A DNA stretch of 64,000 bases. It comes from Acidimicrobiales bacterium (GTDB lineage Bacteria > Actinomycetota > Acidimicrobiia > Acidimicrobiales > JBBSGY01). The DNA lies in contig JBGAQY010000010.1 of the NCBI GenBank assembly GCA_044220495.1, positions 8,126 to 72,125 on the forward strand, in the 5' to 3' direction. Numbering within the stretch: position 1 is the stretch's first letter; every line of letters starts with the position of its first letter. This document shows, piece by piece, positions 1 through 64,000 of this stretch. The notes below the pieces were generated by a model, which saw only the letters and a program-made list of their open reading frames with translations, was not told where the DNA came from and ran no database searches. The position numbers and the translations under genes are program-made.

Positions 1-40
1 GGCTGTCACACGAATTAGCGAGTTTGTTGAGTGATGCTGC

Positions 41-1456
41 TTGAATGATCTGCCTGTGACCGAGCCAACCCTGTTCGACGATTCCTTCAGCATCAGCCAA
101 CTCGTCATGCGGTCGAAGAACGCGTTGGCGCGTGAATTTCGCGGCCCGGTTTGGGTAAGGGGCGAGATCAAGTCGATGCGCGAGATGCGGGGCAGCCTTT
201 ATCTCGCGCTTGTTGATCCGGGCTCCTTTACCGACGGCACCGACATCAGTGTTGATGTTGCCTGCTGGCCGCGTCGGCGGGCACTCGTTCAATCGCAACT
301 TCGCGACGCCGGCATAACGCTGGCCGCCGGCATGGAAGTGCGCGTGCAGGGCAACGTGACGCTCAGCAAACTCGGCAAGCTTCAGGTTGAGTTGCTCGCG
401 CTCGACACCGAGGCTTTGTTGGGTCGGCAAGCCGCGGAAAAGAAGCGGTTGCTCGCCACACTCGTCGCTGAAGGGTTGTTTGACGCCAATCGATCACTCG
501 CCGTTCCGCTCGTGCCTTTGCGCGTGGGCCTGGTGTCGAGTGAGGGCAGCGAGGGCTACAACGACTTTCTTGGTCAGTTGAGTCGATCGCCCTACGCATT
601 CGATGTGACGTTTGCGCACTCGCCCGTGCAAGGCCCAACCGCTCCCAACTTGTTGGCTCGCGCCATTGCGAGCATCGCCGACGTCGATGTCATTGCGGTC
701 GTACGTGGTGGCGGTGGCGAGCTCGACGCCTTCGACAAAGAAGCTGTGGCTCGCGCGATTGCTGGCGCCCGTGCGCCAGTGTTTACGGGCATTGGTCACA
801 CGGGCGATCGTTCGGTAGCCGATGATGTCGCCGCCAGGGCCCACATCACTCCGACAGAGTGCGGGCAAGCATTGGTGCGCGCTGTTGGTGAGTTCGTTGC
901 CGGAGTCGACCGCAGAGTTGCTCAGCTGCATGCATTGACTTCACAACTGGTGACCAACGAGACCGCTCGTCATCAACACCTGCGCGCACGGCTGGCCTCA
1001 GCTGGCACGACTTCGCTCGATCGCTGTCAACACGAGCTTCATCGCCAAGGCGAACGTGCAATGCGCAGCACCGATCGCGATCTGTCGCTCGCGACAGCAA
1101 CATTGAATCGCACGCGCGACGAGATCACACGAACGGCGTCAACGGCACTGACTTCGGCTCAAGCTCGTGTGCTGCAGTTAGCAAAGGCAGCTTCTGGCGG
1201 GGCCGCTCGCCGACAGCAATCGCTCGAACAAGTCAGCAGGCTTTGGCATCAACAACTTTCGGTGTTTGATCCCCAACGTCAACTTCAACGCGGCTACAGC
1301 ATTGCCCGCAGCTCGTCAGGCGACTTGCTGCAAAGCGTCGAACAGGTAAGTGCCGGCGATACGATCGTCACGACCCTGGCAGACGGCGAAACTCACTCAA
1401 CCGTGAGCGAAACCAGGTCTGCCCGAAGTTCTACGCATCCTCAGGAGAGTTCATGA
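41..1456 (+). CDS. xseA: Exodeoxyribonuclease VII large subunit
   Basis: 471-aa ORF with an XseA-like N-terminus (SISQL..ALAREF..VWVRGEI) and a long helical C-terminal half. Its stop overlaps the xseB start by ATGA. Confidence 0.85.
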   Translation: MNDLPVTEPTLFDDSFSISQLVMRSKNALAREFRGPVWVRGEIKSMREMRGSLYLALVDPGSFTDGTDISVDVACWPRRRALVQSQLRDAGITLAAGMEVRVQGNVTLSKLGKLQVELLALDTEALLGRQAAEKKRLLATLVAEGLFDANRSLAVPLVPLRVGLVSSEGSEGYNDFLGQLSRSPYAFDVTFAHSPVQGPTAPNLLARAIASIADVDVIAVVRGGGGELDAFDKEAVARAIAGARAPVFTGIGHTGDRSVADDVAARAHITPTECGQALVRAVGEFVAGVDRRVAQLHALTSQLVTNETARHQHLRARLASAGTTSLDRCQHELHRQGERAMRSTDRDLSLATATLNRTRDEITRTASTALTSAQARVLQLAKAASGGAARRQQSLEQVSRLWHQQLSVFDPQRQLQRGYSIARSSSGDLLQSVEQVSAGDTIVTTLADGETHSTVSETRSARSSTHPQESS

Positions 1457-1710
1457 CCGAACAATCGCAACCCGTCAGCCCAACTGAGCTGTCATACGAA
1501 GAAGCGGTCGCCGAACTCGAATCAATCGTGCACGACCTCGACATTGGCGTTATCAATGTCGACACACTCAGCGACCAGTTCCAACGCGCCATCGATATCG
1601 TCGAAGAACTCGACAGTCGCATCAATCGCACTCGAGACAAGATCAACGCACTCACCCCAAGACTCCAAGCAATCAGCGAACCAACAGGTTCAGCCGAGTC
1701 AGGGGAGTAG
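1453..1710 (+). CDS. xseB: Exodeoxyribonuclease VII small subunit
   Basis: 85-aa ORF with the typical XseB helical hairpin (SYEEAVAELESIV..L). Translationally coupled to xseA. Confidence 0.85.
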   Translation: MTEQSQPVSPTELSYEEAVAELESIVHDLDIGVINVDTLSDQFQRAIDIVEELDSRINRTRDKINALTPRLQAISEPTGSAESGE

Positions 1711-1760
1711 TCGCCAGCCTCCCAATCGCATGCGCCGACGTCGGCTCGTCTGACCTTTGC

Positions 1761-1830
1761 CTTTCACCTACCCAAGAAGCCCAACAATCGGCGTTTCTGG
1801 GCCCTGTTTTGGGCTTCTTGGGTGGGTGAA
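1761..1830. repeat. Palindromic intergenic element, copy a (TTTCACCTAC...GTGGGTGAAA)
   Basis: The 23-nt arms 1761-1783 and 1808-1830 are reverse complements with a single T:G position. The termini are shared with 7 other copies in the window. Confidence 0.85.
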
Positions 1831-1843
1831 AGAGGGTTTCGTT

Positions 1844-1911
1844 CTTTCAACCGCGCGATATGACCAAACACGGGCATGTTGGTTGCTGTTTTTGGCTATA
1901 TCGCGTGGTTG
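1844..1911. repeat. Palindromic intergenic element, copy b
   Basis: TTTCAACCGCGCGATATGACCAAA ... TTTGGCTATATCGCGTGGTTGA. Same family as the copies at 20988 and 54686, and directly adjacent to copy a. Confidence 0.8.
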
Positions 1912-1914
1912 ACA

Positions 1915-2038
1915 CGGCTCGCCCAGCGCCGTGGGCACCAGCTAGGTAAGTGAGCGAGAGTTTCGTGGCGGCTTGCCCAGCGCCGTGGGTACCAGTTGGT
2001 TAAGTAGACGAGTGGCTCGCCCAGCGCCGTGAGCACCA
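1915..2038. repeat. Three tandem copies of a 26-nt core GGCT(C/T)GCCCAGCGCCGTG(G/A)G(C/T)ACCAG
   Basis: Cores lie at 1915-1940, 1969-1994 and 2013-2038, separated by related spacers (..GGTAAGTGAGCGAG.. and ..GGTTAAGTAGACGAG..). Confidence 0.8.
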
Positions 2039-2058
2039 GCCCGCGATGACCGGTGGAG

Positions 2059-2301
2059 CTAGTCCTTCTCGATGAAGATGCACTCGCCAGGACACTCTTC
2101 GGCCGCCTCGATGACTGAGTCTTCGAGATCGGTCGGAACGGCAGCGAGACCAGCCGAGCCGCCAGGGTCGCTATAGACCTTGTCGGTGTCTTTCACGTAG
2201 GCGAGACCGTCGTCAAGCAGGGTGAACACGGCAGGAGCTATCTCTTCACAGAGACCATCACCGGTACACAGGTCTTGATCGATCCATACTTTCATCGCCA
2301 T
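2059..2301 (-). CDS. Small ferredoxin (single-cluster actinobacterial type)
   Basis: 80-aa ORF with motifs CTGDGLC ... ECPGECI, typical of 3Fe-4S/4Fe-4S ferredoxins. Confidence 0.8.
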
Positions 2302-2471
2302 TACGCGCCTTCACCTTCTTTCGCTTCCGCGATTTGTTCGGCTTCCCTTATGACTATACCGGCGCTCGGTCGGTTACCTGGTCAACCAAGAAAGCCAAAA
2401 GTTGGCAGCGAACAGGACGAACTTCCGTTCCTAACGACGGCTCCGGTGTTAAGTTCACCCCAAACAAGGGG

Positions 2472-4253
2472 GTGATTCCGCTGGCCGAGGCAGAGTCCAC
2501 ACGACGCTTGAACGAATACGAGAAAGAAGTCTCCGAACTTCGCGAACAAGCCAAAGTGCTTGAAGAGGAAGTCACGGGTCTTCGCCGTCGCGTCCAAGAC
2601 GCCCCCAAACGAGTCCGCACACTTGAAGAGAAGCTGCTCGAAACCAAGGGCCAGCTCGCCCAAGCGATCTCGCAAAACGAAAAGCTCACCTACACACTTC
2701 GCGAGGCGCGTGAGCACATCGCCGCTCTCCGCGACGAAGTCGACAAACTCACACAGCCTCCATCTGCCTACGGAACCTTCCTGAACAAGAATGACGACGG
2801 CACGGTCGACGTCTTGTCGGCGGGGCGCAAGATGCGAGTCGCCCTTCACCCCGAGCTCGAAAAAGACGAGCTGAGTCGCGGTGATGAAGTTGCCCTCAAC
2901 GAATCACTCAACGTCGTTCTTGCTCGCGCCGGTGAACGTCAGGGTGAAGTCGTTACCCTCAAAGAAGTTCTCGACGATGAGCGTCGCGCCATGGTTGTTG
3001 GTCGCGCTGATGAAGAGCGTGTTGTCGAGCTCGCCGAAAGCCTTATCGGCGTGAAGCTGCGCGCCGGCGACTCGTTGTTGATGGATCCTCGTTCCGGTCT
3101 TCTGCTCGAAAAGCTTCCACGTGCCGAAGTCGAGACATTGCTGCTCGAAGAAGTGCCCGACATTTCTTATGCAGATGTCGGCGGCCTCGACGACCAGATC
3201 GAAGCCATCACCGACGCAGTCGAGCTGCCGTTCTTGCACCGCGACTTGTTCAACGAATACAAGCTGCCAGCACCGAAAGGCATCTTGCTTTATGGCCCTC
3301 CCGGCTGTGGCAAGACCCTCATCGCCAAAGCAGTCGCCAACTCGCTCGCCAAAAAGGTCGGTGAGGTCAGCGGCGACAAGCAAGCACGTGCGTATTTCAT
3401 CAATATCAAGGGTCCGGAACTACTCAACAAGTATGTCGGTGAGACCGAACGGCAGATCCGCCTCGTCTTCGAACGCGCGCGCGAAAAGGCCGAAGAGGGC
3501 ATGCCTGTCATCGTCTTCTTCGACGAGATGGATTCGTTGTTCCGCACGCGTGGCACGGGTATTAGCTCTGACATGGAATCGACAATCGTTCCGCAGTTGC
3601 TTGCCGAGATCGACGGCGTCGAAGCGTTGCGCAACGTCATTGTCATTGGCGCATCGAATCGTGAAGACTTGATCGACCCCGCCATCCTTCGCCCCGGCCG
3701 CCTCGACGTGAAGATCAAGGTCGAACGTCCTGACGCGCCGGCCGCCGAGCAGATCTTCAGCCGTTACCTCACACCTGAATTGCCCATCGACGTGGCCGAG
3801 GTCAAGAAGTACGGCAAGGGCGACGCCAATAAGGCGTGCAAGGCAATCATCGAGAAGACCGTCGAAGCCATGTATGACACCGGCGATCAAAACCGCTTCA
3901 TCGAAGTCACCTATCAAAACGGCGATAAAGAAGTCATGTACTTCAAAGACTTCAGTTCTGGCGCCATGATCGAGAACATCGTCGCCAAGGCAAAGAAGTT
4001 TGGTGTGAAGCGCGAGATTTCGGGCGACGGCAAAGGCATCAAGCTCGATCACATGCTGCAGGCCGTGCGCGACGAGTTCCGTGAAAACGAAGACCTTCCG
4101 AACTCCACAAATCCTGACGACTGGGCCAAGATCTCGGGCAAGAAGGGCGAGCGCATCGTGTTCTTGCGAGTTCTCGTTCCGAAGGAAGACGACGAGGGCG
4201 AAGAATCCGGCGGCCGCGCTATCGAACGCGTCACCACCGGTCAGTACCTGTAG
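2472..4253 (+). CDS. arc: Proteasome-associated AAA ATPase Mpa/ARC
   Basis: N-terminal coiled coil, then QPPSAYG and OB-like regions. Walker A GPPGCGKT and Walker [10 protein letters not shown] are present, and the C-terminus ends GQYL. The ORF is open from TTG 2334. GTG 2472 is preferred because it gives a Mycobacterium-like length and leaves a divergent promoter gap, but the start is uncertain. Confidence 0.9.
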
Positions 4254-4307
4254 CTCTCGCCGCAAGCTCGCTACCTAGCCGAGCATCAGCGCGCTTCGGC
4301 CCACGGG

Positions 4308-4381
4308 CTTTCGCCTGCGCGATACGACCGAAACCACCAGCGCCACAGTGCCTCTTTTTGGACATATTGCGTAGGTGAAAG
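4308..4381. repeat. Palindromic intergenic element, copy c
   Basis: CTTTCGCCTGCGCGATACGACCGAAA ... TTTGGACATATTGCGTAGGTGAAAG. Several arm differences are G:T-compatible. Confidence 0.7.
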
Positions 4382-4459
4382 TTCGGCCGTAGGCGTGAAC
4401 TCGTTTTGGTTTCGGTCGATAGCCTCGGCGATCCTTTTGCACCGCTACCAGGAGCATTC

Positions 4460-6469
4460 ATGGGAATTCTCACCATTTCGCACGACGAAAACGGCACGAT
4501 CATCGAGGGCACCACCCGCAGCCTTGATGATCGTGGACTCGGCGAGGTGTTTCGTCCGCACGGCTTTGCATTTGATGAACAACGCAAAACATGGGTTCTG
4601 AGAGACAGCGTTGGTATTGAATTTCGACCCGAGCCCGTCGACCGCGTCATCGCCGCCCTCGAGCGAGTCAACCGCACTGCCGTCGTCGGCGACACGAACA
4701 ACGACAATTGCAACCCCGTGCCTGACGCAATACGCGAACGCGAGCAACGACTCCAACAGTTCTACGGCGGTGAACCTGCTGACGAAGTTGCTTTTAACAA
4801 GCATCGACTTGAATACATCGTTGAAAAGCTCGGCACCGCTCGCACGCGATTCGAAAAGGCCTGCCATGCTGCAATAAGTGACGTGCCGTCAGTCGACAGC
4901 ACTGCCCTCATTGACGGTGCCAGCGTTGTCGAGCGCCTAAGACTTGGAGCACACGTGAGTGTTGCTGGCCCGACTGGCGATCCACTGCCGCCGGTGTTCG
5001 TGCGATTTCGTGAACGCGATCGTGTCGAGATTGGCGAGGCTTGGCAGACGAAGTTCACGCTGGCGCTGCACGACGCTGACTTGTTTGAAGTTGTCTGCCC
5101 CGACTCGTTCCGCTATCTGGGCAACAAGAAACCGTCGCCGCCCATCACTTTCGTCGGGGAAGGCATCGAGTACAGCCCGCTTGCCTTAACCGAGGCGCGC
5201 GACGAACTCGAGCAGTGGCAGGCCGAACTCGTCTACGGCTTCACTATTCGCGGCTTCAAATTGTGGGGGAGTGACCACTTCAAAGACGGAGATGTCGTAT
5301 CGAAGACCGGAACCAGCGGCGTGTTGGTAGCGAGTGAAGGATCGATCAGAACCGACGGCCTGCGTCCTAAGAAGATCGTCGCCGGTAAAACGGGGATGCG
5401 CGTCGGGGGCTTCATCAGCACCACGCCCTGGCCTTACAAGAGCGTTGATTCGCTCAAGCGCAATGACCCCACGACCGGCGGCTCGATCGTGATGGTCGAA
5501 CCGCCCAGCCTCCCGAAGTGGATTAAAGAACTCGTCAATCGACACTGGCGACGCAACGGGTATGACGGATTTTCATTTGATGGCATCGCTGCGTCAAGAG
5601 CGCCAATCGCGATCGATAAGCCGGCCATCCCCAATCTGCAGGCAAAAACACCTCCCAAGAAGGTGGTCGAAGAGGTTCCGTCGTTTGGGCTTTTTGATCC
5701 TGAACCAGTTGCGGTAACCCCCGAACCCGAGGCGCCGACACCAACGCCCGCGCCTGCTGTCGCGACCACCGACGCAGCCAGCGTTGAGAGCCGACTCAAA
5801 GAGGCGCGTCTGCAGCTTGGTGACTTCATGATCACGATGGCCGCACAACTACGGGCCAGTGGCAACGAACGCGGCGCTGATGACTTTCTTCCGCTCATCG
5901 GAACGACTGAGAATCTGCGCAACCTTTTGCGCAGCGGCAAGCAAGTCCGCGTGTTTGTTCCTTCGCAGGGCAGCAGTGACGCCATAGATCACGGCACGCG
6001 CATCATCGGCGCAGTTACTCCAACAGAGTTCACAATTGTTAACGGGCGCCGTCCTCTCAAATTCAGCATTCCGCTCGACAGCGATCGGTTGTTGCTCGAA
6101 GGCCCTGACACGATCACCTTGCGTAACGCCGGGCGCGACGTGACGCTCACGTTGATCAGACCCGATGCGCTGCTCACAACAGAAGATCGCGAGCAGCTCG
6201 ATACGTTGCGCAGCGAGGTGCGCTCACTCGAAGCGACAATCGTCACAATGATCGACAACGGAGAGTTCGTGCCGAGCGATCCGGCCGAAATGCAGCCGCT
6301 CGTCGACCGTCATCGCTTGATACGCGAGCCCGCCCCGGTTGTGGCTGTCGTCGCGGCGACAGACGCGACCGAACTGGTTGCCACAGATGCGTCGAGCCCA
6401 GCGGCAACGCCCAGGCCAAGCGGGATTTCCGACAGACAAACATACCCACGCGTCGCATCGGCCAACTAG
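4460..6469 (+). CDS. Uncharacterised 669-aa protein with a DUF3560-like N-terminus
   Basis: ATG 4460 is preceded by AGGAG with about 5-nt spacing. The N-terminus MGILTISHDENGTIIEGTTRS resembles the DUF3560 opening (ITITHT..EGTL.EGTSRGDG). A Pro/Thr/Ala linker is encoded at about 5696-5780. The rest is not recognised. The stop lies 10 nt before the dop start. Confidence 0.6.
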   Translation: MGILTISHDENGTIIEGTTRSLDDRGLGEVFRPHGFAFDEQRKTWVLRDSVGIEFRPEPVDRVIAALERVNRTAVVGDTNNDNCNPVPDAIREREQRLQQFYGGEPADEVAFNKHRLEYIVEKLGTARTRFEKACHAAISDVPSVDSTALIDGASVVERLRLGAHVSVAGPTGDPLPPVFVRFRERDRVEIGEAWQTKFTLALHDADLFEVVCPDSFRYLGNKKPSPPITFVGEGIEYSPLALTEARDELEQWQAELVYGFTIRGFKLWGSDHFKDGDVVSKTGTSGVLVASEGSIRTDGLRPKKIVAGKTGMRVGGFISTTPWPYKSVDSLKRNDPTTGGSIVMVEPPSLPKWIKELVNRHWRRNGYDGFSFDGIAASRAPIAIDKPAIPNLQAKTPPKKVVEEVPSFGLFDPEPVAVTPEPEAPTPTPAPAVATTDAASVESRLKEARLQLGDFMITMAAQLRASGNERGADDFLPLIGTTENLRNLLRSGKQVRVFVPSQGSSDAIDHGTRIIGAVTPTEFTIVNGRRPLKFSIPLDSDRLLLEGPDTITLRNAGRDVTLTLIRPDALLTTEDREQLDTLRSEVRSLEATIVTMIDNGEFVPSDPAEMQPLVDRHRLIREPAPVVAVVAATDATELVATDASSPAATPRPSGISDRQTYPRVASAN

Positions 6470-6479
6470 GGTCGATGGC

Positions 6480-7970
6480 GTGGCCATTCGCAAGATCTGC
6501 GGTATCGAAACCGAGTACGGCATTGTCCAGCGGGGCGCGGGCGAGTCAAACCCCATCACAGCGTCGTCGGTGCTCATCAATGCCTACGTTGCTTCGCTCG
6601 CGCGTCGAGTCGCGTGGGACTTTGAAGACGAATCGCCCGGCAACGACGCTCGTGGTTTTGCTCGAGAGGGTGCGTTGCCGCCCGAGATCGAAACACACCT
6701 AGTCAATGCAGTTCTCACAAACGGCGCGCGCTATTACGTCGACCACGCGCACCCCGAATACTCCAGCCCCGAGTGCGGCAATGCGTTAGAGGCGGTGCTT
6801 TACGACCGCGCTGGCGAACAAATTCTCATCGAGTCGATGGATGCTGCGTCAAAATCCATGCCCGGTGCCGAACACATCGTTGTTTACAAGAACAACAGTG
6901 ATGGCAAAGGCAACTCATACGGCACGCACGAAAACTATTTGATGGACCGCGACATTCCGTTCAATCGAATCGTGCAACACGTCATGCCGCACTTCGTCAC
7001 GCGTCAGATCTATACGGGCGCCGGCAAGGTCGGCACCGAAGCTGACACCGGCAAACAAGAGGTTCCGTTTCAGCTGACGGCGCGCGCTGATTTCTTCGAA
7101 GAAGAAGTCGGCCTTGAGACAACGCTAAAGCGCCCAATTATCAATACGCGCGATGAGCCGCACGGCGACGCTCGCAAATACCGCCGTCTGCACGTGATTG
7201 TCGGTGACGCCAACATGAGCGAAGTGTCGACGTTCTTGAAGCTCGGCACAACAACGTTCGTGCTGGCGATGATCGAAGATGACCGCTTGAGTGATCTCGA
7301 CTTTGCGATGGTTGCGCCCGTGAGTGAAATCCGCCAGATCAGCTACGACTTGACACTGTCTAGGCAGATTCAACTTCGCAACGGCAAACAGTTGACTGCA
7401 CTTGAAATGCAGTGGGAATACTTCGATCGTGCTCGCAAATACGCAGATGACATCGGCCTTGAATGTATTGGTGACGAAGAAGTCGGTAAACAAATTCTCA
7501 CCCGGTGGGAGCAAGTTCTGATCGGTCTCGAATCAGATCCCATGACACTTGCTAATCAGCTCGACTGGGTGGCCAAGTATCAACTGCTTGATGCCTATCG
7601 TGAACGCCATGGCCTTGATTGGAAGAACGCCAAGCTTGCTGCGATGGACTTGCAGTACCACGACATCCGTCCAGAAAAGTCGCTGTTTGCACGACTGCCA
7701 ATCGAGAAACTCGTGACGCCGGCTGCCGTTGTCGCAGCAGTTAGCGAGCCTCCGCGTGACACAAGAGCGTATTTTCGAGGAAAATGTTTACAGAAATGGG
7801 GAAACTCCATTGCTGCTGCGAACTGGGACTCCATAGTTTTCGATCTAGGTACAGACCCGCTTCGCAGAATTCCAATGATGGATCCCTTAAGAGGAACAGC
7901 CGATGGTGTCGATGCACTAATCGAGCGATGCGATACACCTGCTCAGTTGATCGAACAGCTGGGCGCATAG
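6480..7970 (+). CDS. dop: Pup deamidase/depupylase Dop
   Basis: Opening (I)CGIETEYGI, then YVDHAHPEYSSPEC and GNSYGTHENYL (carboxylate-amine ligase fold). Located immediately upstream of pup. GTG 6480 is chosen; the ORF-track start at 6339 would overlap the upstream gene by 130 nt. Confidence 0.9.
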   Translation: MAIRKICGIETEYGIVQRGAGESNPITASSVLINAYVASLARRVAWDFEDESPGNDARGFAREGALPPEIETHLVNAVLTNGARYYVDHAHPEYSSPECGNALEAVLYDRAGEQILIESMDAASKSMPGAEHIVVYKNNSDGKGNSYGTHENYLMDRDIPFNRIVQHVMPHFVTRQIYTGAGKVGTEADTGKQEVPFQLTARADFFEEEVGLETTLKRPIINTRDEPHGDARKYRRLHVIVGDANMSEVSTFLKLGTTTFVLAMIEDDRLSDLDFAMVAPVSEIRQISYDLTLSRQIQLRNGKQLTALEMQWEYFDRARKYADDIGLECIGDEEVGKQILTRWEQVLIGLESDPMTLANQLDWVAKYQLLDAYRERHGLDWKNAKLAAMDLQYHDIRPEKSLFARLPIEKLVTPAAVVAAVSEPPRDTRAYFRGKCLQKWGNSIAAANWDSIVFDLGTDPLRRIPMMDPLRGTADGVDALIERCDTPAQLIEQLGA

Positions 7971-7982
7971 GAGAACGAACCA

Positions 7983-8180
7983 ATGGCTGAACGAGAACAA
8001 ATCAAGAAGTCATCTTCCAAGAAGGGCGAGACCGAAGTTGAAGACGTCGCGCCTGCGTCCACCGAGAAGGGCGAAAAGCTCAAAGAAGAAATGGACGACC
8101 TGCTCGACGAGATCGACGAAGTGCTCGAGGTGAATGCCGAAGAGTTCGTCAAGTCCTACGTGCAAAAGGGCGGACAGTAG
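7983..8180 (+). CDS. pup: Prokaryotic ubiquitin-like protein Pup
   Basis: 65-aa acidic, disordered ORF with helical DDLLDEIDEVLE and a C-terminal GGQ. RBS GGAGAA lies upstream. Confidence 0.95.
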   Translation: MAEREQIKKSSSKKGETEVEDVAPASTEKGEKLKEEMDDLLDEIDEVLEVNAEEFVKSYVQKGGQ

Positions 8181-8189
8181 AGTCGTGCT

Positions 8190-9272
8190 GTGCACGTCTC
8201 TATTTGCCACCCAAAAGAGCTAGGGCCGGCAGAGCGAGCCTCTTGGTCTGCATTTCAGGCCGACAGCGACCAGCTTGATAGTGCGTTTCTGAGCTACGAA
8301 TTTGCTGAGGTTGTTGGCCGTCACAACGACAACGCGCGCGTGGCCGTTATCGCTGACGGCGCGCAAACAGTCGGCTTCTTTGCTTACGAACTTGAGGGCG
8401 GGCGACTGGCTCGGCCAATCGGCGCAGGGTTCTCTGACGTGCAAGGCGTCGTGCACAGTCAGGCGTTCCAACTCAACCTGCGTGAACTCTTGAACGCATG
8501 CAACATTGCGATGTTTGAGTTTGATCACCTGATAACCACTCAAGCAACGCAACCTGGCGTGCATGCGCGCAACCATGATTCGCCGGTGCTCGATGTTACG
8601 GGCGGTTACGACGCCTACATGGAGCGCGACGATCGCGTTAACCGTAAGTCGGTCAAGGGTTTCATGCGCAAGCAGCGCAATCTCGAACGCGACAACGGTC
8701 AATGCTCGCTCGAATTCGACAGTCACGATGGTGACGCGCTGCAACAAGTAATGGCGTGGAAGTCTGACCAATATCGCCGCACGGGCTTTGCTGACATCTT
8801 CGCCAAGCCCGAGATGCGCGCCGTTGTTGAAGACCTCGCGTTAGTCGAATCACCAGACTTGACAGGTCGGCTCTCGGTGTTGAAAACCGGCGACCAACAA
8901 ATTGCTATTCACTTCGGCCTTCAGTCGCGTCGCACACTGGCGTTGTGGTTTCCGGCCTATGACCCGCAATTCGGCAAATACTCGCCGGGCATCACCTTGC
9001 TGCTCGAGATAGCGAAGGCGTCAACTGACTACGGCTTCAGATACATGGACCTCGGCAAGGGTGACGAGAGCTACAAGCAGTCGTTCAAGAGTTTCGATCA
9101 TTCAGTATCCAGCGGGTGGATCGGTGGTTTAAACGCCACAACGGTTTTGCGACGCGCCCGCAAAGCGCCCGTCGAGCGCGCCGAGCAGTTCGTTCTCGAC
9201 AACCCCAAGTTGCGCGCCGCGGCGCGCAAGACGCTCCGCACTGTCGGCAAAATTCGCCAACGCAACAAGTGA
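8190..9272 (+). CDS. CelD/BioF2-like GNAT-fold acyltransferase (Acetyltransf_6-like)
   Basis: 360 aa. The C-terminal half (WFPAYDPQFGKYSPGITLLLEIAK..GFRYMDLGKGDESYKQSF) matches my recollection of the CelD/FemAB-related GNAT signature (ydp...k.sPG..L....i......G...fDfg.G.e.YK). Confidence 0.65.
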   Translation: MHVSICHPKELGPAERASWSAFQADSDQLDSAFLSYEFAEVVGRHNDNARVAVIADGAQTVGFFAYELEGGRLARPIGAGFSDVQGVVHSQAFQLNLRELLNACNIAMFEFDHLITTQATQPGVHARNHDSPVLDVTGGYDAYMERDDRVNRKSVKGFMRKQRNLERDNGQCSLEFDSHDGDALQQVMAWKSDQYRRTGFADIFAKPEMRAVVEDLALVESPDLTGRLSVLKTGDQQIAIHFGLQSRRTLALWFPAYDPQFGKYSPGITLLLEIAKASTDYGFRYMDLGKGDESYKQSFKSFDHSVSSGWIGGLNATTVLRRARKAPVERAEQFVLDNPKLRAAARKTLRTVGKIRQRNK

Positions 9273-9299
9273 CATGACAACGATCGTTGGCTCAGCAAG

Positions 9300-9944
9300 G
9301 TGACACCAAGAATTCGTCTGACATTCCCCTGGGAATTTGTCGACAATTACTGGCGCTGGGTAGCCTCAGACCTCGTGCCACCAGCAGGACTGAAACTAAG
9401 GCTCCTTGAGGCGGGTCGCGAACAAGAAGCTGCCTCTGACGATGTGTGGGGTTTGATCTCAGCGCTCGATCGTGAATTCGTACCAAGTCTCTCTTCGCGA
9501 ACCGACACAACCGAGCATGACCTCACCAAAGAAACCATTTGGGGTGGCCCGATCTCGTTCTACGACACGGTGATGAAAGAGCGAATCATCCTCGCCACTG
9601 TTGACGACAAAGTCGTTGGGATCATGACGTTCATTCCGCACTACGAAGAAGAGATGTTGGCAAAGTGGTCGCCGTCGACTTATGCGTCGACAACCGGCAT
9701 CTTGCCGGCCTACCGTCGACTAGGTATCGCCAAAGCCCTAAACGATGCGCTCGAAACATTGCCACCCGATTTGGCAAGCCCATGGATTACACGTCGTACG
9801 TGGTCAACAAACGTTGCCAACCTCACGCTGCTGAAGTCACGCAACTTCGAAGAAGTCATCCGCCTGAAAGACCACCGCGGCCCGGGCATCGACACCATCT
9901 ACCTAGCTCGCCGCACCTACCAAGACGAGGCCGTCGGCGACTAA
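9300..9944 (+). CDS. GNAT family N-acetyltransferase
   Basis: 214 aa. The acetyl-CoA-binding-like segment ILPAYRRLGIAKAL follows a beta strand (ILATVDDKVVGIMTF). GTG start. Confidence 0.6.
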   Translation: MTPRIRLTFPWEFVDNYWRWVASDLVPPAGLKLRLLEAGREQEAASDDVWGLISALDREFVPSLSSRTDTTEHDLTKETIWGGPISFYDTVMKERIILATVDDKVVGIMTFIPHYEEEMLAKWSPSTYASTTGILPAYRRLGIAKALNDALETLPPDLASPWITRRTWSTNVANLTLLKSRNFEEVIRLKDHRGPGIDTIYLARRTYQDEAVGD

Positions 9945-9960
9945 CCGCCATAGGTCGCCC

Positions 9961-10098
9961 GGCGACCGTCAACGCAGCAATGGCCCTATTGGCGCGTGGT
10001 GGAAGCGGTGCCAATAGGCGTCAGTGCAAGGCGACGGGCGGTGAGGTTTACGAGGGTAAATGAGGCGACCGTCAACGCAGCAATGGCCCTATTGGCGC
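9961..10098. repeat. Perfect 35-nt direct repeat pair (9961-9995 and 10064-10098)
   Basis: GGCGACCGTCAACGCAGCAATGGCCCTATTGGCGC occurs twice, 103 nt apart. An inverted CCTATTGGC/GCCAATAGG hairpin lies between the copies. Located in the GNAT-prcB intergenic gap. Confidence 0.9.
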
Positions 10099-10135
10099 CC
10101 GCTTACGTTGGGGCCCGGGTAGCATCGCAGTCCTA

Positions 10136-10942
10136 ATGAATCTGCCGATGTTTTCACCCCACGACAGCCCTGGCTCAAACTTCTCTGAGCTGCTGCGACG
10201 CATAGGCCTAGACCCGAGCGAACGCATGACAAAGGCGCAAGCATCTGACGCTCTGATTGCGCCGCATGCAACGACCATCATTGCCCTCACCTATGCAGAT
10301 GGCGTGATGATGGCAAGCGACCGGCGCGCAACGATGGGGCACACGATCTCTGATCGCAACATCGAGAAGGTGCACCCCGCCGACAAGTACTCCGGCATCT
10401 CGATCTCGGGGTCGGCGGCCTTCGGCATGGAAATGATTCGTGCATTCCAACTCAACCTCGAGCACTACGAAAAGATCGAGGGCAAGCACTTGAGCATGGA
10501 GGGCAAGGCCAACCAGCTGAGCGGCATGATTCGCGCCAACCTTGGCATGGCCATGCAAGGTTTCGTCGTTGCACCAATCTTTGCTGGCTTCGACCTCAAC
10601 CGAGGTGTTGGTCGCATCTTTGCTTACGACGTTCTTGGCGGACGATCAGAAAAAGACGACTTTCACGCTGATGGTTCGGGCAGCCGCATAGCAGGCCCGA
10701 TCATCAAGGTCGGGTGGAAGCCCGGCATGAACCTTGAAGACACGATCGAGCTCGGCATTTCATCGCTCTACGAAGCCGCCGACGACGATGCAGCGACTGG
10801 TGGCCCCGACGTAATTCGTGGCATCTATCCAATGGTCGCGACAATCACCGAGAACGGCTACGCCCGCGTGCCTGACGACGAAGTTGCCACACGCTTTGCG
10901 GCTCTCATTGCTCGCAAGACCGAACAAGGACACCGCCCATGA
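10136..10942 (+). CDS. prcB: 20S proteasome beta subunit
   Basis: Propeptide followed by the TTIIAL catalytic-Thr motif, then SDRRAT and GSGS motifs. Overlaps the prcA start. Confidence 0.9.
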   Translation: MNLPMFSPHDSPGSNFSELLRRIGLDPSERMTKAQASDALIAPHATTIIALTYADGVMMASDRRATMGHTISDRNIEKVHPADKYSGISISGSAAFGMEMIRAFQLNLEHYEKIEGKHLSMEGKANQLSGMIRANLGMAMQGFVVAPIFAGFDLNRGVGRIFAYDVLGGRSEKDDFHADGSGSRIAGPIIKVGWKPGMNLEDTIELGISSLYEAADDDAATGGPDVIRGIYPMVATITENGYARVPDDEVATRFAALIARKTEQGHRP

Positions 10943-11637
10943 GCATGCCGTTTTACGTAGCACCTGAGCAATTGATGAAAGACAAGGCTGACTACGCGCG
11001 CAAGGGCATTGCTCGTGGTCGCTCGTTGGTTGCGGTTTTGTATGCAGATGGCATTCTCATCGCTGCCGAAAATCCTTCGCGTACGTTGCACAAGGTCAAC
11101 GAAATTTACGACCGCATCGCGTTTGCTGGCGTGGGCAAGTTCAATGAGTACGACCAGTTGCGCCAAGCCGGTGTTCGTCACGCCGACATCAAGGGCTACA
11201 CCTACTCGCGTGAAGATGTCGACGCACGTTCACTTGCCAACGCGTACGCGCAGTCGATCGGCCAAGTGTTTACACACGACATGAAGCCGCTCGAAATCGA
11301 GATCTTGGTCGCCGAAGTCGGTTTCTTGGCTAGCGGAGATCAGCTGTATCACATCACTTACGACGGCACCGTTATGGACGAAACGCGCTTCAGCGTTCTT
11401 GGCGGTGAGGCCGAGGCGATCGGCGAACGTCTCGAAGAGACCTTTGAAGAATCGATGGACTTCGTAACGACGTTGAAGGTCGCTGTCGACGCGCTGCAAG
11501 GCGAAGTCACCGACGACGATGATCGCTTGCTGCCCGACGAACTAGAGGTTGCCGTGCTCGATCGAACGGCAAGCCGGCGAACTTTCCGTCGAGTTCCGCG
11601 AGCCGAGCTGGCAACGCTGCTCGAAGACGAATCCTGA
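10939..11637 (+). CDS. prcA: 20S proteasome alpha subunit
   Basis: MSMPFYVAPEQLMKDKADYARKGIARGRS is a typical bacterial PrcA N-terminus. ATGA overlap with prcB. Confidence 0.9.
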   Translation: MSMPFYVAPEQLMKDKADYARKGIARGRSLVAVLYADGILIAAENPSRTLHKVNEIYDRIAFAGVGKFNEYDQLRQAGVRHADIKGYTYSREDVDARSLANAYAQSIGQVFTHDMKPLEIEILVAEVGFLASGDQLYHITYDGTVMDETRFSVLGGEAEAIGERLEETFEESMDFVTTLKVAVDALQGEVTDDDDRLLPDELEVAVLDRTASRRTFRRVPRAELATLLEDES

Positions 11638-11654
11638 TCGCGTAACAAGACACT

Positions 11655-13013
11655 GTGGACCGCCGCATTTTTGGCCTCGAAAACGAATACGGCGTCACAT
11701 GCACGCTCAAAGGACAGCGGCGCCTAAGCCCCGACGAAGTTGCGCGCTACTTGTTTAGGCGGGTGGTGAGTTGGGGCCGTTCGTCGAACGTCTTCCTCGA
11801 AAACGGCGCTCGTCTCTATCTCGATGTCGGCAGTCATCCTGAATATGCGACGCCTGAATGTGACAATCCACTCGACTTGGTAACGCACGACAAGGCCGGC
11901 GAACGCATCCTCGAAGGTTTGCAATTGTCAGCCGAACAACGTCTGGCCGAAGAAGGCATCAGGGGAGTGGTGTACCTCTTCAAAAACAACACCGACTCGG
12001 CGGGCAACTCATATGGATGCCACGAGAACTACTTAACAAGTCGACGCGATGACTTTGCTCACTACAGCGAGATATTGATCCCTTACTTTGTGACGCGTCA
12101 GATTTGGGCCGGTGCCGGCAAGGTTTTTCAGACGGCTCGGGGTGCGACTTACTGCTTGAGTCAACGCGCTGAACACATTTGGGAAGGTGTGTCGTCAGCA
12201 ACGACCCGTAGTCGTCCGATCATCAACACGCGCGATGAACCGCACGCAGACGCCGAAAAATATCGACGCCTACACGTCATTGTCGGCGACTCCAACATGA
12301 GCGAATACACGACGTATTTGAAGATCGGCGCAACGAGCATCGTTCTGCGCATGCTCGAAGACCCAGAAACGAAGATGAAAGACCTCACGATGGAGAACCC
12401 GATCAGGGCTATCCGTGAGATCAGCCACGACCTCACCTGTAAGCGCAAGGTGCGCCTAGCCAGCGGACGTGAGATGACGGCACTCGACGTGCAAAGCGAA
12501 TATCTCGAACGCGCGCTTGAATATCGCGATCGCGTTGGCCTCGACCAGTATGAGACCAAAGCTCTCGAAATGTGGGAGCACGTGTTGACAAATCTGAATG
12601 ACGATCCGTTCAAACTCGATCGCGAGTGCGACTGGGTCATCAAACACAAGTTGGTCGAGTCATACCGAACGCGTCATGAGGTCACGCTCAATTCGCCACA
12701 AGTTGCCCTGCTCGATTTGCAGTATCACGACATCAATCGCGAACGCAGCCTCTATTACAAGATGCAAGACAAGGGCATGCTCGAGCGTGTCACAACTGAT
12801 GAGGCGATTCAGAAGGCAATTGACGAGCCTCCGCAAACAACGCGTGCGCGCTTGCGCGGTGAGTTCATCAAGGCAGCAAAAGAAAAACGTCGCGACTTCA
12901 CCGTCGACTGGGTGCACCTAAAGATCAACGACAACGCGCAACGTACCGTTCTGTGTAAAGACCCCTTCAAGTCGCAAGATGATCGAGTCAAGAAGCTGAT
13001 CGAAAGTCTTTAG
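11655..13013 (+). CDS. pafA: Pup-protein ligase PafA
   Basis: [30 protein letters not shown] and [12 protein letters not shown] paralog of dop that lacks the Dop-specific insertion. Confidence 0.9.
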
Positions 13014-13015
13014 CG

Positions 13016-14056
13016 GTGCCCGGTTTTCAGACGGCAACTGTGGCTCAGATCACGGTCGAACGCGTTGGATTGCAGCGTCTTGTCGTCGCCATGCCTGACG
13101 GCGAGCACAGTGCTGCCTACGCGCTTACTGAGATCATTGGGCCCGTTGCAGTGGGCGACAGCGTGATCGTCAACACAACGGCTGTCGACCTTGACCTCGG
13201 CACTGGTGGCTCACACGTCGTGCATTGGAATCTCGCTCGTGACAGCTGGCAGCGCCAGGGCCCAGGCCACGTGATGAAGGCGCGCTACACGAGCGAGCAA
13301 CTTGATGCCGGCGTCTACGAAGAAGCCGCCGACTATCAAGCTCCGATCAGTCTCGATGGCACGCCAGTAATCGTGTGCTTGCTGCACAGTCAGATGGTTG
13401 CTGCTGCGGTTGCGATCAAGCATCTGCAGCCTGACGCGCGCGTTGGTTACGTGATGACCGATCAAGCCAGTTTGCCGGCGGCAATCTCTGACGTCTTGCA
13501 TGAATTGCGCGATCGACAGTTGGTCGACTTCACCGTTACTGCCGGCCAGGCATTCGGCGGTGATCACGAGGCAGTCAATACAACCTCGGCACTGGGCGTT
13601 GCGCGACATCTTGGAGCCGACATCATCATCGTGAGCCAAGGCCCAGGCGTCGTCGGAACCGACACGCGACTCGGCTTTAGCGGGCTCGAAGCAGCTGAGA
13701 TCCTCACCAGCGCTCAGCGCTACGGCGGCCAGCCGTTGTTAGCGCTGCGATGGTCTGACGCAGATGCACGCCCACGCCACCGAGGCATGAGTCACCACAG
13801 CACAACGGTTCTAGAGCGCACCGCAGTCTCCGTAGACGTGGCCATCCCCGCGAGTCGTGCGGATGAGGTCACACGCGTCGGTGATCACCGCTTCACTCAG
13901 CTAGGCGACATCGATATTGCCAAGTTGTTCGACACTCACGACCTTCGCGTGACTTCAATGGGTCGTTCGGCGAGCCAAGACCCCGGTTTCTTCGAATTTT
14001 CCGCAGCAGCCGGCTCACTTGCCGTTCGTCTAGCGCCACACCTTGGCAGCAGGTGA
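13016..14056 (+). CDS. DUF3866-like conserved hypothetical protein
   Basis: 346 aa. VNTTAVDLDLGTGGSHVV matches the remembered DUF3866 signature (NTTAv.LgLGTGG). The GTG start is 2 nt after the pafA stop. Confidence 0.6.
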   Translation: MPGFQTATVAQITVERVGLQRLVVAMPDGEHSAAYALTEIIGPVAVGDSVIVNTTAVDLDLGTGGSHVVHWNLARDSWQRQGPGHVMKARYTSEQLDAGVYEEAADYQAPISLDGTPVIVCLLHSQMVAAAVAIKHLQPDARVGYVMTDQASLPAAISDVLHELRDRQLVDFTVTAGQAFGGDHEAVNTTSALGVARHLGADIIIVSQGPGVVGTDTRLGFSGLEAAEILTSAQRYGGQPLLALRWSDADARPRHRGMSHHSTTVLERTAVSVDVAIPASRADEVTRVGDHRFTQLGDIDIAKLFDTHDLRVTSMGRSASQDPGFFEFSAAAGSLAVRLAPHLGSR

Positions 14057-14075
14057 CGATTAACGTAGCCAGGAA

Positions 14076-14990
14076 ATGTCCCGCCTGGAACGCCTGGTCA
14101 ACCTGTTAACGGCCCTAACCGAAACAGAGCGACCCCTAAGTCGAAGCGACCTTCATCGTCGCGTTCCTGGTTATGCGTCGGAACAGACTGCCTTTCGTCG
14201 GGCCTTCGAACGCGATAAGGAAACCTTGCGGTCAATGGGCGTGCCCATTCAGACCATGCCGTTAGATCCTGAATTTCCCGAACACGGCGACGGCTATCGC
14301 GTCTTGAAAGACGAGTACTTCTTGCCCGACCCTGGTCTCACCCACGAAGAGATGTCGGCTCTGGCAATCGCTGCATCAGCGGTAAAACTAAAGAGTCAAT
14401 CGGCAACAGCCGCTCTGTGGCGCCTTGGTGGCGATGTCATCGACGTGACTACAACCGAAGACGTCGAACTGCCTGAGAGCGATGAGCTGTCGATCGTGTT
14501 TGCCGCGCGACGCGAACGCCGGCGCATAACGTTTTCCTACAAGGGCACCGAGCGTCAGCTCGATCCATATCGTCTTACCTTCCGTAACGGTCGTTGGTAT
14601 GTGAACGGATTCGACCACGGCCACGGCGATGTGCGCACCTATCGCCTCGATCGCATGGGCGGCGCCATTACCGCCGGCGATGCCGACTCATTTCCGGCAC
14701 CTGCGCGGGTCGACCAACCATGGCTGCCGGCGTGGCAGATGGGTGACGGCACGCCCGTCGAGACGCGCGTTTATATAGACGCCTCGCAAGCCGACCTCGC
14801 CATCGACCAAGCTGGCGAGAACTGCATCGAAGAGCGACGCCCCGACGGCGGCGTTGTGCTGCGGATGATGGTCACAAATCAAGAAGCGTTTCGTTCTTTT
14901 GTGCTCGGCTTTCTAGAGCACGCCGAGATCCTTACGCCTGCCGACGCCCGTCAGGCGATGATCGACTATCTCGAAGCGGTGGTCGCGTGA
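14076..14990 (+). CDS. pafB: Proteasome accessory factor B (HTH-WYL regulator)
   Basis: N-terminal winged HTH (RLERLVNLLTALTETERPLSRSDL), then a WYL-like core (GRWYVNGFDHGHGDVRTYRLDRM). Overlaps pafC. Confidence 0.8.
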   Translation: MSRLERLVNLLTALTETERPLSRSDLHRRVPGYASEQTAFRRAFERDKETLRSMGVPIQTMPLDPEFPEHGDGYRVLKDEYFLPDPGLTHEEMSALAIAASAVKLKSQSATAALWRLGGDVIDVTTTEDVELPESDELSIVFAARRERRRITFSYKGTERQLDPYRLTFRNGRWYVNGFDHGHGDVRTYRLDRMGGAITAGDADSFPAPARVDQPWLPAWQMGDGTPVETRVYIDASQADLAIDQAGENCIEERRPDGGVVLRMMVTNQEAFRSFVLGFLEHAEILTPADARQAMIDYLEAVVA

Positions 14991-15931
14991 CGCAAGAAAC
15001 CGCCGATGCGCGCCTGCAGCGGCTCTTGGTGATGATCCCGTGGGTCACACAACACGACGGCCCTACTGTCGAGCAGGTATGCACGCGCTTTTCGATCACC
15101 GAGGCCGACCTCGCCGCCGATCTAGAACTCTTGTTTATGTGCGGGCTCTATCCGTTTACGCCTGACGCTTTGATAGAAGCCGACATCGTCGACGGCCGGG
15201 TATGGATTCGTTTTGCCGATTCGTTTGAACGTCCGCCGACCTTCACTCGTGAAGAAGCAGTGAGCATTCTTGCCGCCGCTGCCGCAGTGTCAGAGCTACC
15301 GCAAAACGAGGCAAACGACGCACTGAAGAGTGCCTTGCGCAAACTTGCTCGCGCGCTTGGCATTGATGACGACGACGTAGTTGCCGTTGAGCTCGCACCC
15401 ACCAAGCCCGACGTTCTTGATCTCACGCGTCAAGCGGCCAACGAGCATCGACTAATCGAACTCGACTATTACTCAAACGGACGCGACGCATGGTCGCGTC
15501 GCGAAGTCGAGATCTACCGCACGTTCAATCGCGACGGCCAGTGGTATGTGCAAGGTCGAGCGCCTGAGGCCGATGAAGTGCGCACGTTCCGCATCGACCG
15601 CATGCGCAACGTTGCTCTGCTCGACGAACGGTTTCAACCGTCAACCGAACTGCCCGAACCGCAAACATTTGCGGCGCGCCCCACTGATCCAACAGTGACC
15701 CTTGCGTTAGCGCCAAACGCACGGTGGGTGAGTGAGCAGTATCCGACCGAGCACGTCGAGACGCGAGACGACGGAACGTTGTTGGTCACCCTCAAGGTCA
15801 GCGAAGAAGTCTGGCTGCAACGTCTACTGCTGCGCCTCGGCGCGTCAGCAACTGTCGTCGAGGGCGCTGTCGATGTCACCGCCACTGCCCAACGAATCCT
15901 CAACCAATACCAAGAAGGCGCATCTAAATGA
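14987..15931 (+). CDS. pafC: Proteasome accessory factor C (HTH-WYL regulator)
   Basis: A pafB paralog with RLQRLLVMIPWV and GQWYVQGRAPEADEVRTFRIDRM. GTGA overlap with pafB. Confidence 0.8.
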   Translation: MTQETADARLQRLLVMIPWVTQHDGPTVEQVCTRFSITEADLAADLELLFMCGLYPFTPDALIEADIVDGRVWIRFADSFERPPTFTREEAVSILAAAAAVSELPQNEANDALKSALRKLARALGIDDDDVVAVELAPTKPDVLDLTRQAANEHRLIELDYYSNGRDAWSRREVEIYRTFNRDGQWYVQGRAPEADEVRTFRIDRMRNVALLDERFQPSTELPEPQTFAARPTDPTVTLALAPNARWVSEQYPTEHVETRDDGTLLVTLKVSEEVWLQRLLLRLGASATVVEGAVDVTATAQRILNQYQEGASK

Positions 15932-16554
15932 GTGAAAAGTCCAGAACTTCAAGGCTCTTTACGCGGCGCGCTATCAACAAAGAGGAAAAGGCCAAGGCGG
16001 CTGAGGCGGCCGAGCTAAAGACCGCCCGGCGTCTCGAAAACCATGGCCTGGGCGAATGGATCGGCATTTTGCTGGCTGCTCTCGTCGCCGCGTTGCTGAT
16101 CCGTCAATACGTATTTCAGTCGTTCTGGATTCCATCTGCATCGATGGAAAACACGATGCACATCGGCGACCGAGTTTTGGTCAACAAGGTGTCTTATCGG
16201 GTGGGCGACGTCCACAGGGGCGACATCGTCGTGTTCAAAACTCCGCCGGCTGAGGCCGACAAGAACATCAAAGACCTGATCAAGCGGGTCGTTGCCGTCC
16301 CCGGAGACACGATTGAGGCCCGTAGCGGCGAGGTCTACATAAATGGCGAGAAGCTGGTCGAGCCCTACGTGAAAGACAACGAACCGACCCTCAGCTTGCC
16401 CCCGACGAAGATTGGGCCCAACCTTTACTTCGTCATGGGGGACAATCGCACCAACTCATCAGACAGCCGTGTCTTTGGTCCCATCAACAAAGACCTGATT
16501 GTCGGCAAAACCAGCTTCCGGGTCTGGCCCTTGTCGAGACTGGAAACTTTCTAA
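15928..16554 (+). CDS. lepB: Signal peptidase I
   Basis: One TM segment, catalytic-Ser box IPSASMENT, then DLIKRVVAVPGD and the GDNRTNSSDSR box. ATGA overlap with the pafC stop. Confidence 0.85.
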   Translation: MSEKSRTSRLFTRRAINKEEKAKAAEAAELKTARRLENHGLGEWIGILLAALVAALLIRQYVFQSFWIPSASMENTMHIGDRVLVNKVSYRVGDVHRGDIVVFKTPPAEADKNIKDLIKRVVAVPGDTIEARSGEVYINGEKLVEPYVKDNEPTLSLPPTKIGPNLYFVMGDNRTNSSDSRVFGPINKDLIVGKTSFRVWPLSRLETF

Positions 16555-16557
16555 CCG

Positions 16558-18198
16558 GTGAGCGACCCGCAGCGCCCGCCGCACCGCACTGGGCCGTCGT
16601 CACAAGACCCCGACCAGCCCGAGTCGCAAGAGTCGTCTCGGCGCGCCCGCCGTGGCGGACGTCACATGAGGTTTGATCCCGAGATCATCGAGATCCCTGA
16701 GATCGAGCTCACTGGTCGCCACATGCGCATCGACCCACCCGAAGAAGAGGAAGAGGTTCTCGACGAACAGATCGCCGAGATCATTGAAGACGACGAGCCG
16801 GCCGCCCCTCCACCTCAGCGTCCCAAACCTGACCCTGAGCCCGTGGCGCAGGAGGTCGGTGACTCTGAGAGCACTGGCGAGGTCACTGGCGAGGTCGAAG
16901 AGGTCGCTTTTGACGAGGTCGAGATCCTTGATCCGACGCCCCCGTTTGATTCGGGAGAGTCGACCAACCGCACGAGTACGTATCACCCGCCACCGCCACC
17001 TGCTCCCAGCGCCGAACCCTCGGCTCAAATGGGCCCCGAAGACGACGGGCTAACAAATCCATGGGGATCAGACCGGCGGCCCCCGCCTCCGCCGCAAGGT
17101 CCACCAGCGGGGCCACGCTTTGTCGATCGCGACCCCGATCATGGCCAGGGTCGTCGGAGTAACGCTCCGCAAGGCGAACCTGAGCGACAAGCAGGCGAGC
17201 CCGATCCGCTTGACGCCACGCCCAAGGCTGGAGAGCACGAGGGCGCACCGCACCGCGACCCGATTTTTGGCAATCCCGGCCCCCAGCGCGAGGCAAGTCA
17301 ACCTCCGCCGAGAACGGGTCAACCCGGCCAGCCAGGTCAGCAGCAGGGAGCTCCAGGTCGACCGCCAAGACAAGGCCCACAACCGGGGGCGCGACAGGGG
17401 CCACCACCAGGGCAACAGCGCAGGCCAGGTGGCAGCCAGCAACGCAACGCAGCCAGCAGACAAGGCCAGGCCCAAGGCCAACAACCGCGAGGGCAATCAC
17501 AGGGGCAACGACAGGGTCGGCCGGGGGGTGGGCCAGGAGGGCCTGGTGGCGCCCGCCGCCGAGCCAGCAACGCAGCTCGCTCAAGCGCCAATGCCCTCAT
17601 CAAAGCACCGGTGATCGGTCGGCGACGTCGTGATCCAGCTGCTTATGAAGCGCCAAAAGAGAACGTTGCCCTCGACACGGCTCGTGGGGCAGGCGAGTGG
17701 CTGAGCATCATCCTCGTGGCCGTCGCCGCCGCAATGATCGTAAAAATGTTCGTTGTGCAGGCCTTTTTCATCCCCTCGGGGTCAATGGAAGAGACTCTGC
17801 AGGTTGACGATCGGGTGCTCGTGAGCAAGTTGTCATACAAGGTCGGCGATATCCACCGAGGTGACATCGTGGTTTTCAAGAGTCCGCCGAATGAGCCTGA
17901 TAAGAGCATCAAAGACTTGATCAAGCGGGTTATTGCCTTGCCGGGCGACACCGTTGAGTCGCGTCAGGGCGTGCTCTATTTGAATGGCGCTCCGCTTTCT
18001 GAGCCGTATCTCGAACCGGGCACGACCACCGACGGAGTGAAGCTGCAGACGATTCCGACGGGCATGCTCTGGGTCATGGGCGACAACCGAGGCGACTCAG
18101 CCGACAGCCGCGTGATCGGGCCAATCGACGAGAATCTCGTTGTCGGCAAGACCGTATTTCGCGTCTGGCCGCTGGGCTCGTTCGGCTTGGTGCACTAG
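16558..18198 (+). CDS. lepB: Signal peptidase I paralog with a roughly 370-aa Pro/Gly/Gln/Arg-rich N-terminal extension
   Basis: The C-terminal 170 aa parallels the upstream lepB (IPSGSMEET, DLIKRVIALPGD, GDNRGDSADSR). The N-terminal 370 aa is low-complexity (PPPP, QGQAQGQQPRGQSQGQRQG, GGPGGPGG) and precedes the TM helix. Confidence 0.8.
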   Translation: MSDPQRPPHRTGPSSQDPDQPESQESSRRARRGGRHMRFDPEIIEIPEIELTGRHMRIDPPEEEEEVLDEQIAEIIEDDEPAAPPPQRPKPDPEPVAQEVGDSESTGEVTGEVEEVAFDEVEILDPTPPFDSGESTNRTSTYHPPPPPAPSAEPSAQMGPEDDGLTNPWGSDRRPPPPPQGPPAGPRFVDRDPDHGQGRRSNAPQGEPERQAGEPDPLDATPKAGEHEGAPHRDPIFGNPGPQREASQPPPRTGQPGQPGQQQGAPGRPPRQGPQPGARQGPPPGQQRRPGGSQQRNAASRQGQAQGQQPRGQSQGQRQGRPGGGPGGPGGARRRASNAARSSANALIKAPVIGRRRRDPAAYEAPKENVALDTARGAGEWLSIILVAVAAAMIVKMFVVQAFFIPSGSMEETLQVDDRVLVSKLSYKVGDIHRGDIVVFKSPPNEPDKSIKDLIKRVIALPGDTVESRQGVLYLNGAPLSEPYLEPGTTTDGVKLQTIPTGMLWVMGDNRGDSADSRVIGPIDENLVVGKTVFRVWPLGSFGLVH

Positions 18199-18202
18199 CA
18201 AA

Positions 18203-18228
18203 AAGCCTTATTTCATAGGCTTATTCTG
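18203..18228 (+). terminator. Possible weak intrinsic terminator after lepB2
   Basis: AAGCCT-tatttcat-AGGCTT hairpin followed by ATTCT. The stem is short and the U-tract is poor. Confidence 0.35.
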
Positions 18229-18420
18229 CGCGGTGCTGCCATTGCGGCCACACAACAGCGTCATCTGCGATCACCATGACAGGCTCAGCGCTACGTTCTG
18301 CACTTCTGTTTCGTGACACGTCGTGAAGACTCGTCTGACTTCATTTCCTTCTCAACTCTCGCCGGAAAAGGCCGATTCATAGATCAAGCCCGAAAAGCGG
18401 GTACCGAAGGAACGGGAACG

Positions 18421-18780
18421 ATGGCAATCATTCGTGCGAGTTGTCCAGAATGCGGTGATGTTGAACTCACGAGTCGTGATGTCACTGTTCGCGTGAACTC
18501 AACAACCAACGAGGGTTCCTACGCATTCCAGTGCCCCGAGTGCCAGCTCGCCGTCTCGAAGGCCGCCGAGCCCCGCATCATCGACTTGCTGGTTTCGTCA
18601 GGCGTCGAGCTCTACGTGTGGACATTGCCCGCCGAATTGCTCGAACCACGCGTTGGCCCGACCATCACCTACGACGACCTGTTGACCTTCCACTACGACA
18701 TCCAGAAAGACAACTGGCTCGAACACTTGATGAGCACAGCTAACGACCCGTCGCTGATGTCAGGCAGGGAAGAAGTATGA
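18421..18780 (+). CDS. Conserved hypothetical zinc-ribbon protein
   Basis: The CPECG...CPEC pair lies in the first 60 aa. ATG 18421 is preferred over the upstream GTG 18313 extension. Confidence 0.6.
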   Translation: MAIIRASCPECGDVELTSRDVTVRVNSTTNEGSYAFQCPECQLAVSKAAEPRIIDLLVSSGVELYVWTLPAELLEPRVGPTITYDDLLTFHYDIQKDNWLEHLMSTANDPSLMSGREEV

Positions 18781-18893
18781 GCATCGCTCTCGCCGCCTTC
18801 TTCTTGACCGCTTTGGTCGGTGGACTCGTTGCCAAGAGTGAGCCCGAAGCCCAGCCTGCTGAGGTTGTCGTCAAGGTCACCGAAGAGTCCTAG
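18777..18893 (+). CDS. Candidate 38-aa small membrane protein
   Basis: MSIALAAFFLTALVGGLVAKSEPEAQPAEVVVKVTEES. The ATG overlaps the upstream stop (ATGA). One hydrophobic helix. A strong terminator follows. Below the ORF-track size cutoff. Confidence 0.4.
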   Translation: MSIALAAFFLTALVGGLVAKSEPEAQPAEVVVKVTEES

Positions 18894-18918
18894 ACATCCC
18901 TTCGAAAACAATCGTTCA

Positions 18919-18957
18919 AAGTGCCGTCACCTATTGGTGGCGGCACTTTTGTTTTGT
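18919..18957 (+). terminator. Rho-independent terminator
   Basis: 12-bp stem AGTGCCGTCACC/GGTGGCGGCACT (one G:T), loop TATT, followed by TTTTGTTTTG. Confidence 0.7.
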
Positions 18958-19088
18958 CGGGGCGGTTGGGGGATTTAGGGATGATTTAGAACAGTTGTCA
19001 CTCAGAAACGTTTCGTAACCAGGTCACTTTGCGCCAAAGTAGAGGTAATCGCTGAATCAGCAGCCGAACCCGTGGAGAGCCCGAAGCT

Positions 19089-20924
19089 ATGACCGTTCAA
19101 GCGTCACGCGACATCGACACCGAGCCCACTGTTGTGGGCGTCCCGACAAAGAACGCTCGACTTCTCTCGTGGGTACGTGAGATCGCAACGCTCACCAAGC
19201 CCGACCGCGTCGAATGGTGCGACGGTTCGCAAGAAGAGTGGGATCGCTTGACGCAGCTGCTCGTCGACAACGGCACCTTCTTGAAACTCAACGAAGCCAA
19301 ACGACCCAACAGTTTTTACGCCACGTCTGATCCCACTGACGTTGCTCGCGTTGAAGATCGCACTTACATCTGTTCCGAAAAAGAAGCCGACGCCGGACCA
19401 ACCAACAATTGGATGGCCCCATCTGAGATGCGCACAACGTTGAACGGATTGTTCGACGGCTGTATGCGCGGTCGCACGATGTACGTGGTTCCGTTCTGCA
19501 TGGGCCCGCTCGGTTCAAAGATCAGTCAGCTCGGTGTCGAGATCACTGACTCGCCTTATGTCGTTGTTTCAATGCGCGTGATGACGCGCATGGGCACCGC
19601 AGCGCTCGAACAGATTGGCGACGACGGTTTCTTCGTTCCCGCCGTTCACAGTGTTGGGGCGCCGCTTACAAGTGGGCAAGCCGATGTGAAGTGGCCGTGC
19701 AACGACACCAAGTACATCGTCCACTACCCAGAAACGCGCGAGATCTGGAGCTTCGGGTCTGGGTATGGCGGCAACGCCCTGTTGGGCAAGAAGTGTTTCG
19801 CGCTCCGAATCGCAAGCGTCATGGCGCGCGACGAGGGCTGGATGGCCGAGCACATGCTCATCCTCAAGCTCACCGCACCCAACGGTGACGTGAAGTACGT
19901 GACCGCTGCGTTCCCAAGTGCGTGCGGCAAGACCAACCTCGCGATGCTCGAGCCAACTATCCCCGGCTACAAGGTCGAGACGGTTGGCGACGACATTTGT
20001 TGGATGCGTTTCGGTGAAGACGGTCGTCTGTACGCGATCAATCCTGAGGCGGGTTTCTTTGGCGTTGCGCCAGGCACCGGCGACGACACAAACGCAAACG
20101 CAGTGCGCACCTTTTACGGAAACTCCATCTTCACCAACGTTGCCCTTACTGACGACGGCGACGTTTGGTGGGAAGGTCTCACACACGAACCTCCCGCCCA
20201 TCTCACTGATTGGCGAGGCAACGACTGGACACCGGCCACCGAAACACCGGCCGCGCACCCAAACGCGCGCTTCACAACGCCGGCAGGGCAGTGTCCGACG
20301 ATTGCACCCGAGTGGGAAGATCCAAAAGGCGTGCCGATTTCGGCGATCTTGTTTGGCGGACGTCGCGCGACAGCGGTTCCACTTGTCACCGAATCGTTCG
20401 ACTGGGGCCACGGCGTATTCCTTGGCTCGACCGTCTCGTCAGAAACAACTGCAGCCGCGACTGGTGCAATTGGTCAGTTGCGTCGCGACCCCTTCGCCAT
20501 GCTTCCGTTCTGCGGATACAACATGGGCGACTACATGGCTCACTGGCTCGACATCGGCGATGCAACCACGCCCGACAAACTGCCGAAGATTTATTACGTC
20601 AACTGGTTCCGCAAGAGCGCCGACGGCAAGTTCCTGTGGCCGGGCTTCGGTGAAAATTCGCGCGTTCTCGAGTGGATCATGAAGCGGCTCGAAGGTCGCG
20701 CTGATGGTCTTGAGACCGCAATTGGAATCGTTCCAACGCCGGCCGCGCTGAACGTCGACGGGCTCGACATGTCATCCGCTGATCTCGACGAACTGCTGTC
20801 GGTCGATAACGAGATTTGGCAACAAGAGGCCGCGCTCATCCCTGAGTTCTTTGCTCAGTTCGGATCACACCTGCCTGAGGTTCTTCAGGCCGAGCACGCA
20901 AACTTGGTGAAACGCCTGAGCTAA
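19089..20924 (+). CDS. pckG: Phosphoenolpyruvate carboxykinase (GTP)
   Basis: 611 aa with the kinase-1a-like FPSACGKTN and [26 protein letters not shown], typical of GTP-PEPCK. Confidence 0.9.
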
Positions 20925-20987
20925 CGCGCTGCTGGGGGCCCACCCCACGCCTGGGGCATGCAGCTTGGCGCCCGCCGCATGGCGCCC

Positions 20988-21057
20988 TTTCAACTACGCG
21001 ATATGACCAAAACATGGCCTGTTTGGCTGCCGATTTGGCTTTATCGCGTGGGTGAGA
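20988..21057. repeat. Palindromic intergenic element, copy d
   Basis: TTTCAACTACGCGATATGACCAAA ... TTTGGCTTTATCGCGTGGGTGA. The left arm is identical to that of copy e. Confidence 0.85.
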
Positions 21058-21099
21058 GGTGGTCCCGTGCGAAGTGAGGTGTCTAAGTAGACTGCGCTG

Positions 21100-21492
21100 G
21101 TGTCTCTAGGAACTCCAGAAATAGTGGTCTGCGTCATTGTGGCGCTGCTCGTTCTGGGGCCAGACAAGTTGCCCCAGGCAGCGCGTCAAGTCGGACGAAC
21201 GATTGCTGAGTTCAAGAAGTTTTCGGCCGGGCTGCAAGCTCAGGTCAACGACATGATCTCGGTCGACGACAACTCGTCTGAAAAGAAGCCTGATGGCACG
21301 TCTGAAAACACCAACGCCGAGCAACCAGCACCCGACCGCGATCACGTGGCTGATCTCACCAGGCCGCACCCCAATCCGGAGGGTTTCAAGCTCATCGACG
21401 AACCCTCGACAACACGTGAGGCGGAGGGCGGTTCTGATGGGGTCCGGCCTGATCCTGCGCAAGACGCTCGAGCGAGAGACGCAGAGCATTAA
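21100..21492 (+). CDS. tatA: Twin-arginine translocase TatA/TatB-family protein
   Basis: N-terminal TM plus amphipathic helix (GTPEIVVCVIVALLVLGPDKLPQAARQVGR). The long acidic tail makes a TatB-like role possible. Confidence 0.8.
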   Translation: MSLGTPEIVVCVIVALLVLGPDKLPQAARQVGRTIAEFKKFSAGLQAQVNDMISVDDNSSEKKPDGTSENTNAEQPAPDRDHVADLTRPHPNPEGFKLIDEPSTTREAEGGSDGVRPDPAQDARARDAEH

Positions 21493-22301
21493 TGGCGATT
21501 GCTTCGAGGCCGCGCCTGGCGCGTGCGCGCAACAGAATGAAGACAGACGCAGCGGGCGGTGTCACGGGCGATATGCCGTTGGTTGCCCATCTGGCCGAGC
21601 TTCGACGGCGACTATTCATCTGCGTCATTGCCGTTGTGTTGTGCACCGTTGGCGCGTTCTTCTTTTGGGATCGCGTTCTCGATGTTGCAACCGATCCGTA
21701 TTGTCGGGCCCAGGCAGCAAGGGGAGTGACCGAAGTCGTTGGCGGGTCGTCGTGTCAGCTGTATATAAGCAATCCGGTCGAGCTATTCACCACACGATTG
21801 ACGGTGTCTGGATACATCGGGCTCTTTATCTCGTCACCCATCATTCTGTGGCAACTCTGGATGTTCATCACACCGGGTCTGCAGCGCAAAGAGCGTCGCT
21901 ACGCGTTGCCGTTTGTCGTGAGTTCAGTGTTGTTGTTCTCACTTGGATGCATAACTGCGTGGCTGACCTTTCCGCGGGCGATCGCATTCTTCTTGGCAGT
22001 TGGCGGCGACCAGATACAGACGTTGTTCAACCCGGCGCCTTATCTGCGCCTGATCTTCTTGATGATGTTGATCTTCGGCGCAGTCTTTGAGTTTCCACTG
22101 CTGCTGGTCTCGTTGCAGCTCGCAGGCGTGGTGGGCAGTCAGAAGTTGCGAGCGTGGCGGCGTCAGGCAATCGTTGCCAACACCGTGATCGCTGCTGTTG
22201 CGACACCCAGTCAAGACCCTTACAGCATGGCCGCCATGGCTATTCCGCTAATCATCTTCTACGAGGTTGCGATCATCATCGGACGAGTGCTGAAGAAGTG
22301 A
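21492..22301 (+). CDS. tatC: Twin-arginine translocase subunit TatC
   Basis: MPLVAHLAELRRRL motif and six predicted TM segments. TAATG overlap with tatA. An internal start at the MPLV Met is possible. Confidence 0.85.
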   Translation: MAIASRPRLARARNRMKTDAAGGVTGDMPLVAHLAELRRRLFICVIAVVLCTVGAFFFWDRVLDVATDPYCRAQAARGVTEVVGGSSCQLYISNPVELFTTRLTVSGYIGLFISSPIILWQLWMFITPGLQRKERRYALPFVVSSVLLFSLGCITAWLTFPRAIAFFLAVGGDQIQTLFNPAPYLRLIFLMMLIFGAVFEFPLLLVSLQLAGVVGSQKLRAWRRQAIVANTVIAAVATPSQDPYSMAAMAIPLIIFYEVAIIIGRVLKK

Positions 22302-24952
22302 CTGACGTCGTTTCGCGCAAGCAAACGCGCACTGCTTTTCTCTCTCGCCGCCCCTTTGCCCTCGACGCGTTCCAGGTTGAAGCGATGGACGCAATCGACG
22401 CCGGTGATTCGGTGTTGGTGGCGGCGCCGACAGGATCGGGCAAGACCTTGGTTGCCGAGTACGCAGTTGCGGTGGCGTTGGCCGAGGGCGAGAAGGTCTT
22501 CTACACAACGCCACTCAAAGCGCTCTCGAATCAGAAGTATCACGACCTCGTTCGCGCTCATGGCGCCAACAACGTGGGTCTGCTCACCGGTGACAACGTG
22601 ATCAACGGTGACGCGCCAGCTGTCGTCATGACCACTGAAGTCTTGCGCAACATGATCTACGCGAACTCGCCGGCCCTGGAACGTTTGCGGTTCGTGGTGC
22701 TCGACGAGGTTCACTATCTACAGAACGCGTATCGCGGTCCGGTGTGGGAAGAAGTGATTATCCACTCGCCGCCTGAAGTCACACTCGTTTGTTTGTCAGC
22801 AACCGTGTCGAACGCAGAAGAGTTGACCGACTGGATCAAGACGGTGCGCGGTTCGACCGTGCCCATCATTGAAGAGCGCCGTCCTGTCACACTCGAACAG
22901 CACTATCTCGTCGCAACGCGTGGCAACGACCAACTCACAATGCTCGACACATTTACGTCGGGCGGACGACCCAACCCCCAGGCAACGGCAATCGATTCGC
23001 GACAACTAGCGAAGCCGTGGCAACGTCCGGCCAACAAGAGCCCACACGCAACACCAATGCGCACCGATGTCGTCGACCATCTGCAGGGCGCCGCTATGTT
23101 GCCGGCGATCTATTTCATCTTCAGCCGCAATGCCTGCGACGACGCCGTTCGGCAGTGCCTGAACGCCGGAATCCGACTCACCGCTGACGGCGAACGCGAG
23201 CGCATTCGTGCGATCGCCGAGAGCAAAGTCGAAACCCTGTCTGACGAAGACCTGCGCGTGCTCGGTTATGGCGAGTGGCTGGCCGCCCTCGAGCAAGGCA
23301 TCGCCGCGCACCACGCAGGCATGGTGCCGCCGTTCAAAGAAGCCGTTGAGGATTGCTTCGCCGAGGCGTTGGTAAAGGTTGTGTTCGCCACCGAGACTCT
23401 TGCTCTCGGCATCAATATGCCGGCGCGCACTGTCGTCATTGAGAAACTGTCGAAGTTCACGGGCGAGCGCCACGAGTTTCTGACGCCCGGTGAATACACA
23501 CAGCTAACCGGCCGCGCTGGTCGCCGCGGCATCGACGACGTCGGACACGCTGTTGTTCTGTGGTCGCCGTTTGTTGCTTTCGAGCAAGTAGCAAGCCTCG
23601 CATCTACGCGCACCTACACGCTGACGTCGTCGTTCCGGCCCACTTACAACATGGCCGCCAACCTGGTGCGGCGATATCCCGCCGATGTTGCCCACCACTT
23701 GCTCAACCTTTCGTTCGCTCAGTACCGAGCCGACTCCGATGTCGTACGTCTCGAACGTCAACTCGAAAAGGCAGGCGAGCGTATTGCTCAAGCCGAAACG
23801 CGCGTGCACTGCGACTTTGGTGATGTGCGCGAATGGAAGGCAGTCACCGACGCAGCAGTCGACGACGAGAAAAGAGACTCGGCCGAATTCATTGCCAAAG
23901 CCATCTCAAATCTGAAGATCGGTGATGTCATTGCTGACCCCGGCGCACAAGGTGTCCGCCACGTTCTGATCGTCTCAACGAGCCAAAGACGTGGGCATGA
24001 CATCCGCCTGGGTGTAATGACGCGCGAGGGCCGACGCTTCACGCTCACCACTCGCGATTTCGCGGTTGCACCTCACCGTGCAAAACACATCGACTTACCC
24101 AAGCCTTACAACCCCGGCAATCGCGAGTTCGCAAAACGCGCCGCCTCACAGCTACGCGATCTCGTCGAAGGTGAAGACGAAGAGTTCATACCCAAAGGGC
24201 AGGTGCGCCCCTCTGGTGCCGCGTTGTGTCCTGATTTCAAGCGCCACTTGAAGGCCCTCGCCGATGTCGAGCGCTTGATACGCGAGCGAAACCGGCTCGA
24301 AGAACGGGTAAAGAGTCGCGCCGAATCGTTGGCCCGACAGTTCGATCGCGTGCTCGCGTTACTACGTCAACTCGAATACGTCGACGGATGGAGCCTCACC
24401 CCAAGCGGACAGAGCTTGGCGCGTGTGTATCACGAGGCCGACTTGTTGATCGTTGAGTGCTTGCGCAACGGATCGCTCGACAATCTTGACGCGCCGACCG
24501 TTGCATCTCTGGCATCGACGTTCACTTATGAAACCAGGGGACCAGGCGGCAGCGGACCGACCCCGTACTTTCACACCAAGAAAGAGAACGAGCGCTGGCT
24601 CGAAATCGAAGAGACGTGGAAGCAGCTCACCGCCCACGAACTCGAAGCCGGCTTGCCGATCACCAAAGCGCCTGATGCCGGGTTCTGTGCATTCGCTTAC
24701 GCGTGGGTCGCCGGACACGATCTTGCCGACATCCTCGGCGATGAAGATCTCTCTGGTGGTGACTTCGTCAGAAATGCCAAACAGCTGATCGACCTGCTCC
24801 GCCAAATCGGCGATGTGGCACTCTCACCAGCTACATCGGCGGCCGCTCGCGAGGCAGCTGACCGGCTGTTCCACGGCATCGTCGCCGCCTCGGCCGTGAC
24901 AAGTGGGCCCGACGATGCCGACGCTTCAACAGCCCCGTCGCAACAAGCCTGA
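22298..24952 (+). CDS. helY: Ski2-like DEAD/DEAH-box helicase HelY
   Basis: AAPTGSGKT (motif I), VLDEVHYL (motif II) and SAT (motif III), plus a long C-terminal DSHCT-like region. GTG 22298 overlaps the tatC stop (GTGA). The ORF-track start at 22154 lies inside tatC. Confidence 0.85.
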   Translation: MTDVVSRKQTRTAFLSRRPFALDAFQVEAMDAIDAGDSVLVAAPTGSGKTLVAEYAVAVALAEGEKVFYTTPLKALSNQKYHDLVRAHGANNVGLLTGDNVINGDAPAVVMTTEVLRNMIYANSPALERLRFVVLDEVHYLQNAYRGPVWEEVIIHSPPEVTLVCLSATVSNAEELTDWIKTVRGSTVPIIEERRPVTLEQHYLVATRGNDQLTMLDTFTSGGRPNPQATAIDSRQLAKPWQRPANKSPHATPMRTDVVDHLQGAAMLPAIYFIFSRNACDDAVRQCLNAGIRLTADGERERIRAIAESKVETLSDEDLRVLGYGEWLAALEQGIAAHHAGMVPPFKEAVEDCFAEALVKVVFATETLALGINMPARTVVIEKLSKFTGERHEFLTPGEYTQLTGRAGRRGIDDVGHAVVLWSPFVAFEQVASLASTRTYTLTSSFRPTYNMAANLVRRYPADVAHHLLNLSFAQYRADSDVVRLERQLEKAGERIAQAETRVHCDFGDVREWKAVTDAAVDDEKRDSAEFIAKAISNLKIGDVIADPGAQGVRHVLIVSTSQRRGHDIRLGVMTREGRRFTLTTRDFAVAPHRAKHIDLPKPYNPGNREFAKRAASQLRDLVEGEDEEFIPKGQVRPSGAALCPDFKRHLKALADVERLIRERNRLEERVKSRAESLARQFDRVLALLRQLEYVDGWSLTPSGQSLARVYHEADLLIVECLRNGSLDNLDAPTVASLASTFTYETRGPGGSGPTPYFHTKKENERWLEIEETWKQLTAHELEAGLPITKAPDAGFCAFAYAWVAGHDLADILGDEDLSGGDFVRNAKQLIDLLRQIGDVALSPATSAAAREAADRLFHGIVAASAVTSGPDDADASTAPSQQA

Positions 24953-25027
24953 TACGAGGCTCACCACCACAAATTTGGGCCTCCTTGGTCCGCGTGACCC
25001 CGGCCAACTGCTCCTAGGCTTAGCTGC

Positions 25028-26656
25028 GTGTCAGTACCTCCCGCCGCTGTCTATTCGACTGAAGATTTCACCGCCGATGAAGAGGCCATCCTCCGCCGTT
25101 ACTTCACCAATCTCGATGAGCCCGTCTTCGCTCTCGTAAACTTGCCCGAGGTCGTGAAGGGCGCTCTGTTTGCTCGCTATTCACGCACTCACAAGAGTCT
25201 GCGTCGCCTCTTCCTCGACGAGTTTGTCGGCGACCTCGACATGAGTGGTGATCTCACAGTTGACGCGACCGTCGGCGTCGATCGCGCTGAGAAGCTTTAC
25301 GACCGCGTCTTCTTCGAATACGGCGACGACTCAGTTGCGCAACTCGGTGGAGTTCACCTTGCCTGCGAGCAAGCGTCGATCGTGCTCACCAAGATCCTTG
25401 AGTGGGGTCGCCTTATGGCCTATCTCGAGCAAAGCACGCGCTACATCGCGTATGACGATCGCCTCGCGAACGGCCGCTACCGCTACTACCGCGACCCCGA
25501 GATTCTCGATTCACCCTTAGGTGCTCGCTACATCGGCGACATGGATCGCATGTTCGACACCTACGCCGAACTTCTGAGCCCCATGCAAGCGCATTTCGCG
25601 CAAGTCTTTCCGAAGGCACCAGGCGACTCAGACTTTGTGCACCGCGCCTCGATCAAGGCTCGAGCGTTTGACGCAATCCGTGGGCTCTTGCCCGCAGCGA
25701 CCGTTTCAAATGTCGGCGTCTACGGCACGGGCCAGGGATACGAAGCGATGATCTTGCGGATGCGGGCGCACCCAATGCCCGAGGTGCGCGACTACGCAGG
25801 GTTGATGCTCAAAGAACTGCGCAAGGTTGTGCCGTCGTTTCTGAAACGCGTTGACCGTCCAGATCGTGGCGGTGCGTGGTCGGCATACCTCGAAACCAAT
25901 CGCGTGATGATGGAAGAAGTCACAGACGCGCTGCTTGGCAACGACACACCGGCCGAAACACCCTTTGTGCAACTGACTGACTTCGATCCTGAGGGCGAAG
26001 ACAAGATGATTGCGGCAATGCTGTACCCCTTCTCACACTTGCCCGAGTCGCAAATTTTGGCGCGCGTCGAGAAGATGAGCGGCGAAGAGAAGGCTCAAGT
26101 CGCACGTACATACTCCGGACAGCGCTCTAATCGCCGCCACAAGCCCGGCCGAGCCCTCGAGCGGCTCGACTACCGATTCGACGTTTGCTCCGACTACGGA
26201 GCGTTTCGCGACCTCCAGCGCCACCGCATGTTGACGATTGAGTGGCAAGACCTTTCGCCCAACAACGGCTACAACATGCCCGACGCCATCAGTGCAGCGA
26301 AGCTCGAAGGTCGCTGGGAAGAAGCAATGGGGCGCTCAGCCGATCTGTATCACGCGCTGACAGAAAGCTTCCCGGCGCAAGCCAGCTACGCAGTTTCTTT
26401 GGCGTACCGCATCCGCTACACGATGCAGTTCAATGCGCGTGAAGCAATGCACATGTTGGAACTCAGAACGAGTCCGCAGGGCCACCCCGAGTACCGACGG
26501 ATATGCCAAGAAATGCATCGTCTTATTGCCGAACAGGCTGGTCATCACATCGTTGCCGAGTTGATGGCCTACGTCGACCACGAGGATTACGAACTTGGTC
26601 GACTCGATGCCGAGCGACGCGCCGAAGAGCGCCGAAACAACTCGACCACTGCCTGA
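25028..26656 (+). CDS. Double-length ThyX-like (Thy1-fold) FAD-dependent thymidylate synthase homolog
   Basis: 542 aa. A ThyX-like signature segment FRDLQRHRMLT lies in the C-terminal half. About twice the length of canonical ThyX. Confidence 0.6.
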   Translation: MSVPPAAVYSTEDFTADEEAILRRYFTNLDEPVFALVNLPEVVKGALFARYSRTHKSLRRLFLDEFVGDLDMSGDLTVDATVGVDRAEKLYDRVFFEYGDDSVAQLGGVHLACEQASIVLTKILEWGRLMAYLEQSTRYIAYDDRLANGRYRYYRDPEILDSPLGARYIGDMDRMFDTYAELLSPMQAHFAQVFPKAPGDSDFVHRASIKARAFDAIRGLLPAATVSNVGVYGTGQGYEAMILRMRAHPMPEVRDYAGLMLKELRKVVPSFLKRVDRPDRGGAWSAYLETNRVMMEEVTDALLGNDTPAETPFVQLTDFDPEGEDKMIAAMLYPFSHLPESQILARVEKMSGEEKAQVARTYSGQRSNRRHKPGRALERLDYRFDVCSDYGAFRDLQRHRMLTIEWQDLSPNNGYNMPDAISAAKLEGRWEEAMGRSADLYHALTESFPAQASYAVSLAYRIRYTMQFNAREAMHMLELRTSPQGHPEYRRICQEMHRLIAEQAGHHIVAELMAYVDHEDYELGRLDAERRAEERRNNSTTA

Positions 26657-26733
26657 CCGACGCGCAAACGCGCTTGCAGGGTCAATGAACGTCTCCTAAC
26701 CTGCCTCGCTCGGGGGCGGAGGAAGGTAAACGC

Positions 26734-27696
26734 ATGCGTTCATTTCCTGACTCTACAAGGTCAAAGGCGCGACTCGCCTTGTTGTCGCTGCCTGACTTCG
26801 CCGACTCTTCACACCGGCTGCGCCGGACGCTGCGCGCAAACCCTCCATCTCATCGAGGCCGGCACTTCGCCGGGGCTCTGGTTGCTTTCAGCGCTATGGC
26901 CATCTTCCAGTTCGACGGCACGGCCCACGCAGCGTCGACCAAGGCAGTCACGACGTCGTCAAAACGAGCCGCCGTTGCTCCGACGCCTACGCCGTCACGC
27001 ACGCCTGTTGACGCCGTGATCACCTACACGATCAAGAACGGCGACACACTGTCGGGGATTGCCGCCAAGAACGGTCTCTCGGTGCCAGCACTTGCCACCG
27101 TTAACGGGATCAACAACCACAACAAGATCGTGGCCGGCCGACAGTTGCTCATCCCCGTAACAGCAACCAACGCAACCGCCGCAAAAGCAACGGCAGCCAA
27201 GGTGACCACGAAGAGCGTCGCCCTGCCCGCGAAGGTTGCTCAGGTAAGCGTGAAGCCAAGTCCGGGTCAGGCTTTGCCACAGGATCTCCTAAACAACCCC
27301 GCTCGGGCCCGACTGCTGCCGCACTTCAAGCAAGCAGCTCAGGCCTATGGAGTTCCGCTGGAACTCTTGCAGTCGATGGCGTGGCAAGAGTCAGGCTGGC
27401 AAAACCAAGTCGTATCAAACACCGGAGCGGTTGGCGTCGGTCAACTGATGCCAGCAACAGTCGACTTCGTAAATGAAGTGTTGCTAACAAAACCGCTCGA
27501 CCCGAACGTTCCCGAACAAAACGTACGCATGAGCGCCGCGTTCTTGCGTTACTTGCTCGATCAAACGAACGGCGACCACAAACTTGCGCTTGCTTCGTAT
27601 TACCAAGGGCTTGGTTCGGTGCGTCGCATTGGCTTGTATGACGACACGCAACAATACGTTCAAAGTGTGCTCGCCGTGCAGGCGCGCTGGTTCTAG
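26734..27696 (+). CDS. Secreted LysM-domain lytic transglycosylase (SLT domain)
   Basis: Signal-like segment, LysM (YTIKNGDTLSGIAAKNGLSVPALATVNGI) and the SLT catalytic region (MAWQESGWQ ... GVGQLMP). RBS GGAGGAAGG. Confidence 0.8.
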   Translation: MRSFPDSTRSKARLALLSLPDFADSSHRLRRTLRANPPSHRGRHFAGALVAFSAMAIFQFDGTAHAASTKAVTTSSKRAAVAPTPTPSRTPVDAVITYTIKNGDTLSGIAAKNGLSVPALATVNGINNHNKIVAGRQLLIPVTATNATAAKATAAKVTTKSVALPAKVAQVSVKPSPGQALPQDLLNNPARARLLPHFKQAAQAYGVPLELLQSMAWQESGWQNQVVSNTGAVGVGQLMPATVDFVNEVLLTKPLDPNVPEQNVRMSAAFLRYLLDQTNGDHKLALASYYQGLGSVRRIGLYDDTQQYVQSVLAVQARWF

Positions 27697-27727
27697 TAGC
27701 ACACAATTCTCAACCTGCATGACAAAC

Positions 27728-27768
27728 AAAAGTGCCCGTCAATTGGACACTTTTCGAGATTTTTTTGT
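27728..27768 (+). terminator. Possible intrinsic terminator after the LysM/SLT gene
   Basis: AAAAGTGCCC-gtcaatt-GGACACTTTT hairpin (one mismatch), followed by a T-rich run (TTTTCGAGATTTTTTT). Confidence 0.4.
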
Positions 27769-28263
27769 CCAGGGAACTCTTCGTGTGTACTGGGATTTTT
27801 CTAAGAACGTCGCGCGTTTCCCGCTTGACGACACCATGTCGCGCGTGCAAGAACAAGAACCTTGAATCAATTGATTCAGGCGCCTACAGCAGTACTTAGT
27901 TACAGAGTTAGTTAGTAGGAGCGTCTCGGGTGAGGGGGGACGGGGGATTGAGTAGAGAACATCTCGGCTGGGCGTCGTTGTTCGTTGTTGCGAACAATTT
28001 GTGTGACCGCCGTGATGGTGCCAAAGGTTCTTGCCCCCCTCAGTCCGAATTGGTTGTTCCGCTTTCGTTGTCTGCTGCGTAACTTCACAAGACAACAAAC
28101 TTTCTTTCCGCGTAAACAGCTGTTTGTTTTACGCGAAACGCAGTCGATGCTCTCAGACGTCTTGCGACCATGCTGAGCTGCCAATTCGTCACTTAATCGG
28201 CGAACGTTCGACAGATCCCGTCAACGAGTTCACGGGTCGGGAATACTTTCCGTTCTGAACAAC

Positions 28264-28809
28264 TTGAGTGCGGACAGGGTCTATGCTGCCGCCTCGAGTG
28301 GGCCCCGAAAGGCAATTGAAATGTCAGACGACATGGACGAAATCGAAGAAGAAGAACTAGAAGAAGCGAGCGATGGCGACATCGAGCTCGATGAAGACGA
28401 AGACTTTCCCGGCGACGACGATGACGACGCCGTAGAACCCTTCATCAGCGATGACGACGAGGTCGGCGACGACCTTGAGGAAGAAGATGAAGAGCCCGCC
28501 GCCGCTGCCGGCAAAAAGGCCAAGGTCGCCGACGCCGAAGAAGACGACGATGACGAAGAAGAAGACGGTGAAGATGTCGAGGCCAGCCTTGATGTCATTC
28601 TCAAAGAGCGCATCGCTGTTGAAGACGACGAAACCGAAGAAGACGACGATGACGACGACGGCGCCCCATCAGATGACGATCGTGGCGACTCCAACCGCAA
28701 GGTCGCCCCACGACGTCCTGACGAGTTCGTCTGTCAGTCTTGTTTCTTGGTGAAGCACCCGAGTCAGCTGGCTGACAAGGCTCGGCAACTATGCCTCGAC
28801 TGCGTCTAG
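28264..28809 (+). CDS. DUF4193-family acidic protein with C-terminal zinc ribbon
   Basis: The C-terminus DEFVCQSCFLVKHPSQLADK..LCLDCV matches the DUF4193 hallmark. A very long D/E-rich N-terminal region precedes it. Alternative ATG start at 28321. Confidence 0.75.
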   Translation: MSADRVYAAASSGPRKAIEMSDDMDEIEEEELEEASDGDIELDEDEDFPGDDDDDAVEPFISDDDEVGDDLEEEDEEPAAAAGKKAKVADAEEDDDDEEEDGEDVEASLDVILKERIAVEDDETEEDDDDDDGAPSDDDRGDSNRKVAPRRPDEFVCQSCFLVKHPSQLADKARQLCLDCV

Positions 28810-28821
28810 CCTGACGTCGTC

Positions 28822-29415
28822 ATGACCGACCAGCGCAACCCTGTTGACCTCGCCGTTGACCTATTGGTCTACGCGCCGATAGGGCTTGCGCTGCAGGTCA
28901 AAGACTCATGGCCAGAGCTCGTGAGTTCAGGTAGGGCTCGGTTCGAGACTCCGCTGGCGGCCGCCAAAGTGATCGGCAAATTAGCTGTCGACCAGGGCCG
29001 TCGCGACTTTGAACAGCGCCTCAGCAAACTGATCGACCCAAAGCCTTCGCCCGATCCTCGGTCGGCAGGCACGTCGACGGGCACGTCAGCCAGCGGCCCG
29101 ACCCAATCCGCCAAGCCGTCTGATGCTTCCGCCACCTCTTCACCAACTGCTTCTTCGCCAAGCGCTTCCGCTGCTGCAGCAGCTGCCTCGCCAGGCGTTG
29201 CGTCAGCTCCGGCTGCGGCGAAAGGCAGGGGTTCAAGCCAAGCGACTGCTGATGACTTGGCCATTCCTGGCTATGCGCATCTCTCAGCCTCACAAATCAT
29301 TGCCCACCTCGATGGGCTCACCGATGCTGATCTCGCTCGTATCGAGGCTCACGAACTAGCTACCCGCAAGCGCAAGACGGTGCTCGCCCGCATCGAGCAG
29401 CTTCGCTCGCGTTAA
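28822..29415 (+). CDS. Conserved hypothetical protein (Ala/Ser/Pro-rich linker, helical C-terminal domain)
   Basis: 197-aa ORF in coding-like frame. The C-terminal IPGYAHLSASQIIAHLDGLTDADLARIEAHE is a recurrent actinobacterial motif with no assigned function that I can name. Confidence 0.5.
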   Translation: MTDQRNPVDLAVDLLVYAPIGLALQVKDSWPELVSSGRARFETPLAAAKVIGKLAVDQGRRDFEQRLSKLIDPKPSPDPRSAGTSTGTSASGPTQSAKPSDASATSSPTASSPSASAAAAAASPGVASAPAAAKGRGSSQATADDLAIPGYAHLSASQIIAHLDGLTDADLARIEAHELATRKRKTVLARIEQLRSR

Positions 29416-29420
29416 GCCCG

Positions 29421-29882
29421 TTGTCAGAAGCTGTCCGCATTGCCGAGGCACTCGATCTCGACCGCCTTCGCGACCTCCTGACCCTCGCTGTGAGCTCGAC
29501 CGCTGTCGCTCGCGCCACGCCGCTATACCGAGAAGAAGAACGCCTCGCTGATCCTTCGAGTCGCCTTGAACGAGCACTGGCCGATCACCGTTCACTGCTT
29601 TGCGTTGCAACCATCGATGGCTACGTCGTTGGTTTCACACTTGCCCGTCAACGCGAGCATTCGAGCGGACTCGTCACCCACGTTGAAGAACTCTTTGTCG
29701 AAGAAGAGGCGCGCGAGGTTGGCCTCGGCGAGGGCTTACTCGACGCCGCAGTCGTGTGGTCACGATCAGTGAACAGCACGGCGATCGAACTCGATGCACT
29801 GCCCGGCGACCGCGCCCTCAAGAATCTCTGCGAACGCAGCGGATTGCGCTCACGGGCACTCATCATGCACCGTCCGCTTTGA
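29421..29882 (+). CDS. GNAT family N-acetyltransferase
   Basis: 153 aa. ELFVEEEAREVGLGEGLLDAAV is an R/Q-x-x-G-x-G/A-like CoA-binding loop. Confidence 0.6.
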   Translation: MSEAVRIAEALDLDRLRDLLTLAVSSTAVARATPLYREEERLADPSSRLERALADHRSLLCVATIDGYVVGFTLARQREHSSGLVTHVEELFVEEEAREVGLGEGLLDAAVVWSRSVNSTAIELDALPGDRALKNLCERSGLRSRALIMHRPL

Positions 29883-29941
29883 AGCATGCGGGATTGAAAC
29901 ACCTCAGGTAGAAGCACCTCAGGTGCCATGGGTCGCTCGGG

Positions 29942-31279
29942 CTAGTCGGCTGGCTTTGGCTCAGTCAACGGAGCTTCCGCAGCAGACGTCTCGACAGCAG
30001 CCGCAGGAGGTGCTGTCGGTGGCTTTGCCGTTTTGCGCGGCGGGGGAGGCATGCTCACGCCCAGTTGCTTGGCGAGAGCGGGGATGCGTCCGGCGGCCTG
30101 CTTGGCTGCGCTCAACAGCTCTTCGCCAGGCTCAGCAGGCAGACCCTTGGGCACGACAGTGCGACGCACCGGCGATGCGCCGACGGCATCGAGCAGGGTG
30201 ATCCACCGGTCGGGCGCCGTCTCAGGCGACATGGCCTCTTCAGTTGCGGTCTTCAAACGGTCGAGCAACTCGGCAGGAAACTTGGTCTGCGCGTCGGGTG
30301 GGCGAGCCGCCAAACGCAGCGCTCGCACGACACGGCTCTCGTCGAGACACGTTGTGATTTCTTTCACCCACGAGTCACGGGTTTCGACATTGCGGCGCTC
30401 GAGCGCCTCGCGCAACTCGCTGGCAAGTAGACGCGCCTCGTCGGTGCGAGCAACAGCGTCGGCACTTGTAACGACCGAGCGCAAGTCGCGCACGCTGATC
30501 TCGTTTACCTGTGCCTTTGCTGCCTCAGCGCGATCCATCCACTCAGCTGCCTTGAGTTGCGGCAACAACTCTTCGGCCATCGCAACAAGAGCTGGACCAT
30601 TGATCTCAGAGCGACCCTCTTCTTTTGCCTTGATGTTCTCGGCCTCGACAGCTTGACGAACGGCTGGGATGCCGCCGCGGAGAACTTGCTCAGCGATCGG
30701 ACGGCTCTCAGGGGCAAGCTGGTCAAGAACGGCCTTGCGGTGATTGTCTTTCGGAGTCAGGCGCTTGAACGTTGGTGCTTCGGGGCGACTGGGCCGTGCC
30801 GGACGCTCACTGCGAGGTGGACGCGCCGTTGCGCGATCAGGACGCGAACCGCCGCCGCGCTCGGAACGCTCACCGCGACCCGCACGCTCACCGCGACCGG
30901 AACGAGGGCCTTCGCCGCGTTTGCCTGAACGCTCGCGTGAGTCGTCATCACGACGCGGGCGATCACCGCGGCCGCGCTTCTCGTTCTTTGAAACGAGCTG
31001 TGATGTGACACCGCCTTGAAAGTCTTTACGCGAGCCAGTGATCTCGATTGCGTTGACCAACGCCTTGCTGCGTTTACCGGCTGGCGCGGACACCGTGAGA
31101 ATGGTGATGCCATCAATCTCGAATTCGGCATCGGCTTTGGTGACATCGCCAACCTTGGCGTCGGGATACAAAACCGAAGCGTTAAGAGTGCCCTTTGGCA
31201 ACTTGGCTCCGGCAGCGCGCCAGGTCCATTCGGTATCGCTCAGTTTGCTGGTTAGCTCGATTTCAATGCGTCGTGACAC
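29942..31279 (-). CDS. Conserved hypothetical protein with a central Arg/Gly/Glu-rich disordered region
   Basis: 445-aa ORF. Small N-terminal beta-rich domain, RGRGDRPRRDDDSRERSGKRGEGPRSGRGERAGRGERSERGG repeats, then a helical C-terminal domain. No family recognised. Confidence 0.6.
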   Translation of the reverse strand: MSRRIEIELTSKLSDTEWTWRAAGAKLPKGTLNASVLYPDAKVGDVTKADAEFEIDGITILTVSAPAGKRSKALVNAIEITGSRKDFQGGVTSQLVSKNEKRGRGDRPRRDDDSRERSGKRGEGPRSGRGERAGRGERSERGGGSRPDRATARPPRSERPARPSRPEAPTFKRLTPKDNHRKAVLDQLAPESRPIAEQVLRGGIPAVRQAVEAENIKAKEEGRSEINGPALVAMAEELLPQLKAAEWMDRAEAAKAQVNEISVRDLRSVVTSADAVARTDEARLLASELREALERRNVETRDSWVKEITTCLDESRVVRALRLAARPPDAQTKFPAELLDRLKTATEEAMSPETAPDRWITLLDAVGASPVRRTVVPKGLPAEPGEELLSAAKQAAGRIPALAKQLGVSMPPPPRKTAKPPTAPPAAAVETSAAEAPLTEPKPAD

Positions 31280-31372
31280 CGCATAAAGCTACCCCGTGGC
31301 GCCGACACTCTGTTTCAAGTTACGGAGCGCGGCAGTAATGAGAAGGCAGAAAGCGCCGCTAATAGAAAGCCG

Positions 31373-31885
31373 CTAGATAAGGCCACGGTTGAGCACAGGG
31401 CCATTGAGGCCAACAGATTGCTCAGGTGTGTTCTGCGCGTTGTAGTGATCAGCAACTGCTGAAAAGTCAACCAAGGTCTCGACCGCAAGGCCTCGTGGAA
31501 GTTGATCTGGGCGGCGGCGCTTGGAGGACTTCGGTGCACTTGCACTTTCCGTCTGCGCGTCGATCTCGTGCAACGCTTCGCGCACACCGGCGCCCTGCAG
31601 ATGAAGAACTTCCCAAAGGCGAGAAGCGAAGTCGCGATCACTCATGATCTTCTGATCGACTGTGTCGCGGCTTAGCTCATCGCCCGTGAGTGCGTCAGCG
31701 ATTGCTGCGCTCAACGCTTGGGGTTGGTGGCCGATATTGCGACCATCACGATCGAAAGCGTCACCCGGTCGCCCGGCAAGAGCGGCTCCTAGAGCGCCAA
31801 TCCATTGGCGGACGTCGGCGAAGATTGCCTGAGCGGTGTCGGGTGGAGTGTCGGTGCCCGTAGTCACCCGCTTATTGTGCCCCAA
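31373..31885 (-). CDS. Hypothetical protein
   Basis: 170-aa ORF with plausible codon pattern. No recognisable motif. Divergent from the ORF at 31994. Confidence 0.4.
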   Translation of the reverse strand: MGHNKRVTTGTDTPPDTAQAIFADVRQWIGALGAALAGRPGDAFDRDGRNIGHQPQALSAAIADALTGDELSRDTVDQKIMSDRDFASRLWEVLHLQGAGVREALHEIDAQTESASAPKSSKRRRPDQLPRGLAVETLVDFSAVADHYNAQNTPEQSVGLNGPVLNRGLI

Positions 31886-31993
31886 ATCCGAGGCATTTAT
31901 GACATTGAGGAGAACTAATGCAGAAATGTATGTTCTCCCCGTCGCCTCACAGCTGCTTTCGCTAGCGTTGGTGCCAATCGATACGGAGGGACG

Positions 31994-32299
31994 ATGTCAG
32001 ATTCCGAGCGTAAGCACTATGAGCAGCTACAAGAGTGCGTTGATGGGTTTCGTTCTCACACAGTGACTTTGAGCGACCTCATAGAGCGCATTCCAGAGCT
32101 TCTTAAGGATCTTGATGACATCGATCCGAGCTGGAAAGCCGAGTGCGTCAGTTATTGGTGGACTCTCGAGCAAGTCCACGGAGCTGCCATCGACCTCGGC
32201 GAGTCGGGCCGCCTTCCCAAGAACACCCGTCAGACAGTCGATGACGCGGTCGACGGAATCGACCGTCTCGTTCAGGGTGCACTAGCAACAACTCACTAG
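31994..32299 (+). CDS. Hypothetical small helical acidic protein
   Basis: 101-aa ORF. GGAGGGA lies upstream of the ATG. No family recognised. Confidence 0.45.
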   Translation: MSDSERKHYEQLQECVDGFRSHTVTLSDLIERIPELLKDLDDIDPSWKAECVSYWWTLEQVHGAAIDLGESGRLPKNTRQTVDDAVDGIDRLVQGALATTH

Positions 32300-32323
32300 T
32301 CGGTCGTTGGGCTAGTCGTTGGG

Positions 32324-33379
32324 CTAGTCGTTGAGCTTCTCGAGCTCGTCGTAGACACGATTGCGCGCGGCAACACTTCGTTCTTCGCGCGCGAGCGAGT
32401 CGATGTAGCCCTGGCTCGTGTTGATCGACGAGTGACCCATCAGCTTTCTGATCGCAGCAACCGGCGCTCCATCAGCTGCGAGCGTCGTGCCGTAGGTGTG
32501 TCGAAACGCGTGTGCCATCGCGCCTTTTGCGCGTCGCCCCGACAAACCAGCGGCGCGCAAACTTTGATCAAGCATGTAGTGCAGTTGTCGCGCGTTCATG
32601 CGCGTTCCGCCTGACGTTCGTTTGGCGTCCGACGGAGAAACGAACAACGGATCAGTCGGTTTCGGCTTCCATCCGCTAAAGCGCGCCTTGCGCGATTCGA
32701 GATAGCGGCCGAGCACTTCATCAAGTCCGCTTTCTACGGGGATTGTGCGTGGCTTCGCGCCTTTGCCAACCACACGAATCACTTGCTCGCCGGGACGCCC
32801 TTCGAGCGAGTCGAGGTTCATCGCAAGCATTTCGCTGCGACGCGCGCCAGTTGCCAACAACACCGCAACAACGGCTACGTCGAGTTCGGGCCAGGGATTG
32901 CGACCGCCGCGCGCGCCAAGCGCAAGCGCGTTGAGCAACGTGCCGACGGTGTCTTCTGCCCAACCTTCGAGCGGCTTTGGTTGACGCTCATCAGACTTCG
33001 GACGCGCAATAGCGGCCATTGGTGAACCTTCAACTAAGCCTTCGGCAACCAAGAATTCAAAGAACTGGCGCCACGTCGAATGTGCGCGCAGGATCGATGC
33101 CTTCGAGTGATCCGCCGAATAGTTAGCAAACGCATCACGGATGTTGTCTTTGCTCAGATCATCAACATTGAGTGCATTGACGTCGCCTTTGCCGCTTGCT
33201 TTCACGAGTCTGCGGGCGATCGTTTCTAGGTCTTGCAGATACGCCGACATCGTGGTCTCTGCGAGTTTGCGCGGCGCTAGCCATGCAAAGAACGAATCGA
33301 CTGCTCGCAAGTAACCGGTTAGCGCCATGGCGGGCAATCTTATTGTTGCTGGCCGACCAATCCTTTGATGTGGTTTCAA
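32324..33379 (-). CDS. Tyrosine-type site-specific recombinase/integrase
   Basis: Catalytic signature ATGARRSE (Arg), HAFRHTY (H-x-x-R) and GHSSINTSQGYID (His...Tyr). N-terminal SAM-like core-binding domain. An alternative start at Met 33328 is possible. Confidence 0.85.
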   Translation of the reverse strand: MKPHQRIGRPATIRLPAMALTGYLRAVDSFFAWLAPRKLAETTMSAYLQDLETIARRLVKASGKGDVNALNVDDLSKDNIRDAFANYSADHSKASILRAHSTWRQFFEFLVAEGLVEGSPMAAIARPKSDERQPKPLEGWAEDTVGTLLNALALGARGGRNPWPELDVAVVAVLLATGARRSEMLAMNLDSLEGRPGEQVIRVVGKGAKPRTIPVESGLDEVLGRYLESRKARFSGWKPKPTDPLFVSPSDAKRTSGGTRMNARQLHYMLDQSLRAAGLSGRRAKGAMAHAFRHTYGTTLAADGAPVAAIRKLMGHSSINTSQGYIDSLAREERSVAARNRVYDELEKLND

Positions 33380-33437
33380 CTACAGCCATAGATCTTCCTA
33401 ACGAGCGCGCCGCAGGCGAAGCAGGCGCACCTGATCG

Positions 33438-34445
33438 TTATAGAACGCTGACTGCTTCTTCTGGCTCAGATGTGTCGTCAGCGGGCGAGGGGAGTGAGGG
33501 GAGTGGATTGTGCTCACGCCAATCGTCCGCCGGGACTCCGTAGTTGCGCGTCGCAGCCCCTCGCACGAAGCGGCGGAGGCTGGCTTTGCTCACCTCGCCT
33601 GTTAACAATCCTGATATGAGTTGCACGAAAACAACACCAAGTGCCACGGGGGAGTTACGTCGACATCCTCGCAAGCGATTGAGGAGTCGGATGTTGCGTG
33701 CGAACAAGTACCACGGCACTCCCCGCGTGTCTTGCCGAGCCCACAGATCCCCGTCGACGGCAATCGAATGTCCGGCTCGACGCAGGCGGTCGTGCAGTTC
33801 GACCTCTTCCATGTAGAGGAAGAAGCGTTCGTCGAAGCGGTTTGCCTTCAACACCTCGCGTCGGTACAACACGCATGCGCCATCGATCCATCCGACTTCG
33901 CGGTCGAGCCCGTGGGTGGCGGCAACCTTCTGAGTCGGAATCCCAACTCGCGAGAAGCCGCCGCCAGTTGACCAAACTGAGTCGTCGCAGAGTCTCCGAA
34001 GAGCCGGACCCACGGCCGCCAGATCGTCATTTGCGGTCATTGTACGGACGAGATTGGCAACGAGTTCCGGATCCATCCGGACTTCGTGCGTCACCACCAA
34101 AACGAACTCGGCTGAGTCATCAACCATGCAATTGACGGCGGCGTTGATGGCTGCGCCGTAGCCTCGGTTGATGCCGAGATGCAAGACGCTCGCTGCCGGG
34201 TAAGCCTCGACAATACGTTGAGCTGCCTCGCCACCGTCACCCGTGTTGTCGATGACATTGATGGCAACGGGCAACGTCTGGGCGATTAGGTCGTCGATCG
34301 TGTGTTTCACCGTCGGCCAGTTGCCGTGGTGGACAACAATGACCGCCACCTGCGGTTTCTTGCGAGCTGGGCGGGCGTTCTGCGGGACAACCGAAATTTC
34401 CATGGGTCCTTGAGGTTCTGGTGAGTTTGCTTTCACCAGGAACAT
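33438..34445 (-). CDS. Family 2 glycosyltransferase
   Basis: VAVIVVHHGN..., DNTGDGG, NRGYGAAINA and a DxD-like region, typical of the GT-A/GT2 fold. The start is probably Met 34403 (MEISVV). Confidence 0.7.
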   Translation of the reverse strand: MFLVKANSPEPQGPMEISVVPQNARPARKKPQVAVIVVHHGNWPTVKHTIDDLIAQTLPVAINVIDNTGDGGEAAQRIVEAYPAASVLHLGINRGYGAAINAAVNCMVDDSAEFVLVVTHEVRMDPELVANLVRTMTANDDLAAVGPALRRLCDDSVWSTGGGFSRVGIPTQKVAATHGLDREVGWIDGACVLYRREVLKANRFDERFFLYMEEVELHDRLRRAGHSIAVDGDLWARQDTRGVPWYLFARNIRLLNRLRGCRRNSPVALGVVFVQLISGLLTGEVSKASLRRFVRGAATRNYGVPADDWREHNPLPSLPSPADDTSEPEEAVSVL

Positions 34446-34967
34446 CGACGTTCGAGCACCGTCCTGAAGACCGAAATGTGTGCAATCGAGGCACGCCGTG
34501 GGCGGCTCCCTCCCGGGTTCAGGTAACGAGAGGTCTTGTTGCGCGACGCCACGGGATATCCAGGGTTACACCATGGTTATCCAGGATTAATGAACATAAG
34601 GTCCATTATGTTCATTACGGCAGCGTAAAGGGGTACGCCGATTTGCGCAGCAATTAGCGGATCGTTCGCATCGGCGGCTTGCGCTCGCACTCACACTCGC
34701 ACAGCAACGGACACCGGCAGCTCGCCTGAGCTCGAAGCCGTCGTGCGGGCTTGACGTCAACCCGCGGGTTGACCCCGAGCCCGAACAAACCTTGATGCCG
34801 GCCAAGCCAACGTGCCGAGCCCACCGACGGTCCGACCGGGCAAACTCAACCGGCGGGTCCAACCGGACCCTGCGCCAAGCCAACTGGCTTCGCCGGCCTC
34901 AGCCCGCCGTCAGTTGGCTTGGCCGACCCCAGCCAACTGTGAGCCGGTTGCCGGTGGTTCACCTGAT

Positions 34968-35007
34968 GCGGGCTCGGGGTCAAGTCACACGTTGACCCCG
35001 AGCCCGC
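34968..35007. repeat. 40-nt perfect palindrome, type 2 (GCGGGCTCGGGGTCAA-N8-TTGACCCCGAGCCCGC)
   Basis: 16-nt perfect inverted arms. A structurally matching copy lies at 54491-54530. Confidence 0.85.
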
Positions 35008-35165
35008 ACACGCAAGTAATCGAGTCGGCAGGCCGGGGCTGTCCGGCAGTTTCCGGCCGCCCGGCTGTCGTGACGTTTAGCCCGTTTGCTGACACTTGCA
35101 CTCAAAGGTCGATACGGCCGATTTAGTCTGATTTGCCCCGCACCGACTAGTCCGGGACAAATACG

Positions 35166-35816
35166 TCACTGTGACGTTTCGTCAGGTTTTGGGCTCTCAG
35201 GACCCGAGTTAGATCCCGAGTCAAATCCCGAACCGGAGCTCGAACCGGATGAATCGGGTCCGGCATCCCCGGCAACCCCGACAGCTCGACGTCCTTTGAT
35301 GTCGCTGAGGACGTTCCCAGTCCAAAGCGTGATCCCGGCAAAGAGGCACGTTGCAAGATCTTGCATGACTTGGGCGAAGCGAGCTGATCCGCTTCCGCCA
35401 AAGGTGTTGCTGTCGCCGGTAATCGTGGCGACGATGTCATAGACCGACGCTGCCAACACCAGCGCCGAAACGATCAGAGCGATCGTGACAGGAACAACAG
35501 TGCGATCTTGGCTGCGCTCATCGGGCCAAGCGACGCGCAACGCAACGCAGAGGGCGACGCAGATGAGTGCAATCACGCCGACAAAAGAATTAGAAAGCAA
35601 CGCCGCCAAATACGTCACTTTGTCGCCAAAGCCCGTCGAAGGTTTTGTCTCGAACTGAGTGGCGGCGTAGGCCTGCCCAATCGCACTGACAACCAAGATC
35701 GCCGTTGCTCCCGCAAGACCTAGAGCAGCGATCTCGAAGACCCGTCGATACCTCGACAATATCGATTCAGTATCTAGAGGAGCGTCAGGTGAACTCGGAT
35801 CATTGCCTTGGGTCAT
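35166..35816 (-). CDS. Hypothetical integral membrane protein (about 4 TM) with Ser/Gly-rich tail
   Basis: 216-aa ORF with four hydrophobic segments and a C-terminal GSSSGSGFDSGSNSG tail. Confidence 0.55.
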   Translation of the reverse strand: MTQGNDPSSPDAPLDTESILSRYRRVFEIAALGLAGATAILVVSAIGQAYAATQFETKPSTGFGDKVTYLAALLSNSFVGVIALICVALCVALRVAWPDERSQDRTVVPVTIALIVSALVLAASVYDIVATITGDSNTFGGSGSARFAQVMQDLATCLFAGITLWTGNVLSDIKGRRAVGVAGDAGPDSSGSSSGSGFDSGSNSGPESPKPDETSQ

Positions 35817-35875
35817 ACCTGCATGCTCGCACGTAGAAGGCTCGCAGAGAGTGATCCTGCGAACTCAGAGCAGAC

Positions 35876-36232
35876 TCATAGGAGCTCAGTTTTCACGAGC
35901 GGACGGGCCGCGCTGAGCAGCCATTCAAGAGAGCGCTTGACCTCACCGGGATCGTTGCTCTGCTCGAGGTCGCGATCGACATCTTCAACGGCCGCCTGCA
36001 AAACATAGATCTGATCGAGAAGCTTCTCGAGAGCCTGGCGAGTCATCACCAACTCCCCCTCGCTCAGACCAAGCTGCGTCGCCTGTTGACGAGCTTCGTA
36101 AGCGCGTTGCCGACAGGATTGACGGCAGTATTCGCGCTTACGTCCGGGGCCGTCTCCGACAGCAAGCTGACGGCGACACCAGCCGCAGCGCGGACCGGAT
36201 CGCGAGCCGGCGGTTGTCGGAGGATTCGTCAC
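35876..36232 (-). CDS. Hypothetical zinc-ribbon / coiled-coil protein
   Basis: CGWC...YCRQSCRQRAYE four-Cys motif, followed by a helical region. Begins 13 nt downstream of the EAL gene stop. Confidence 0.5.
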   Translation of the reverse strand: MTNPPTTAGSRSGPRCGWCRRQLAVGDGPGRKREYCRQSCRQRAYEARQQATQLGLSEGELVMTRQALEKLLDQIYVLQAAVEDVDRDLEQSNDPGEVKRSLEWLLSAARPLVKTELL

Positions 36233-36244
36233 GGTGACGAAACG

Positions 36245-37015
36245 CTACCCCACTAGGCGCAACGATGGACGGAGGTTTTGCGTAAGCCAAAAACCTTGTC
36301 CGAGAAATGGGGTGCCCCATTCGTTGCCCAAGTCTGTAATCGCCTGCGCAACCGATGCGCTCGAGACACCTTCGGCGACGATGGCTGCGTCGGTATCGTC
36401 GGCAAGTTCGACAAACGAACGCAATGACGACTTCTGTGTCGCACTCGTGTGCAACGACTTCACGTGACGGCGGTCGACCTTGATTACATCAGGGCTCACC
36501 TCACGGACGAACTCGGGCCCCGAGTCGCCGGTGCCAGCATCGTCTACAGCGACGAGCAAGTCGCGGTCACGGATGCTCGCAAGGGAACGCTCAAGGGCAG
36601 CGCCTTGGGTGTGATGGTGCTCGGCGAGCTCGATGACAATGACACGGTCGAGCTCGGCCAGCTTGTCGAGAACAGCTTGCACCTCTGGCGCGTCGAGGCA
36701 ATCCGGAGAGAAATTCACGGACAGCAAATCACCGCCTTTGGGTGTGTTCAGCAACGCAAGTTCAGCTGCTCGAGCCTCGAGTCGCGCCGCCAAGCCGAGC
36801 TTCCGAGCCTGGGCAAACCACACCTCTGGAGAAATACTCCGAAAATCCGGAGTGGTGACCCTTGTCAAAACTTCGTGACCGCTGACCGATCCTGAAGACA
36901 GGTCGACAATCTCTTCAAAGACGACTCGCATGTGAAGCCCGATCTCAGTAAGCGGATCGAGTTCTTCGAGAACCAAACATTCCAAACTGAACGCTGCTGG
37001 GGAAAGTAGCGCCAT
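36245..37015 (-). CDS. Stand-alone EAL-domain protein (putative c-di-GMP phosphodiesterase)
   Basis: EVLTR (EAL variant), SVNFS (Asn), ELAE, DDAGTG, KVDR, AEGV and GQGF. Most catalytic positions of the EAL fold are recognisable. Confidence 0.75.
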   Translation of the reverse strand: MALLSPAAFSLECLVLEELDPLTEIGLHMRVVFEEIVDLSSGSVSGHEVLTRVTTPDFRSISPEVWFAQARKLGLAARLEARAAELALLNTPKGGDLLSVNFSPDCLDAPEVQAVLDKLAELDRVIVIELAEHHHTQGAALERSLASIRDRDLLVAVDDAGTGDSGPEFVREVSPDVIKVDRRHVKSLHTSATQKSSLRSFVELADDTDAAIVAEGVSSASVAQAITDLGNEWGTPFLGQGFWLTQNLRPSLRLVG

Positions 37016-37041
37016 GGCCTACGACATTACTGGCCGAGCAT

Positions 37042-37079
37042 CCGGCCGTAAACGCATCAGAGATTCATTTTACGGCCGG
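37042..37079 (-). terminator. Perfect 11-bp hairpin between the RDD and EAL genes (possible terminator)
   Basis: CCGGCCGTAAA-N16-TTTACGGCCGG. No clear U-tract on the - strand. Confidence 0.3.
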
Positions 37080-37118
37080 ACACTGTTCACCCGAGGCGAT
37101 GATGATCGAGTCGAGTCG

Positions 37119-37670
37119 TTATGCCTTGGGAACGTCGATAACCACTGTGGTCAGCAATTTGTCAGCGAAGGTCTGTCGCTTGGGATCCCACAGCGGCCAC
37201 AAGTAGCCGACATAGCAAGGCAGCGAGTCGACGATATGTACAAAGCCACGACCAATTGACAGTCCGGGACCAACCGGCTGAGCGTCGGACTCACGCACGA
37301 GCTTTATGCCGATTGCGTTCTTGCCGATGGTTTGTCCGGTATTGCCTTGATTGACCATCTGCCAAATCCAAAAGGCAAACCACGCGATGTACCCGAGCGA
37401 TGTGAACGCTTCTTGGGCGCCGAGGATCGAGCCAAGGATCAGGAAGATGAACAAAATCGCCGCACCGATCACACCATCAATGAGTGACGCAACGACGCGA
37501 CGACCCCATGACGACAGCGGAAATGACGGAGCTGGACCGGCGCCCCCCATATTCGGGGCACCACCGTAAGGATCGCCGCCCGATGGCGCGCCGCCGTAGG
37601 GGTCACCGCCGTAGGGACCGCCTGGAGGTGGCGGAGGTGGTGGCGGCGGAGGTGGATCGGAATAAGACAT
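37119..37670 (-). CDS. RDD-family membrane protein with a poly-Pro N-terminus
   Basis: PPPPPPPPPPPP and GGDPYGG repeats, then WGRRVVASLIDGVI (RDD-domain opening) and TM segments. Confidence 0.75.
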   Translation of the reverse strand: MSYSDPPPPPPPPPPPGGPYGGDPYGGAPSGGDPYGGAPNMGGAGPAPSFPLSSWGRRVVASLIDGVIGAAILFIFLILGSILGAQEAFTSLGYIAWFAFWIWQMVNQGNTGQTIGKNAIGIKLVRESDAQPVGPGLSIGRGFVHIVDSLPCYVGYLWPLWDPKRQTFADKLLTTVVIDVPKA

Positions 37671-37775
37671 CGTGGCTCCTTGCTTGACCAGTCAAATGCA
37701 GCCTGCATTCTTCACCGTGCGTGCAGGCGGTTGGCGGATACTCAGCCTTGCATTCTCAGCGCTGAGCGCGAATTC

Positions 37776-39290
37776 TCAACGCGCGTCGTAAGTCGGAATC
37801 AGCGTGCGAGCCGCTCGTGCTTCATCAACTCGCCCAACAGGCGTGGTGCGCGGTGAACTGCGAGCGGCCTCACTCCCCTGGGTTCGCGCTTCTTCGACAA
37901 TGTTTTCGAGGGCAACGGCCAAAGCCTCAAGCGTTTGGAGACTTTCAGTCTCTGTCGGCTCAATCATCAAGGCCTCTTCGACGATGAGCGGGAAGTACAT
38001 AGTCGGCGAATGAAAGCCTTCTTCGAGCAAACGCTTGGCAATGTCGAACGCACGCGTTCCTGTTGCCTTCTTCAGCTCGGTTGTCGTTGCGACGAACTCA
38101 TGCATGTTGGGCCGGTCATAGGCAGCCGGCAGTGAGTCACGCAAACGAACACGCATCCAGTTCGCGTTGAGCACGGCTATCTGCGCGACCTTGCGGAGTC
38201 CGTCACCCCCGTTGGCCAACATGTATGAGTGTGCGCGAGCAAGCGCGAGCGCATTGCCGTGCCACCCATGCACACGACCAATCGACTTCGCCGGAGTCAT
38301 CCACCCGAATGTGCCGTCGTCGAGCACCGTGGGAAGAGGTCCTGGCAAGAGGTCGACAAGTCGTTGACTGACTCCGACCGGCCCGGCGCCAGGCCCGCCG
38401 CCGCCGTGCGGAACAGCAAACGTCTTGTGCAAGTTCATGTGCACGATGTCGAAACCCATGTCGCCGGGACGCACCACTCCGAGAATCGCATTCAGGTTGG
38501 CGCCGTCGTAATACAACAACGCACCGACTTCGTGTGCAGCAGCAGCGATGTCAGCAATTTGCTCTTCAAACAAACCAAGCGTGTTCGGATTGGTGAGCAT
38601 CACGCCAGCAACGTCTTCATTCATCACGGCGCGAAACGCTTCGAGGTCAACGCACCCGCGTTGATCGGTCGGAACCGTGACGACGTCGTAGCCCGCCAGC
38701 GTGACCGATGCGGGGTTCGTGCCATGCGCAGAATCGGGGATCACAACTGTCTTGCGTTGTCGGCCTTGTTGCTCGAACCACGCCCGCATCAACAACAGAC
38801 CAGTGAGTTCACCAGCAGCACCAGCCGGGGGCTGCAACGTGACCGCTGCCATACCCGTGATGGCACAGAGGTTCTTCGAGAGATCGACGAGAAGCTCGAT
38901 CCAGCCCTGTGTTTGCGATGCGGGTGCACTTGGGTGCACGTGCGCAAGACCTGACAATCCCGCCGCCTCATCACACAACTTGGGGTTGTATTTCATCGTG
39001 CATGACCCGAGCGGATAAGCGCCAAGGTCAACGGAATACTGACGATGTGTAAGGCGCGTGAAGTGAGCAACGAGATCGCGCTCGGATACGGCGCACAGCT
39101 CTAATGGTTCGGTGCGCAAGTGTTCGCTCGGTATCAACTCTTCGACTGGGAGCTCGGGAACATCGGTTGTGCGGAACGAACATGCGCGCCGACCCTCAAC
39201 GGAGAGATCGAACACGGTGGGCTCAGAGTCGTCACCCATCAAGGGGATCGACTTTGCCTGGCCACCTGGCATCGCTGTCGTAGTCATCAA
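37776..39290 (-). CDS. gcvPB: Glycine dehydrogenase (decarboxylating) subunit 2
   Basis: 504 aa with a PLP-lysine region (NLHKTF) typical of GcvPB. ATGA-type overlap with gcvPA. Confidence 0.9.
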   Translation of the reverse strand: MMTTTAMPGGQAKSIPLMGDDSEPTVFDLSVEGRRACSFRTTDVPELPVEELIPSEHLRTEPLELCAVSERDLVAHFTRLTHRQYSVDLGAYPLGSCTMKYNPKLCDEAAGLSGLAHVHPSAPASQTQGWIELLVDLSKNLCAITGMAAVTLQPPAGAAGELTGLLLMRAWFEQQGRQRKTVVIPDSAHGTNPASVTLAGYDVVTVPTDQRGCVDLEAFRAVMNEDVAGVMLTNPNTLGLFEEQIADIAAAAHEVGALLYYDGANLNAILGVVRPGDMGFDIVHMNLHKTFAVPHGGGGPGAGPVGVSQRLVDLLPGPLPTVLDDGTFGWMTPAKSIGRVHGWHGNALALARAHSYMLANGGDGLRKVAQIAVLNANWMRVRLRDSLPAAYDRPNMHEFVATTTELKKATGTRAFDIAKRLLEEGFHSPTMYFPLIVEEALMIEPTETESLQTLEALAVALENIVEEARTQGSEAARSSPRTTPVGRVDEARAARTLIPTYDAR

Positions 39291-40633
39291 CGCACCGCCT
39301 TTTCAAAAGCTGCGACGTACGCGTCGATCTCAGCGCGCGTTCGCTTTTCAGTTACCGAAACGAGCAGGCCTCCGCCGTATTCATCACCCAGCGGAACGCC
39401 AGCCAGGAAGCCTTCGTCGATCAAGCGATCGACAACAACATCAGACGCAACCGGAGTCGTCACCGCAAACTCTCGCAACGTCGGTGCGTCGTTTAGCGAC
39501 TCGACACCGTCGATTCTCAAGAGAGCGTCGCGTGTGTAACGCGTGGCCTGTGCGCATCGCAATGCCATCTCTCGCAAGCCCGTCGTACCCAACCAAGAGA
39601 GTGAAATTGCCGCCGTCACGGCGATCAATGTTTGGTTGGTACAAACGTTTGACGACGCCTTCTCACGGCGGATGTCTTGTTCACGCGTGCGAAGTGTCGT
39701 GACGTACGCGCGCCGACCTTCGCTGTCGACAGTTTCACCAACGAGACGCCCGGGGAGACGTCTGACCTCGGCGAGCCGACATGCAAACAGGCCCAGGTAC
39801 GGGCCACCGAGGCTTAGTGGCGTGCCAAAGGCTTGACCCTCACCGACGGCAACATCAGCACCGAAGTGCCCGGGCGTGTTGAGCAAGCCAGTGGCAACAG
39901 GGTCGAAAGCAACGATCAGCTTGGCACCGAGCCGGTCGGCCAAGGCACGAGCACCAACCATGTCGTCGAGCACCCCGAGGTAGTTCGGATAGGCGATAAC
40001 AACGGCAGCAACATCTTGAGCGTCTTGCTGAGTGCTCCACGCCGTGGTGCCGCTCTCACCGCCATCGTCAACTAGTGGAACATCGACCAATTCGTGGCCA
40101 GTTCCGAGAGCCATCGTTGCCAGCGTGGCCCGATAATTCGGATGCAAACCGCGGCTCACCAACATCTTGTGTCGCCCGGTTGCCGCGCCCGCGAGATTCA
40201 CAGCCTCTACAGCAGCGGTTGCGCCATCGTAGAGCGACGCATTCGAGACTTCTAAGCCACTCAAGCGACTGATCATCGTTTGAAACTCAAACAGTGCCTG
40301 CAAAACGCCCTGGGCAACTTCGGGTTGATAAGGCGTGTACGACGTTACAAATTCAGTGCGCGACGCAAGTCGGCGAACGGCTGCGGGAACATCGTGATCG
40401 TATGCACCAGCGCCAGCGAAACAGACCAATTGCGAACGGTTTGCGTCGGCGAGCCGATTCATCTCGCTCATGACATCGAACTCGCCTACACCCAGCGCCA
40501 TGTCGAGCCCGCCAGCGAGTCGCATGGCCGTCGGCACCATCGAGAACAAGTCATCGAGACTTGCCAAACCCAAGAACGCCAACATTGACTCGATCTCGGC
40601 GTCGGTGTGAGGAATGTAATCCGCCAACTTCAA
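39287..40633 (-). CDS. gcvPA: Glycine dehydrogenase (decarboxylating) subunit 1
   Basis: 448 aa with YIPHTDAEIESML and TSYTPYQPE(V)AQG motifs. Confidence 0.9.
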   Translation of the reverse strand: MKLADYIPHTDAEIESMLAFLGLASLDDLFSMVPTAMRLAGGLDMALGVGEFDVMSEMNRLADANRSQLVCFAGAGAYDHDVPAAVRRLASRTEFVTSYTPYQPEVAQGVLQALFEFQTMISRLSGLEVSNASLYDGATAAVEAVNLAGAATGRHKMLVSRGLHPNYRATLATMALGTGHELVDVPLVDDGGESGTTAWSTQQDAQDVAAVVIAYPNYLGVLDDMVGARALADRLGAKLIVAFDPVATGLLNTPGHFGADVAVGEGQAFGTPLSLGGPYLGLFACRLAEVRRLPGRLVGETVDSEGRRAYVTTLRTREQDIRREKASSNVCTNQTLIAVTAAISLSWLGTTGLREMALRCAQATRYTRDALLRIDGVESLNDAPTLREFAVTTPVASDVVVDRLIDEGFLAGVPLGDEYGGGLLVSVTEKRTRAEIDAYVAAFEKAVR

Positions 40634-40730
40634 AGTCCCCCTATGGCTTCAAGTTTGAGCTTCAACTTGTCGAATTGCCGCCTTCAGTACTGCACAGCAA
40701 ATCAACGCAAGGCCCTGCAAAAGAGGAACG

Positions 40731-41792
40731 TCAAACTGCCTTCGTTACAAACGGCGGTTGAACCACGACAGCCGGCAAACGTCGACCCCGTAATTCGATC
40801 TCTACTGTTGCACCAACTTTTACGTCAGGTGGCACAAAACCCATGCCAATTGCGTGACCGAGCGACGGTGAGAAGTTGCCGCTCGTGAGCGCTCCAACCT
40901 CTTGCCCATCCACAATGACGGCACTTCCCTCTCGCAGCGGTTGACGGCCCTCGGCACTGAAACCGCGTAGACGTCGCGCCGGCTTCGCTTCGCGTTCAGC
41001 TACGAGCGCGTCGCGTCCAATGAAATCGCCTTTGTCCCACGAAACAACCCAACCCAGGCCAGCTTGCAGCGGCGTAATGCCGGCACCGAGCTCGTGCCCG
41101 TGCAACGGCAGACCAGCTTCGAGACGCAACGTATCTCGCGCCCCCAGACCGGCCGGAACCACGTCGACCTCTTGCAGTTTCGCCCACAGGTCACGAGCGA
41201 CTTCTACAGGGATGGCAAATTCGAGACCATCTTCACCGGTGTAACCAGTGCCCGCGACTACGCAATCAGCGCCGTTGAATTCAACGTGGACGACCTTGAA
41301 GCGACCAACCTCTGCGGCTTCGGTCGAGAACCGCGCAACCTTCGCGCGAGCGTTCGGACCTTGCACTGCAATCACAGCGCGATCCGCGGTGACATCAATG
41401 CCACCAATGGCGTCGAGCACGCGCGACGTGTTTGACGCGTTAGGCATGACGTCAAAGCGCTTGTCGTCTACCCACCAAATGATGATGTCGTCGAGAACCG
41501 AGCCGCTGTCGTCAAGCAGGTGGGTGTATTGAGCGCGACCGGGACCAATGCGTTCGAGGTCATTAGTGAGGGCGCGCTGCAAACGTTCGTAAGCATCGGC
41601 ATCTTGCATGCGAACAGTGCCCAGGTGACTTACGTCAAACGCGACTGCGTCAGAACGACACGCGAGATGTTCGGCGATAGTTCCGCTCGGATACGACACC
41701 GGCATTGACCACCCGCCAAAGTCGACGAGCTTTGCACCAAGGGCCTTGTGTTCGGCGTCTAGTGGCGAATGCCGTAAGTCTTCAGACAACAA
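40731..41792 (-). CDS. gcvT: Glycine cleavage system aminomethyltransferase T
   Basis: SPLDAEHKALGAKLVDFGGWSMPVSY is a typical GcvT N-terminus. TTG start. Confidence 0.9.
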   Translation of the reverse strand: MLSEDLRHSPLDAEHKALGAKLVDFGGWSMPVSYPSGTIAEHLACRSDAVAFDVSHLGTVRMQDADAYERLQRALTNDLERIGPGRAQYTHLLDDSGSVLDDIIIWWVDDKRFDVMPNASNTSRVLDAIGGIDVTADRAVIAVQGPNARAKVARFSTEAAEVGRFKVVHVEFNGADCVVAGTGYTGEDGLEFAIPVEVARDLWAKLQEVDVVPAGLGARDTLRLEAGLPLHGHELGAGITPLQAGLGWVVSWDKGDFIGRDALVAEREAKPARRLRGFSAEGRQPLREGSAVIVDGQEVGALTSGNFSPSLGHAIGMGFVPPDVKVGATVEIELRGRRLPAVVVQPPFVTKAV

Positions 41793-41816
41793 GGACCCCT
41801 GTGTAAGTGAGCGTGT

Positions 41817-42296
41817 TTAGTTCGCGGCTGCCTGTGAGTCAGATGAAGCAACTGGAGCAGGCTTAGAAGTCACGAGCTCGTGGATGGCTGCTTCGAGCTC
41901 AGAAACAACGCCCGCCATCGGAACGATGTTGAGCACGCCCTGACCACCCTTGAGGACGTCAATGATTTCTTCACCCGAACGAGCAAGCACCGAACCTGAG
42001 CCGTTGATGAGCAAGTTCGCCGACGAAACGTCGTCGTGCGACTCGCGCAAACACTCGATTGCCTTGCGGGCCGAAACCAGAGAGAGGCCAGCGTCGAGCA
42101 GCTGCTTGATGACCTTGAGCTCGAGCAAGTCGTTGTATGAATAACGCCGCTGCGTGCCGCTGCCCTTTGCTGTCGTAATCGACGGAACCAAAAGGCCGGT
42201 GCGGGCCCAGTAGTCGAGCTGGCGGTAAGTAATGCCAACGATCGAACACACCTGTGGGCCTCGATAGCCCTCGTGTGGTGTTTCTGCGTTTTTCAT
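41817..42296 (-). CDS. MerR-family transcriptional regulator (Rv1830-like position)
   Basis: HTH VCSIVGITYRQLDYWARTGL and RRYSYNDLLELKVIKQL. The start is set at Met 42296 (MKNAETP). Confidence 0.8.
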   Translation of the reverse strand: MKNAETPHEGYRGPQVCSIVGITYRQLDYWARTGLLVPSITTAKGSGTQRRYSYNDLLELKVIKQLLDAGLSLVSARKAIECLRESHDDVSSANLLINGSGSVLARSGEEIIDVLKGGQGVLNIVPMAGVVSELEAAIHELVTSKPAPVASSDSQAAAN

Positions 42297-42447
42297 GGAA
42301 TCGCTCACCCGTACCCTCTTTCGCTCGCCCACGTTAGCGCTTACACGCGAGTAATTACGTCGATGTGACACACAGTAGGAACTTTCGCGCGAAGCGTCAA
42401 CTGTTTACGCTGACCTGCCCATTTGCTGGGTCTCACGCCCTAATGAC

Positions 42448-42978
42448 TCAGGAAGTTGGCGGACCTGGCGGAGTGAAGTCTTCAGGGCTCACATCGTTGA
42501 TGAAGTCGCGGAAGTCAGACAGCAACTCCTCGGGATTTTCGAGAAGCTCAGACTCGCCCTCTTGATCTTCTTCGGGGTCGAGCATCACGCCCTCGCTGTC
42601 GACCAGGTCATCGTCGGCGTAGATCGGCGACCCCGTTCGCGCGGCCAGCGCGATTGCATCTGAAGGACGACTCGACACGGTGTGCGAACTGCCATCGCGC
42701 GTGAGGTGGATCTCGGCAAAGTAAGTACTGCCCCGCAGTTCGGTAATAACAACACTCGAAACTTCGACGTCGGCAGCAACTAGCAGGTCGCGAATGAGAT
42801 CGTGCGTCATCGGCCGTGGCGTCAAGACGCCTTGCAGAGCGTAGGCAATCGCAGTTGCCTCTGATGTGCCGACAAATATCGGCAGCGTTCGTTCAGTGCC
42901 GCCGGTTTCTTGCAGAAGTACAACCGGAGTGTTGGTCGGCAGTTCGACACGTACAGCAACGAGGTGCATTTCCACCAT
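42448..42978 (-). CDS. Bifunctional nuclease family protein (DUF151)
   Basis: PVVLLQE....LPIFVG..EA.AIA..L.G...PRPMTHDL matches the DUF151 signature. Acidic tail. Confidence 0.8.
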   Translation of the reverse strand: MVEMHLVAVRVELPTNTPVVLLQETGGTERTLPIFVGTSEATAIAYALQGVLTPRPMTHDLIRDLLVAADVEVSSVVITELRGSTYFAEIHLTRDGSSHTVSSRPSDAIALAARTGSPIYADDDLVDSEGVMLDPEEDQEGESELLENPEELLSDFRDFINDVSPEDFTPPGPPTS

Positions 42979-43050
42979 GCAAAGACCTTACCTGCTTTCG
43001 GTTCTTTCGTAAGGGTGAATTGTCACTTGCGTGTGAATGTTCGAGTTATC

Positions 43051-43737
43051 TCAAGAATCGCTAAGGGATTGACGCAACAGCTCTGCCCGCATCGACTCAC
43101 CAAGATCACTCAACTCACCAAGTCGCGCTTCGGCATCCATACGCGCCTGCGTGTTGCGGTGACCTCGAGCAACCGGCGTCAACTGGCGATACAGATCGGC
43201 TTCGCGATCAGCAGCTGTTTTGAAAATGCGCAAGTGGCGCACCTCGACACCAAACGACAGATATCGCTGCGCGAGCTTGGCGATTGTCAGCGCATTCTCG
43301 TCATACCAACTTGAGTTACCCGACTTTTGAACTTGCACCATTGCGAAGCGTTCAAGCTCACGAAGTTGCGACTCGTTGAGCCCGCTTAGCTCAAGCAGGG
43401 CGGCACGATCGAGCATTGCTCCGGCAGCAACCGCTTCGCCGTCTGTGTTTGTTTCGTCGACGAGAGAAACAACGCCGTCGGCTTCGGGGTCGCCAAGTCG
43501 CCCCTTGATCACTTTCAACGGAAGAAAGTGATCTTTCTGTTGGCGAAGGATGTAGCGGAGGCGCGCGATGTCGTGCTCGGAAAACTTCCGGTAACCAGAG
43601 GCTGTGCGCTCGGGCTCGATTAGCCCCTGGCCTTCAAGGAATCTGATCTTTGAGATCGTGATGTCATCAAAGTCATTCTTCAGAAGGGCGAGCACTTCTC
43701 CGATCGAACGAGTCTGATTGCGAGGCTTCGCCGTCAC
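43051..43737 (-). CDS. MerR-family regulator (Rv1828/FtsR-like position)
   Basis: N-terminal MerR HTH (SIGEVLALLKNDFDDITISKIRFLEGQGLI) and a duplicated C-terminal MerR-like region. Confidence 0.8.
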   Translation of the reverse strand: MTAKPRNQTRSIGEVLALLKNDFDDITISKIRFLEGQGLIEPERTASGYRKFSEHDIARLRYILRQQKDHFLPLKVIKGRLGDPEADGVVSLVDETNTDGEAVAAGAMLDRAALLELSGLNESQLRELERFAMVQVQKSGNSSWYDENALTIAKLAQRYLSFGVEVRHLRIFKTAADREADLYRQLTPVARGHRNTQARMDAEARLGELSDLGESMRAELLRQSLSDS

Positions 43738-44213
43738 CGGTGTGATGCACCGGTGAGGAACACCAGTTTGAACTTACCGATCTGCACTTCGTCACCATGT
43801 TCTAAGTCTGCGCGTTCGATTCTATTGCCGTTGAAATACGTGCCGTTGAGCGAGCCCACATCTTGAATGACAAAGCGCCCATCAACACGTCGGATTTCTG
43901 CGTGCGCTCTCGACACTGTTACGTCGTCGAGAAACACTTCGTTGTCGGGATTGCGACCGACGCGGGTCATGTCAGTGTCGATCAGGTAAGTCGCGCCGAC
44001 ATTGTCGCCACGCTTTACGAACAACATTGCATCGCCCGGATCTAGCTCGTCGAGCGCCCCCGTTAGCTCGGCCTCGGTCTGCTCGGCAATACCGAGGTCG
44101 GCGATCATGAAGGTGATCGTTGGATCGTCTTGCGTGGCCGAAAGCGCGGCCCCGCACGATGAACAGAAATTGGCCCCAGTGGGATTCTTGTGGCCGCACT
44201 TGCTACAGATCAC
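43734..44213 (-). CDS. garA: GarA/OdhI-like FHA-domain protein with N-terminal zinc ribbon
   Basis: FHA core VGRNPDNEVFLDDVTVSRAHAEI ... DVGSLNGTYFNG ... GDEVQIGKFKLVFLTG is near-identical in pattern to mycobacterial GarA. The N-terminus is CSKCG...FCSSCG. Confidence 0.85.
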   Translation of the reverse strand: MICSKCGHKNPTGANFCSSCGAALSATQDDPTITFMIADLGIAEQTEAELTGALDELDPGDAMLFVKRGDNVGATYLIDTDMTRVGRNPDNEVFLDDVTVSRAHAEIRRVDGRFVIQDVGSLNGTYFNGNRIERADLEHGDEVQIGKFKLVFLTGASHR

Positions 44214-44263
44214 GTCAGCAACCTACTAGTCAAAAATGCCCTTGGCTTCTGGCCGGCTGGCTG

Positions 44264-44647
44264 CTAGCTATCGCCCACGAGCGCCCGGTATTCGGCGGCG
44301 CTCAGGAAGCCCTCGAGGCTATCGCTTGACTCGGGCGCAATAACGCAAATCCACCCCGTGCCATAAGGGTCTTCGTTGACCTGCTGCGGAGCATCAGACA
44401 GATGCTCGTTCACTTCAACGATCGTGCCTGTTACGGGAGCGTAAATATCGGAGACCGACTTCGTCGACTCAACTTCGCTGAAAGTGATGCCTGCCTGAAC
44501 GTTCGCGCCGACGGTTGGAACTTGCACAAATACGACATCGCCCAATGCGTCTTGCGCGTAGTCGGTGATGCCAACGCGGACACCTTTGTCGCTGACTTCA
44601 GCCCACTCGTGATCACGCGTGTACCGAAGATTGTCGGGAACATTCAT
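44264..44647 (-). CDS. gcvH: Glycine cleavage system H protein
   Basis: Lipoyl-lysine motif SEVESTKSVSDIYAP. 127 aa. Confidence 0.9.
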   Translation of the reverse strand: MNVPDNLRYTRDHEWAEVSDKGVRVGITDYAQDALGDVVFVQVPTVGANVQAGITFSEVESTKSVSDIYAPVTGTIVEVNEHLSDAPQQVNEDPYGTGWICVIAPESSDSLEGFLSAAEYRALVGDS

Positions 44648-45522
44648 GAGCCGGACTCTACTGGACGCGCAGCTCGGAAAGTTGGCCGCTGTTCGAGCGC
44701 AGGCAGATTCAATGTCGTCGACCGATGAACGTCAGTCGTTGCGCCGTTGATAGCGCGCAGAGTGTCTAGAGCACCACCGGGAATTTTGAGACCACCTTCC
44801 ATTGTCGAGGCCGGACCAATTGCACTGAGCGTGTAAGGCGTAGGCAACACGACTCCGTCAAGCGTGATGCGATTGTCTTTTTGTCCGAAAGAAGACGCAA
44901 CGCCAATACGCCGACCGTTGATTGCCAATGCTTCCGCGCCCGCGTCGCGCAGCTCTTGCACTGCGTCTACAAGCGCGTCGAACGTCACTTGATTGTTTGG
45001 GTCGTCGATTACGACTTCGAGGCCTGGACCAGTGACGGCAACCTCGCCCGACAATACGCGCAAGGCGTTCAGTTGTTGCTGCGCCTCGGCTGATGCATCG
45101 CCACCTGCCTGTGACGAACTCTGCAGATTCGCCAGCTCGACCTTCAATGATGCAAGTTCTTGTTGCAACGCCGTCGACTCGCTCGACAACGACGCAAGAA
45201 TACGCGCCAGATCGCCCTCTGATTCTGCGTTCAACTGCTCACGCAAAGGATCAGGCCCGCGCAATTGGCCCACCGCCATGAAGCTCACAAGACCGGCGAC
45301 TAACACCAACAGCACCGAGCGCAACTGAATGCGTGATGCACGTCGTTGCACAACCTGGATAGCGCGGTGCTGTCCGGTCTCGGTGGTCGGAGCGCTTGGC
45401 GCAGTCGACGGGTCCGAAGCGGTAACGGCTCGATGCTCGCCTGTTGGCTCGAAGACAACGCTTGGCTCTTCGTTGCGTCCTGGTGCTTGGCTTGTTTCGC
45501 CTGACGAACCCATAACACTCAT
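44644..45522 (-). CDS. DUF881-domain membrane protein
   Basis: TM, then coiled coil, then VTGPGLEVVIDD...DAVQELRDAGAEALAINGRRI. Confidence 0.75.
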   Translation of the reverse strand: MSVMGSSGETSQAPGRNEEPSVVFEPTGEHRAVTASDPSTAPSAPTTETGQHRAIQVVQRRASRIQLRSVLLVLVAGLVSFMAVGQLRGPDPLREQLNAESEGDLARILASLSSESTALQQELASLKVELANLQSSSQAGGDASAEAQQQLNALRVLSGEVAVTGPGLEVVIDDPNNQVTFDALVDAVQELRDAGAEALAINGRRIGVASSFGQKDNRITLDGVVLPTPYTLSAIGPASTMEGGLKIPGGALDTLRAINGATTDVHRSTTLNLPALEQRPTFRAARPVESGS

Positions 45523-45845
45523 CCGCCAAAGATCCGTCTTCTGATGGCAGCGACATTCTGGAAGATGCGAATGCCAAACACGACGACGATGGCCGTTGCG
45601 ACATCGGCAGCGAGCTGGTCGCCCACCCAGACCAATCCGACCGCGACAACGGCATTGAGGCTGAACGAGATTAAGAAGATGCGATCGTTAAATGTCTGTT
45701 CGAGCCACGAACGGATTCCACCGAACGACGCGTCAATAGCAGCGACAACAACCATTGCAACGTAGCGAGTGAAGTCTTGCGGAACGTTTGGCTGAAGTAC
45801 GTAAGCAATCAGAGCACCGAGGGCTAAACCGAGAAACGCGAGCAC
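45519..45845 (-). CDS. Small basic membrane protein (DUF1290)
   Basis: 108 aa, three TM segments, FGGIR and a C-terminal RRRIFGG. Sandwiched between two DUF881 genes, as in other actinobacteria. Confidence 0.75.
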   Translation of the reverse strand: MLAFLGLALGALIAYVLQPNVPQDFTRYVAMVVVAAIDASFGGIRSWLEQTFNDRIFLISFSLNAVVAVGLVWVGDQLAADVATAIVVVFGIRIFQNVAAIRRRIFGG

Positions 45846-45848
45846 TAG

Positions 45849-46604
45849 CTACTTACCCCGATTCTGCCCGCTGGCGGGGATCGTCGGAGTATTAACGGCC
45901 TCAGCTGGTTGGGCGAGGTCAATGGCCACCCGCCCACGGTAACCCGGAACCGAAATCTCTTTCTGGCTATCGACACTAAAACCGAGGTCGTACTTTTCTT
46001 CCCAGTCACGGAAGTGCGTCGCTATATCGCTCGCGTTGAACTGTTTCTTGTCGGCCCCAATGGCGTCGATGCGATACGGAGAGTTCACCGGTCGGTAGTT
46101 GACCACAATGGTGCCGCCTGCTGCACGAATAGGGGTGACAGCAACAACGCGGTTGTCGTTGATCGACACAGCTTCGGCCCCCGCCGCAAACAATGCGTTG
46201 ACGACAAGCTGGAGGTCACGATCTTGGATGCGACTTGCGTCGAACTTGGTTCCGTCTTGATCTGACTTTCGAGGCGCGTCAGACATCTTGACCACGATGC
46301 CCGACCCCTTCACCGCGACCGTACCGGCCGCAAGCGCGAGTGCATCTTTCTGTTTGTTTTCCTCGTCGCTGAGCTGCGACGCACGACCAGCAGCGACCTG
46401 CGCGTTCTCGACCTGTCCGCGCAGCTCGGCAACAGCTTTATCCAAGTCGTCGACATCACGACGTTGTTGCAGAACCTGTTCGACTAACGCTTTTCGCTTC
46501 GGCTCTTCAGAACGGTTGGCAGCCGAGGTTTCGGTGCCGGCAACAACCAGCAAGAAACCGACCAGCGTCAATGTGGCGACAAGGGCTAATGGCGGACGAG
46601 CCAT
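45849..46604 (-). CDS. DUF881-domain membrane protein
   Basis: VKGSGIVVKMSD ... LVVNALFAAGAEAVSINDNRV. A paralog of 44644-45522. Confidence 0.75.
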   Translation of the reverse strand: MARPPLALVATLTLVGFLLVVAGTETSAANRSEEPKRKALVEQVLQQRRDVDDLDKAVAELRGQVENAQVAAGRASQLSDEENKQKDALALAAGTVAVKGSGIVVKMSDAPRKSDQDGTKFDASRIQDRDLQLVVNALFAAGAEAVSINDNRVVAVTPIRAAGGTIVVNYRPVNSPYRIDAIGADKKQFNASDIATHFRDWEEKYDLGFSVDSQKEISVPGYRGRVAIDLAQPAEAVNTPTIPASGQNRGK

Positions 46605-49096
46605 CAGGGACGCATCGACTGGCGGATTTGGCGGACATATTGCTGAGCGATCGTGCGTGCATCACGACCCGATGGACCTTCGGCCCAAACATGAGTAAGC
46701 GGCTTTTCAGGATCAGGCAAGACAAGCGCCCAACTGTCGCCATCACAAACCTTCACGCCGTCGACAAGAACGAGTTCGCGGTCGCGAATCGACTCAAGCA
46801 GGCTGCGCATCAACAGGCCCTTTTGCTCCCACGGAGTGGCCACTGTCTCGTGCGCGATGTGCACCTTTGGCAAATCGCTCACCAACTCAGACAGTCGGCG
46901 TTGCGTTTGCGCCAGCATGCCCAAGATGTTGACGAAGGCCGAGATTGCGTCGAAGGCTGGCAAGAAACCAGGAAAGACGAAACCCCCTTCGTCGCCAGCA
47001 CCAAGCGCCATGCCTTTTTCAGACGAGCGTTCCATCAAGTCAGAGACAGCAAGTTTCGTCCACTCGATCTCTAACCCGTATTCGCTGGCGACTCGCTGTG
47101 CGGCGACGGGAGCCGACACCGGCAACGCGACTCTGCGATTGTCGACTGCTGTTTCGCCGGCTAAACGCAACACACATAGACGCGCTTCTTCGTCGGATAA
47201 CACATGGCCGTTGTCGTCGACAAGCATGATGTGTTCGCCGTCAGGGTCGAACACTGCACCCATGTGCGAGCCAGAGGCTTGCACGAGCGCAGCAACACGC
47301 GCTGCGTGTTCAGATCGTTCGAACTTGAGCATCGAGCGTGTCGAGCCAAACGGATTCACAGTAAGTACTTCCGCGTTCAGCTTTGACAGCACATTTGGCA
47401 TCACGAAGCTCGGCGAGCCGTAGGCATAATCGAGAACGACTTTCGGAGCCATTCCTCTGATCGCGTCGAGCGGAACTGTCGCCATTAACGCCTCGGTGTA
47501 GTACTCGATGGCACGTGAAGGAAACCCGATGTCGCCAATCTCGCTTGCCGCCACCCGACGAAAATCTTCACGGTGGTAAAGGCGCTCGATCTTGCGTTGC
47601 ATGCCTTCGTCAATGTCGTGGCCGTTTTCATCGAAGAAGCGGATGACAACTGACTGCGGATCATCGGGAGCCAATCGAACCGTCACACCAGCGCGACTGC
47701 GTTGCGAACGTACTTGAAATCGAGTGACTGGCACAGGGGCCACCTCGAGATCCAACACGTTGGCGCCGGCTGCGTTGAGTCCAGCCTGAATGGCGCGCAC
47801 AACAGCGCGGGCGGCACGCGATGAGTCACGCGACACGCTGATCGTGGTTCCCTTTTCGAGAGTCGATGCAAAGGCCATGGCCACGCGCACAGCAAGCTCG
47901 GGTGTTATGTCGACGTTGGCAAGTCCGGCGACTCCCAAAACGCCAAAGAGGTTTCGCGCTGCGCGCGACTCCCAAACAATTGAGCTGTTTACGACAGCAC
48001 CATGCTCGACTTCTTTGTGCGGATAGATCTTCACGCCTGCGCTGATCACGGCGTGATCACCGACGAAAGACTCATCACCGATAACTACGTTCTCTTCACA
48101 ACGCACGCCCCGCCGCAGATCAACCGAACGTCCAAGCACGTTGCCGCGCAACCGCACGACAGGCCCTATGTAACAGTTGTCGTGAACAACGGTGCGCTCG
48201 GTGTCGGCCCCTTCACCGACGCGAACGTTCGAGCCAAGAACGGTGTATTCGCCGATGCGCGCACCGGCCGCGACTGTTGTGTACGAACCTATGACACCCG
48301 GGCCCTCGACAATCGCGTCGGGGTCGACTTCGCTCCCCTCACCCAGCCACACACCGTTTTCCAAGCGGAAACCGGGGATGTCAATCGAGGCTTTCCCGTC
48401 GAGCACGTCATAGTGCGCTTTGAGATAAGCGGGCAGTGTGCCGACGTCTTCCCAATATCCGTCCGCGATGTGACCATAAATCGGCTTTTGCTGACGCAGT
48501 AAACGCGGAAACACGTCGCTCGAGAAATCAGCCGCTTGCGCTACCGGTATGTGATCGAAGATCTCGGGTTCGAGAACATAGATGCCTGTGTTGACGGTGT
48601 CGCTAAAGACCTGCCCCCATGTCGGCTTCTCGAGGAAGTGTTGAATCGAACCGTCGTCGTTCGTTATGACGATGCCGAACTCAAGTGGGTTCTCCATCGA
48701 CTTCAAGGCAATCGTGGCGAGGGCTGACTTCTCGCGATGAGAGTTGACGAGCGCGGACAAATCAATGTCTGTAAGAACGTCGCCCGAGATCACCAAGAAC
48801 GTCTCGTTGAGCTCGTCCATTGCATTCATTACCGAACCAGCGGTGCCAAGTGGAGTCTCTTCGGTCGCGTACGCCATGCGCACGCCAAACTCTGAACCGT
48901 CACCGAAGTAGTTGCGAATGCTGTTCGCAAGAAACGAGACCGTGACAACGATGTCGTCGAAACCATGACGACTCAAGAGCTTTACGATGTGCTCCATCAT
49001 CGGTCGATTGGCTAGAGGCAGCATTGGTTTCGGCTGCCGCGACGTAAGCGGACGAAGACGCGTGCCTTCACCACCGGCCATGATCACGGCCTTCAT
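46604..49096 (-). CDS. Fusion of sugar-1-phosphate nucleotidyltransferase (ManC-like), left-handed beta-helix and a phosphohexomutase-like domain
   Basis: N-terminus MKAVIMAGGEGTRLRPLT..PKPMLP. Hexapeptide repeats in the middle. The C-terminal 450 aa is PGM/PMM-like, but RLAPDDP stands where TASHNP is expected. Confidence 0.8.
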   Translation of the reverse strand: MKAVIMAGGEGTRLRPLTSRQPKPMLPLANRPMMEHIVKLLSRHGFDDIVVTVSFLANSIRNYFGDGSEFGVRMAYATEETPLGTAGSVMNAMDELNETFLVISGDVLTDIDLSALVNSHREKSALATIALKSMENPLEFGIVITNDDGSIQHFLEKPTWGQVFSDTVNTGIYVLEPEIFDHIPVAQAADFSSDVFPRLLRQQKPIYGHIADGYWEDVGTLPAYLKAHYDVLDGKASIDIPGFRLENGVWLGEGSEVDPDAIVEGPGVIGSYTTVAAGARIGEYTVLGSNVRVGEGADTERTVVHDNCYIGPVVRLRGNVLGRSVDLRRGVRCEENVVIGDESFVGDHAVISAGVKIYPHKEVEHGAVVNSSIVWESRAARNLFGVLGVAGLANVDITPELAVRVAMAFASTLEKGTTISVSRDSSRAARAVVRAIQAGLNAAGANVLDLEVAPVPVTRFQVRSQRSRAGVTVRLAPDDPQSVVIRFFDENGHDIDEGMQRKIERLYHREDFRRVAASEIGDIGFPSRAIEYYTEALMATVPLDAIRGMAPKVVLDYAYGSPSFVMPNVLSKLNAEVLTVNPFGSTRSMLKFERSEHAARVAALVQASGSHMGAVFDPDGEHIMLVDDNGHVLSDEEARLCVLRLAGETAVDNRRVALPVSAPVAAQRVASEYGLEIEWTKLAVSDLMERSSEKGMALGAGDEGGFVFPGFLPAFDAISAFVNILGMLAQTQRRLSELVSDLPKVHIAHETVATPWEQKGLLMRSLLESIRDRELVLVDGVKVCDGDSWALVLPDPEKPLTHVWAEGPSGRDARTIAQQYVRQIRQSMRP

Positions 49097-49716
49097 GGCT
49101 CTACCTTTCTCACCGGCTCCGCGCTCGCTGCTTTGGCATCGCGCTCGGCTTGTCGCCTTTCACGTCCGCGATGCATGGCTTCGATCGCGAGCTTGCGGTA
49201 TTCCAAAACGGAGTACCAAGCGAGGACAAGACCGGGAATGCCAAACACGTACGCCAAGACGCGCGCTTCTGACGCCCAGCCAACACCAGCGTGTGAAACC
49301 AAAAACAGCGGGAGTGAAATCATCAAACCCATCGCACCGGCTTTGCCGATCAGCTGTACATCGATGCGCGCCATGCCGAGCGAATACAAGATGACGCCGC
49401 CAATCACGACAAACAGCTCGCGGCCTAATGCAGCGACACCGAACCACCACGGCATCGCGCCAACGTTGAGCACGGCGACAGCAGCGACAACCAACATGAT
49501 GCGATCAGCGGTTGGGTCGAACACTTTCCCAAAAGTCGACACCTGGTTGTAGTGACGAGCGATGTAGCCATCAACCCAATCGGTTGTGCCCAGGAAAGCA
49601 AGAAGCCACGCGGCGAAGTGATAGTTCTCAGCGCCGTAGACCAAATAGACAAACCACGGAACGCAAGCAAGGCGCCCAACCGAGATGGCATTGGGGATGG
49701 TGAGTATCCGGTCCAC
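49093..49716 (-). CDS. CDP-alcohol phosphatidyltransferase (PgsA-like)
   Basis: DGYIAR-x8-G-x3-DPTADR motif and multiple TM segments. Confidence 0.8.
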   Translation of the reverse strand: MDRILTIPNAISVGRLACVPWFVYLVYGAENYHFAAWLLAFLGTTDWVDGYIARHYNQVSTFGKVFDPTADRIMLVVAAVAVLNVGAMPWWFGVAALGRELFVVIGGVILYSLGMARIDVQLIGKAGAMGLMISLPLFLVSHAGVGWASEARVLAYVFGIPGLVLAWYSVLEYRKLAIEAMHRGRERRQAERDAKAASAEPVRKVEP

Positions 49717-49769
49717 GATTTTTTCAGCCTAAAGCGTCATCCGATGAAAAGGGACGCGATACTGGGTTT

Positions 49770-50528
49770 ATGTCACGTCGTTCGATTTTTGCCTGCGCAC
49801 TTGCAGCAATCATCGCGCTGAGCGGCTGCGGTGGGTCGGGCGATCAAACGAAAACATCGAACACCAACCCGACGATCACCATGTCTGAAGCAGAAGTTCT
49901 TCGGGCCGCGAAGCTGCCACTCGACTCGACTGACATCGCCTCCGCAGTTACCGCCACTAATGCGAACCCGCCAAACACTGCGAGGCCTACACCTTCTAGT
50001 TATGCAGGCAACCCCGACGTCTTGAACGTCATGCGCGAATGCAAGGTTGCCCAACTCACCAAGGCAGCCAATCCAGCGACCGGCATCGGGCTACCCGTGC
50101 TCGTGCCCGATCCTGTCGACGGCAAGAACCTAACGATTTCCTCGAGTGCAGCGATCGAACCAACTCAAGAAAGCGCGCAAAAAGCGCTCACCCTGCTGCA
50201 GTTCGAAGGCACGCCGTTTTGCATGCAGCGCGCTTTTGAGAAAACCGTTGAGGCACAACGGTCATACGACAAAGCAATCGAAGCGCTACTAACTGTTGAT
50301 CCGCTGACGCTGCCGGGGCTTGGCGGACGTACGGCCGCCTTTCGCTTCCATGTCACGGTAAACCGCCCCCTCCAACCGCGTGTCGATCAATGGGCCGACG
50401 TGATGGTTACCTTCATCGGGCGCACACAAATGCTCATCATTGTGAACAGTTCAGACAAAGCGCCCTCTGACGCTTTTGACCTCAAACTCGTCGAGCGAGC
50501 CCGCACCAAGGCATTACAGGGCTCTTAG
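49770..50528 (+). CDS. Putative lipoprotein
   Basis: Signal peptide with lipobox ALSGC. Two further conserved Cys residues. A paralog of the next gene. Confidence 0.6.
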   Translation: MSRRSIFACALAAIIALSGCGGSGDQTKTSNTNPTITMSEAEVLRAAKLPLDSTDIASAVTATNANPPNTARPTPSSYAGNPDVLNVMRECKVAQLTKAANPATGIGLPVLVPDPVDGKNLTISSSAAIEPTQESAQKALTLLQFEGTPFCMQRAFEKTVEAQRSYDKAIEALLTVDPLTLPGLGGRTAAFRFHVTVNRPLQPRVDQWADVMVTFIGRTQMLIIVNSSDKAPSDAFDLKLVERARTKALQGS

Positions 50529-50627
50529 CTGTCGACAGAGTTTGCGTTACCGATCCTGAGTTATCGGTGAATTCGCAGCGTTCTGCAACGAATTGCCTGC
50601 ACAAAGCCGCTCTGCCTCTGTAGCCTC

Positions 50628-51452
50628 GTGCCGATGTCACGAACGACGCCAGCGGAAGCCAATTGCAAACCTCGCTTTTCATCACGCCACTCTCGGGCAC
50701 TGAAGTCAGCGACGCTTGGTGTTGTTCTCGTGCTCGCATCGTCGCTGAGCGCATGCGGCGGTGGCGAACCCGCTGTTGCTCCGGCCAACGGCACATACCC
50801 TGCAGCCGACCCGTCTGCTGATGCACAGCTCGCAAACAAGCTGTTGCTCGAAAAGGCAGACATGCCCACCGACTACGCACAGCCCGCCGAGGGCAGCCCA
50901 ACACCGACACCACTTCTGCCCCAGATCGCCGATGCGCCCGCTGCCTGCAAAGCGCTACTCGACGCCGGGCGCGGCGGCACGTCGATTTCCGCATCGGCTA
51001 CCGGCACCATGTTTTTCAAAAACGCTGGAACCTCGTTTCAATCAAGCATTGCAAGCACGGTCGAACTGATGACCGATGCGTCAATGACGAAAGACGTGCT
51101 CAGCATTTACGAAGATTCGTCCAACAACTTGTGCTTGCGTCGATTGCTTGAGCCGCTGTGGCGACAAATGCTCCCCGGCGCCAGCGATGCTTCGTCGGGA
51201 ACAGATCTGAGCGTCAAGGCCCTGAAAGAAACCAGCGGCGACGCAACGATCGTTCGCGTGAGTGGCTCTGTTCACTCCGGACGCCAAACAATTGTCAGTT
51301 CGCTCGATGTCGTGATGGTTGTCACCGATCGCGCTCAGTCAGTTGCCTATATCAGTACGAGCGGAGCTGATCCGTCGTCAGAACTTGACGATCAAGTCAT
51401 CACCCAACTGCGCGCCAAAGCGCGTGACGCGCTTGCGTCGGGGGCGAAGTAA
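50628..51452 (+). CDS. Putative lipoprotein (paralog)
   Basis: Lipobox SLSAC. Same Cys-pair spacing pattern as 49770-50528. The start codon is uncertain (GTG 50628 or ATG 50634). Confidence 0.55.
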   Translation: MPMSRTTPAEANCKPRFSSRHSRALKSATLGVVLVLASSLSACGGGEPAVAPANGTYPAADPSADAQLANKLLLEKADMPTDYAQPAEGSPTPTPLLPQIADAPAACKALLDAGRGGTSISASATGTMFFKNAGTSFQSSIASTVELMTDASMTKDVLSIYEDSSNNLCLRRLLEPLWRQMLPGASDASSGTDLSVKALKETSGDATIVRVSGSVHSGRQTIVSSLDVVMVVTDRAQSVAYISTSGADPSSELDDQVITQLRAKARDALASGAK

Positions 51453-52054
51453 TGCTCGCAACAACCCTTGGCGCGGCCATCTATGGCAATGCAACAAACG
51501 ACGCAGTTGTGCTGTTCTTGTCGATGCTTGCGATCTTGTGCCAGGTATTTTTGGCGATCGTCATCGCGTCGCGCGTGCTTGGCATCTGGGTGACGCCTGC
51601 GCGCAACCTCTACGAATCAATTGCCAACAACATCGGCCCAGTAGCTCTACCGGTTGCATTTTTGGTTGCGCTGGTCACGATGTCAGGCAGTCTTTACTTT
51701 TCCGAAGTGATTCACTGGCGGCCCTGCAACCTGTGTTGGTACCAGAGGATCTTGATCTATTCGATGGTTCCGATTCTCGGTCTCGCCACACTCCGTAGAG
51801 ATGTCCGCATCTGGCCCTACGGCGTCTTACTGGCCGCCATCTGTCTGCCTATCTCGACTTATCACTACTTGCTCGAGTGGTATCCGCAGCTCGAGACCTC
51901 TGTGTGTTCACTCGACGTGCCGTGCACGGCTGTGTATCTACGCAAGTTCAACTACCTTTCAATTCCATTGATGGCCGGTACTTGCGCAGCAACAGTGTTG
52001 ACGCTGTTGCTGTTGGCTCGTCGGTCATCATCGCAAAACGACTCGCAGGAGTAG
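51452..52054 (+). CDS. DsbB/BdbC-family disulfide bond formation protein
   Basis: CNLCWYQRI motif in the first periplasmic loop, second Cys pair CSLDVPC, four TM segments. Confidence 0.7.
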   Translation: MLATTLGAAIYGNATNDAVVLFLSMLAILCQVFLAIVIASRVLGIWVTPARNLYESIANNIGPVALPVAFLVALVTMSGSLYFSEVIHWRPCNLCWYQRILIYSMVPILGLATLRRDVRIWPYGVLLAAICLPISTYHYLLEWYPQLETSVCSLDVPCTAVYLRKFNYLSIPLMAGTCAATVLTLLLLARRSSSQNDSQE

Positions 52055-52058
52055 TCAA

Positions 52059-52739
52059 ATGGCAAAGCCCCGCGCACCAAAACCACAAGTTGGAGTTCCG
52101 ACCCCCGGGCGCAACAACGTGCCGATCTTGATTGGCGGATTGTTCGTCATCGTCATCCTGGCAATCGTCGCCATCATTTCGACATCAGGCGGTGACGACG
52201 AAGACAACACCGACGTTCGCGTTCTCGAATCGCAAGCGGTGAAGGTCACCGGCGCATCACTCCAGCCGAAGCCCGAAAGCGGCGACGATCCAGCTGTCGG
52301 TTCACAGATTCCGACCATCGAAGGCAAGACCTTCACGAGCGAACCTGTCACCATCAGCCCGAGCGACGGTCGCGCCAAAGTCGTTTTCGTGGTTGCCCAC
52401 TGGTGCCCTCACTGCCGTAAAGAGGTTCCGCTGCTCAGTGACTGGATCAGCGCCAACAAGAGCAAGTACCCCGTCGACTACTACGCGCTTTCGTCTTCAG
52501 TGCAGCCAACCGGCGCCAACTACCCGCCATCGAGGTGGCTCGAAGATGAGAAGTTCCCGGCGATCACCATTGCCGATGACCGCAACAACACCGGTGCTAC
52601 TGCGCTTGGCCTCGGCGGCTTCCCTTACATGATCTTCGTTGACAAAAAGGGAAACATCGTCAGTCGTACGTCAGGCGAAATCCCGATGGACCAATTCGAG
52701 ACGTTCGTCAAAGCGGCCGCTGAAGCAAACCCGGCATAG
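52059..52739 (+). CDS. Membrane-anchored thioredoxin-fold thiol:disulfide oxidoreductase (TlpA/DsbA-like)
   Basis: N-terminal TM anchor, then VVAHWCPHCRKEVP (CxxC active site). Confidence 0.7.
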   Translation: MAKPRAPKPQVGVPTPGRNNVPILIGGLFVIVILAIVAIISTSGGDDEDNTDVRVLESQAVKVTGASLQPKPESGDDPAVGSQIPTIEGKTFTSEPVTISPSDGRAKVVFVVAHWCPHCRKEVPLLSDWISANKSKYPVDYYALSSSVQPTGANYPPSRWLEDEKFPAITIADDRNNTGATALGLGGFPYMIFVDKKGNIVSRTSGEIPMDQFETFVKAAAEANPA

Positions 52740-52804
52740 CTGCGGTCGCCACTTCGCGTTGCGAGCGACCCAGCTGCGCAACGTTGTCGCACTAGTCTCT
52801 CGCC

Positions 52805-53728
52805 GTGCATCAAGAAGCCGGTAAAAAAGCCATTGTCGCGGCCCTAGCCGCCAACCTCGCCATAGCGGTGTCTAAACTCGTGGGCTTTGCCATCACGGGC
52901 GCAGCCTCGATGTTGGCCGAGTCAATTCACTCGCTTGCCGACTCGGGCAATCAAGGCCTCTTGTTGCTCGGGCGGAAGCTCTCCAACCGGCCTCCCGATG
53001 ATGAGCATCCTTTTGGCTATGGACGCGAACGTTTCTTTTGGGCCTTCGTGGTGTCAATCGTGCTCTTCAGCCTCGGTTCATTGGCGGCGCTTTACGAGGG
53101 CGTCAACAAGCTGCGCCATCCGCATGAGCTCGAAAGCCCGATCGTTGCCGTCGTGATCTTGGTCGTGGCAATCGTGCTCGAGTCGTTCTCATTCCGCACC
53201 GCCATTCACGAAGCGCGACCACTCAAGGGAGACCTCACGTGGCGCCAATTCATCCGCCAAACCAAGGTTCCCGAACTTGCTGTTGTTCTGCTCGAAGACT
53301 TCGGCGCGTTACTCGGTTTGCTGTTCGCACTCGTAGGCGTTGGGCTTGCCACGGTTACTCACAACGCTCGCTTCGATGCGATGGGCAGTATCGCCATCGG
53401 CCTGTTGCTTGGGGCGATTGCGTACATCCTCGCTCGCGAAAACAAGAGTTTGCTGATCGGCGAATCGGCGAGCCCGTCAGAGATTGCGCTCGTGCGTTCG
53501 GCTATTGCTTCGGCACCCGCGGTCAACCATTTGATCCATCTGCGTACGTTGCAATTGAGCCCGAGCGAATTGCTGATCGCCGCGAAACTCGAGTTCGATA
53601 GCAGCCTCGATCAGGCCGGCCTTGCTGCCGCCATCGACGCCACTGAGGTTCTCATTCGGGCCGCCGTACCAACGGCACATCTCGTGTTCCTCGAACCCGA
53701 TCAGCTGCGACCCGCCGGCGCCGGATAG
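52805..53728 (+). CDS. Cation diffusion facilitator family transporter
   Basis: AESIHSLADSGNQ and HPFGYGRERFFWAF motifs, six TM segments, cytoplasmic C-terminal domain. Confidence 0.85.
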   Translation: MHQEAGKKAIVAALAANLAIAVSKLVGFAITGAASMLAESIHSLADSGNQGLLLLGRKLSNRPPDDEHPFGYGRERFFWAFVVSIVLFSLGSLAALYEGVNKLRHPHELESPIVAVVILVVAIVLESFSFRTAIHEARPLKGDLTWRQFIRQTKVPELAVVLLEDFGALLGLLFALVGVGLATVTHNARFDAMGSIAIGLLLGAIAYILARENKSLLIGESASPSEIALVRSAIASAPAVNHLIHLRTLQLSPSELLIAAKLEFDSSLDQAGLAAAIDATEVLIRAAVPTAHLVFLEPDQLRPAGAG

Positions 53729-53741
53729 GCCTGCGGCTCAG

Positions 53742-53957
53742 TTAGTCGCGAGGAGCCACGAGCGGGACGTCAATCGGACGTTCGAAACGACGCTCTTGCG
53801 TGCGGTGACGCTCGTAGAGCAGCGCGGCGGAGAGCTCCATCTCAAAACGCTCAGCGTCAATGCGGATGAGGTTCCGGCGCCGCTTTTCGTACAGAACGAT
53901 CGAAGACGCCACGGCGACCGCTATCAGCACGATTGCCAGACCCAATGCGTATGCCAT
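53742..53957 (-). CDS. Candidate 71-aa single-TM protein
   Basis: MAYALGLAIVLIAVAVASSIVLY..., with GGGAGAG 7 nt upstream of ATG 53957. The longer ORF-track version (to 54104) runs into repeat-rich sequence. Confidence 0.4.
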   Translation of the reverse strand: MAYALGLAIVLIAVAVASSIVLYEKRRRNLIRIDAERFEMELSAALLYERHRTQERRFERPIDVPLVAPRD

Positions 53958-54247
53958 CTGAGATCTCTCCCTGCCCGTATCCAGGGATAATGCCGCCGCA
54001 GGCCGACTTGAGTCGGCGCAAACCCCTGGCTGTTGATCGGCATCTTTCAGGGGCGACTTGAGGGTGGATTTCGCACCACCCTCAAACGCGAGCAAGCGCC
54101 GCAACCCCGTGCAAAGTCGCAGCGCTTGCTATGTAAGGCTCCCCGACCCAAAGGGTGCCAACCACTGAGGGTACCGACTCCCCCAGCTCGATCAATGACG
54201 AAAGTATTACAATACGTAAGATCGCCTCAGCTCCGTTGCACGTTGGT

Positions 54248-54386
54248 GGCCGTCGCTGACCTCGCCGCCACTGGCCGTCGCTGGCCGCTGGCCGCCGGCT
54301 GGCTGTCGCTAGCCGGCACTGGCTGTCGGCCGCTGGCCGGAGCTGACTGGCCGTCGCTGACCTCGCCGCCACTGGCCGTCGCTGGC
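54248..54386. repeat. Identical 38-nt direct repeat pair within a low-complexity CTGGCCG/TCGC tract
   Basis: GGCCGTCGCTGACCTCGCCGCCACTGGCCGTCGCTGGC occurs at 54248-54285 and 54349-54386 (period 101). Confidence 0.85.
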
Positions 54387-54490
54387 TGTCGGCCGCCGCT
54401 GACCTCGATGTCAGATACTCGCCGGCCGCCGCTGGCCTCGAGTACCACGCCACCCGGGCCGCCCGCCACCGACTGACACAACTCTGCCGT

Positions 54491-54530
54491 GCGGAGTCGG
54501 AGTCAAGGTCAACGTTGACTCCGACTCCGC
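54491..54530. repeat. 40-nt perfect palindrome, type 2 (GCGGAGTCGGAGTCAA-N8-TTGACTCCGACTCCGC)
   Basis: 16-nt perfect arms with the same architecture as 34968-35007. Confidence 0.85.
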
Positions 54531-54685
54531 ACGCGCACAACTCGCCAGGCCGCGCGCCGCACGCTTCAGGCCGCGGCGCCGCACGGTCCATGCGGCGCCC
54601 CGCGCGCCGCAAGCTTCAGGCCCGCCATCAAGCGCGGCGCGCCCGGGCCGAACCTCATTGCCCGAACCCCATTGCCCGAACCTCA

Positions 54686-54756
54686 TTTCAACTACGCGAT
54701 ATGACCAAATCTGGGCCGGATCCGGCCTTGTTTTGGGCTTTTCGCGTGGGTGAAAG
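54686..54756. repeat. Palindromic intergenic element, copy e
   Basis: TTTCAACTACGCGATATGACCAAA ... central GGCCGGATCCGGCC ... TTTTGGGCTTTTCGCGTGGGTGAAAG. Confidence 0.85.
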
Positions 54757-54773
54757 CAGCACATCCCTCAAAT

Positions 54774-55556
54774 CTAAGACTGAGGGAAAAGCTCGAGGCC
54801 GAGCCTGACGGCAGCTTCGACGGGCGAATAGTTGCCGTCGCTCCGTTCTAGGTTGAGCTCATCTTTCGACACGAGCCCTGGCTGGCTCATGAAGCGAGCG
54901 GAATCTCCGTGGTGGGCCTGAGCCGCATGCACAAGGAATGGATGACACAAGTAAACGTCGCCCGCTCGTCCGACGACGTAATCGACAGCGCAATCATCCG
55001 AGGCGGCATCGGCAAGTTTCGCCAGTTCGTCGAACGTAAGACCGTTCTCGCCCCGCTGAGCCAATAGGCGGGGCACTCGCAAGTGTGAACCGACCCGCAG
55101 GCGAGTGGGGGCATCATTCATACCCACATCCGAGAAAAGAAAAAGCATCAGCAGTGCGCGCCCTCGTGAAACGAGGTTGACGCTCCAGGCGCCGTGATCG
55201 TTCTCGAAACTCGCATCGAGGTGCCAACCTGTGTCACCAGCACCGGCCTCGCTTGGAAATCGAATAACAAAGTTCCCTGGGTCACTTCGTGGCCACCACC
55301 GATCGACGCCCACCAACTGATCGAACGCCGAACGCAGACTCTCGGTTCGCACGGCTTCAGCGAACAGCGGCCCGTCACCGCTGAGGTGAACTACAGGCTC
55401 AACCCAGGTCGACTTGTCAGACTCGCTCTTGCCCATTTGTGTCCACAAAGCAGCCCGCAATGCGGCCGCTAACTCGCTCGGGAAAGCTTCATCGACTCGC
55501 ACATAGCCGTTGCGAACAAACGCATCAACCTGCTCACGCGTCAGCACCCCTCGCAT
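54774..55556 (-). CDS. Phytanoyl-CoA dioxygenase (PhyH) family Fe(II)/2-oxoglutarate oxygenase
   Basis: 260 aa. N-terminus LTREQVDAFVRNGYVRVDEAF, a WHLD (HxD) iron motif and a distal His (CHPFLVHAA). Confidence 0.65.
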   Translation of the reverse strand: MRGVLTREQVDAFVRNGYVRVDEAFPSELAAALRAALWTQMGKSESDKSTWVEPVVHLSGDGPLFAEAVRTESLRSAFDQLVGVDRWWPRSDPGNFVIRFPSEAGAGDTGWHLDASFENDHGAWSVNLVSRGRALLMLFLFSDVGMNDAPTRLRVGSHLRVPRLLAQRGENGLTFDELAKLADAASDDCAVDYVVGRAGDVYLCHPFLVHAAQAHHGDSARFMSQPGLVSKDELNLERSDGNYSPVEAAVRLGLELFPQS

Positions 55557-55585
55557 AACCCGACCTTAACGCTGACGCCCAACCC

Positions 55586-55654
55586 CATTTGGACCAAGCG
55601 GTATAGCCAGATCGGGCAGATCCGCCTCGTTTGGTCGTTTCGCATAGTTGAAAG
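55586..55654. repeat. Palindromic intergenic element, degenerate copy f
   Basis: The right arm TTTGGTCGTTTCGCATAGTTGAAAG is family-typical. The left arm matches copy e at 14 of 20 positions. Confidence 0.55.
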
Positions 55655-55731
55655 CGGCACAGGCCTCGACGAGAGCGGGAGCGCCACTGTCAGGGGCCGC
55701 GTAAACAGCCCCTGAACTGGAGTTTTATGGG

Positions 55732-55806
55732 TCGGGCTGACAGGATTTGAACCTGCGACCCCCGGTCCCCCAGACCGGTGCGCTAACCAAGCTGCGCCAC
55801 AGCCCG
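55732..55806 (-). tRNA. tRNA-Pro (anticodon GGG)
   Basis: 75-nt cloverleaf folded by hand: acceptor CGGGCTG/CAGCCCG, D stem GCGC/GCGC, anticodon stem CCGGT/ACCGG with loop CTGGGGG, T arm GCAGG-TTCAAAT-CCTGT, discriminator A. CCA is not encoded. Confidence 0.9.
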
Positions 55807-55918
55807 ATGGTCCTCACTTGGATACCCCGTCATCAGATGTTTGACGAGCCCAAGGAGGCGAGCCTGATCGTAGACGACGAATAGGGCCAGTCGGATCAGA
55901 ACTCGATCAGCACAACAC

Positions 55919-56074
55919 CTAAAACCAGTGCCCAAACATCCAGATAATGAGTTGCACCAACCGGAAAAGCATGTAGAGCACGAAGGCCAGCAACAGAAGC
56001 TTGAAGTGCCACGGCGTCGACTCGTACTCGTCGTCGACGCTCGAGTCGTCTACTTCGTCAGGCGCGCGTTCCAT
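55919..56074 (-). CDS. Candidate 51-aa small membrane protein downstream of der
   Basis: MERAPDEVDDSSVDDEYESTPWHFKLLLLAFVLYMLFRLVQLIIWMFGHWF. The ATG shares one nucleotide with the der stop (TGATG). One TM helix. Confidence 0.4.
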   Translation of the reverse strand: MERAPDEVDDSSVDDEYESTPWHFKLLLLAFVLYMLFRLVQLIIWMFGHWF

Positions 56075-57435
56075 CACTCGCCGCGTTGACGCACGCGCAG
56101 CTTCAATGGACTCGGGCCGAAGTTGAAGTGTTCGCGCAGCTTGCGTTCGAGGTAGCGCAGATACGTGTGGTGCAACGCGCGGTTTGTAAACAAGATGAAA
56201 GTTGGCGGTTCGGTCGCGCCTTGCATTGCGTAAAAGATCTTGGCCCCGGGGGCGGCATGACTTAACTGCGCGTCACGAATCACTTTGGTGACTTCGGTTG
56301 TCGAAATACGGGTCGTGTACGCGTCGATCGCTTGATGCACAGCGGGCATGAGTTTGTGAACGCCCTTTCCACTAAGCGCGCTGATCTTCAAAACGGGCGC
56401 GTAGCCAACGAACCCAAGGCGCTTGTCTAACTCAGCCATAGCTGCCACGCGTTGTTCGGCGTCGAGAAGTTCCCACTTGTTGAGAACAATCACCACTGGC
56501 TTACCCGAAACATCAATTCGCTCTGCCAGACGTTGGTCTTGGTGAGTAACGCCCTCGGTTGCGTCGATCACCAACGCAACAACATCGCACGTGTCGATCG
56601 CCTGCAGTGCGCGCACCATCGAGTAGTACTCAGGGCCATCGTCGACGCGTGACTTGCGACGCATGCCGGCCGTGTCGAGAAAACGAACCGGGCCATCTTC
56701 GGTCTCAACGACTGTGTCGACGGTGTCTCGAGTGGTGCCGGCCATGTCGTGCACAACCGCACGATCATCGCCCACCATCCGATTGAACAACGTCGACTTG
56801 CCAACGTTTGGACGACCAACAATGGCGATCGCCGGCTCGTCTTTGGCCGTTGCTCGTTTGACTTCAAGAGTTGGTTCCCAGCGGGGAATGGCAGCCACGA
56901 TTTCATCGAGCACATCGCCGGCGTTGCGTCCGTGCAGCGCGCTGAACGCGATCGGGTCGCCAAAGCCAAGCTTTGCGAATTCCCACATATCAAACTCGCG
57001 ACGGTCAGAGTCGATCTTGTTGACAATCAGCATGGTGGGAATGCCGAGCTTGCGAACCCAACGCGAAGCCATCTCATCTTCACCAGTTACACCGACAGTT
57101 CCGTCGACGACGAACAAGATCAGCGACGCTTCGCGTGCCGCCTTTTCAGCCTGAAGGCTGACTTTGCTTTCGAGCGAGTCTTTGCCCGAAAGCCATCCCC
57201 CCGTGTCGACAAGGTCGAAGCTGGTGTTTGCCCAGTCAATGCTGACCGTTTTGCGATCGCGAGTAACGCCAGGCTGCTCTTCAACAATCGCCTCTCGCCG
57301 GCCGAGAAACCGGTTAACCAAGGTCGACTTACCCACATTGGGACGACCAACGACAGCAACTATTGGCTTGTTCGTTGCGGTCGGTTCGACCTCGGGCGTC
57401 TCGTCGCTAGTCATCGCATCAAGGGTATCGGTCAT
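56074..57435 (-). CDS. der: Ribosome-associated GTPase Der (EngA)
   Basis: Two tandem G domains (GRPNVGKST twice, DTGG/DTAG, NKID/NKWE) plus a KH-like C-terminus. Confidence 0.9.
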   Translation of the reverse strand: MTDTLDAMTSDETPEVEPTATNKPIVAVVGRPNVGKSTLVNRFLGRREAIVEEQPGVTRDRKTVSIDWANTSFDLVDTGGWLSGKDSLESKVSLQAEKAAREASLILFVVDGTVGVTGEDEMASRWVRKLGIPTMLIVNKIDSDRREFDMWEFAKLGFGDPIAFSALHGRNAGDVLDEIVAAIPRWEPTLEVKRATAKDEPAIAIVGRPNVGKSTLFNRMVGDDRAVVHDMAGTTRDTVDTVVETEDGPVRFLDTAGMRRKSRVDDGPEYYSMVRALQAIDTCDVVALVIDATEGVTHQDQRLAERIDVSGKPVVIVLNKWELLDAEQRVAAMAELDKRLGFVGYAPVLKISALSGKGVHKLMPAVHQAIDAYTTRISTTEVTKVIRDAQLSHAAPGAKIFYAMQGATEPPTFILFTNRALHHTYLRYLERKLREHFNFGPSPLKLRVRQRGE

Positions 57436-57470
57436 CGTTCAGTCCAGGGTCAAGGTTCAAGGGTGAGAGG

Positions 57471-58925
57471 TTAAGAATGAGAATGCGCCGACATCGCCGG
57501 CGTTTTGATGGTGAGCGCGTTGCGCAGAGACACGCCGTCAGTGGCAACAATCTCGACCGGGCGAGGTAAATCAGCCGGAGTCAGGCCGTCGAGGAACTTG
57601 CCACCAGAAAGACAGACATCGGGCAGCAAATAACGGTGGCCCTGCGGCTCATTGGCGAGTGTGCGAGCAATGTCTTCGCCGACCATCAATCCAGTGACGC
57701 CGATGTTCCCACCAAAGAACTTGTTCTCTACCGTGATGATACGGACGTTGGCACCGCTTTCTGAACGCAGGTATCCCAACAAAGGTTCGAGCACCTGCGC
57801 ACCATAACGACCGGTGAGAATGCCGACCGGCGCAGTCTTGCGCGGCAGCAACGTGACTGATCCAGGGTTTTGTTCTGCGAGCCGAGGTGCCCGATAGCCC
57901 TCGGCTGGCGCGTCGACCGATGCAAAGAATCCGGTCTGCACACCAATTGCATCGTCCGACAAACCAATCACTTCAGCCTCGAACGCACGGGCCATGCCGA
58001 TGCCGTCTTCGTGCATCTTGAAACCCTCGTAGGTTTCAGCGCTTGGAAATGGGCGCTTGGCGAGGAGGTAGTACTCGTCGGCGGCAAACACCATGCGATG
58101 GCCGAGGCAATTGAGGAAGGTCGACTGCCAACGCTCAACAATGTCGACAACGCGCTGCGCTTCGGCCAGCGTGTGTGGACGCATTGCCGCCTCTTTCGAG
58201 TAGCGACTCACACCAAGCGGAACTACAGCAACGTTTGCCATGTCGGGATACTCATCGAGCACTCCTGCAAGCGTGTCGTCGAGGATGTCACCGTCGTTTA
58301 CACCCGGACACACAACGACTTGTCCGTGCACTTCTATTTTGTTGTTCAGTAGTTCGCGCAACCAACGCAAAGAAGTGGCGCCGCGCCGATTGCGCAACAT
58401 GCGAGCGCGAATGTCGGGGTTGGTTGCGTGAATCGAAACGTAGAGCGGCGACAGTCGCTCGGTGATTACACGCTCGAGGTCGGCCTCTGTAAAGCGCGTG
58501 AGCGTGGTGAAGTTTCCGTACAAAAACGAGAGGCGGTAGTCGTCGTCTTTTGTGTAGAGAGACTTACGCATGCCCGGCGGCAACTGATAGATGAAACAAA
58601 ACTCGCAGTGGTTGTCGCACGTGCGAATCTGATCGAATAACGCTGAGTGCACCTCGATGCCAAGTGCTGCATCGTCGGCCTTTTCGACCTCGAAGGCGAG
58701 CTGCAATCCCCCACGGCTCACTTCGATTTCGAGCTCGGGTTCGTCAGTCAGCAACTGGTATTGGATGATGTCGCGCGGCGACTGTCCATTGATGGACACC
58801 AGCTCATCGCCTACCTCGATTCCCGAGAGAGCAGCGGGAGATCCAGGCGCGACAGAAATCACCCTCGGGAACGACATAAGCCACCAGCCTAGGCCGTAGC
58901 CTCCGCTATCCCCACATGAGGCCAT
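57471..58925 (-). CDS. DUF512 radical-SAM-related protein with N-terminal PDZ domain
   Basis: PDZ (GSPAALSGIEVGDELVSING), Cys cluster CDNHCEFCF, and YRLSFLYGNFTTLT. The start is possibly Met 58877. Confidence 0.8.
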   Translation of the reverse strand: MASCGDSGGYGLGWWLMSFPRVISVAPGSPAALSGIEVGDELVSINGQSPRDIIQYQLLTDEPELEIEVSRGGLQLAFEVEKADDAALGIEVHSALFDQIRTCDNHCEFCFIYQLPPGMRKSLYTKDDDYRLSFLYGNFTTLTRFTEADLERVITERLSPLYVSIHATNPDIRARMLRNRRGATSLRWLRELLNNKIEVHGQVVVCPGVNDGDILDDTLAGVLDEYPDMANVAVVPLGVSRYSKEAAMRPHTLAEAQRVVDIVERWQSTFLNCLGHRMVFAADEYYLLAKRPFPSAETYEGFKMHEDGIGMARAFEAEVIGLSDDAIGVQTGFFASVDAPAEGYRAPRLAEQNPGSVTLLPRKTAPVGILTGRYGAQVLEPLLGYLRSESGANVRIITVENKFFGGNIGVTGLMVGEDIARTLANEPQGHRYLLPDVCLSGGKFLDGLTPADLPRPVEIVATDGVSLRNALTIKTPAMSAHSHS

Positions 58926-58962
58926 TCGCGACCGACCCCCAGCCGACTGGGACGAAAGCCCT

Positions 58963-59030
58963 TTTCACCCACGCGAGAAAGACCAGATCCGGGCCCATGG
59001 GGCTCGATTCTGGTCTTCTCGCGTAGGTGA
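58963..59030. repeat. Palindromic intergenic element, copy g
   Basis: TTTCACCCACGCGAGAAAGACCAGA ... TCTGGTCTTCTCGCGTAGGTGA. Confidence 0.8.
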
Positions 59031-59053
59031 GTTCAGGCGGGCTGAGTGGGCCG

Positions 59054-60694
59054 CTAGTTGCGGATGGTGACCGCCGAGCTCTGAGCCGAGCTGCCACCAG
59101 CGGTAGTCACGGAGACGCTGTAGATGTAGTTGAGCCCTCCGATAAGGCCGTCATTGTTGAACGTGTTGGTTGTCGACGTGGCGATGGGAACTCCAGCGCG
59201 GTAGATCGTGTAGTACTTCGCTCCACTAACGGTGTTCCACGTCAGCGTGATGTGCGATGCCGTCACCGTGGTTGCTCGCAGTCCCGTCGGCGCGACTGGA
59301 GGCTGCGGCTTCGCCGTCGTCGTGGTCGGCTTGATAGTCGTGGTCGGTTTGATAGTCGTGCTCGGCTTGATCGTCGTAGTCGGCTTTGCGGTCGTTGGAG
59401 ACGTTGATGGCTTTGCGGTAGTTGGCGATGTCGACGGCTTGGTTGTCGTCGTAGTTGGCTTGACGGTCGTGCTCGTCGCTGGCGTGCTGGCAGTTCCGCC
59501 GAATGGCTGCAACACAACGCCCGCGCTCTTCGGCGAACCGCTGTGCACCAAAGACTCTTGGTGTGTCACGTCGTCGAATGCAAAGCCATAAGCCTTGCCA
59601 TCGACCATGTGGTCGTGAATGATCGCCGAGTAGTGGTTGGTCAGAGTTTGGTTGTAGAACTTCGACGCATCAGCAACCGGTTCCACCAAAGACGTACCAA
59701 GCGTGCCGCGCTGCAGGGCCGCGCAAAGCGTGCGGGCGATTGGTCCCGCAGTTAAGTCGTTGGGCGCAAGGATGTTGCCATCGCAGTCCCAAACATCAGA
59801 CGTGCTCGGCTTGGTGAATTGCGCAACTTGCGCGCCTGACGTGTTGGTGAATGACATCACGTTGCCTGACGTCCGTCCGAAGAATTTGATCGATGGTTGG
59901 TCTTCGAAAGGAACGACAGTGAGCGTCTTTGCGCTGTAAGCACTCCACGCCGATGAGATGTAGGGGTCTAGGTATGTTGCGCTCATCAAGCCCGCATCAG
60001 TTGCTTTGCCAGGTGCAAGCACGCGCACGACATTTCCATTGCCGTCGGTTATCACGGTTTTGGAATAGCCCGGCACCTGCTTGATGAGATCGATAACTTG
60101 TTGACGTCCACCACCTACCAAGTCACCTGTTTTGGTGAACACGCCCGACTGATCGGTGACGTTGACTTGATGCGGGATTGCGAACTGGTCGACTTGCGAT
60201 GAGTTCAACCACAAACCCGAATCGTTGTATGTGAACTCCGACCAATCGAAGAGCTTGGTTGCGTTCTTGTCGGCCGGACTCCACGGAGCGGGCTGAACCA
60301 GACCGGCGTCGACGAGCGAGAAGTTCAGTTTCTGACCGATGGAAAAGTACAGACGACCCGACAAGTTCTTTGGGATGTTGATCGTCGTCGTAGCACCCGT
60401 TGTTGGGCCCGCTATCGAAACGTCAGGAGCGGCAACCAGCGTCGGACCGCCCGGCAAAGACCACGGTGTGAACCTGCCCGCTGAGTTCACGTAACCAAGC
60501 TTGTTGGAGTTCAGGTCGACCCCCAACATGTAGAGGTAAACCGGGCCCGCCTGCCCCGAGTTATTGGTCACCTTGAGCGGCAGTATGTCGAGCGTTGCTG
60601 CATCGGCGTCGATCTGGCCAAAAGCCGAAACGGCGAGCAGGGCAGCGGCCGCAAGCGACGCGCATTTCTTGAGGTGCCGGCGGGGCAATTTCAT
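59054..60694 (-). CDS. Secreted GH64-like beta-1,3-glucanase with Thr/Pro linker and C-terminal fibronectin type III domain
   Basis: Signal peptide. FDWSEFTYNDSGLWLNSSQVDQFAIP and AYGFAFDD resemble GH64 (thaumatin-like fold) glucanases. The linker has KPTTTI/TAKPSTSP repeats. The FN3-like tail reads APTGLRATTVTASHITLTW...YTIYR. Confidence 0.7.
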   Translation of the reverse strand: MKLPRRHLKKCASLAAAALLAVSAFGQIDADAATLDILPLKVTNNSGQAGPVYLYMLGVDLNSNKLGYVNSAGRFTPWSLPGGPTLVAAPDVSIAGPTTGATTTINIPKNLSGRLYFSIGQKLNFSLVDAGLVQPAPWSPADKNATKLFDWSEFTYNDSGLWLNSSQVDQFAIPHQVNVTDQSGVFTKTGDLVGGGRQQVIDLIKQVPGYSKTVITDGNGNVVRVLAPGKATDAGLMSATYLDPYISSAWSAYSAKTLTVVPFEDQPSIKFFGRTSGNVMSFTNTSGAQVAQFTKPSTSDVWDCDGNILAPNDLTAGPIARTLCAALQRGTLGTSLVEPVADASKFYNQTLTNHYSAIIHDHMVDGKAYGFAFDDVTHQESLVHSGSPKSAGVVLQPFGGTASTPATSTTVKPTTTTTKPSTSPTTAKPSTSPTTAKPTTTIKPSTTIKPTTTIKPTTTTAKPQPPVAPTGLRATTVTASHITLTWNTVSGAKYYTIYRAGVPIATSTTNTFNNDGLIGGLNYIYSVSVTTAGGSSAQSSAVTIRN

Positions 60695-60803
60695 GGTGAA
60701 ATCCTTCGTTCAAAAGTGCGTCCCGCCTGTTTGTCCAAGGTACCGACGGCTCTACTGGGGGTCAACGGTTCACCGTGTCGAGGTTCTGAATCGGCGAATC
60801 CTC

Positions 60804-60874
60804 TTTCAAGTACCCAAGAAGCCCAAAACACGGTCTGTTCCAGCCAGGTTTTGGGCTTCTGCGGTAGGTGAAAG
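60804..60874. repeat. Palindromic intergenic element, copy h
   Basis: TTTCAAGTACCCAAGAAGCCCAAAAC ... GTTTTGGGCTTCTGCGGTAGGTGAAAG. Same subfamily as copy a. Confidence 0.85.
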
Positions 60875-60955
60875 GTGGTCGGTGGACTTGTGCGCAGCAA
60901 GCTGCGCAGTGCAGGCCGATCCGGATAGACCCGACCGGCCGATAACCTTTGGGTA

Positions 60956-61999
60956 ATGGCCGTCGAAAAAGTGTTGCTTGCTGAACCCCGCGGCTTCTGT
61001 GCCGGTGTCGAAATGGCTATCAAGGCCCTCTCGTGGATGGTCAAGATTTTCGAGCCGCCGGTGTACTGCTACCACGAGATCGTGCACAACCGCATCGTCG
61101 TCGATCGGTTTCGCCAGCTCGGTGTGATCTTCGTGAATGACATCGCCGAAGTGCCGGCCGGCGCGCCGGTGATGCTCAGCGCGCACGGTTCAGCTCCTGA
61201 AGTTGTTGCGCAATCGCACGCAACAGCCGGCGTCAGCGTAAATGCCGTTTGTCCGCTCGTGACCAAGGTGCATCACGAACTCAAGGTGCGCGCACGCAAG
61301 GGGTACACCGTTGTTTACATAGGCCACGAAGGGCACGACGAAGCAATCGGCACACTGGCAGTTGCACCAGAAGCAGCACGACTTGTCGAGACGCGCGCTG
61401 ACGTCGAGGCGCTCGCTGATCCCGGTACGCCCGTTGCGCTGCTCGCGCAAACGACGCTCAGCCACGACGATTGGGCCGACGTTCTCGCGGCAACCAAAGA
61501 ACGTTTCCCCGATTTGTGGATGCCCGGCAAAAGCGATCTTTGTTTTGCAACAACCAACCGACAAGGAGCGTTGCGCGCTGTCGCTGCGGAAGCCGATGCG
61601 GTTGTCATTGTTGGTTCATCGAATTCGTCGAACACCGTTGCTCTCGAGAAGGTTGCTCGCAACATGGGCATTGAGCGCGTCATGCGCGTCAATGAAGCCG
61701 GCGAGATCCCCAACGACCTAACAGGCACGGTTGCTGTCACTGCGGGGGCATCGGCGCCCGATGAGCTAGTGGAAGCCGTACTCGACAAACTGGCGCCCGC
61801 TCAAGGTGTCACACCAGTGCGAGTTACAGAAGAGGATGAGTACTTCCCTCCCCCGCGAGAACTTCGCGATCTAATTGGGGCGTTGTCGACAGCGCTGACC
61901 ACCGGTCTTGGTGCCAACGACTCTGCTGTGCACCCACTAGCTGATGATCGCCGCACCGGAGCGAGCGAAGTGCTCGCCGGTTTGGCGCACAGCAGTTAA
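60956..61999 (+). CDS. ispH: 4-hydroxy-3-methylbut-2-enyl diphosphate reductase
   Basis: LAEPRGFCAGVEMAI, HEIVHN and SAHG motifs, typical of IspH/LytB. Confidence 0.9.
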   Translation: MAVEKVLLAEPRGFCAGVEMAIKALSWMVKIFEPPVYCYHEIVHNRIVVDRFRQLGVIFVNDIAEVPAGAPVMLSAHGSAPEVVAQSHATAGVSVNAVCPLVTKVHHELKVRARKGYTVVYIGHEGHDEAIGTLAVAPEAARLVETRADVEALADPGTPVALLAQTTLSHDDWADVLAATKERFPDLWMPGKSDLCFATTNRQGALRAVAAEADAVVIVGSSNSSNTVALEKVARNMGIERVMRVNEAGEIPNDLTGTVAVTAGASAPDELVEAVLDKLAPAQGVTPVRVTEEDEYFPPPRELRDLIGALSTALTTGLGANDSAVHPLADDRRTGASEVLAGLAHSS

Positions 62000-62015
62000 C
62001 CGTCAGCGATCACGG

Positions 62016-63020
62016 TTAGCCAGCGACGCGCACTTCGCGTGGCTGCGATAGCAATAGGCGCTCGACCGACTCGCGATCAGGCAACGCCGAGTGTCCGCCC
62101 GGCTTGCTCACGCACAAAGCTGCCGCAGCCGAAGCGAAATGCCCGGCCTTGAGCAGATGAGTCCAGTTGTAGTTGCCGGCCGATTGCGACGTCAGCCCCA
62201 CGGCAAAGGCTCCGGCATAAGCGTCGCCGGCGGCTGTCGTGTCGATGGCATTTACCGAGAAGGGTTCGATCAAAGCATGCTTGCCGCGAATCGCAACCAT
62301 CGAGCCGTGTTCACCCATCGTTACGACGACTGCTTTCGGCCCGAGTCTGAGAATGCGTTTGCACACTTCAACACCGGCTGGTCCGGTCACGCCGTTCATG
62401 TCTGCCAACAAAAGTGCTTCAGACCAGTTGATCAACAGCACGTCAACCTTTGACAACAGTTCTTTGCCGAGTGCCTTCACGCCTTCGACGGTCGGCAGCG
62501 GTGTCGCGTTGAGCAGCACCGGAACGTTGCGCCCAACGGCCATGGCAACGACTTGCTTGACTGTCGCCAGCGGAACTTCAAGCGTCGCGAACAATAAGTC
62601 GGCGCCAAAGATCGTCGAATCAGCCTTGCGGATCTGCGCCATGCCAACACGCGAGTTTGCGTTCGACGACGCGACCGTTCGACGATCGCCATGATCGTCA
62701 ATGACAACCTGCTGAATGCCGGTAGCTGTGTCGGGGATGCGATCTACCAACCGCAACGACACGCCAGCATCTTTGAGCACACCAACAATCGTTTCGCCCA
62801 AGAAGTCATCGCCGACACAACCAACTAGATCAACAAAGCGCCGACCAAGTTTCACCGCAGCGACAGCTGCACTCGCGCCACGCCCACCAGGGCCCACGCC
62901 ACCCGCCGACGCCCACACCATCGGCGCATCGACTTCCGCATGAGCAGGTGTCCACGATCGAACATCAACCGCAATGCCGCCGAGAAAGACCAGCGTTTCG
63001 ACGTAGGGACGACCCGTCAT
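62016..63020 (-). CDS. PfkB-family carbohydrate kinase (ribokinase-like)
   Basis: GG motif near the N-terminus and the C-terminal anion-hole motif DTTAAGDAYAGAF. Confidence 0.75.
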   Translation of the reverse strand: MTGRPYVETLVFLGGIAVDVRSWTPAHAEVDAPMVWASAGGVGPGGRGASAAVAAVKLGRRFVDLVGCVGDDFLGETIVGVLKDAGVSLRLVDRIPDTATGIQQVVIDDHGDRRTVASSNANSRVGMAQIRKADSTIFGADLLFATLEVPLATVKQVVAMAVGRNVPVLLNATPLPTVEGVKALGKELLSKVDVLLINWSEALLLADMNGVTGPAGVEVCKRILRLGPKAVVVTMGEHGSMVAIRGKHALIEPFSVNAIDTTAAGDAYAGAFAVGLTSQSAGNYNWTHLLKAGHFASAAAALCVSKPGGHSALPDRESVERLLLSQPREVRVAG

Positions 63021-63682
63021 TTCGCCGCCGCCGGCGATCGCCCTTCGGCCTCGTCAAAGAGCTGCTGCAGTCGGGTGCGCAAGTTTTCGGAGGCATCGCG
63101 AATCGAAGATCGCGCAACGCGTCGCGCCTCGCCATCTTGGGATGGAACGGCGGCGATTGGTTCACCGATGATCACACGAAGCTTGGCCGGCTTTAGAACA
63201 AAGCTGCCTTTACGATTCGCTTTTTCTGATCCACCGATACCAACAGGCACAATCGGCACGCCGGCTCGCAGAGCGAGATACGCAGCGCCCTCTTGAACTT
63301 CTTCAACAACTGGGCCCGACTTACGTCCGCCTTCGGGAAAGAGCACAAGAGGGTGACCGTCATTGAGTACGTCGATGCACATGCTTAGCGACTGACGATC
63401 AGGAGCACCGCGATTAACACTTATGGCGCCCATTGCAATGAACAGTTGACCGAGCCAGTGGTACTTGAAGATCTCGGCTTTGGCGAGATATCGCATGCGC
63501 CGTGTCGTAAAGATGACCGTCAAAGGACCGTCGATATTCGACCTATGCACTGGGCACAACAGGAAGGCGCCCTCGGTGGGAACATTTTCGCGTCCGGTTA
63601 TTTCAGCTCGCCATAGGAAGCGAGCAAGCAGGCCGACAATGACGCGCGCCGCAGCGTAAGCCCACCAACCGACGCGCTGCAT
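63017..63682 (-). CDS. plsC: 1-acyl-sn-glycerol-3-phosphate acyltransferase
   Basis: HxxxxD motif (VHRSNID) and the FPEGGR box. Overlaps the downstream kinase gene. Confidence 0.8.
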   Translation of the reverse strand: MQRVGWWAYAAARVIVGLLARFLWRAEITGRENVPTEGAFLLCPVHRSNIDGPLTVIFTTRRMRYLAKAEIFKYHWLGQLFIAMGAISVNRGAPDRQSLSMCIDVLNDGHPLVLFPEGGRKSGPVVEEVQEGAAYLALRAGVPIVPVGIGGSEKANRKGSFVLKPAKLRVIIGEPIAAVPSQDGEARRVARSSIRDASENLRTRLQQLFDEAEGRSPAAAK

Positions 63683-63685
63683 TGA

Positions 63686-64000
63686 CTAAGAAACCGAACC
63701 CGTCGGCAATTCGCCACCCGACCGCGCGCGCAGTTCGGAGAGAATGCCGATGATGACTTCTTCGATGTCTTGTCCGCTCGTGTCGACAACAAGCGCGCCG
63801 TCGGGAACCGCGAGTGGTGAATCAACACGCGTTGAGTCGCGCTTGTCGCGTTCTTCCATCTCTTTGGCGACATCGTCGGTGCTCAGGTGTGCGAAACCAG
63901 GTGAGCTCAAATCAGCTTTACGACGACGAGCTCGCTCTTCTTCACTGGCTGTCAGGAAAATCTTGATCTCGGCATCGGGCAAGACAACCGTGCCGATGTC
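63686..64000 (-). CDS. cmk: Cytidylate kinase, C-terminal part (gene continues beyond the window)
   Basis: DIGTVVLPDAEIKIFLTASEEERARRR is the conserved Cmk segment. The reading frame is open to the window edge. Confidence 0.8.
   Translation of the reverse strand, partial: DIGTVVLPDAEIKIFLTASEEERARRRKADLSSPGFAHLSTDDVAKEMEERDKRDSTRVDSPLAVPDGALVVDTSGQDIEEVIIGILSELRARSGGELPTGSVS

What the first reader, a model, noticed from the sequence alone, without database searches (positions are those of the whole stretch)
1761..1911. Dispersed family of roughly 70-nt palindromic intergenic elements (8 copies in 64 kb)
All eight copies are intergenic: 1761-1830, 1844-1911, 4308-4381, 20988-21057, 54686-54756, 55586-55654 (degenerate), 58963-59030 and 60804-60874. 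They share inverted termini TTTCA(A/C)CTAC(G/C)CG ... CG(C/G)GT(A/G)GGTGAAAG and fold into 20-25-bp hairpins with a 12-24-nt loop. At least two subfamilies exist, with internal arm CCCAAGAAGCCCAA (a, h) or GCGATATGACCAAA (b, d, e). Many arm differences are G:T-compatible, which hints at selection on an RNA hairpin. This looks like a REP/MITE-like element family. I cannot match it to a named family, and no cognate transposase (for example a REP-associated tyrosine transposase) lies in the window.
Basis: seen in the sequence. Interest (0 to 1): 0.6.

Follow-up and report, generated by a model that had tools for sequence, protein, structure and literature searches.

The report
Palindromic repeats partnered with nuclease gene
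The eight hairpin-forming repeats belong to a family of about 88 copies found only in this uncultured Acidimicrobiia genome. Two copies frame a gene for a DNA-binding nuclease, an arrangement like the known REP/RAYT repeat-and-enzyme systems but with an unrelated enzyme that has not been described in print.

Summary
All eight copies exist at the stated coordinates, are intergenic and fold far better than shuffled sequence. The genome (3.0 Mb) holds about 88 copies of the 72-nt palindrome: 26-bp arms and a variable loop of about 20 nt. There are two subfamilies whose stems differ by compensatory changes (52 and 32 copies).

The family was not found in 40 relatives or in the public genome and metagenome contig collections. 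It has no RAYT gene, no target-site duplication, no IS-sized partner and no strand polarity. G·T mismatches (89) equal A·C mismatches (82), so the RNA-wobble hint is not supported.

Copies favour gene 3' ends and convergent intergenic regions. Sites a/b and c are empty in two sister genera.

Two copies frame a gene at G000:C23:25749-26651 that encodes an AbiEi-type winged-helix domain fused to a DUF559 (Vsr-like) nuclease domain. Two further paralogues in the same genome are each framed by their own dispersed palindrome family (23 and 20 copies). Homologues across the order carry palindromes of their own.

I read this as a REPIN-like repeat family that goes with a non-RAYT nuclease. The pairing is well supported; mobilisation by the nuclease is an inference. 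This scan had already noted the same pairing on another window of this genome and in at least 29 other genomes. I found no published description.

The parts
1761..1832 (.). Copy a, subfamily 2 (CCCAAGAAGCCC arms). It lies between the convergent genes xseB and a ferredoxin gene, 50 nt after the xseB stop.
   Evidence: nhmmer 63.5 bits. RNA fold -49.7 kcal/mol, z = -9.6. Context. In sister genus G002 the two stop codons are 6 nt apart, so the site is empty there.
1844..1912 (.). Copy b, subfamily 1 (CGCGATATGACC arms). It sits in tandem 12 nt after copy a.
   Evidence: nhmmer 47.9 bits. Fold z = -7.4. Same empty site in G002 as for copy a.
4308..4381 (.). Copy c, subfamily 1, with a 2-nt insertion in the loop. 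It lies 54 nt after the stop of the proteasomal ATPase (arc/mpa) gene and 24 nt before the next gene.
   Evidence: nhmmer 40.7 bits. Fold z = -7.1. No palindrome follows the orthologous arc stop in G001 or G002.
20987..21058 (.). Copy d, subfamily 1. It lies 62 nt after the PEPCK stop and 41 nt before tatA.
   Evidence: nhmmer 58.0 bits. Fold z = -5.6. In G002 a different 49-nt palindrome with TTTCAC/GTGAAA ends lies 7 nt after the PEPCK stop, and neither family model matches it.
54686..54756 (.). Copy e, subfamily 1. It lies 17 nt after the stop of a PhyH-type dioxygenase gene (54774-55556, minus strand).
   Evidence: nhmmer 67.9 bits. Fold z = -5.8. Its core GGGCCGGATCCGGCC followed by TTTT is the only copy that the terminator scan flagged.
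55588..55654 (.). Copy f, degenerate. It lies 31 nt upstream of the PhyH gene start and 74 nt past the 3' end of tRNA-Pro (55732-55806, minus strand).
   Evidence: nhmmer 25.3 bits, one strand only. Fold z = -2.6. tRNA.
58963..59030 (.). Copy g, subfamily 1. It lies 23 nt after the stop of a GH64 beta-1,3-glucanase gene and 37 nt before the start of a radical-SAM/DUF512 gene.
   Evidence: nhmmer 45.2 bits. Fold -50.4 kcal/mol, z = -9.9. Flanking genes.
60803..60874 (.). Copy h, subfamily 2. It lies in the divergent intergenic region between the GH64 gene and ispH (lytB).
   Evidence: nhmmer 60.3 bits. Fold z = -6.7. Context.

Best explanation
The elements are a lineage-specific family ('family A', about 88 copies) of REPIN-like, non-coding DNA palindromes. 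I propose that they are the cognate sites of a dedicated protein, an AbiEi-type winged-helix DNA binder fused to a DUF559 (Vsr-like, PD-(D/E)xK superfamily) nuclease. Its gene at G000:C23:25749-26651 is framed by two copies of the family. SHOWN: the family, its structure and its distribution; the framing of the gene; the fact that two other paralogues in the same genome are each framed by a different dispersed palindrome family; the recurrence of own-palindrome flanks at homologues across the order; and gain and loss of copies between sister genera. INFERRED, with my probabilities: the protein binds the sequence-conserved 26-bp arms, probably as a dimer and in the way AbiEi binds inverted repeats in its own operator (about 0.75). 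Cutting at or near the palindrome by the nuclease domain seeds copying of the element to new sites, or keeps copies alike through repair or gene conversion, which gives spread without target-site duplication (about 0.35-0.4). Because surviving copies accumulate just past gene 3' ends, many probably also act as orientation-independent hairpins at transcript ends. This is a side effect, not the reason the family exists.
For: There are 88 copies, and the stem covaries. The arms are conserved in sequence (75% pairwise identity, 79-83% within a subfamily) while the loops are close to random (39.5%). Nearest-neighbour copies still share 65-80% of their loops. Copies therefore arise by duplication, and afterwards the arms are held by sequence-specific constraint, not merely by pairing. 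The C23 gene is framed by copies at C23:25570-25639 and 26622-26693. The protein family matches DUF559 in 21 of 24 members, MTES_1575 REase in 17 of 24 and AbiEi_4 in 14 of 24. Its profile matches PDB 3HRL, an 'endonuclease-like protein', at E = 4e-8, and the PvuRts1I nuclease domain. D221, E232 and R248 are invariant, and D234 is conserved in at least 90% of sequences. The AlphaFold2 model's best PDB match is the AbiEi antitoxin 6Y8Q, probability 0.97. Paralogue C85:15692-16546 is framed by family B (23 copies). Paralogue C67:150657-151334 is framed by family C (20 copies). The chance of three framed paralogues is about 9e-8. Across the order, 66 of 121 genomes have homologues. Ten to 13 of 29 homologue loci have matching flank repeats, against 1 of 250 control genes, and that one was the C67 paralogue itself (Fisher p = 3e-10). 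Twenty-nine of 33 loci have a long palindrome within about 300 nt, against an expected 18%. The closest homologue, in G002 (55% identity), is framed by a 71-nt palindrome with the same geometry and the same TTTC...GAAA ends. That palindrome is dispersed at 15 or more loci in G002 only. Turnover is evident: sites a/b and c are empty in G001 and G002, and 3 of 4 mappable G002 copies have no counterpart in G000. At the orthologous site of the C23 cassette, G002 has no gene but has one solo copy of its own family. The published parallel is Pseudomonas fluorescens SBW25, where three REP groups each lie next to their own RAYT (PMC3116915).
Against: Dispersal does not follow from the gene. G081 has a framed gene but only about 2-3 copies. 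G085 has a broken gene and a single copy. G096 has 5 copies. My de novo sampling of 400 kb from each of three gene-bearing and three gene-less genomes found no family of 3 or more copies in any of them, so it was inconclusive. Family A is old: nearest-neighbour identity has a median of 79% and a maximum of 88%, apart from one segmental duplicate. There is therefore no sign of current activity. Other genes are also framed by family A copies (PhyH, GH64, arc, RibD_C), so framing alone is not specific. A 59%-identical paralogue (C103) has no palindromes at all, and subfamily 2 has no framed gene. An earlier sceptical check in this scan, on other DNA, reported that its test of 'repeat goes with gene' was not met. 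Pfam scores for the C23 protein alone fall below the curated cut-offs.
Confidence: 0.55

Rival explanations
1. Host-function elements. The palindromes are primarily bidirectional transcription terminators, transcript-end stabilisers or binding sites for a nucleoid protein. The copies beside the DUF559 gene are just that gene's autoregulatory operator, as in AbiEi. The nuclease plays no part in spreading them.
For: Of 84 copies with a defined context, 73 face at least one gene 3' end, at a median distance of 76 nt. Convergent regions are enriched twofold (30 observed against 15 expected, p = 2e-4) and divergent regions are depleted (11 against 21 expected by length, p = 0.01). The core has the form A4, GC-rich hairpin, T4, and reads the same on both strands. 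The N-terminal part resembles the AbiEi fold. An earlier follow-up agent on this genome preferred 'own binding sites'. Some genomes have framed genes but no dispersal.
Against: Only 1 of the 8 window copies passes a simple terminator scan, and the number of terminator-like sites equals the shuffled expectation. Eleven copies sit between divergent genes. A terminator role does not explain the conservation of 26-bp arm sequence. It does not explain 88 homologous copies that duplicated loops and all, three parallel families each with its own paralogue, or the absence of the elements from orthologous sites in sister genera. Some copying mechanism is still needed.
Confidence: 0.2
2. Landing pads. 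The palindromes spread by some other means. The nuclease gene is a selfish, homing-endonuclease-like cassette that recognises a given palindrome family and inserts beside or between its copies. The enzyme therefore follows the repeats; it does not drive them.
For: The DUF559/Vsr-like fold is shared with a homing endonuclease ('mobile intron protein' 3R3P appears in the profile search, weakly, E = 0.5). The genes flanking the cassette are not syntenic between genomes. Tandem pairs of family A copies exist that could receive an insertion (5 pairs less than 300 nt apart). Each paralogue matches one family. At the cassette's site G002 has a solo palindrome.
Against: This leaves the origin of 88 copies unexplained. 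No half-palindromes flank the cassette. The geometry is constant across very different palindromes, with the upstream palindrome about 100-150 nt before the start codon and the downstream one 0-60 nt after the stop. That suggests the palindromes travel with the gene and are not found by it.
Confidence: 0.13
3. Classical MITE. The element is a deletion derivative of a DDE-transposase insertion sequence. The autonomous copy is either missing from this 109-contig assembly or extinct.
For: The element has terminal inverted repeats, is small (72 nt), is intergenic and multi-copy, and occurs in subfamilies. Assemblies of uncultured genomes often drop IS copies. One contig (C51) starts inside a copy.
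Against: There is no target-site duplication of 2-8 nt above the shuffled control. No solitary arm or IS-sized pair of arms occurs anywhere in the genome; the three extra arms all lie within 40 nt of full copies or overlap one. The element has no internal sequence beyond a 20-nt loop. This model does not explain why three nuclease paralogues are framed by three families.
Confidence: 0.1

Closest known systems
REP/REPIN elements with their RAYT gene (Bertels & Rainey 2011, PMC3116915; Nunvar 2010 and Ton-Hoang 2012 from my own knowledge)
   Same: Both are extragenic, multi-copy, hairpin-forming palindromes without target-site duplications. In both, two inverted conserved arms flank a less conserved spacer, one dedicated gene is flanked by copies of the repeat it goes with, and several repeat groups in one genome each have their own enzyme paralogue. 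Copy number also varies widely between genomes.
   Different: No Y1/HUH RAYT (PF01797) is present. The flanked gene instead encodes an AbiEi-wHTH plus DUF559 PD-(D/E)xK-type nuclease. The arms are not themselves small palindromes. The host is Acidimicrobiia, not Proteobacteria. The enzyme family is often multi-copy, and its locus is not syntenic between genera.
AbiEi antitoxin-repressors of type IV AbiE toxin-antitoxin systems (PDB 6Y8Q; operator binding from my own knowledge of Hampton et al. 2018)
   Same: The N-terminal half of about 190 residues matches AbiEi_4 and AbiEi_1 in Pfam and 6Y8Q by fold. A palindrome lies about 100-150 nt upstream of the gene, where an autoregulatory operator would be.
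   Different: There is no AbiEii toxin partner. The C-terminal nuclease domain replaces that role. A second palindrome follows the stop codon. The 'operator' sequence is scattered 88 times around the genome.
Bacterial MITEs (for example Correia/NEMIS and RUP; from my own knowledge)
   Same: Small size, terminal inverted repeats, intergenic dispersal, subfamilies, and possible effects on neighbouring transcripts.
   Different: No target-site duplication and no matching IS. Almost the whole element is a stem.
Vsr-like/DUF559 nucleases, including PDB 3HRL and the homing endonuclease I-Bth0305I (3R3P)
   Same: The C-terminal domain matches 3HRL at E = 4e-8, with the conserved acidic residues present.
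   Different: No function has been published for DUF559 proteins fused to AbiEi domains. I found no paper linking them to repeats.

Membership tests
REP/REPIN-RAYT system | High-copy extragenic imperfect palindromes that form hairpins from two inverted conserved arms | tested here: met
   88 copies. Only 4 overlap a called gene by more than 20 nt. 26-bp arms, 87% paired.
REP/REPIN-RAYT system | A RAYT gene (Y1 HUH transposase, Pfam PF01797) in the genome, flanked by the repeats | tested here: not met
   No PF01797 match in the 96.8%-complete genome. The same search was positive in 6 control genomes.
REP/REPIN-RAYT system | Each repeat group lies next to its own enzyme paralogue | tested here: met
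   This holds in form only, with a different enzyme. Families A, B and C frame paralogues C23, C85 and C67.
MITE (DDE-transposon derivative) | Target-site duplication flanking the element | tested here: not met
   No direct repeat of 4 nt or more above the shuffled control. 2-3-nt repeats were no better than about twice background at arbitrary offsets.
MITE (DDE-transposon derivative) | An autonomous IS with the same terminal inverted repeats | tested here: not met
   An arm-only HMM at E <= 50 finds no solitary arms away from full copies. The assembly is fragmented, so absence is not proof.
Intrinsic (factor-independent) terminator | A GC-rich stem-loop followed directly by a T-run on the transcribed strand | tested here: inconclusive
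   The core has only TTTT followed by GG. 1 of 8 window copies was flagged, and site counts equal the shuffled expectation. No RNA data were available.
Any Rfam RNA family | Reaches the family's gathering score | tested here: not met
   Only a tRNA in the window. At the loose threshold there were only generic hairpin (miRNA) hits of about 22 bits, against gathering scores of 70-85.
AbiEi-DUF559 gene-plus-palindrome cassette (unpublished; seen repeatedly in this scan) | A gene encoding AbiEi wHTH plus DUF559 nuclease, framed by two copies of one palindrome | tested here: met
   C23:25570-25639 / gene 25749-26651 / 26622-26693.
AbiEi-DUF559 gene-plus-palindrome cassette (unpublished; seen repeatedly in this scan) | Homologues in other genomes carry their own, differently sequenced palindromes | tested here: met
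   10-13 of 29 loci have matching flank repeats, against 1 of 250 controls. 29 of 33 have a long palindrome nearby.
AbiEi-DUF559 gene-plus-palindrome cassette (unpublished; seen repeatedly in this scan) | The framing palindrome is also dispersed in that genome | tested here: inconclusive
   Dispersed in G000 (88, 23 and 20 copies) and G002 (15 or more). Weakly dispersed in G096 (5). Not dispersed in G081 or G085.

The most novel reading that the evidence does not exclude
AbiEi-DUF559 proteins are a second, independently evolved class of repeat-dedicated enzyme, a 'REPtron' without a Y1 transposase. Each paralogue would recognise its own roughly 50-75-nt palindrome and, by cutting it, copy or homogenise that palindrome throughout the genome. 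That would explain the lineage-specific families A, B and C here and their counterparts across Acidimicrobiales.
Probability: 0.35. Interest if true: 0.85.

Novelty: new variant of a known kind. Interest (0 to 1): 0.62.

Why it matters
Dispersed extragenic palindromes are well understood only where a RAYT transposase accompanies them, mostly in Proteobacteria. How such repeats arise in other phyla is an open question. Here one genome offers three parallel repeat families, each tied to its own paralogue of a DNA-binding nuclease with no known function. The sister genus has a recognisably related family, and copies have clearly been gained and lost. This yields a concrete, testable candidate for a non-RAYT repeat-maintaining enzyme. 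It also suggests a function for a widespread family of unknown function: AbiEi-DUF559 occurs in 66 of the 121 genomes sampled in this order. For annotation, these 72-nt hairpins mark gene ends and synteny breaks and could be mistaken for small-RNA genes or terminators.

Tried and rejected
1. RNA-level selection. I counted G.T against A.C mismatches (89 vs 82), compared orientation with transcription (24 vs 18), and tested it against GC skew, TA skew and gene-strand bias (all p > 0.25). Rejected. The element has no detectable polarity, and the uniform orientation in the window came from the seed.
2. Target-site duplications. None found.
3. Insertion into pre-existing hairpins. Flank complementarity was -15.3 kcal/mol against -16.1 for shuffled partners. 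Rejected.
4. An IS with the same ends, searched with arm-only models. None found.
5. RAYT. None found.
6. The same element elsewhere. It was absent from 40 relatives, from two pattern scans of 185,579 species genomes and from one scan of metagenome contigs. Records of this genome itself may have been withheld from those scans.
7. De novo comparison of palindrome families in 400-kb samples from three gene-bearing and three gene-less genomes. No family of 3 or more copies appeared in any of them, so the test was underpowered and inconclusive. Gene-less genomes are also smaller, which confounds the comparison.
8. Synteny of the cassette between genomes. None within 1.5 kb at the homologues' own loci. 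At the orthologous site in G002 the gene is absent.
9. A partner gene for subfamily 2. The 59%-identical paralogue on C103 has no framing palindromes.
10. Sequencing runs for read-level polymorphism and RNA 3' ends.
11. A shared 7-mer, TCGCGTA, occurs in families A, B and C. I noticed it after the fact (p about 0.006), so I keep it only as a lead.
12. The local repeats at 1915-2063, 34743-35009 and 54247-54408 are not dispersed.

Full report
OBSERVATION

As RNA, seven of the eight fold at z = -5.6 to -9.9 against dinucleotide-preserving shuffles, and the degenerate copy f at z = -2.6. As DNA the seven give z = -3.2 to -9.2. By my rough gene calls none overlaps a gene.

The window is G000:C14:8126-72125, part of a 3.01-Mb assembly of 109 contigs with 57.7% GC. 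The assembly is 96.8% complete. An iterated nhmmer search finds 88 loci in that genome, about 29 per Mb.

The consensus is (C)CTTTCAcCtACGCGAaAAGcCCAAAAc, then about 20 variable bases, then gTTTTGGgCTTtTCGCGTAGGTGAAAG(g). A gap-free alignment of 49 copies gives a 26-bp stem that is 87% paired. Eleven pairs change on both sides. For example, column 14/63 is G-C in 32 copies and C-G in 17, with no mismatch. No shuffle out of 500 reached the observed covariation score.

WHAT IT IS NOT

- Rfam has no family for it.
- The genome has no Y1/RAYT transposase, although the same search is positive in six control genomes.
- There is no target-site duplication.
- The flanks are no more complementary than shuffled flank pairs.
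- An arm-only model finds no solitary arms or IS-sized pairs. The only extra arms lie within 40 nt of full copies or overlap one.

The element has no polarity. G·T mismatches (89) equal A·C mismatches (82) out of 434 mismatched cells. Orientation agrees with transcription in 24 tandem contexts and opposes it in 18. Orientation is also unrelated to GC skew, TA skew or gene-strand bias. The uniform '+' orientation of the eight window copies is an artefact of seeding the model with them.

DISTRIBUTION

A covariance model built from 49 copies finds the family only in this genome. It was absent from 41 genomes searched in total, two of them from the same family and 38 from other families of the order. 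Two degenerate whole-element patterns found nothing in one genome for each of 185,579 species, and one found nothing in the metagenome contigs.

Within the genome, 30 of 84 copies with a defined context lie between convergent genes, against about 15 expected (p = 2e-4). Forty-three lie between tandem genes and 11 between divergent genes, against 21 expected by intergenic length (p = 0.01). The median distance to a facing 3' end is 76 nt.

The window copies lie at these positions:
- a and b after xseB, convergent with a ferredoxin gene;
- c after the proteasomal ATPase gene;
- d after PEPCK and before tatA;
- e and f on either side of a PhyH dioxygenase gene;
- g and h after and before a GH64 glucanase gene.

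AGE AND MODE OF SPREAD

Mean pairwise identity is 75% in the arms (79-83% within a subfamily) but only 39.5% in the loop. Nearest-neighbour copies nevertheless share 65-80% of their loop. Nearest-neighbour identity overall has a median of 79% and a maximum of 88%, apart from one segmental duplicate that shares its flanks.

Copies therefore arose by duplication of the whole element. The family is old and shows no recent burst. The arms have since been held by a constraint on sequence, not only on pairing.

Comparison with the two other genera of the same family shows gain and loss:
- In G002 the xseB and ferredoxin stop codons are 6 nt apart, where G000 has 348 nt holding copies a and b plus three local repeats.
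- Site c carries no palindrome in G001 or G002.
- At site d, G002 has a different 49-nt palindrome with TTTCAC/GTGAAA ends that neither family model recognises.
- In G001 the der and ispH genes are adjacent. In G000 two genes and copies g and h lie between them.

THE PARTNER GENE

Earlier notes of this scan gave the organism as an uncultured Acidimicrobiia bacterium. They also pointed to a DUF559 gene framed by a palindrome of about 73 bp elsewhere in this genome. I tested this myself.

Two family A copies, at C23:25570-25639 and C23:26622-26693, frame a 301-codon gene at 25749-26651. The gene's stop codon lies inside the downstream copy.

Alone, the protein scores just below the Pfam cut-offs for AbiEi_4 and DUF559. 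In an alignment of 24 homologues, DUF559 matches 21 members, MTES_1575 REase 17 and AbiEi_4 14. The profile matches PDB 3HRL ('endonuclease-like protein') at E = 4e-8, and also the nuclease domain of PvuRts1I. D221, E232 and R248 are invariant, and D234 is conserved in at least 90% of sequences. An AlphaFold2 model of moderate quality (mean pLDDT 68) has the AbiEi antitoxin 6Y8Q as its best PDB match, with probability 0.97 over about 195 residues. NCBIfam has no model for the protein.

THREE FAMILIES, THREE PARALOGUES

The genome holds at least five paralogues of this gene.
- C85:15692-16546 (49% identity) is framed by a different palindrome, family B (GCTTGTCGCGTAATGGCCGCT...AACGGCCATTACGTTCCATT). 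Family B has 23 loci in the genome.
- C67:150657-151334 (30% identity) is framed by family C (AGTTGGCACCCTAAGTCGCGTAATACGCGACTTAGGGTGCCAACT). Family C has 20 loci.

Given the copy numbers and about 2,300 intergenic regions, the chance that three of six paralogues are each framed on both sides by one family is about 9e-8.

Framing alone is not specific, however. PhyH, GH64, the proteasomal ATPase gene and a RibD_C gene are also framed by family A copies. The 59%-identical paralogue on C103 has no palindromes, and subfamily 2 has no framed gene.

ACROSS THE ORDER

Homologues occur in 66 of 121 genomes sampled, often in several copies.

Ten to 13 of 29 homologue loci have matching repeats in their two flanks at E <= 1e-4. 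Among 250 control genes of similar size there were two such cases. One is an artefact, and the other is the C67 paralogue itself (Fisher p = 3e-10). Twenty-nine of 33 loci have a long palindrome within about 300 nt, against an expected 18%.

The geometry recurs. The upstream palindrome ends about 100-150 nt before the start codon, and the downstream one begins 0-60 nt after the stop. Among the closer homologues (39-55% identity) the palindromes are about 70-75 nt, with arms of about 25 bp and loops of about 20 nt, like family A but different in sequence.

In the sister genus G002 the closest homologue is framed by GTTTCCTGCGTCCTTACAGCCGTGA...TCACGGCTGTAAGGACGCAGGAAAC. This palindrome is dispersed at 15 or more loci in G002 and in none of four other genomes.

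Dispersal varies, though. G096 has 5 loci, G081 about 2-3, and G085, whose gene is broken, has one.

THE CASSETTE SITE

The genes flanking the homologues in relatives are unrelated to those flanking the C23 cassette. The C23 flanks themselves are collinear in G002 (C70). There, 146 nt replace 1,333 nt, the gene is absent, and a single solo copy of G002's own palindrome family sits in the gap.

Of four G002 copies whose two flanks both map to one G000 contig, only this site carries family A copies. The other three are empty in G000.

This fits turnover of solo copies in both lineages and an ancestral occupied site that evolved with each lineage's family. It is a single case, and an insertion hotspot would explain it equally well.

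INTERPRETATION

The best-supported reading is that these are REPIN-like non-coding palindromes that go with a dedicated AbiEi-wHTH/DUF559 nuclease.

The published parallel is close. In Pseudomonas fluorescens SBW25 three REP groups each lie next to their own RAYT (PMC3116915). Membership of REP/RAYT fails on the defining enzyme, so the claim is 'works like', not 'is one'.

That the protein recognises the arms is a strong inference. It rests on the sequence-level conservation of the arms, the paralogue-to-family specificity and the AbiEi fold. That its nuclease domain copies or homogenises the repeats is a weaker inference, which I put at about 0.35-0.4. The variable dispersal, the age of the family and the inconclusive result of my gene-bearing versus gene-less sampling all weigh against it. 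So does an earlier sceptical check in this scan, which found that a test of 'repeat goes with gene' was not met on other DNA.

The rivals are:
- host-function hairpins with the gene's copies serving as a mere operator;
- palindromes as landing pads for a homing-type cassette;
- a classical MITE whose transposase is unassembled.

A secondary role at transcript ends is plausible from the 3'-end bias, but it is not shown.

NOVELTY

Full-text searches found no paper linking DUF559 to palindromic repeats or to AbiEi, and none on RAYT-type REPs in Actinobacteria.

Within this scan the pairing has been noted before, on another window of this genome (e1-2410174, the same family by sequence) and in at least 29 other genomes.

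- the whole-genome census of family A;
- the negative tests for polarity, target duplication, RAYT and a matching IS;
- the three-family, three-paralogue mapping within one genome;
- the empty and shared orthologous sites in sister genera.

Noticed in passing
G000:C85:15596-16635 and 21 other loci (outside the window): Family B is a second dispersed palindrome of about 65 nt (23 loci). It frames nuclease paralogue C85:15692-16546. Ten of its 23 copies lie 14-110 nt downstream of tRNA or tmRNA genes, a strong enrichment given only 53 such genes in the genome.
   Followed up: partly
G000:C67:150548-151633 and 18 other loci (outside the window): Family C is a third dispersed palindrome, about 46 nt and nearly perfect (20 loci). 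It frames nuclease paralogue C67:150657-151334. No copy lies near a tRNA gene.
   Followed up: partly
window 1915-2063: Three tandem copies of a unit of about 50 nt (CGGCTCGCCCAGCGCCGTGGGCACCAG...) follow copies a and b directly. The unit is not dispersed elsewhere in the genome. The whole 348-nt intergenic region is absent from sister genus G002.
   Followed up: partly
window 54774-55556 and 57471-60694: The PhyH dioxygenase gene framed by copies e and f has no DNA-level counterpart in G001 or G002. The radical-SAM/DUF512 and GH64 glucanase genes next to copies g and h are missing between der and ispH in G001. Family A copies therefore sit at synteny breaks.
   Followed up: partly
window 34743-35009: A pair of 41-nt inverted arms, 80% complementary and 185 nt apart, includes a 42-nt palindrome TGCGGGCTCGGGGTCAAG...CCCCGAGCCCGCA. 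De novo clustering put it in a small family of 4 copies.
   Followed up: no
window 54247-54408: A block of degenerate direct repeats of about 35-51 nt (TGGCCGTCGCTGACCTCGCCGCCAC...) lies in a 957-nt stretch with no called gene, upstream of copy e. It is local only.
   Followed up: partly
G000:C47:46015-46788 and its upstream flank: A possibly frameshifted nuclease paralogue (54% identity, matched in two pieces) lies beside tandem repeats of about 100 nt that end in tRNA-3'-like sequence (GGTTCAAATCCC). This looks like repeated attachment sites of an integrated element.
   Followed up: no
G000:C43:453-475 and C94:74710-74733: Two loci each have a lone left arm of family A about 40 nt upstream of a full copy. 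C16:47038-47134 has a duplicated right arm. These may be remnants of tandem pairs or of slippage.
   Followed up: no
window 28264-28809: An ORF with long Asp/Glu-rich low-complexity repeats (GAAGACGACGA...) dominates the window's direct-repeat list.
   Followed up: no

Follow-up and report, generated by a model that had tools for sequence, protein, structure and literature searches.

An orphan protein-coding gene in the arc-dop slot of an Acidimicrobiales Pup-proteasome cluster, with an N-terminal module resembling that of actinobacterial plasmid DUF3560 proteins

Here, we show that the arc-dop interval of the Pup-proteasome (PPS) cluster within a 64-kb window (the whole stretch of DNA that was analysed) holds a genuine protein-coding gene, hereafter orfX, which is a sequence singleton restricted to its lineage. 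By profile comparison, the first ~70 residues of its product are homologous to the module that opens DUF3560-containing proteins of actinobacterial plasmids. The reading that we favour, with about even confidence, is that orfX is a lineage-specific, plasmid-derived cargo gene in a variable slot and not a dedicated PPS component; its function probably lies outside the proteasome system.

The cluster is of chromosomal type, not a plasmid locus, with the gene order arc-orfX-dop-pup-...-prcB-prcA-pafA-pafBC (Table 1). The layout read in the earlier note was confirmed in each particular: a forward-strand ORF of 669 aa without internal stop, an AGGAG ribosome-binding site (RBS), a 206-nt gap between the end of arc (4253) and the orfX ATG that contains a palindromic repeat, and a 10-nt gap between the TAG stop (6467-6469) and the GTG start of dop at 6480. 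With a calculated mass of 73 kDa, a pI of 5.3 and no hydrophobic segment, the product is predicted to be a soluble cytoplasmic protein. Upstream, arc (mpa) is 72-83% identical to Acidimicrobiales arc and its product ends in the proteasome-docking GQYL; its true start probably lies ~100-150 nt downstream of the maximal-ORF start, since the alignments of relatives begin only at residue ~41-65. Downstream, the dop product begins with VAIRKICGIETEYG.

Table 1 Features of orfX and its flanks (positions are those of the window; a dot marks an unstranded feature).
Feature	Position	Strand	Basis and remarks
arc/mpa, proteasomal AAA ATPase	2334..4253	+	Pfam AAA + Prot_ATP_ID_OB_N/C; maximal ORF
REP-like palindromic intergenic element	4304..4389	.	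alignment of copies; nhmmer E = 7e-19
orfX RBS, AGGAG	4450..4454	+	sequence; 5-nt spacer, then ATG at 4460
orfX CDS	4460..6469	+	translation, coding statistics
Beta-beta-alpha-beta-beta-alpha module, aa 1-73	4460..4678	+	hhalign, decoys, AF2 secondary structure, tblastn
Predicted helix-loop-helix, aa 76-145	4685..4894	+	low-confidence AF2; GGEP (aa 103-106) in loop
Colinear weak match to the DUF3560-protein helix-to-SH3 junction, aa 243-285	5186..5314	+	hhalign
Pro/Ala/Thr-rich acidic linker, aa 381-445	5600..5794	+	composition
Orphan C-terminal domain, aa 446-620	5795..6319	+	predicted helices, ~6 strands, long helix; no match
Ala/Thr/Pro-rich tail, probably disordered, aa 621-669	6320..6466	+	sequence, low-confidence AF2
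dop, depupylase/deamidase	6480..7970	+	Pup_ligase 1e-167; GTG start
pup, 65 aa, C-terminal GGQ	7983..8180	+	55-81% identity to relatives' pup

Several observations identify orfX as a real gene. At 58% GC, chance would very rarely leave a frame open over 2 kb, and the long frame, the RBS and a host-like, single-frame codon usage over the full length are all present. GC by codon position is host-typical (0.64/0.48/0.65), the codon log-odds in frame 1 reach 0.237 bits per codon (other genes of the window, mostly 0.13-0.43), and frame 1 scored highest in all 12 of the 300-nt windows along the gene. A spurious ORF was rejected on the uninterrupted frame, the RBS and this frame-1 coding signal. That orfX is non-functional, whether as such a chance frame or as a decaying, tolerated relic of an inserted gene, is in our judgement highly improbable: its single occurrence gives no measure of purifying selection, its single-sequence AlphaFold2 (AF2) model is poor and low-complexity stretches are long, but the 2010-nt frame is unbroken behind a consensus RBS, its coding signal stays within the range of conserved genes, and the N-terminal module keeps 11 of 21 family-conserved residues.

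The palindromic element upstream of orfX, ~80 nt long, occurs in eight copies in the window, one of them in the arc-orfX gap. The arc-orfX spacer (4254-4459) is predicted to fold into a hairpin of high stability (-88 kcal/mol, z = -4.5), with the element as its core. The earlier note had taken it for the mark of an insertion point, a proposal that did not hold, as the repeat is a generic, dispersed intergenic element and was rejected as an insertion scar; no meaningful target-site duplication, inverted repeat, integrase or transposase flanks orfX, nor is there a compositional break. No Rfam family was found in positions 1-12000 and no plus-strand sigma-70-like promoter in 4100-6700, where terminator-like sites are no commoner than in shuffled sequence. 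Because orfX has its own strong RBS and is separated from dop by a 10-nt junction with no recognisable terminator or promoter, it is most probably carried on the same message as dop and pup.

The orphan status proposed for the protein was borne out, with neither a family nor a homologue in any database searched. The whole protein had no match in Pfam, NCBIfam, PHROGs, PADLOC or the PDB sequences, and its four segments had none in Pfam at E ≤ 10. A word-indexed search of 5.8 billion protein clusters and an exhaustive phmmer search of 1.84 billion representatives each returned orfX itself only, while the N-terminal 80 aa searched alone yielded no candidates and a look-up of contigs encoding the exact product gave no record. 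No relative was found in JGI metagenome contigs, in IMG/VR viral contigs, by tblastn against phages or in 80 related loci (0/80), and neither paralogues in the window nor internal repeats in orfX were seen.

The exception concerns the N-terminus. A tblastn search of 72,556 plasmids returned ten weak matches, six of which lie in genes annotated as DUF3560 domain-containing and four where no gene is listed. Aligned with the N-terminus of the plasmid DUF3560 proteins, aa 1-73 of orfX gave hhalign probabilities of 86-94% (P from 5e-6 to 1e-7) and a score of 49.8, as against 12.5 ± 2.5 (maximum 21.9) for 320 decoys. Within residues 1-66, 11 of the 21 invariant or near-invariant family positions are identical and five are conservative; the order of secondary-structure elements equals that in the AF2 model of a DUF3560 protein (pLDDT 91.9), orfX's own model being of low confidence. 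Among actinobacterial plasmids, at least 174 carry the module, nearly always within genes annotated as DUF3560, and no phage record had it, so that its earlier association with plasmid and phage genes stands for plasmids and falls for phages.

The reported likeness to a DUF3560 opening needs a similar division: ~70 aa do resemble the start of plasmid DUF3560 proteins, but this stretch lies outside PF12083, whose model covers residues ~90-207 of those proteins. The PF12083 search that had been proposed gave no match, the core being absent from the whole protein (E ≤ 1) and from its four segments (E ≤ 10); the gathering score is 27.2 bits, and bona fide members score 68-71 bits. By these profiles, orfX is not a DUF3560-domain member but has an accessory N-terminal module in common with the family. 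orfX did come first among 16,382 six-frame ORFs scored with a HMMER profile built on DUF3560 proteins, yet its score was no more than 12 bits (E = 0.07), and this rank is not independent support. The comparison nevertheless defines a previously unmodelled N-terminal module ahead of Pfam DUF3560, which could merit its own family. When the confident DUF3560-protein model was used for a fold search of the PDB and BFVD, nothing significant emerged (weak SH3-like matches only), and the family profile had no match among PDB sequences. We know of no function assigned to DUF3560 proteins, which, like these fold searches, weighs against the reading that we favour.

Resemblance to the plasmid family fades beyond the module. 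The single-sequence AF2 model of orfX (mean pLDDT 38) is unusable for fold search and was read, with caution, for secondary structure only. Of the family's loop motif PPGGEPIxxGHHSExRHR, set between two long helices (invariant P127, G130, P132, G136, S139, R142, H143), orfX has only GGEP, whose predicted loop corresponds in topology to the PPGGEP...GHHSE loop, without statistical support; hhalign of residues 76-345 produced no alignment at this motif, and the global alignment of that region with the family failed. The DUF3560 proteins continue into a C-terminal helix and an SH3-like barrel marked by W251, G275, D276, V287 and K293. Residues 243-285 of orfX keep the family's W251, G275 and D276 at a weak hhalign score of 21-22; 1 of 240 decoys reached its value of 21.4 (empirical p ~0.01), and the global alignment failed. 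The match to the helix-to-SH3 junction is suggestive only. The linker and the Ala/Thr tail were both present as earlier described, the former including the segment PEPEAPTPTPAPA at aa 421-433.

We then consider the slot itself, surveyed in 75 related Acidimicrobiales loci. Arc and dop are adjacent in 64/75, with a gap below 300 nt (median 83 nt), and 11/75 carry inserts of 0.76-2.5 kb with unrelated genes, encoding GT2, methyltransferase plus APH, GNAT, PAP2, alpha/beta hydrolases or unknowns. Different genes fill the slot in the closest relative (Dop 75% identical), and the pup-prcB spacer is equally plastic. Comparison of orfX with the relatives' cargo genes gave noise only (blastp/tblastn, E ≤ 10). 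Such a survey had been suggested as a check; the gap proved mostly empty or occupied by unrelated genes, with orfX in none. Related genomes thus show a slot whose cargo varies and no conserved component of the proteasome system.

From its position alone, orfX had been put forward as an adaptor or regulator of Mpa/Dop, a proposal left unsupported by the empty or unrelated slots and by the lack of a GQYL motif. We regard it as improbable that orfX is a lineage-specific PPS accessory (an adaptor, a regulator or a means of substrate delivery for Mpa or Dop) kept stoichiometric with Dop and Pup by operon coupling. Its place inside the cluster, the 10-nt junction with dop without a terminator-like site, the host-adapted codon usage and an architecture fit for an adaptor, with several domains and flexible linkers, are all in keeping with such a role. 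Yet all 80 related PPS loci lack orfX, as do the databases that we searched, the slot is mostly empty or holds unrelated enzymes, the C-terminus (...TYPRVASAN) has no docking motif of the GQYL/HbYX type used by Mpa and Bpa (PMC8223512), and the one part that can be recognised derives from a family of plasmid proteins. Taking co-occurrence and synteny with arc/dop/pup as the mark of a PPS component, orfX is found in 0/80 loci, with no homologue among the 1.84 billion representatives.

Slighter still is the chance that a plasmid-derived protein was domesticated into the PPS operon of one Acidimicrobiales lineage as a modulator made with Dop and Pup. The N-terminal module could then bind a partner, and the C-terminal domain could deliver that partner to Mpa/Dop or shield it from them. 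Such a protein would open a new class of pupylation adaptors; we know of no genome-encoded adaptor of the bacterial proteasome ATPase from the arc-dop position. A real interaction with Mpa or Dop would make orfX far more important, although no finding here points that way.

The earlier note had offered, as its other reading, a mobile-element-derived gene. This is the better supported of the two because the N-terminal ~70 aa resemble actinobacterial plasmid proteins, even though the repeat-marked insertion that went with it was not borne out. We infer a plasmid origin from this likeness. orfX would have descended from the family of actinobacterial plasmid genes that bear the annotation 'DUF3560 domain-containing protein', retaining the ~70-residue N-terminal alpha/beta module, while the DUF3560 helical core would have been lost or have diverged past recognition. 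As the PF12083 core is undetectable, this descent is argued from the ~70 residues and the weak second match. orfX has ~400 further residues, comprising the Pro-rich linker and the orphan C-terminal domain, for which we saw no counterpart elsewhere, and would have lodged in an arc-dop space that is normally ~80 nt in Acidimicrobiales and repeatedly gains unrelated cargo genes. Genes of plasmid leading regions are suspected of a role in plasmid establishment or anti-defence, and orfX would most likely be a soluble protein of this mobilome type with a binding or scaffolding activity.

Some of the evidence is less favourable to the cargo reading. GC is 0.58-0.60 throughout the region and codon usage is fully host-like, on which grounds a recent, compositionally foreign island was rejected. 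Together with the absence of mobility hallmarks, this means that any transfer was old, or that orfX is native. Moreover, the 10-nt junction with dop would also be expected of a functionally coupled gene, which counts against cargo. Unlikely, but the most credible of the alternatives, is a native origin: orfX would be a chromosomal gene that evolves fast or arose largely de novo, and its N-terminal likeness would reflect an old, shared small domain and not gain from a plasmid. Composition and codon usage indistinguishable from those of neighbouring genes, the missing mobile-element hallmarks and ~600 aa without a detectable homologue anywhere searched all agree with it. Against this, the module occurs in the plasmid collection almost only fused to DUF3560, the second, weak colinear match argues for descent from a whole DUF3560 protein instead of a free-standing domain, and the closest relative holds other genes in the slot. 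If the plasmid-derived cargo reading is true, orfX exemplifies how plasmid-borne genes become fixed inside a conserved operon, and the arc-dop and pup-prcB spacers are recurrent cargo landing sites in Acidimicrobiales.

Among known systems, the plasmid DUF3560 proteins are the nearest comparison, with examples of ~320-360 aa in WP_037149796.1 (Rhodococcus fascians A21d2 linear plasmid) and WP_306471563.1 (R. erythropolis pRLLBG43). Like them, orfX shows the pattern LTI(S/T)H..GT(I/L)I(E/D)GT.R...G.......G(F/W).(F/W)......TW......S....(V/I)DR...AL, with the match beginning at residue 1 in both, GGEP in a predicted helix-loop-helix and perhaps, in colinear order, a 'D(E/Q)(L/I)..W ... GD.V' junction ahead of an SH3-like region. 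Unlike them, it has lost R49 and D50 from the N-terminal module, both invariant in the family, and lacks the likewise invariant G136, S139, R142 and H143 and the GHHSE.RHR motif. At twice their length, it has a linker and a C-terminal domain that are both orphans. orfX is also acidic, whereas the plasmid family is basic and Arg-rich, and its gene lies in a chromosomal PPS operon of Acidimicrobiales and not on a plasmid. DUF3560 itself adjoins ssb on pO157 (PMC11125564) and is a CRISPR-spacer target on ~1000 plasmids (PMC6965323).

Bpa/PafE and Mpa, cofactors of the actinobacterial proteasome, are PPS-linked, soluble and cytoplasmic; orfX, too, is predicted to be soluble, and its gene lies within a PPS cluster. 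Bpa, however, is found strictly together with proteasome genes; orfX was seen once only. Bpa and Mpa dock by a C-terminal GQYL motif (PMC8223512), in which the Arc of the window ends and orfX does not. Most other slot genes encode small enzymes whose Pfam domains are clear; orfX has no Pfam domain. In M. tuberculosis, Rv2114 and Rv2113 lie between mpa (Rv2115c) and dop (Rv2112c), going by locus-tag order (PMC8223512); neither these nor the slot genes of Acidimicrobiales MAGs have a demonstrated role in pupylation. Like both, orfX sits at the same position, between arc and dop, where content depends on the lineage.

orfX, the gene lying between arc and dop, probably encodes an enlarged and much diverged form of a plasmid protein type that is known but uncharacterised, at an unusual chromosomal place. 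A tblastn search of 72,556 plasmids (E <= 10) gave ten matches (E = 4-10), all on Rhodococcus plasmids and covering residues 1-50 or 1-67; six fell on a gene carrying the annotation 'DUF3560 domain-containing protein' and four at sites without a listed gene. We collected 616 hits of this DUF3560 family and built two alignments of diverse members, A2 with 32 and A3 with 45 sequences. Profile comparison aligned orfX residues 1-73 with family columns 1-71 (probability 86%, P = 5e-6), and the N-terminal 75 aa alone matched the family profile with a probability of 94% (P = 1e-7). The N-terminal score of orfX was 49.8, compared with 12.5 +/- 2.5 (maximum 21.9) for decoys comprising 160 shuffles of its N-terminus and 160 real-ORF N-termini. 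Among the 21 positions that are invariant or nearly so in the family within residues 1-66, orfX matches 11 (I6, H8, G13, T14, G18, T19, G24, W43, S48, A64, L65), has conservative substitutions at 5 and has lost 5 (G22, D23, R35, R49, D50). An alignment-built AlphaFold2 model of a family member (pLDDT 91.9) has the N-terminal order beta-beta-alpha-beta-beta-alpha-beta, and a poor model of orfX, built from its sequence alone (pLDDT 38 overall, ~55 N-terminally), places the same elements in the same order and positions. Judged from its sequence, orfX shares the family's accessory N-terminal module. We found this module on 174 plasmids of actinobacteria (Rhodococcus, Streptomyces, Prescottella, Mycobacterium, Clavibacter and others), nearly always within DUF3560-annotated genes, and in none of the phage records, so that the phage association proposed in the earlier note did not hold. 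The DUF3560-like opening proposed there stands insofar as residues 1-73 resemble the family's opening, but PF12083, the Pfam DUF3560 domain, covers just family residues ~90-207 and not the opening.

The PF12083 core forms a long helical hairpin with a PPGGEPIxxGHHSExRHR loop. It gave no Pfam match in orfX, whole or in segments; a whole-family HMMER profile scored orfX at 12 bits (E = 0.07 among 16,382 ORFs), and hhalign of residues 76-345 against the family aligned nothing over the core. Only the GGEP tetrapeptide of the loop motif occurs in orfX, in a predicted helix-loop-helix at the equivalent place. Assignment of orfX as a DUF3560-domain member was rejected, as this defining core is not detectable. 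A second colinear local match pairs orfX 243-285 with family columns 240-282, where a helix end runs into an SH3-like barrel, and keeps W251, G275 and D276; its score (21.4) was reached by 1 of 240 decoys. This match is at most suggestive of a link to the family beyond the N-terminus, and orfX perhaps keeps the family's overall order. That orfX is instead a native fast-evolving gene sharing just an old domain with the family appears rather unlikely. Family members themselves are ~330 aa long, with the ~75-aa N-terminal module and the C-terminal barrel outside every Pfam family, and their confident model showed no significant structural match in the PDB or BFVD.

The orphan status claimed for orfX was borne out. 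There was no match in Pfam, NCBIfam, PHROGs or PADLOC, none for four segments against Pfam or for the protein against PDB sequences (both at E <= 10), and nothing in JGI metagenome contigs, IMG/VR or GenBank phages. Both a word-indexed search (5.8 billion clusters) and an exhaustive phmmer run (1.84 billion representatives) recovered only orfX itself, while tblastn against 80 related loci gave nothing at E <= 1e-3 and noise only at E <= 10. Neither paralogues within the window nor internal repeats were found. By similarity searches, orfX is a singleton; singleton ORFans are common in variable slots of MAG-derived genomes. The 80 loci, the best by Dop, are mostly titled Acidimicrobiales, Acidimicrobiia or Acidimicrobiaceae MAGs, the rest being labelled Actinomycetota, Actinomycetes, Microthrixaceae and, in two cases, 'Acidobacteriota'. 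The window's Dop shares no more than 75% identity with any of 185,579 species-representative genomes. Together with these titles, this places the window in an Acidimicrobiales-like actinobacterium without a close sequenced relative.

orfX is a real gene. Its GC by codon position (0.64/0.48/0.65) follows the pattern of arc, dop and their neighbours, with no compositional break found. When a codon model was trained leave-one-out on the window's other long ORFs, frame 1 scored 0.237 bits per codon (other genes mostly 0.13-0.43; best alternative frame ~0) and ranked top in all 12 overlapping 300-nt windows. These coding statistics argue against a non-functional relic or spurious ORF, which we regard as very improbable. 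The start at ATG-4460 is supported because orfX and the family proteins align from residue 1 in the profile comparison. The product (73 kDa, pI 5.3, acidic; maximum 19-residue hydropathy 1.2) is predicted to be soluble.

The window carries a complete Pup-proteasome system (PPS) cluster, in which pup is followed by a GNAT gene, a 214-aa ORF, prcB, prcA, pafA, a DUF3866 gene, pafB, pafC and two signal peptidases. Spacers of 206 nt and 10 nt separate orfX from arc and from the dop start; these, the AGGAG, the 669-aa length, the linker, the tail and the single palindromic repeat in the arc-orfX gap were all placed correctly in the earlier note. The placement of xseA and xseB upstream of arc is particular to the window (syntenic in 0/80 loci).

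Features in and around the arc-dop slot (window coordinates unless given as aa)
Feature	Position	Strand	Remarks
xseA	41-1456	+	
xseB	1453-1710	+	
arc/mpa	2334-4253	+	AAA and proteasomal-ATPase OB domains; C-terminus GQYL
AGGAG	4450-4454		strong ribosome-binding site of orfX, 5 nt ahead of its ATG
orfX	4460-6469	+	669 aa
PEPEAPTPTPAPA linker of orfX	aa 421-433		
orfX tail			Ala/Thr/Pro
dop	6480-7970	+	GTG start; Pup_ligase 1e-167
pup	7983-8180	+	65 aa; C-terminal ...GGQ
GNAT gene	8190-9272		pup-prcB spacer; Acetyltransf_6, FemAB-like
214-aa ORF	9300-9944		pup-prcB spacer; no Pfam match
DUF3866 gene	13016-14056		between pafA and pafB/pafC, inside PPS cluster; 1.9e-94
REP-like copies	1759-1838, 1840-1917, 4304-4389, 20983-21067, 54680-54762, 55583-55661, 58956-59031, 60799-60882		

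Across 75 related loci having both arc and dop, the spacer between them has a median of 83 nt and is below 300 nt in 64; the other 11 hold inserts of 758-2479 nt. These inserts encode a GT2 glycosyltransferase with an unknown protein, a methyltransferase with an APH-type kinase, GNAT, PAP2 phosphatase, alpha/beta hydrolases and proteins without a Pfam match, none of them resembling orfX. In the closest relative (75% identity for Dop and 83% for Arc), the GT2 pair fills the slot, and in M. tuberculosis two genes lie between mpa (Rv2115c) and dop (Rv2112c) by locus-tag order (PMC8223512). Because the slot varies between relatives, position in it is weak evidence for a pupylation role, and the Mpa/Dop adaptor that had been proposed from position loses its footing. 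Three further points speak against a lineage-specific PPS adaptor or regulator, which we consider improbable: orfX shows no conservation, has no GQYL-type tail and is related to plasmid proteins. The pup-prcB spacer is equally plastic (between 7 nt and 5 kb long; many relatives have 7-80 nt), and the window's two genes there are absent from 80/80 related loci. Arc-dop linkage is not universal in the order, since in three loci (L047, L050, L051) no arc was found within 4.6-10 kb upstream of dop.

The 206-nt spacer holds one ~80-nt palindromic REP-like element and folds into a very stable hairpin (-88 kcal/mol, z = -4.5). Such elements have conserved CTTTCA...TGAAAG ends and occur as eight intergenic copies in the 64 kb, two in tandem upstream of arc; none matched Rfam within window 1-12000. 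The region upstream of arc is repeat-dense, with three ~51-nt tandem units (CGGCTCGCCCAGCGCCGTGGGCACCAGC...; 1915-2063) beside these two copies in the 620-nt xseB-arc spacer. Directly upstream of prcB, a perfect 35-nt direct repeat (GGCGACCGTCAACGCAGCAATGGCCCTATTGGCGC; 9961-9995 and 10064-10098, 103 nt apart) may have a regulatory role or be the scar of a duplication. Elsewhere, GC-rich imperfect tandem repeat clusters (periods 14-42 nt) at 54247-54407 and 54545-54687 adjoin a REP-like copy, and 28326-28688 codes for a long low-complexity stretch rich in Asp/Glu (GAAGAAGACGACGAT-type repeats). Around orfX, scans that are weak in an actinobacterium gave no plus-strand sigma-70-like promoter, and three terminator-like sites (2.6 expected from shuffled sequence), none at the orfX-dop junction.

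With moderate confidence, we favour descent of orfX from a plasmid DUF3560-type protein that lodged between arc and dop, with a mobilome-type rather than a PPS function. It would have resided there long enough to take on host composition and would now be read on the dop-pup message, while the REP-like hairpin may have an attenuating or stabilising effect on the arc transcript. The product would be a soluble multidomain binding protein, possibly of the plasmid establishment or anti-defence type. Domestication of such a plasmid-derived protein as a Dop/Mpa-linked factor we find scarcely probable.

On many plasmids of Rhodococcus and Streptomyces, the DUF3560-protein gene lies within ~2-10 kb of a record end (plasmid hits H21, H23, H34, H38, H43-H48, H50), and some records carry two copies at two places, which suggests a location near telomeres or in terminal repeats of linear plasmids. 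CRISPR spacers target DUF3560 on ~1000 plasmids (PMC6965323), and it neighbours ssb on pO157 (PMC11125564); the record-end position recalls the leading-region location on enterobacterial plasmids.

Follow-up and report, generated by a model that had tools for sequence, protein, structure and literature searches.

Two acyltransferase-family genes between pup and prcB in a Pup-proteasome locus of Acidimicrobiales

The Pup-proteasome locus and its pup-prcB interval

The analysed window, a stretch of 64 kb from an Acidimicrobiales bacterium, held all core genes of the Pup-proteasome locus in canonical order and on one strand. The gene order was dop, pup, ORF-A, GNAT-B, prcB, prcA and pafA, and the following features were assigned:

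6471..7970, + strand: dop, depupylase/deamidase (Pfam Pup_ligase, 1.2e-167 for 6474-7970)
7983..8180, + strand: pup, 65 aa (Pfam Pup, 2e-21; TIGR03687, 1.3e-19)
8190..9272, + strand: ORF-A, predicted tandem-GNAT, Fem-fold transferase of the PF13480 (CelD/BcsL) type, 360 aa (PF13480, 5.4e-32)
9375..9944, + strand: GNAT-B, putative acetyltransferase of the small GNAT type, 189 aa with the probable GTG start at 9375 (PF00583, 5.2e-5)
9961..9995, + strand: copy 1 of a perfect 35-nt direct repeat in the spacer from GNAT-B to prcB (repeat search, family D1)
10064..10098, + strand: copy 2 of the 35-nt direct repeat, pairing with an inverted partial copy at about 10005-10025
10136..10942, + strand: prcB, 20S proteasome beta subunit with propeptide (Pfam Proteasome, 2.7e-36)
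10939..11637, + strand: prcA, 20S proteasome alpha subunit (76-79% identity to PrcA of L005, L007, L097 and L101)
11655..13013, + strand: pafA, Pup ligase (82-84% identity to PafA of the relatives)

The reading frame of dop was open from 6339, with a probable start at about 6471-6480, and its product aligned from residue 1-3 with Dop of the related loci L005, L007, L097 and L101 at 71-79% identity. Pup ended in GGQ and shared 72-83% identity with its counterparts in the relatives. Its N-terminus was Lys-rich, and the protein contained 9 Lys and, as stated in the original prediction, the segments KKSSSKKGE and EKGEKLKEE. Pup of the clade as a whole held 7-9 Lys. PrcB was fully covered (100%) by homologues of 267-268 aa, and the closest PrcB among the relatives, with 86% identity, was encoded in the P0158 locus. 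The N-termini of PrcA (MSMPFYVAPEQ) and Pup (MAEREQIKK...) were near-invariant across five loci.

Core order and strand were shared with the canonical actinobacterial locus of Mycobacterium and Streptomyces (arc/mpa ... dop-pup-prcB-prcA ... pafA-pafB-pafC). The premise of the original prediction that pup normally abuts prcB was confirmed by the canonical arrangement (PMC3511204) and by the P0158 locus, in which prcB followed pup with no gene between them. In contrast, the window and four relatives carried a GNAT gene between pup and prcB, and the window additionally carried a PF13480 gene. The census of pup loci comprised six metagenomic loci, namely the window, L005, L007, L097, L101 and the P0158 locus, the last of which was assessed from its gene map. 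Full-text literature searches yielded no description of GNAT or PF13480 genes between pup and prcB, and literature on pup-linked acetyltransferases, enzymes of acetylation/pupylation cross-talk, pupylation in Acidimicrobiia and PF13480 contained nothing specific.

The contents of the pup-prcB interval varied, with ORF-A in the window, an antisense asparaginase gene in L005 and a duplication of GNAT-B in L097; the spacer appears to tolerate insertions. The codon usage of ORF-A and GNAT-B matched that of the host. A signal of horizontal transfer was rejected for both genes, as GC, GC3 and synonymous-codon likelihood fell inside the span of values seen in neighbouring genes. Both are real genes and not chance ORFs, with many homologues, confident structural models and host-like codon usage. 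PADLOC matched neither of them to a defence family. For the 35-nt repeat, two matches were found against 0.00 expected, and the RNA fold at the repeat region, listed with copy 2, reached -90.3 kcal/mol (z = -2.47). The repeat was rejected as a dispersed element, since further copies were absent from the window as well as from 101 loci. A promoter and terminator scan of positions 7900-10250 gave counts at chance level, so that no internal terminator or promoter can be claimed. Rfam identified one tRNA in the whole window, at 55732-55806, and nothing at the pup locus.

ORF-A, a tandem-GNAT protein with DegT-paired homologues

ORF-A opened with a GTG at 8190, leaving a gap of 9 nt behind the pup stop, which ends at 8180. 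It encoded the 360-aa protein with the motif YDPQFGKYSPG...GFRYMDLGKGDESYKQSF that had been described in the original prediction. The start at 8190 is supported by the homologues, which align from residue 1, and the intact frame kept every family-invariant residue. Against PF13480 (Acetyltransf_6), the protein scored 111.3 bits with a cutoff of 22 (E = 5.4e-32) over profile positions 5-143 of 143. This was the only Pfam family matched at E <= 0.1, FemAB being absent, and the NCBIfam search returned just a sub-threshold match to BspF (15 bits, cutoff 775). The AlphaFold model (pLDDT 91.6) found its best Foldseek matches in FemX (1xf8, 1ne9, 7z6a), the aminoacyl-PG synthase domain of MprF and Sbb17/Sba18, with E = 4e-10 to 1e-8, a probability of 1.0 and TM-scores of 0.50-0.65. 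The tandem-GNAT fold is thus common to the model and these Fem-type transferases, which include FemX of Weissella, whereas detectable sequence similarity to solved structures was lacking, with zero matches to PDB sequences in single-sequence and profile searches, and the Pfam family was PF13480 and not FemAB. Together, the PF13480 match and the Fem-like model bear out the predicted CelD-like GNAT fold with a relationship to Fem enzymes. Sbb17/Sba18 aminoacylate the amino sugar streptothrisamine, and the family context of ORF-A likewise points to an amino-sugar amine as the acceptor.

In a search of 5.8 billion proteins, the best homologue of ORF-A was 46% identical, compared with 69% for GNAT-B and 86% for PrcB. 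No homologue was present in the other five pup loci (L005, L007, L097, L101 and the P0158 locus) or in any of the 96 GNAT-B loci (0/96). Among 100 loci screened, ORF-A matches were confined to the 4 loci fetched with ORF-A homologues. An orthologous DegT/DnrJ/EryC1 aminotransferase was encoded directly downstream of the ORF-A homologue in 5/5 independent contexts, and some homologues were located among glycosyltransferases, a polysaccharide deacetylase and a flippase. ORF-A shares with the CelD/BcsL-type acetyltransferases of polysaccharide loci the strong PF13480 match and the name that source databases give to its homologues (CelD/BcsL family). In contrast to those loci, the gene of the window lies in a proteolysis operon without a DegT, glycosyltransferase or flippase neighbour, and tblastn detected no DegT within the 64-kb window. 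That the homologues were always found next to a DegT-type sugar aminotransferase gene suggests that the acceptor amine belongs to a small molecule or glycan. ORF-A is an insertion specific to the lineage of the window and probably derived from an amino-sugar gene pair. As far as sampled, its linkage to pup was unique and its homologues were DegT-paired, which speaks against the part of the original prediction that concerned ORF-A.

GNAT-B, a small GNAT protein upstream of prcB

The frame of GNAT-B was open from a first GTG at 9300, which yields the 214 aa (9300-9944) given in the original prediction. Homologues measured 180-197 aa and their alignment began at about residue 26 of this frame, and residues 5-22 were disordered in the model, so that the start is probably the GTG at 9375. 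The second gene was confirmed as a GNAT, with its length revised to a probable 189 aa. Its match to PF00583 was weak (23.9 bits, cutoff 20.7, E = 5.2e-5); both Pfam families named in the prediction, PF13480 and PF00583, were thus matched above cutoff. The NCBIfam search gave no match. The acetyl-CoA motif R/Q-x-x-G-x-G/A was present as YRRLGIA, with R invariant and G nearly invariant in the family, and the intact frame retained every invariant family residue.

The AlphaFold model (pLDDT 85.8) had 675 PDB GNAT matches at E <= 0.001 in Foldseek. In profile searches against solved structures, Naa30 (1e-7) and archaeal Ard1 (1.5e-7) ranked first, followed by AAC(6') at 5e-6. The best profile matches were N-terminal protein acetyltransferases (RimI, Ard1, Naa10, Naa30, Naa50 and Naa60; 1e-7 to 1e-3), which at about 160-190 aa are similar in size to GNAT-B; GNAT-B also has an R-x-x-G-x-A motif. 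However, identity to these enzymes was 13-22%, and phosphinothricin, aminoglycoside and unknown GNATs were equal by fold. In the Foldseek ranking, N-terminal acetyltransferases were intermixed with phosphinothricin acetyltransferases and unknown GNATs.

GNAT-B was located directly upstream of prcB in 5/6 related Acidimicrobiia pup loci (window, L005, L007, L097 and L101), on the shared strand and with gaps to prcB of 49-191 nt. The orthologues in the pup-prcB interval of the four relatives showed 40-69% identity, and L097 held two tandem copies. Adjacency to prcB was kept even where insertions part GNAT-B from pup, as in the window and L005. GNAT-B is the clade's resident of the pup-prcB spacer, always immediately upstream of prcB. 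The conserved linkage that the original prediction calls for was therefore seen for GNAT-B and not for ORF-A, which was found in 0/5 other loci. The adjacency to prcB in 5/5 GNAT-B-bearing loci exceeds the order that a neutral hitch-hiker needs. GNAT-B was missing from the P0158 locus, and the same clade has three members (52-58% identity) outside pup loci, with infB, sigma factor or Mur ligase genes as neighbours.

The acceptor-loop motifs EFVPSLSxR, RTWSTN and DHRGPGxDTxY were conserved at >= 85-95% in 96 sequences, including those of gut Firmicutes and Methanosarcinales, with equal conservation in Firmicutes and archaea devoid of Pup. Homologues with the same motifs occurred in Faecousia, Oscillospiraceae, Aquibacillus, Methanosarcinales and Halobellus and were not restricted to Pup organisms. 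A homologous SAM methyltransferase was encoded directly upstream of the GNAT-B homologue in 20/63 loci with enough upstream DNA. Neighbour clustering of the distant GNAT-B loci identified no proteolysis-related partner, the methyltransferase being the only one. Conservation of these motifs without Pup makes it most likely that GNAT-B acts on a molecule or protein terminus also present outside actinobacteria. A Pup-specific role is unlikely because of this conservation, the absence of GNAT-B beside the closest PrcB and the clade members found elsewhere.

Probable separate origins and possible functions of the two genes

The preferred reading, given a probability of about 0.55, is that the pup-prcB interval holds two unrelated acyltransferase genes of separate origin and not a dedicated Pup-acylation module. 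GNAT-B would be an acetyl-CoA-dependent N-acetyltransferase of an uncharacterised GNAT subfamily, which may simply be co-expressed with prcBA here. ORF-A, a Fem-fold tandem-GNAT transferase according to its model, would form an amide bond on a primary amine, with an aminoacyl-tRNA or an acyl-CoA as the likely donor. The partnership of its family with a DegT-type aminotransferase makes an amino-sugar-type amine the probable acceptor. A partnerless copy of the gene would have landed 9 nt behind pup in one lineage, in agreement with the uniqueness of the insertion among the pup loci, and it is probably co-transcribed with dop-pup. ORF-A may also have gained a new acceptor, because the gene is intact, its invariant residues are kept and the DegT partner is lost.

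That GNAT-B serves the proteasome, for instance by acetylating the N-termini of proteasome subunits, is a minority possibility. In the fullest form of this reading, GNAT-B would be a protein N-acetyltransferase that acts, for example, on the alpha-amino group of PrcA, at its gate-forming N-terminus, on that of Pup or on lysines and thereby tunes 20S gating, assembly or pupylation. This is tentative, and the evidence points in both directions. The position upstream of prcB in 5/6 loci of the clade with shared strand and short gaps, the persistence of this adjacency despite insertions, the tandem duplication in L097 and the near-invariant N-termini of PrcA and Pup in five loci are consistent with it. 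So are the top profile matches to Naa30, Ard1, Naa60 and RimI-type enzymes, of which Ard1 and Naa60 also ranked high in Foldseek. There is precedent in the 20S alpha subunits of archaea and eukaryotes, which are N-alpha-acetylated (PMC2910475). However, Firmicutes, although devoid of both Pup and a 20S proteasome, conserve the acceptor-loop motifs just as well, and the commonest partner of the family elsewhere is a methyltransferase. The relative with the closest PrcB lacks GNAT-B, and members of the clade occur outside pup loci. Divergence is also much more rapid in GNAT-B (40-69% identity) than in the proteins of the Pup-proteasome system (69-84%), and the fold search cannot separate N-terminal from phosphinothricin or aminoglycoside acetyltransferases. 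The wider proposal, that the operon of this Acidimicrobiia clade recruited a dedicated GNAT-B to N-acetylate a proteasome component or Pup, with the N-terminus of PrcA or the Lys-rich one of Pup as candidates, and that ORF-A as a Fem-fold aminoacyl/acyl transferase adds a second, newly acquired modifying activity in the lineage of the window, is doubtful.

Decay of one or both genes into passengers without function is quite improbable. ORF-A is orphaned from its partner, and GNAT-B is patchy in the clade and fast-evolving, but both frames are intact, with invariant residues kept, confident models and host codon usage. The original prediction, in which both enzymes act as one module of acylation/pupylation cross-talk, modifying Pup or blocking target lysines, fares slightly worse and is very unlikely. 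In its favour, the pup-prcB interval contains both genes in the same orientation with short spacers (9 and 102 nt), each gene is from a superfamily of amine-acylating enzymes, and the Pup of the clade is Lys-rich. Nevertheless, they never occurred together elsewhere in the 100 loci screened, ORF-A was found among pup loci in the window alone, its family partner is a DegT aminotransferase, and relatives without ORF-A have the same Lys-rich Pup N-terminus. As ORF-A and GNAT-B are unrelated in history, the joint module does not hold as stated. L/F-transferase and ATE1 have a Fem-like fold. The least probable reading is that ORF-A has newly become an aminoacyl-tRNA-protein transferase that extends protein N-termini or Pup and so makes or alters degradation signals: the Fem-like fold, whose best structural matches are enzymes that depend on aminoacyl-tRNA, the lost DegT partner, the identity of at most 46% to relatives and the position 9 nt after pup would fit, but a single occurrence without conservation, the lack of a sequence match to solved transferases and the amino-sugar chemistry of the family context argue against it.

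Should the proteasome or Pup prove to be the target of GNAT-B, acetylation and regulated proteolysis would be linked in bacteria. A bacterial proteasome would then for the first time be shown to be under a genetically hard-wired control by acetylation, which would parallel the N-alpha-acetylation of 20S subunits in archaea and eukaryotes, a connection testable with one small enzyme and defined peptides. If not, the locus would be a documented case of operon position misleading functional inference. It would then flag two widespread uncharacterised pairs, a PF13480 transferase with a DegT aminotransferase and a small GNAT with a Tam-like methyltransferase.

Organisation of the Pup-proteasome locus

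The region was a complete Pup-proteasome locus encoded entirely on the + strand. PrcB placed the organism in the Acidimicrobiia, being approximately 60% identical to NCBI-named PrcB homologues of Acidimicrobiales and Acidimicrobiaceae.

Genes of the Pup-proteasome locus (positions, strand, feature)
2334-4253, +, arc/mpa, AAA plus proteasomal ATPase OB domains
4406-6469, +, unknown 687-aa ORF, no Pfam or NCBIfam match
about 6471-7970, +, dop, Pup_ligase family (1.2e-167)
7983-8180, +, pup, 65 aa with GGQ end, Pfam Pup 2e-21
8190-9272, +, ORF-A, 360 aa
9300-9944, +, GNAT-B, 214-aa ORF
9945-10135, GNAT-B-prcB spacer, 191 nt
10136-10942, +, prcB
10939-11637, +, prcA
11655-13013, +, pafA
13016-14056, +, DUF3866 gene
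14076-14990 and 14987-15931, +, ORFs matching the WYL-domain (PafB/PafC-type) genes of L007, another Acidimicrobiia pup locus

Normally, pup is located directly upstream of prcB (PMC3511204). A GNAT inside a pup-prcBA operon was not found described in the searchable literature. As the original prediction had stated, ORF-A started 9 nt past the pup stop codon, the motifs YDPQFGKYSPG and GFRYMDLGKGDESYKQSF were present and Pup was Lys-rich. Because the spacers are short and the strand is the same, ORF-A and GNAT-B probably form part of one transcript with the Pup-proteasome genes around them; consensus promoter and terminator scans gave counts at chance level here.

With a probability of approximately 0.55, a small GNAT is resident in the pup-prcB spacer of this clade, the spacer tolerates insertions, and ORF-A and GNAT-B are unrelated in origin and function and form no Pup-acylation module. 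Further insertions in this spacer were ORF-A in the window, an antisense asparaginase gene in L005 and a duplication of GNAT-B in L097.

The 687-aa ORF had a Pro/Ala/Thr-rich central linker, and the arc-dop position held different, likewise unannotated genes in L097 and L101. DHFR and ThyA genes (minus strand) were located between prcA and pafA in L007 (3270-4718), L097 (9614-11032) and L101 (10716-12144). They were absent from this position in the window, which instead encoded, approximately 12 kb downstream (25028-26656), a ThyX-domain protein of 542 aa that is extended at its N-terminus by a long stretch. Two consecutive signal-peptidase-I-like ORFs (15928-18198) hardly differed in their C-terminal catalytic domains; the second carried a Pro/Gly/Gln-rich N-terminal extension of approximately 340 aa in a region of 64-66% GC.

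GNAT-B and its conserved position upstream of prcB

Homologues of GNAT-B comprised 180-197 aa, their alignment with the 214-aa ORF beginning near residue 26, and the first 22 or so residues of the model were disordered. Translation therefore probably starts at the GTG at 9375, for a protein of 189 aa. The PF00583 match was weak. GNAT-B fell into a well-defined, uncharacterised subfamily, for which a profile search (E <= 1e-30) gave 335 clusters at 50% identity, with the sharply conserved motifs W..L...D.EFVPSLSSR, FIPHY, WSPSTY, YRRxGIA (the acetyl-CoA motif), TRRTWSTN and DHRGPGxDTIY.

The census was based on six metagenomic pup loci. GNAT-B was present in five, including four whose PrcB and Dop were 69-81% and 71-79% identical to those of the window.

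GNAT-B in the related pup loci (identity to GNAT-B, arrangement, position of pup)
L005, 69%, dop-pup-(asparaginase, minus strand)-GNAT-B-prcB-prcA, pup 1169-1366
L007, 67%, dop-pup-GNAT-B-prcB-prcA, pup 785-982
L097, 52% and 43%, tandem pair of paralogues (6792-7942) flanked by pup and prcB, pup 6586-6783
L101, 40%, dop-pup-GNAT-B-prcB-prcA, pup 8163-8363

The P0158 locus, with the closest PrcB (86%), had prcB 70 nt after pup and no insert on its gene map; upstream of pup it carried two successive Pup_ligase-family genes (542 and 495 aa). In L005, the antisense L-asparaginase gene (1371-2402, minus strand) splits pup transcriptionally from GNAT-B-prcBA. Pup ended in GGQ in the window, L007 and L101 and in GGE in L005 and L097. 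Given the established role of Dop, the need for deamidation would then differ between close relatives.

Gaps between GNAT-B and prcB were 49-191 nt over the five loci, with 191 nt in the window versus 49-95 nt in relatives. In the window spacer, a 35-nt sequence occurred twice in direct orientation without mismatch (9961-9995 and 10064-10098), with a partial inverted copy in between, and the predicted RNA structure of the spacer was -90.3 kcal/mol (z = -2.47). No further copy of the repeat was present across the window or 101 loci; it may be the scar of a duplication or may serve to regulate prcBA.

The main alternative, considered unlikely, is that GNAT-B was co-opted to acetylate protein targets, either proteasome subunits or Pup. 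It is consistent with the position of GNAT-B next to prcB in 5/5 loci, even with a gene inserted after pup (window, L005). The N-termini of Pup (MAEREQIKK[KS][AS][TS]KKGE) and PrcA (MSMPFYVAPEQ or MSMSGFYVAPEQ) were almost invariant in these loci, and 20S alpha subunits are N-alpha-acetylated in archaea and eukaryotes (PMC2910475). The best matches of the family profile to solved structures were N-terminal protein acetyltransferases (Naa30, 1e-7; Sulfolobus Ard1, 1.5e-7), followed by Naa60, Naa50, Naa20 and RimI with AAC(6') close behind, which hints at a protein substrate. The fold search did not discriminate, with unknown GNATs, phosphinothricin acetyltransferases and N-terminal acetyltransferases interleaved.

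Against a Pup-specific substrate stands the conservation of the putative acceptor site. Family conservation peaked around EFVPSLSxR and at the C-terminal DHRGPGxDTxY, which, from GNAT-fold knowledge and the secondary-structure order of the model, we take to be the alpha1-alpha2 and beta6-beta7 loops shaping this site. Across 96 sequences, some of them from Firmicutes and archaea, conservation of both motifs reached at least 85-95%, so an acceptor confined to Pup-bearing actinobacteria is unlikely. The proposed reaction of GNAT-B is the acetylation, with acetyl-CoA as donor, of an amine that Pup-less organisms also possess.

The genomic contexts also argue against Pup specificity. Outside the Acidimicrobiia clade, the recurrent partner was a Tam-like SAM methyltransferase, whose gene immediately preceded that of the GNAT-B homologue in 20 of the 63 loci with enough upstream DNA and likewise on a Halobellus plasmid (pairs in L008, L009, L013, L018-L022, L025, L026, L029-L031, L034, L051, L058, L060, L061, L066, L068 and L104). 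This conserved two-gene pair spanned Firmicutes, Micromonospora and a haloarchaeal plasmid. In many cases the methyltransferase was fused to a P-loop NTPase of KAP type, and this NTPase matched mad2 and the defence models PifA, PDC-S20 and QatA; the methyltransferase was absent from the window and all Acidimicrobiia-clade loci. Three same-clade GNAT-B (52-58% identity) adjoined unrelated genes, namely Mur ligase genes (L006), infB (L098/L099) and a sigma factor (L100), and were interspersed with pup-linked copies in a neighbour-joining tree without support values. No pup or proteasome gene was present in 90 more distant loci, including gut Firmicutes, Micromonospora, Aquibacillus and Methanosarcinales. 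The balance of evidence points away from a Pup-specific function.

ORF-A, a transferase without its DegT partner

ORF-A was a clear PF13480 member (5.4e-32), and its AlphaFold model (pLDDT 91.6) showed a tandem-GNAT fold. Sequence-level similarity to solved structures was not found. The best structural matches were FemX, the MprF aminoacyl-phosphatidylglycerol synthase domain and Sbb17/Sba18, which are aminoacyl-tRNA-dependent peptide synthases with structures bound to the amino sugar streptothrisamine. Among 5.8 billion proteins, the nearest was only 46% identical, compared with 69% for GNAT-B and 86% for PrcB; close relatives are therefore sampled but lack an ORF-A orthologue. In codon usage and GC the insertion matched the host, and its composition is therefore not foreign.

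Homologues were examined in five independent contexts across Actinomycetota: L001/L002, L003 and L004 (metagenomic), L102 (Streptomyces sp. KN37 plasmid, pair at 7001-9365) and L103 (Nonomuraea gerenzanensis, 7001-9141). In all five, an orthologous DegT/DnrJ/EryC1 aminotransferase (45-63% mutual identity) followed directly downstream. Glycosyltransferases, a polysaccharide deacetylase and a flippase were nearby in some contexts. L003 and L004 shared a conserved gene of approximately 450 aa without Pfam match directly upstream of the pair. No DegT homologue occurred anywhere in the 64-kb window; ORF-A is a lineage-specific transferase copy without its DegT partner. The acceptor of the family would be an amine made by a DegT-type enzyme, and ORF-A may form an amide bond onto an amino-sugar-type amine with aminoacyl-tRNA or acyl-CoA as donor.

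The joint acylation/pupylation module of ORF-A and GNAT-B in the original prediction was not borne out and is highly improbable, as the two genes are unrelated in origin, ORF-A homologues pair with DegT and ORF-A was in no other pup locus examined. An N-degron role based on ORF-A is just as improbable.

ORF-A and GNAT-B each add a new member to a known superfamily. With a conserved GNAT inside pup-prcBA, the operon represents a variant Pup-proteasome locus, and the synteny of this GNAT with prcB is real, conserved and cheap to test.
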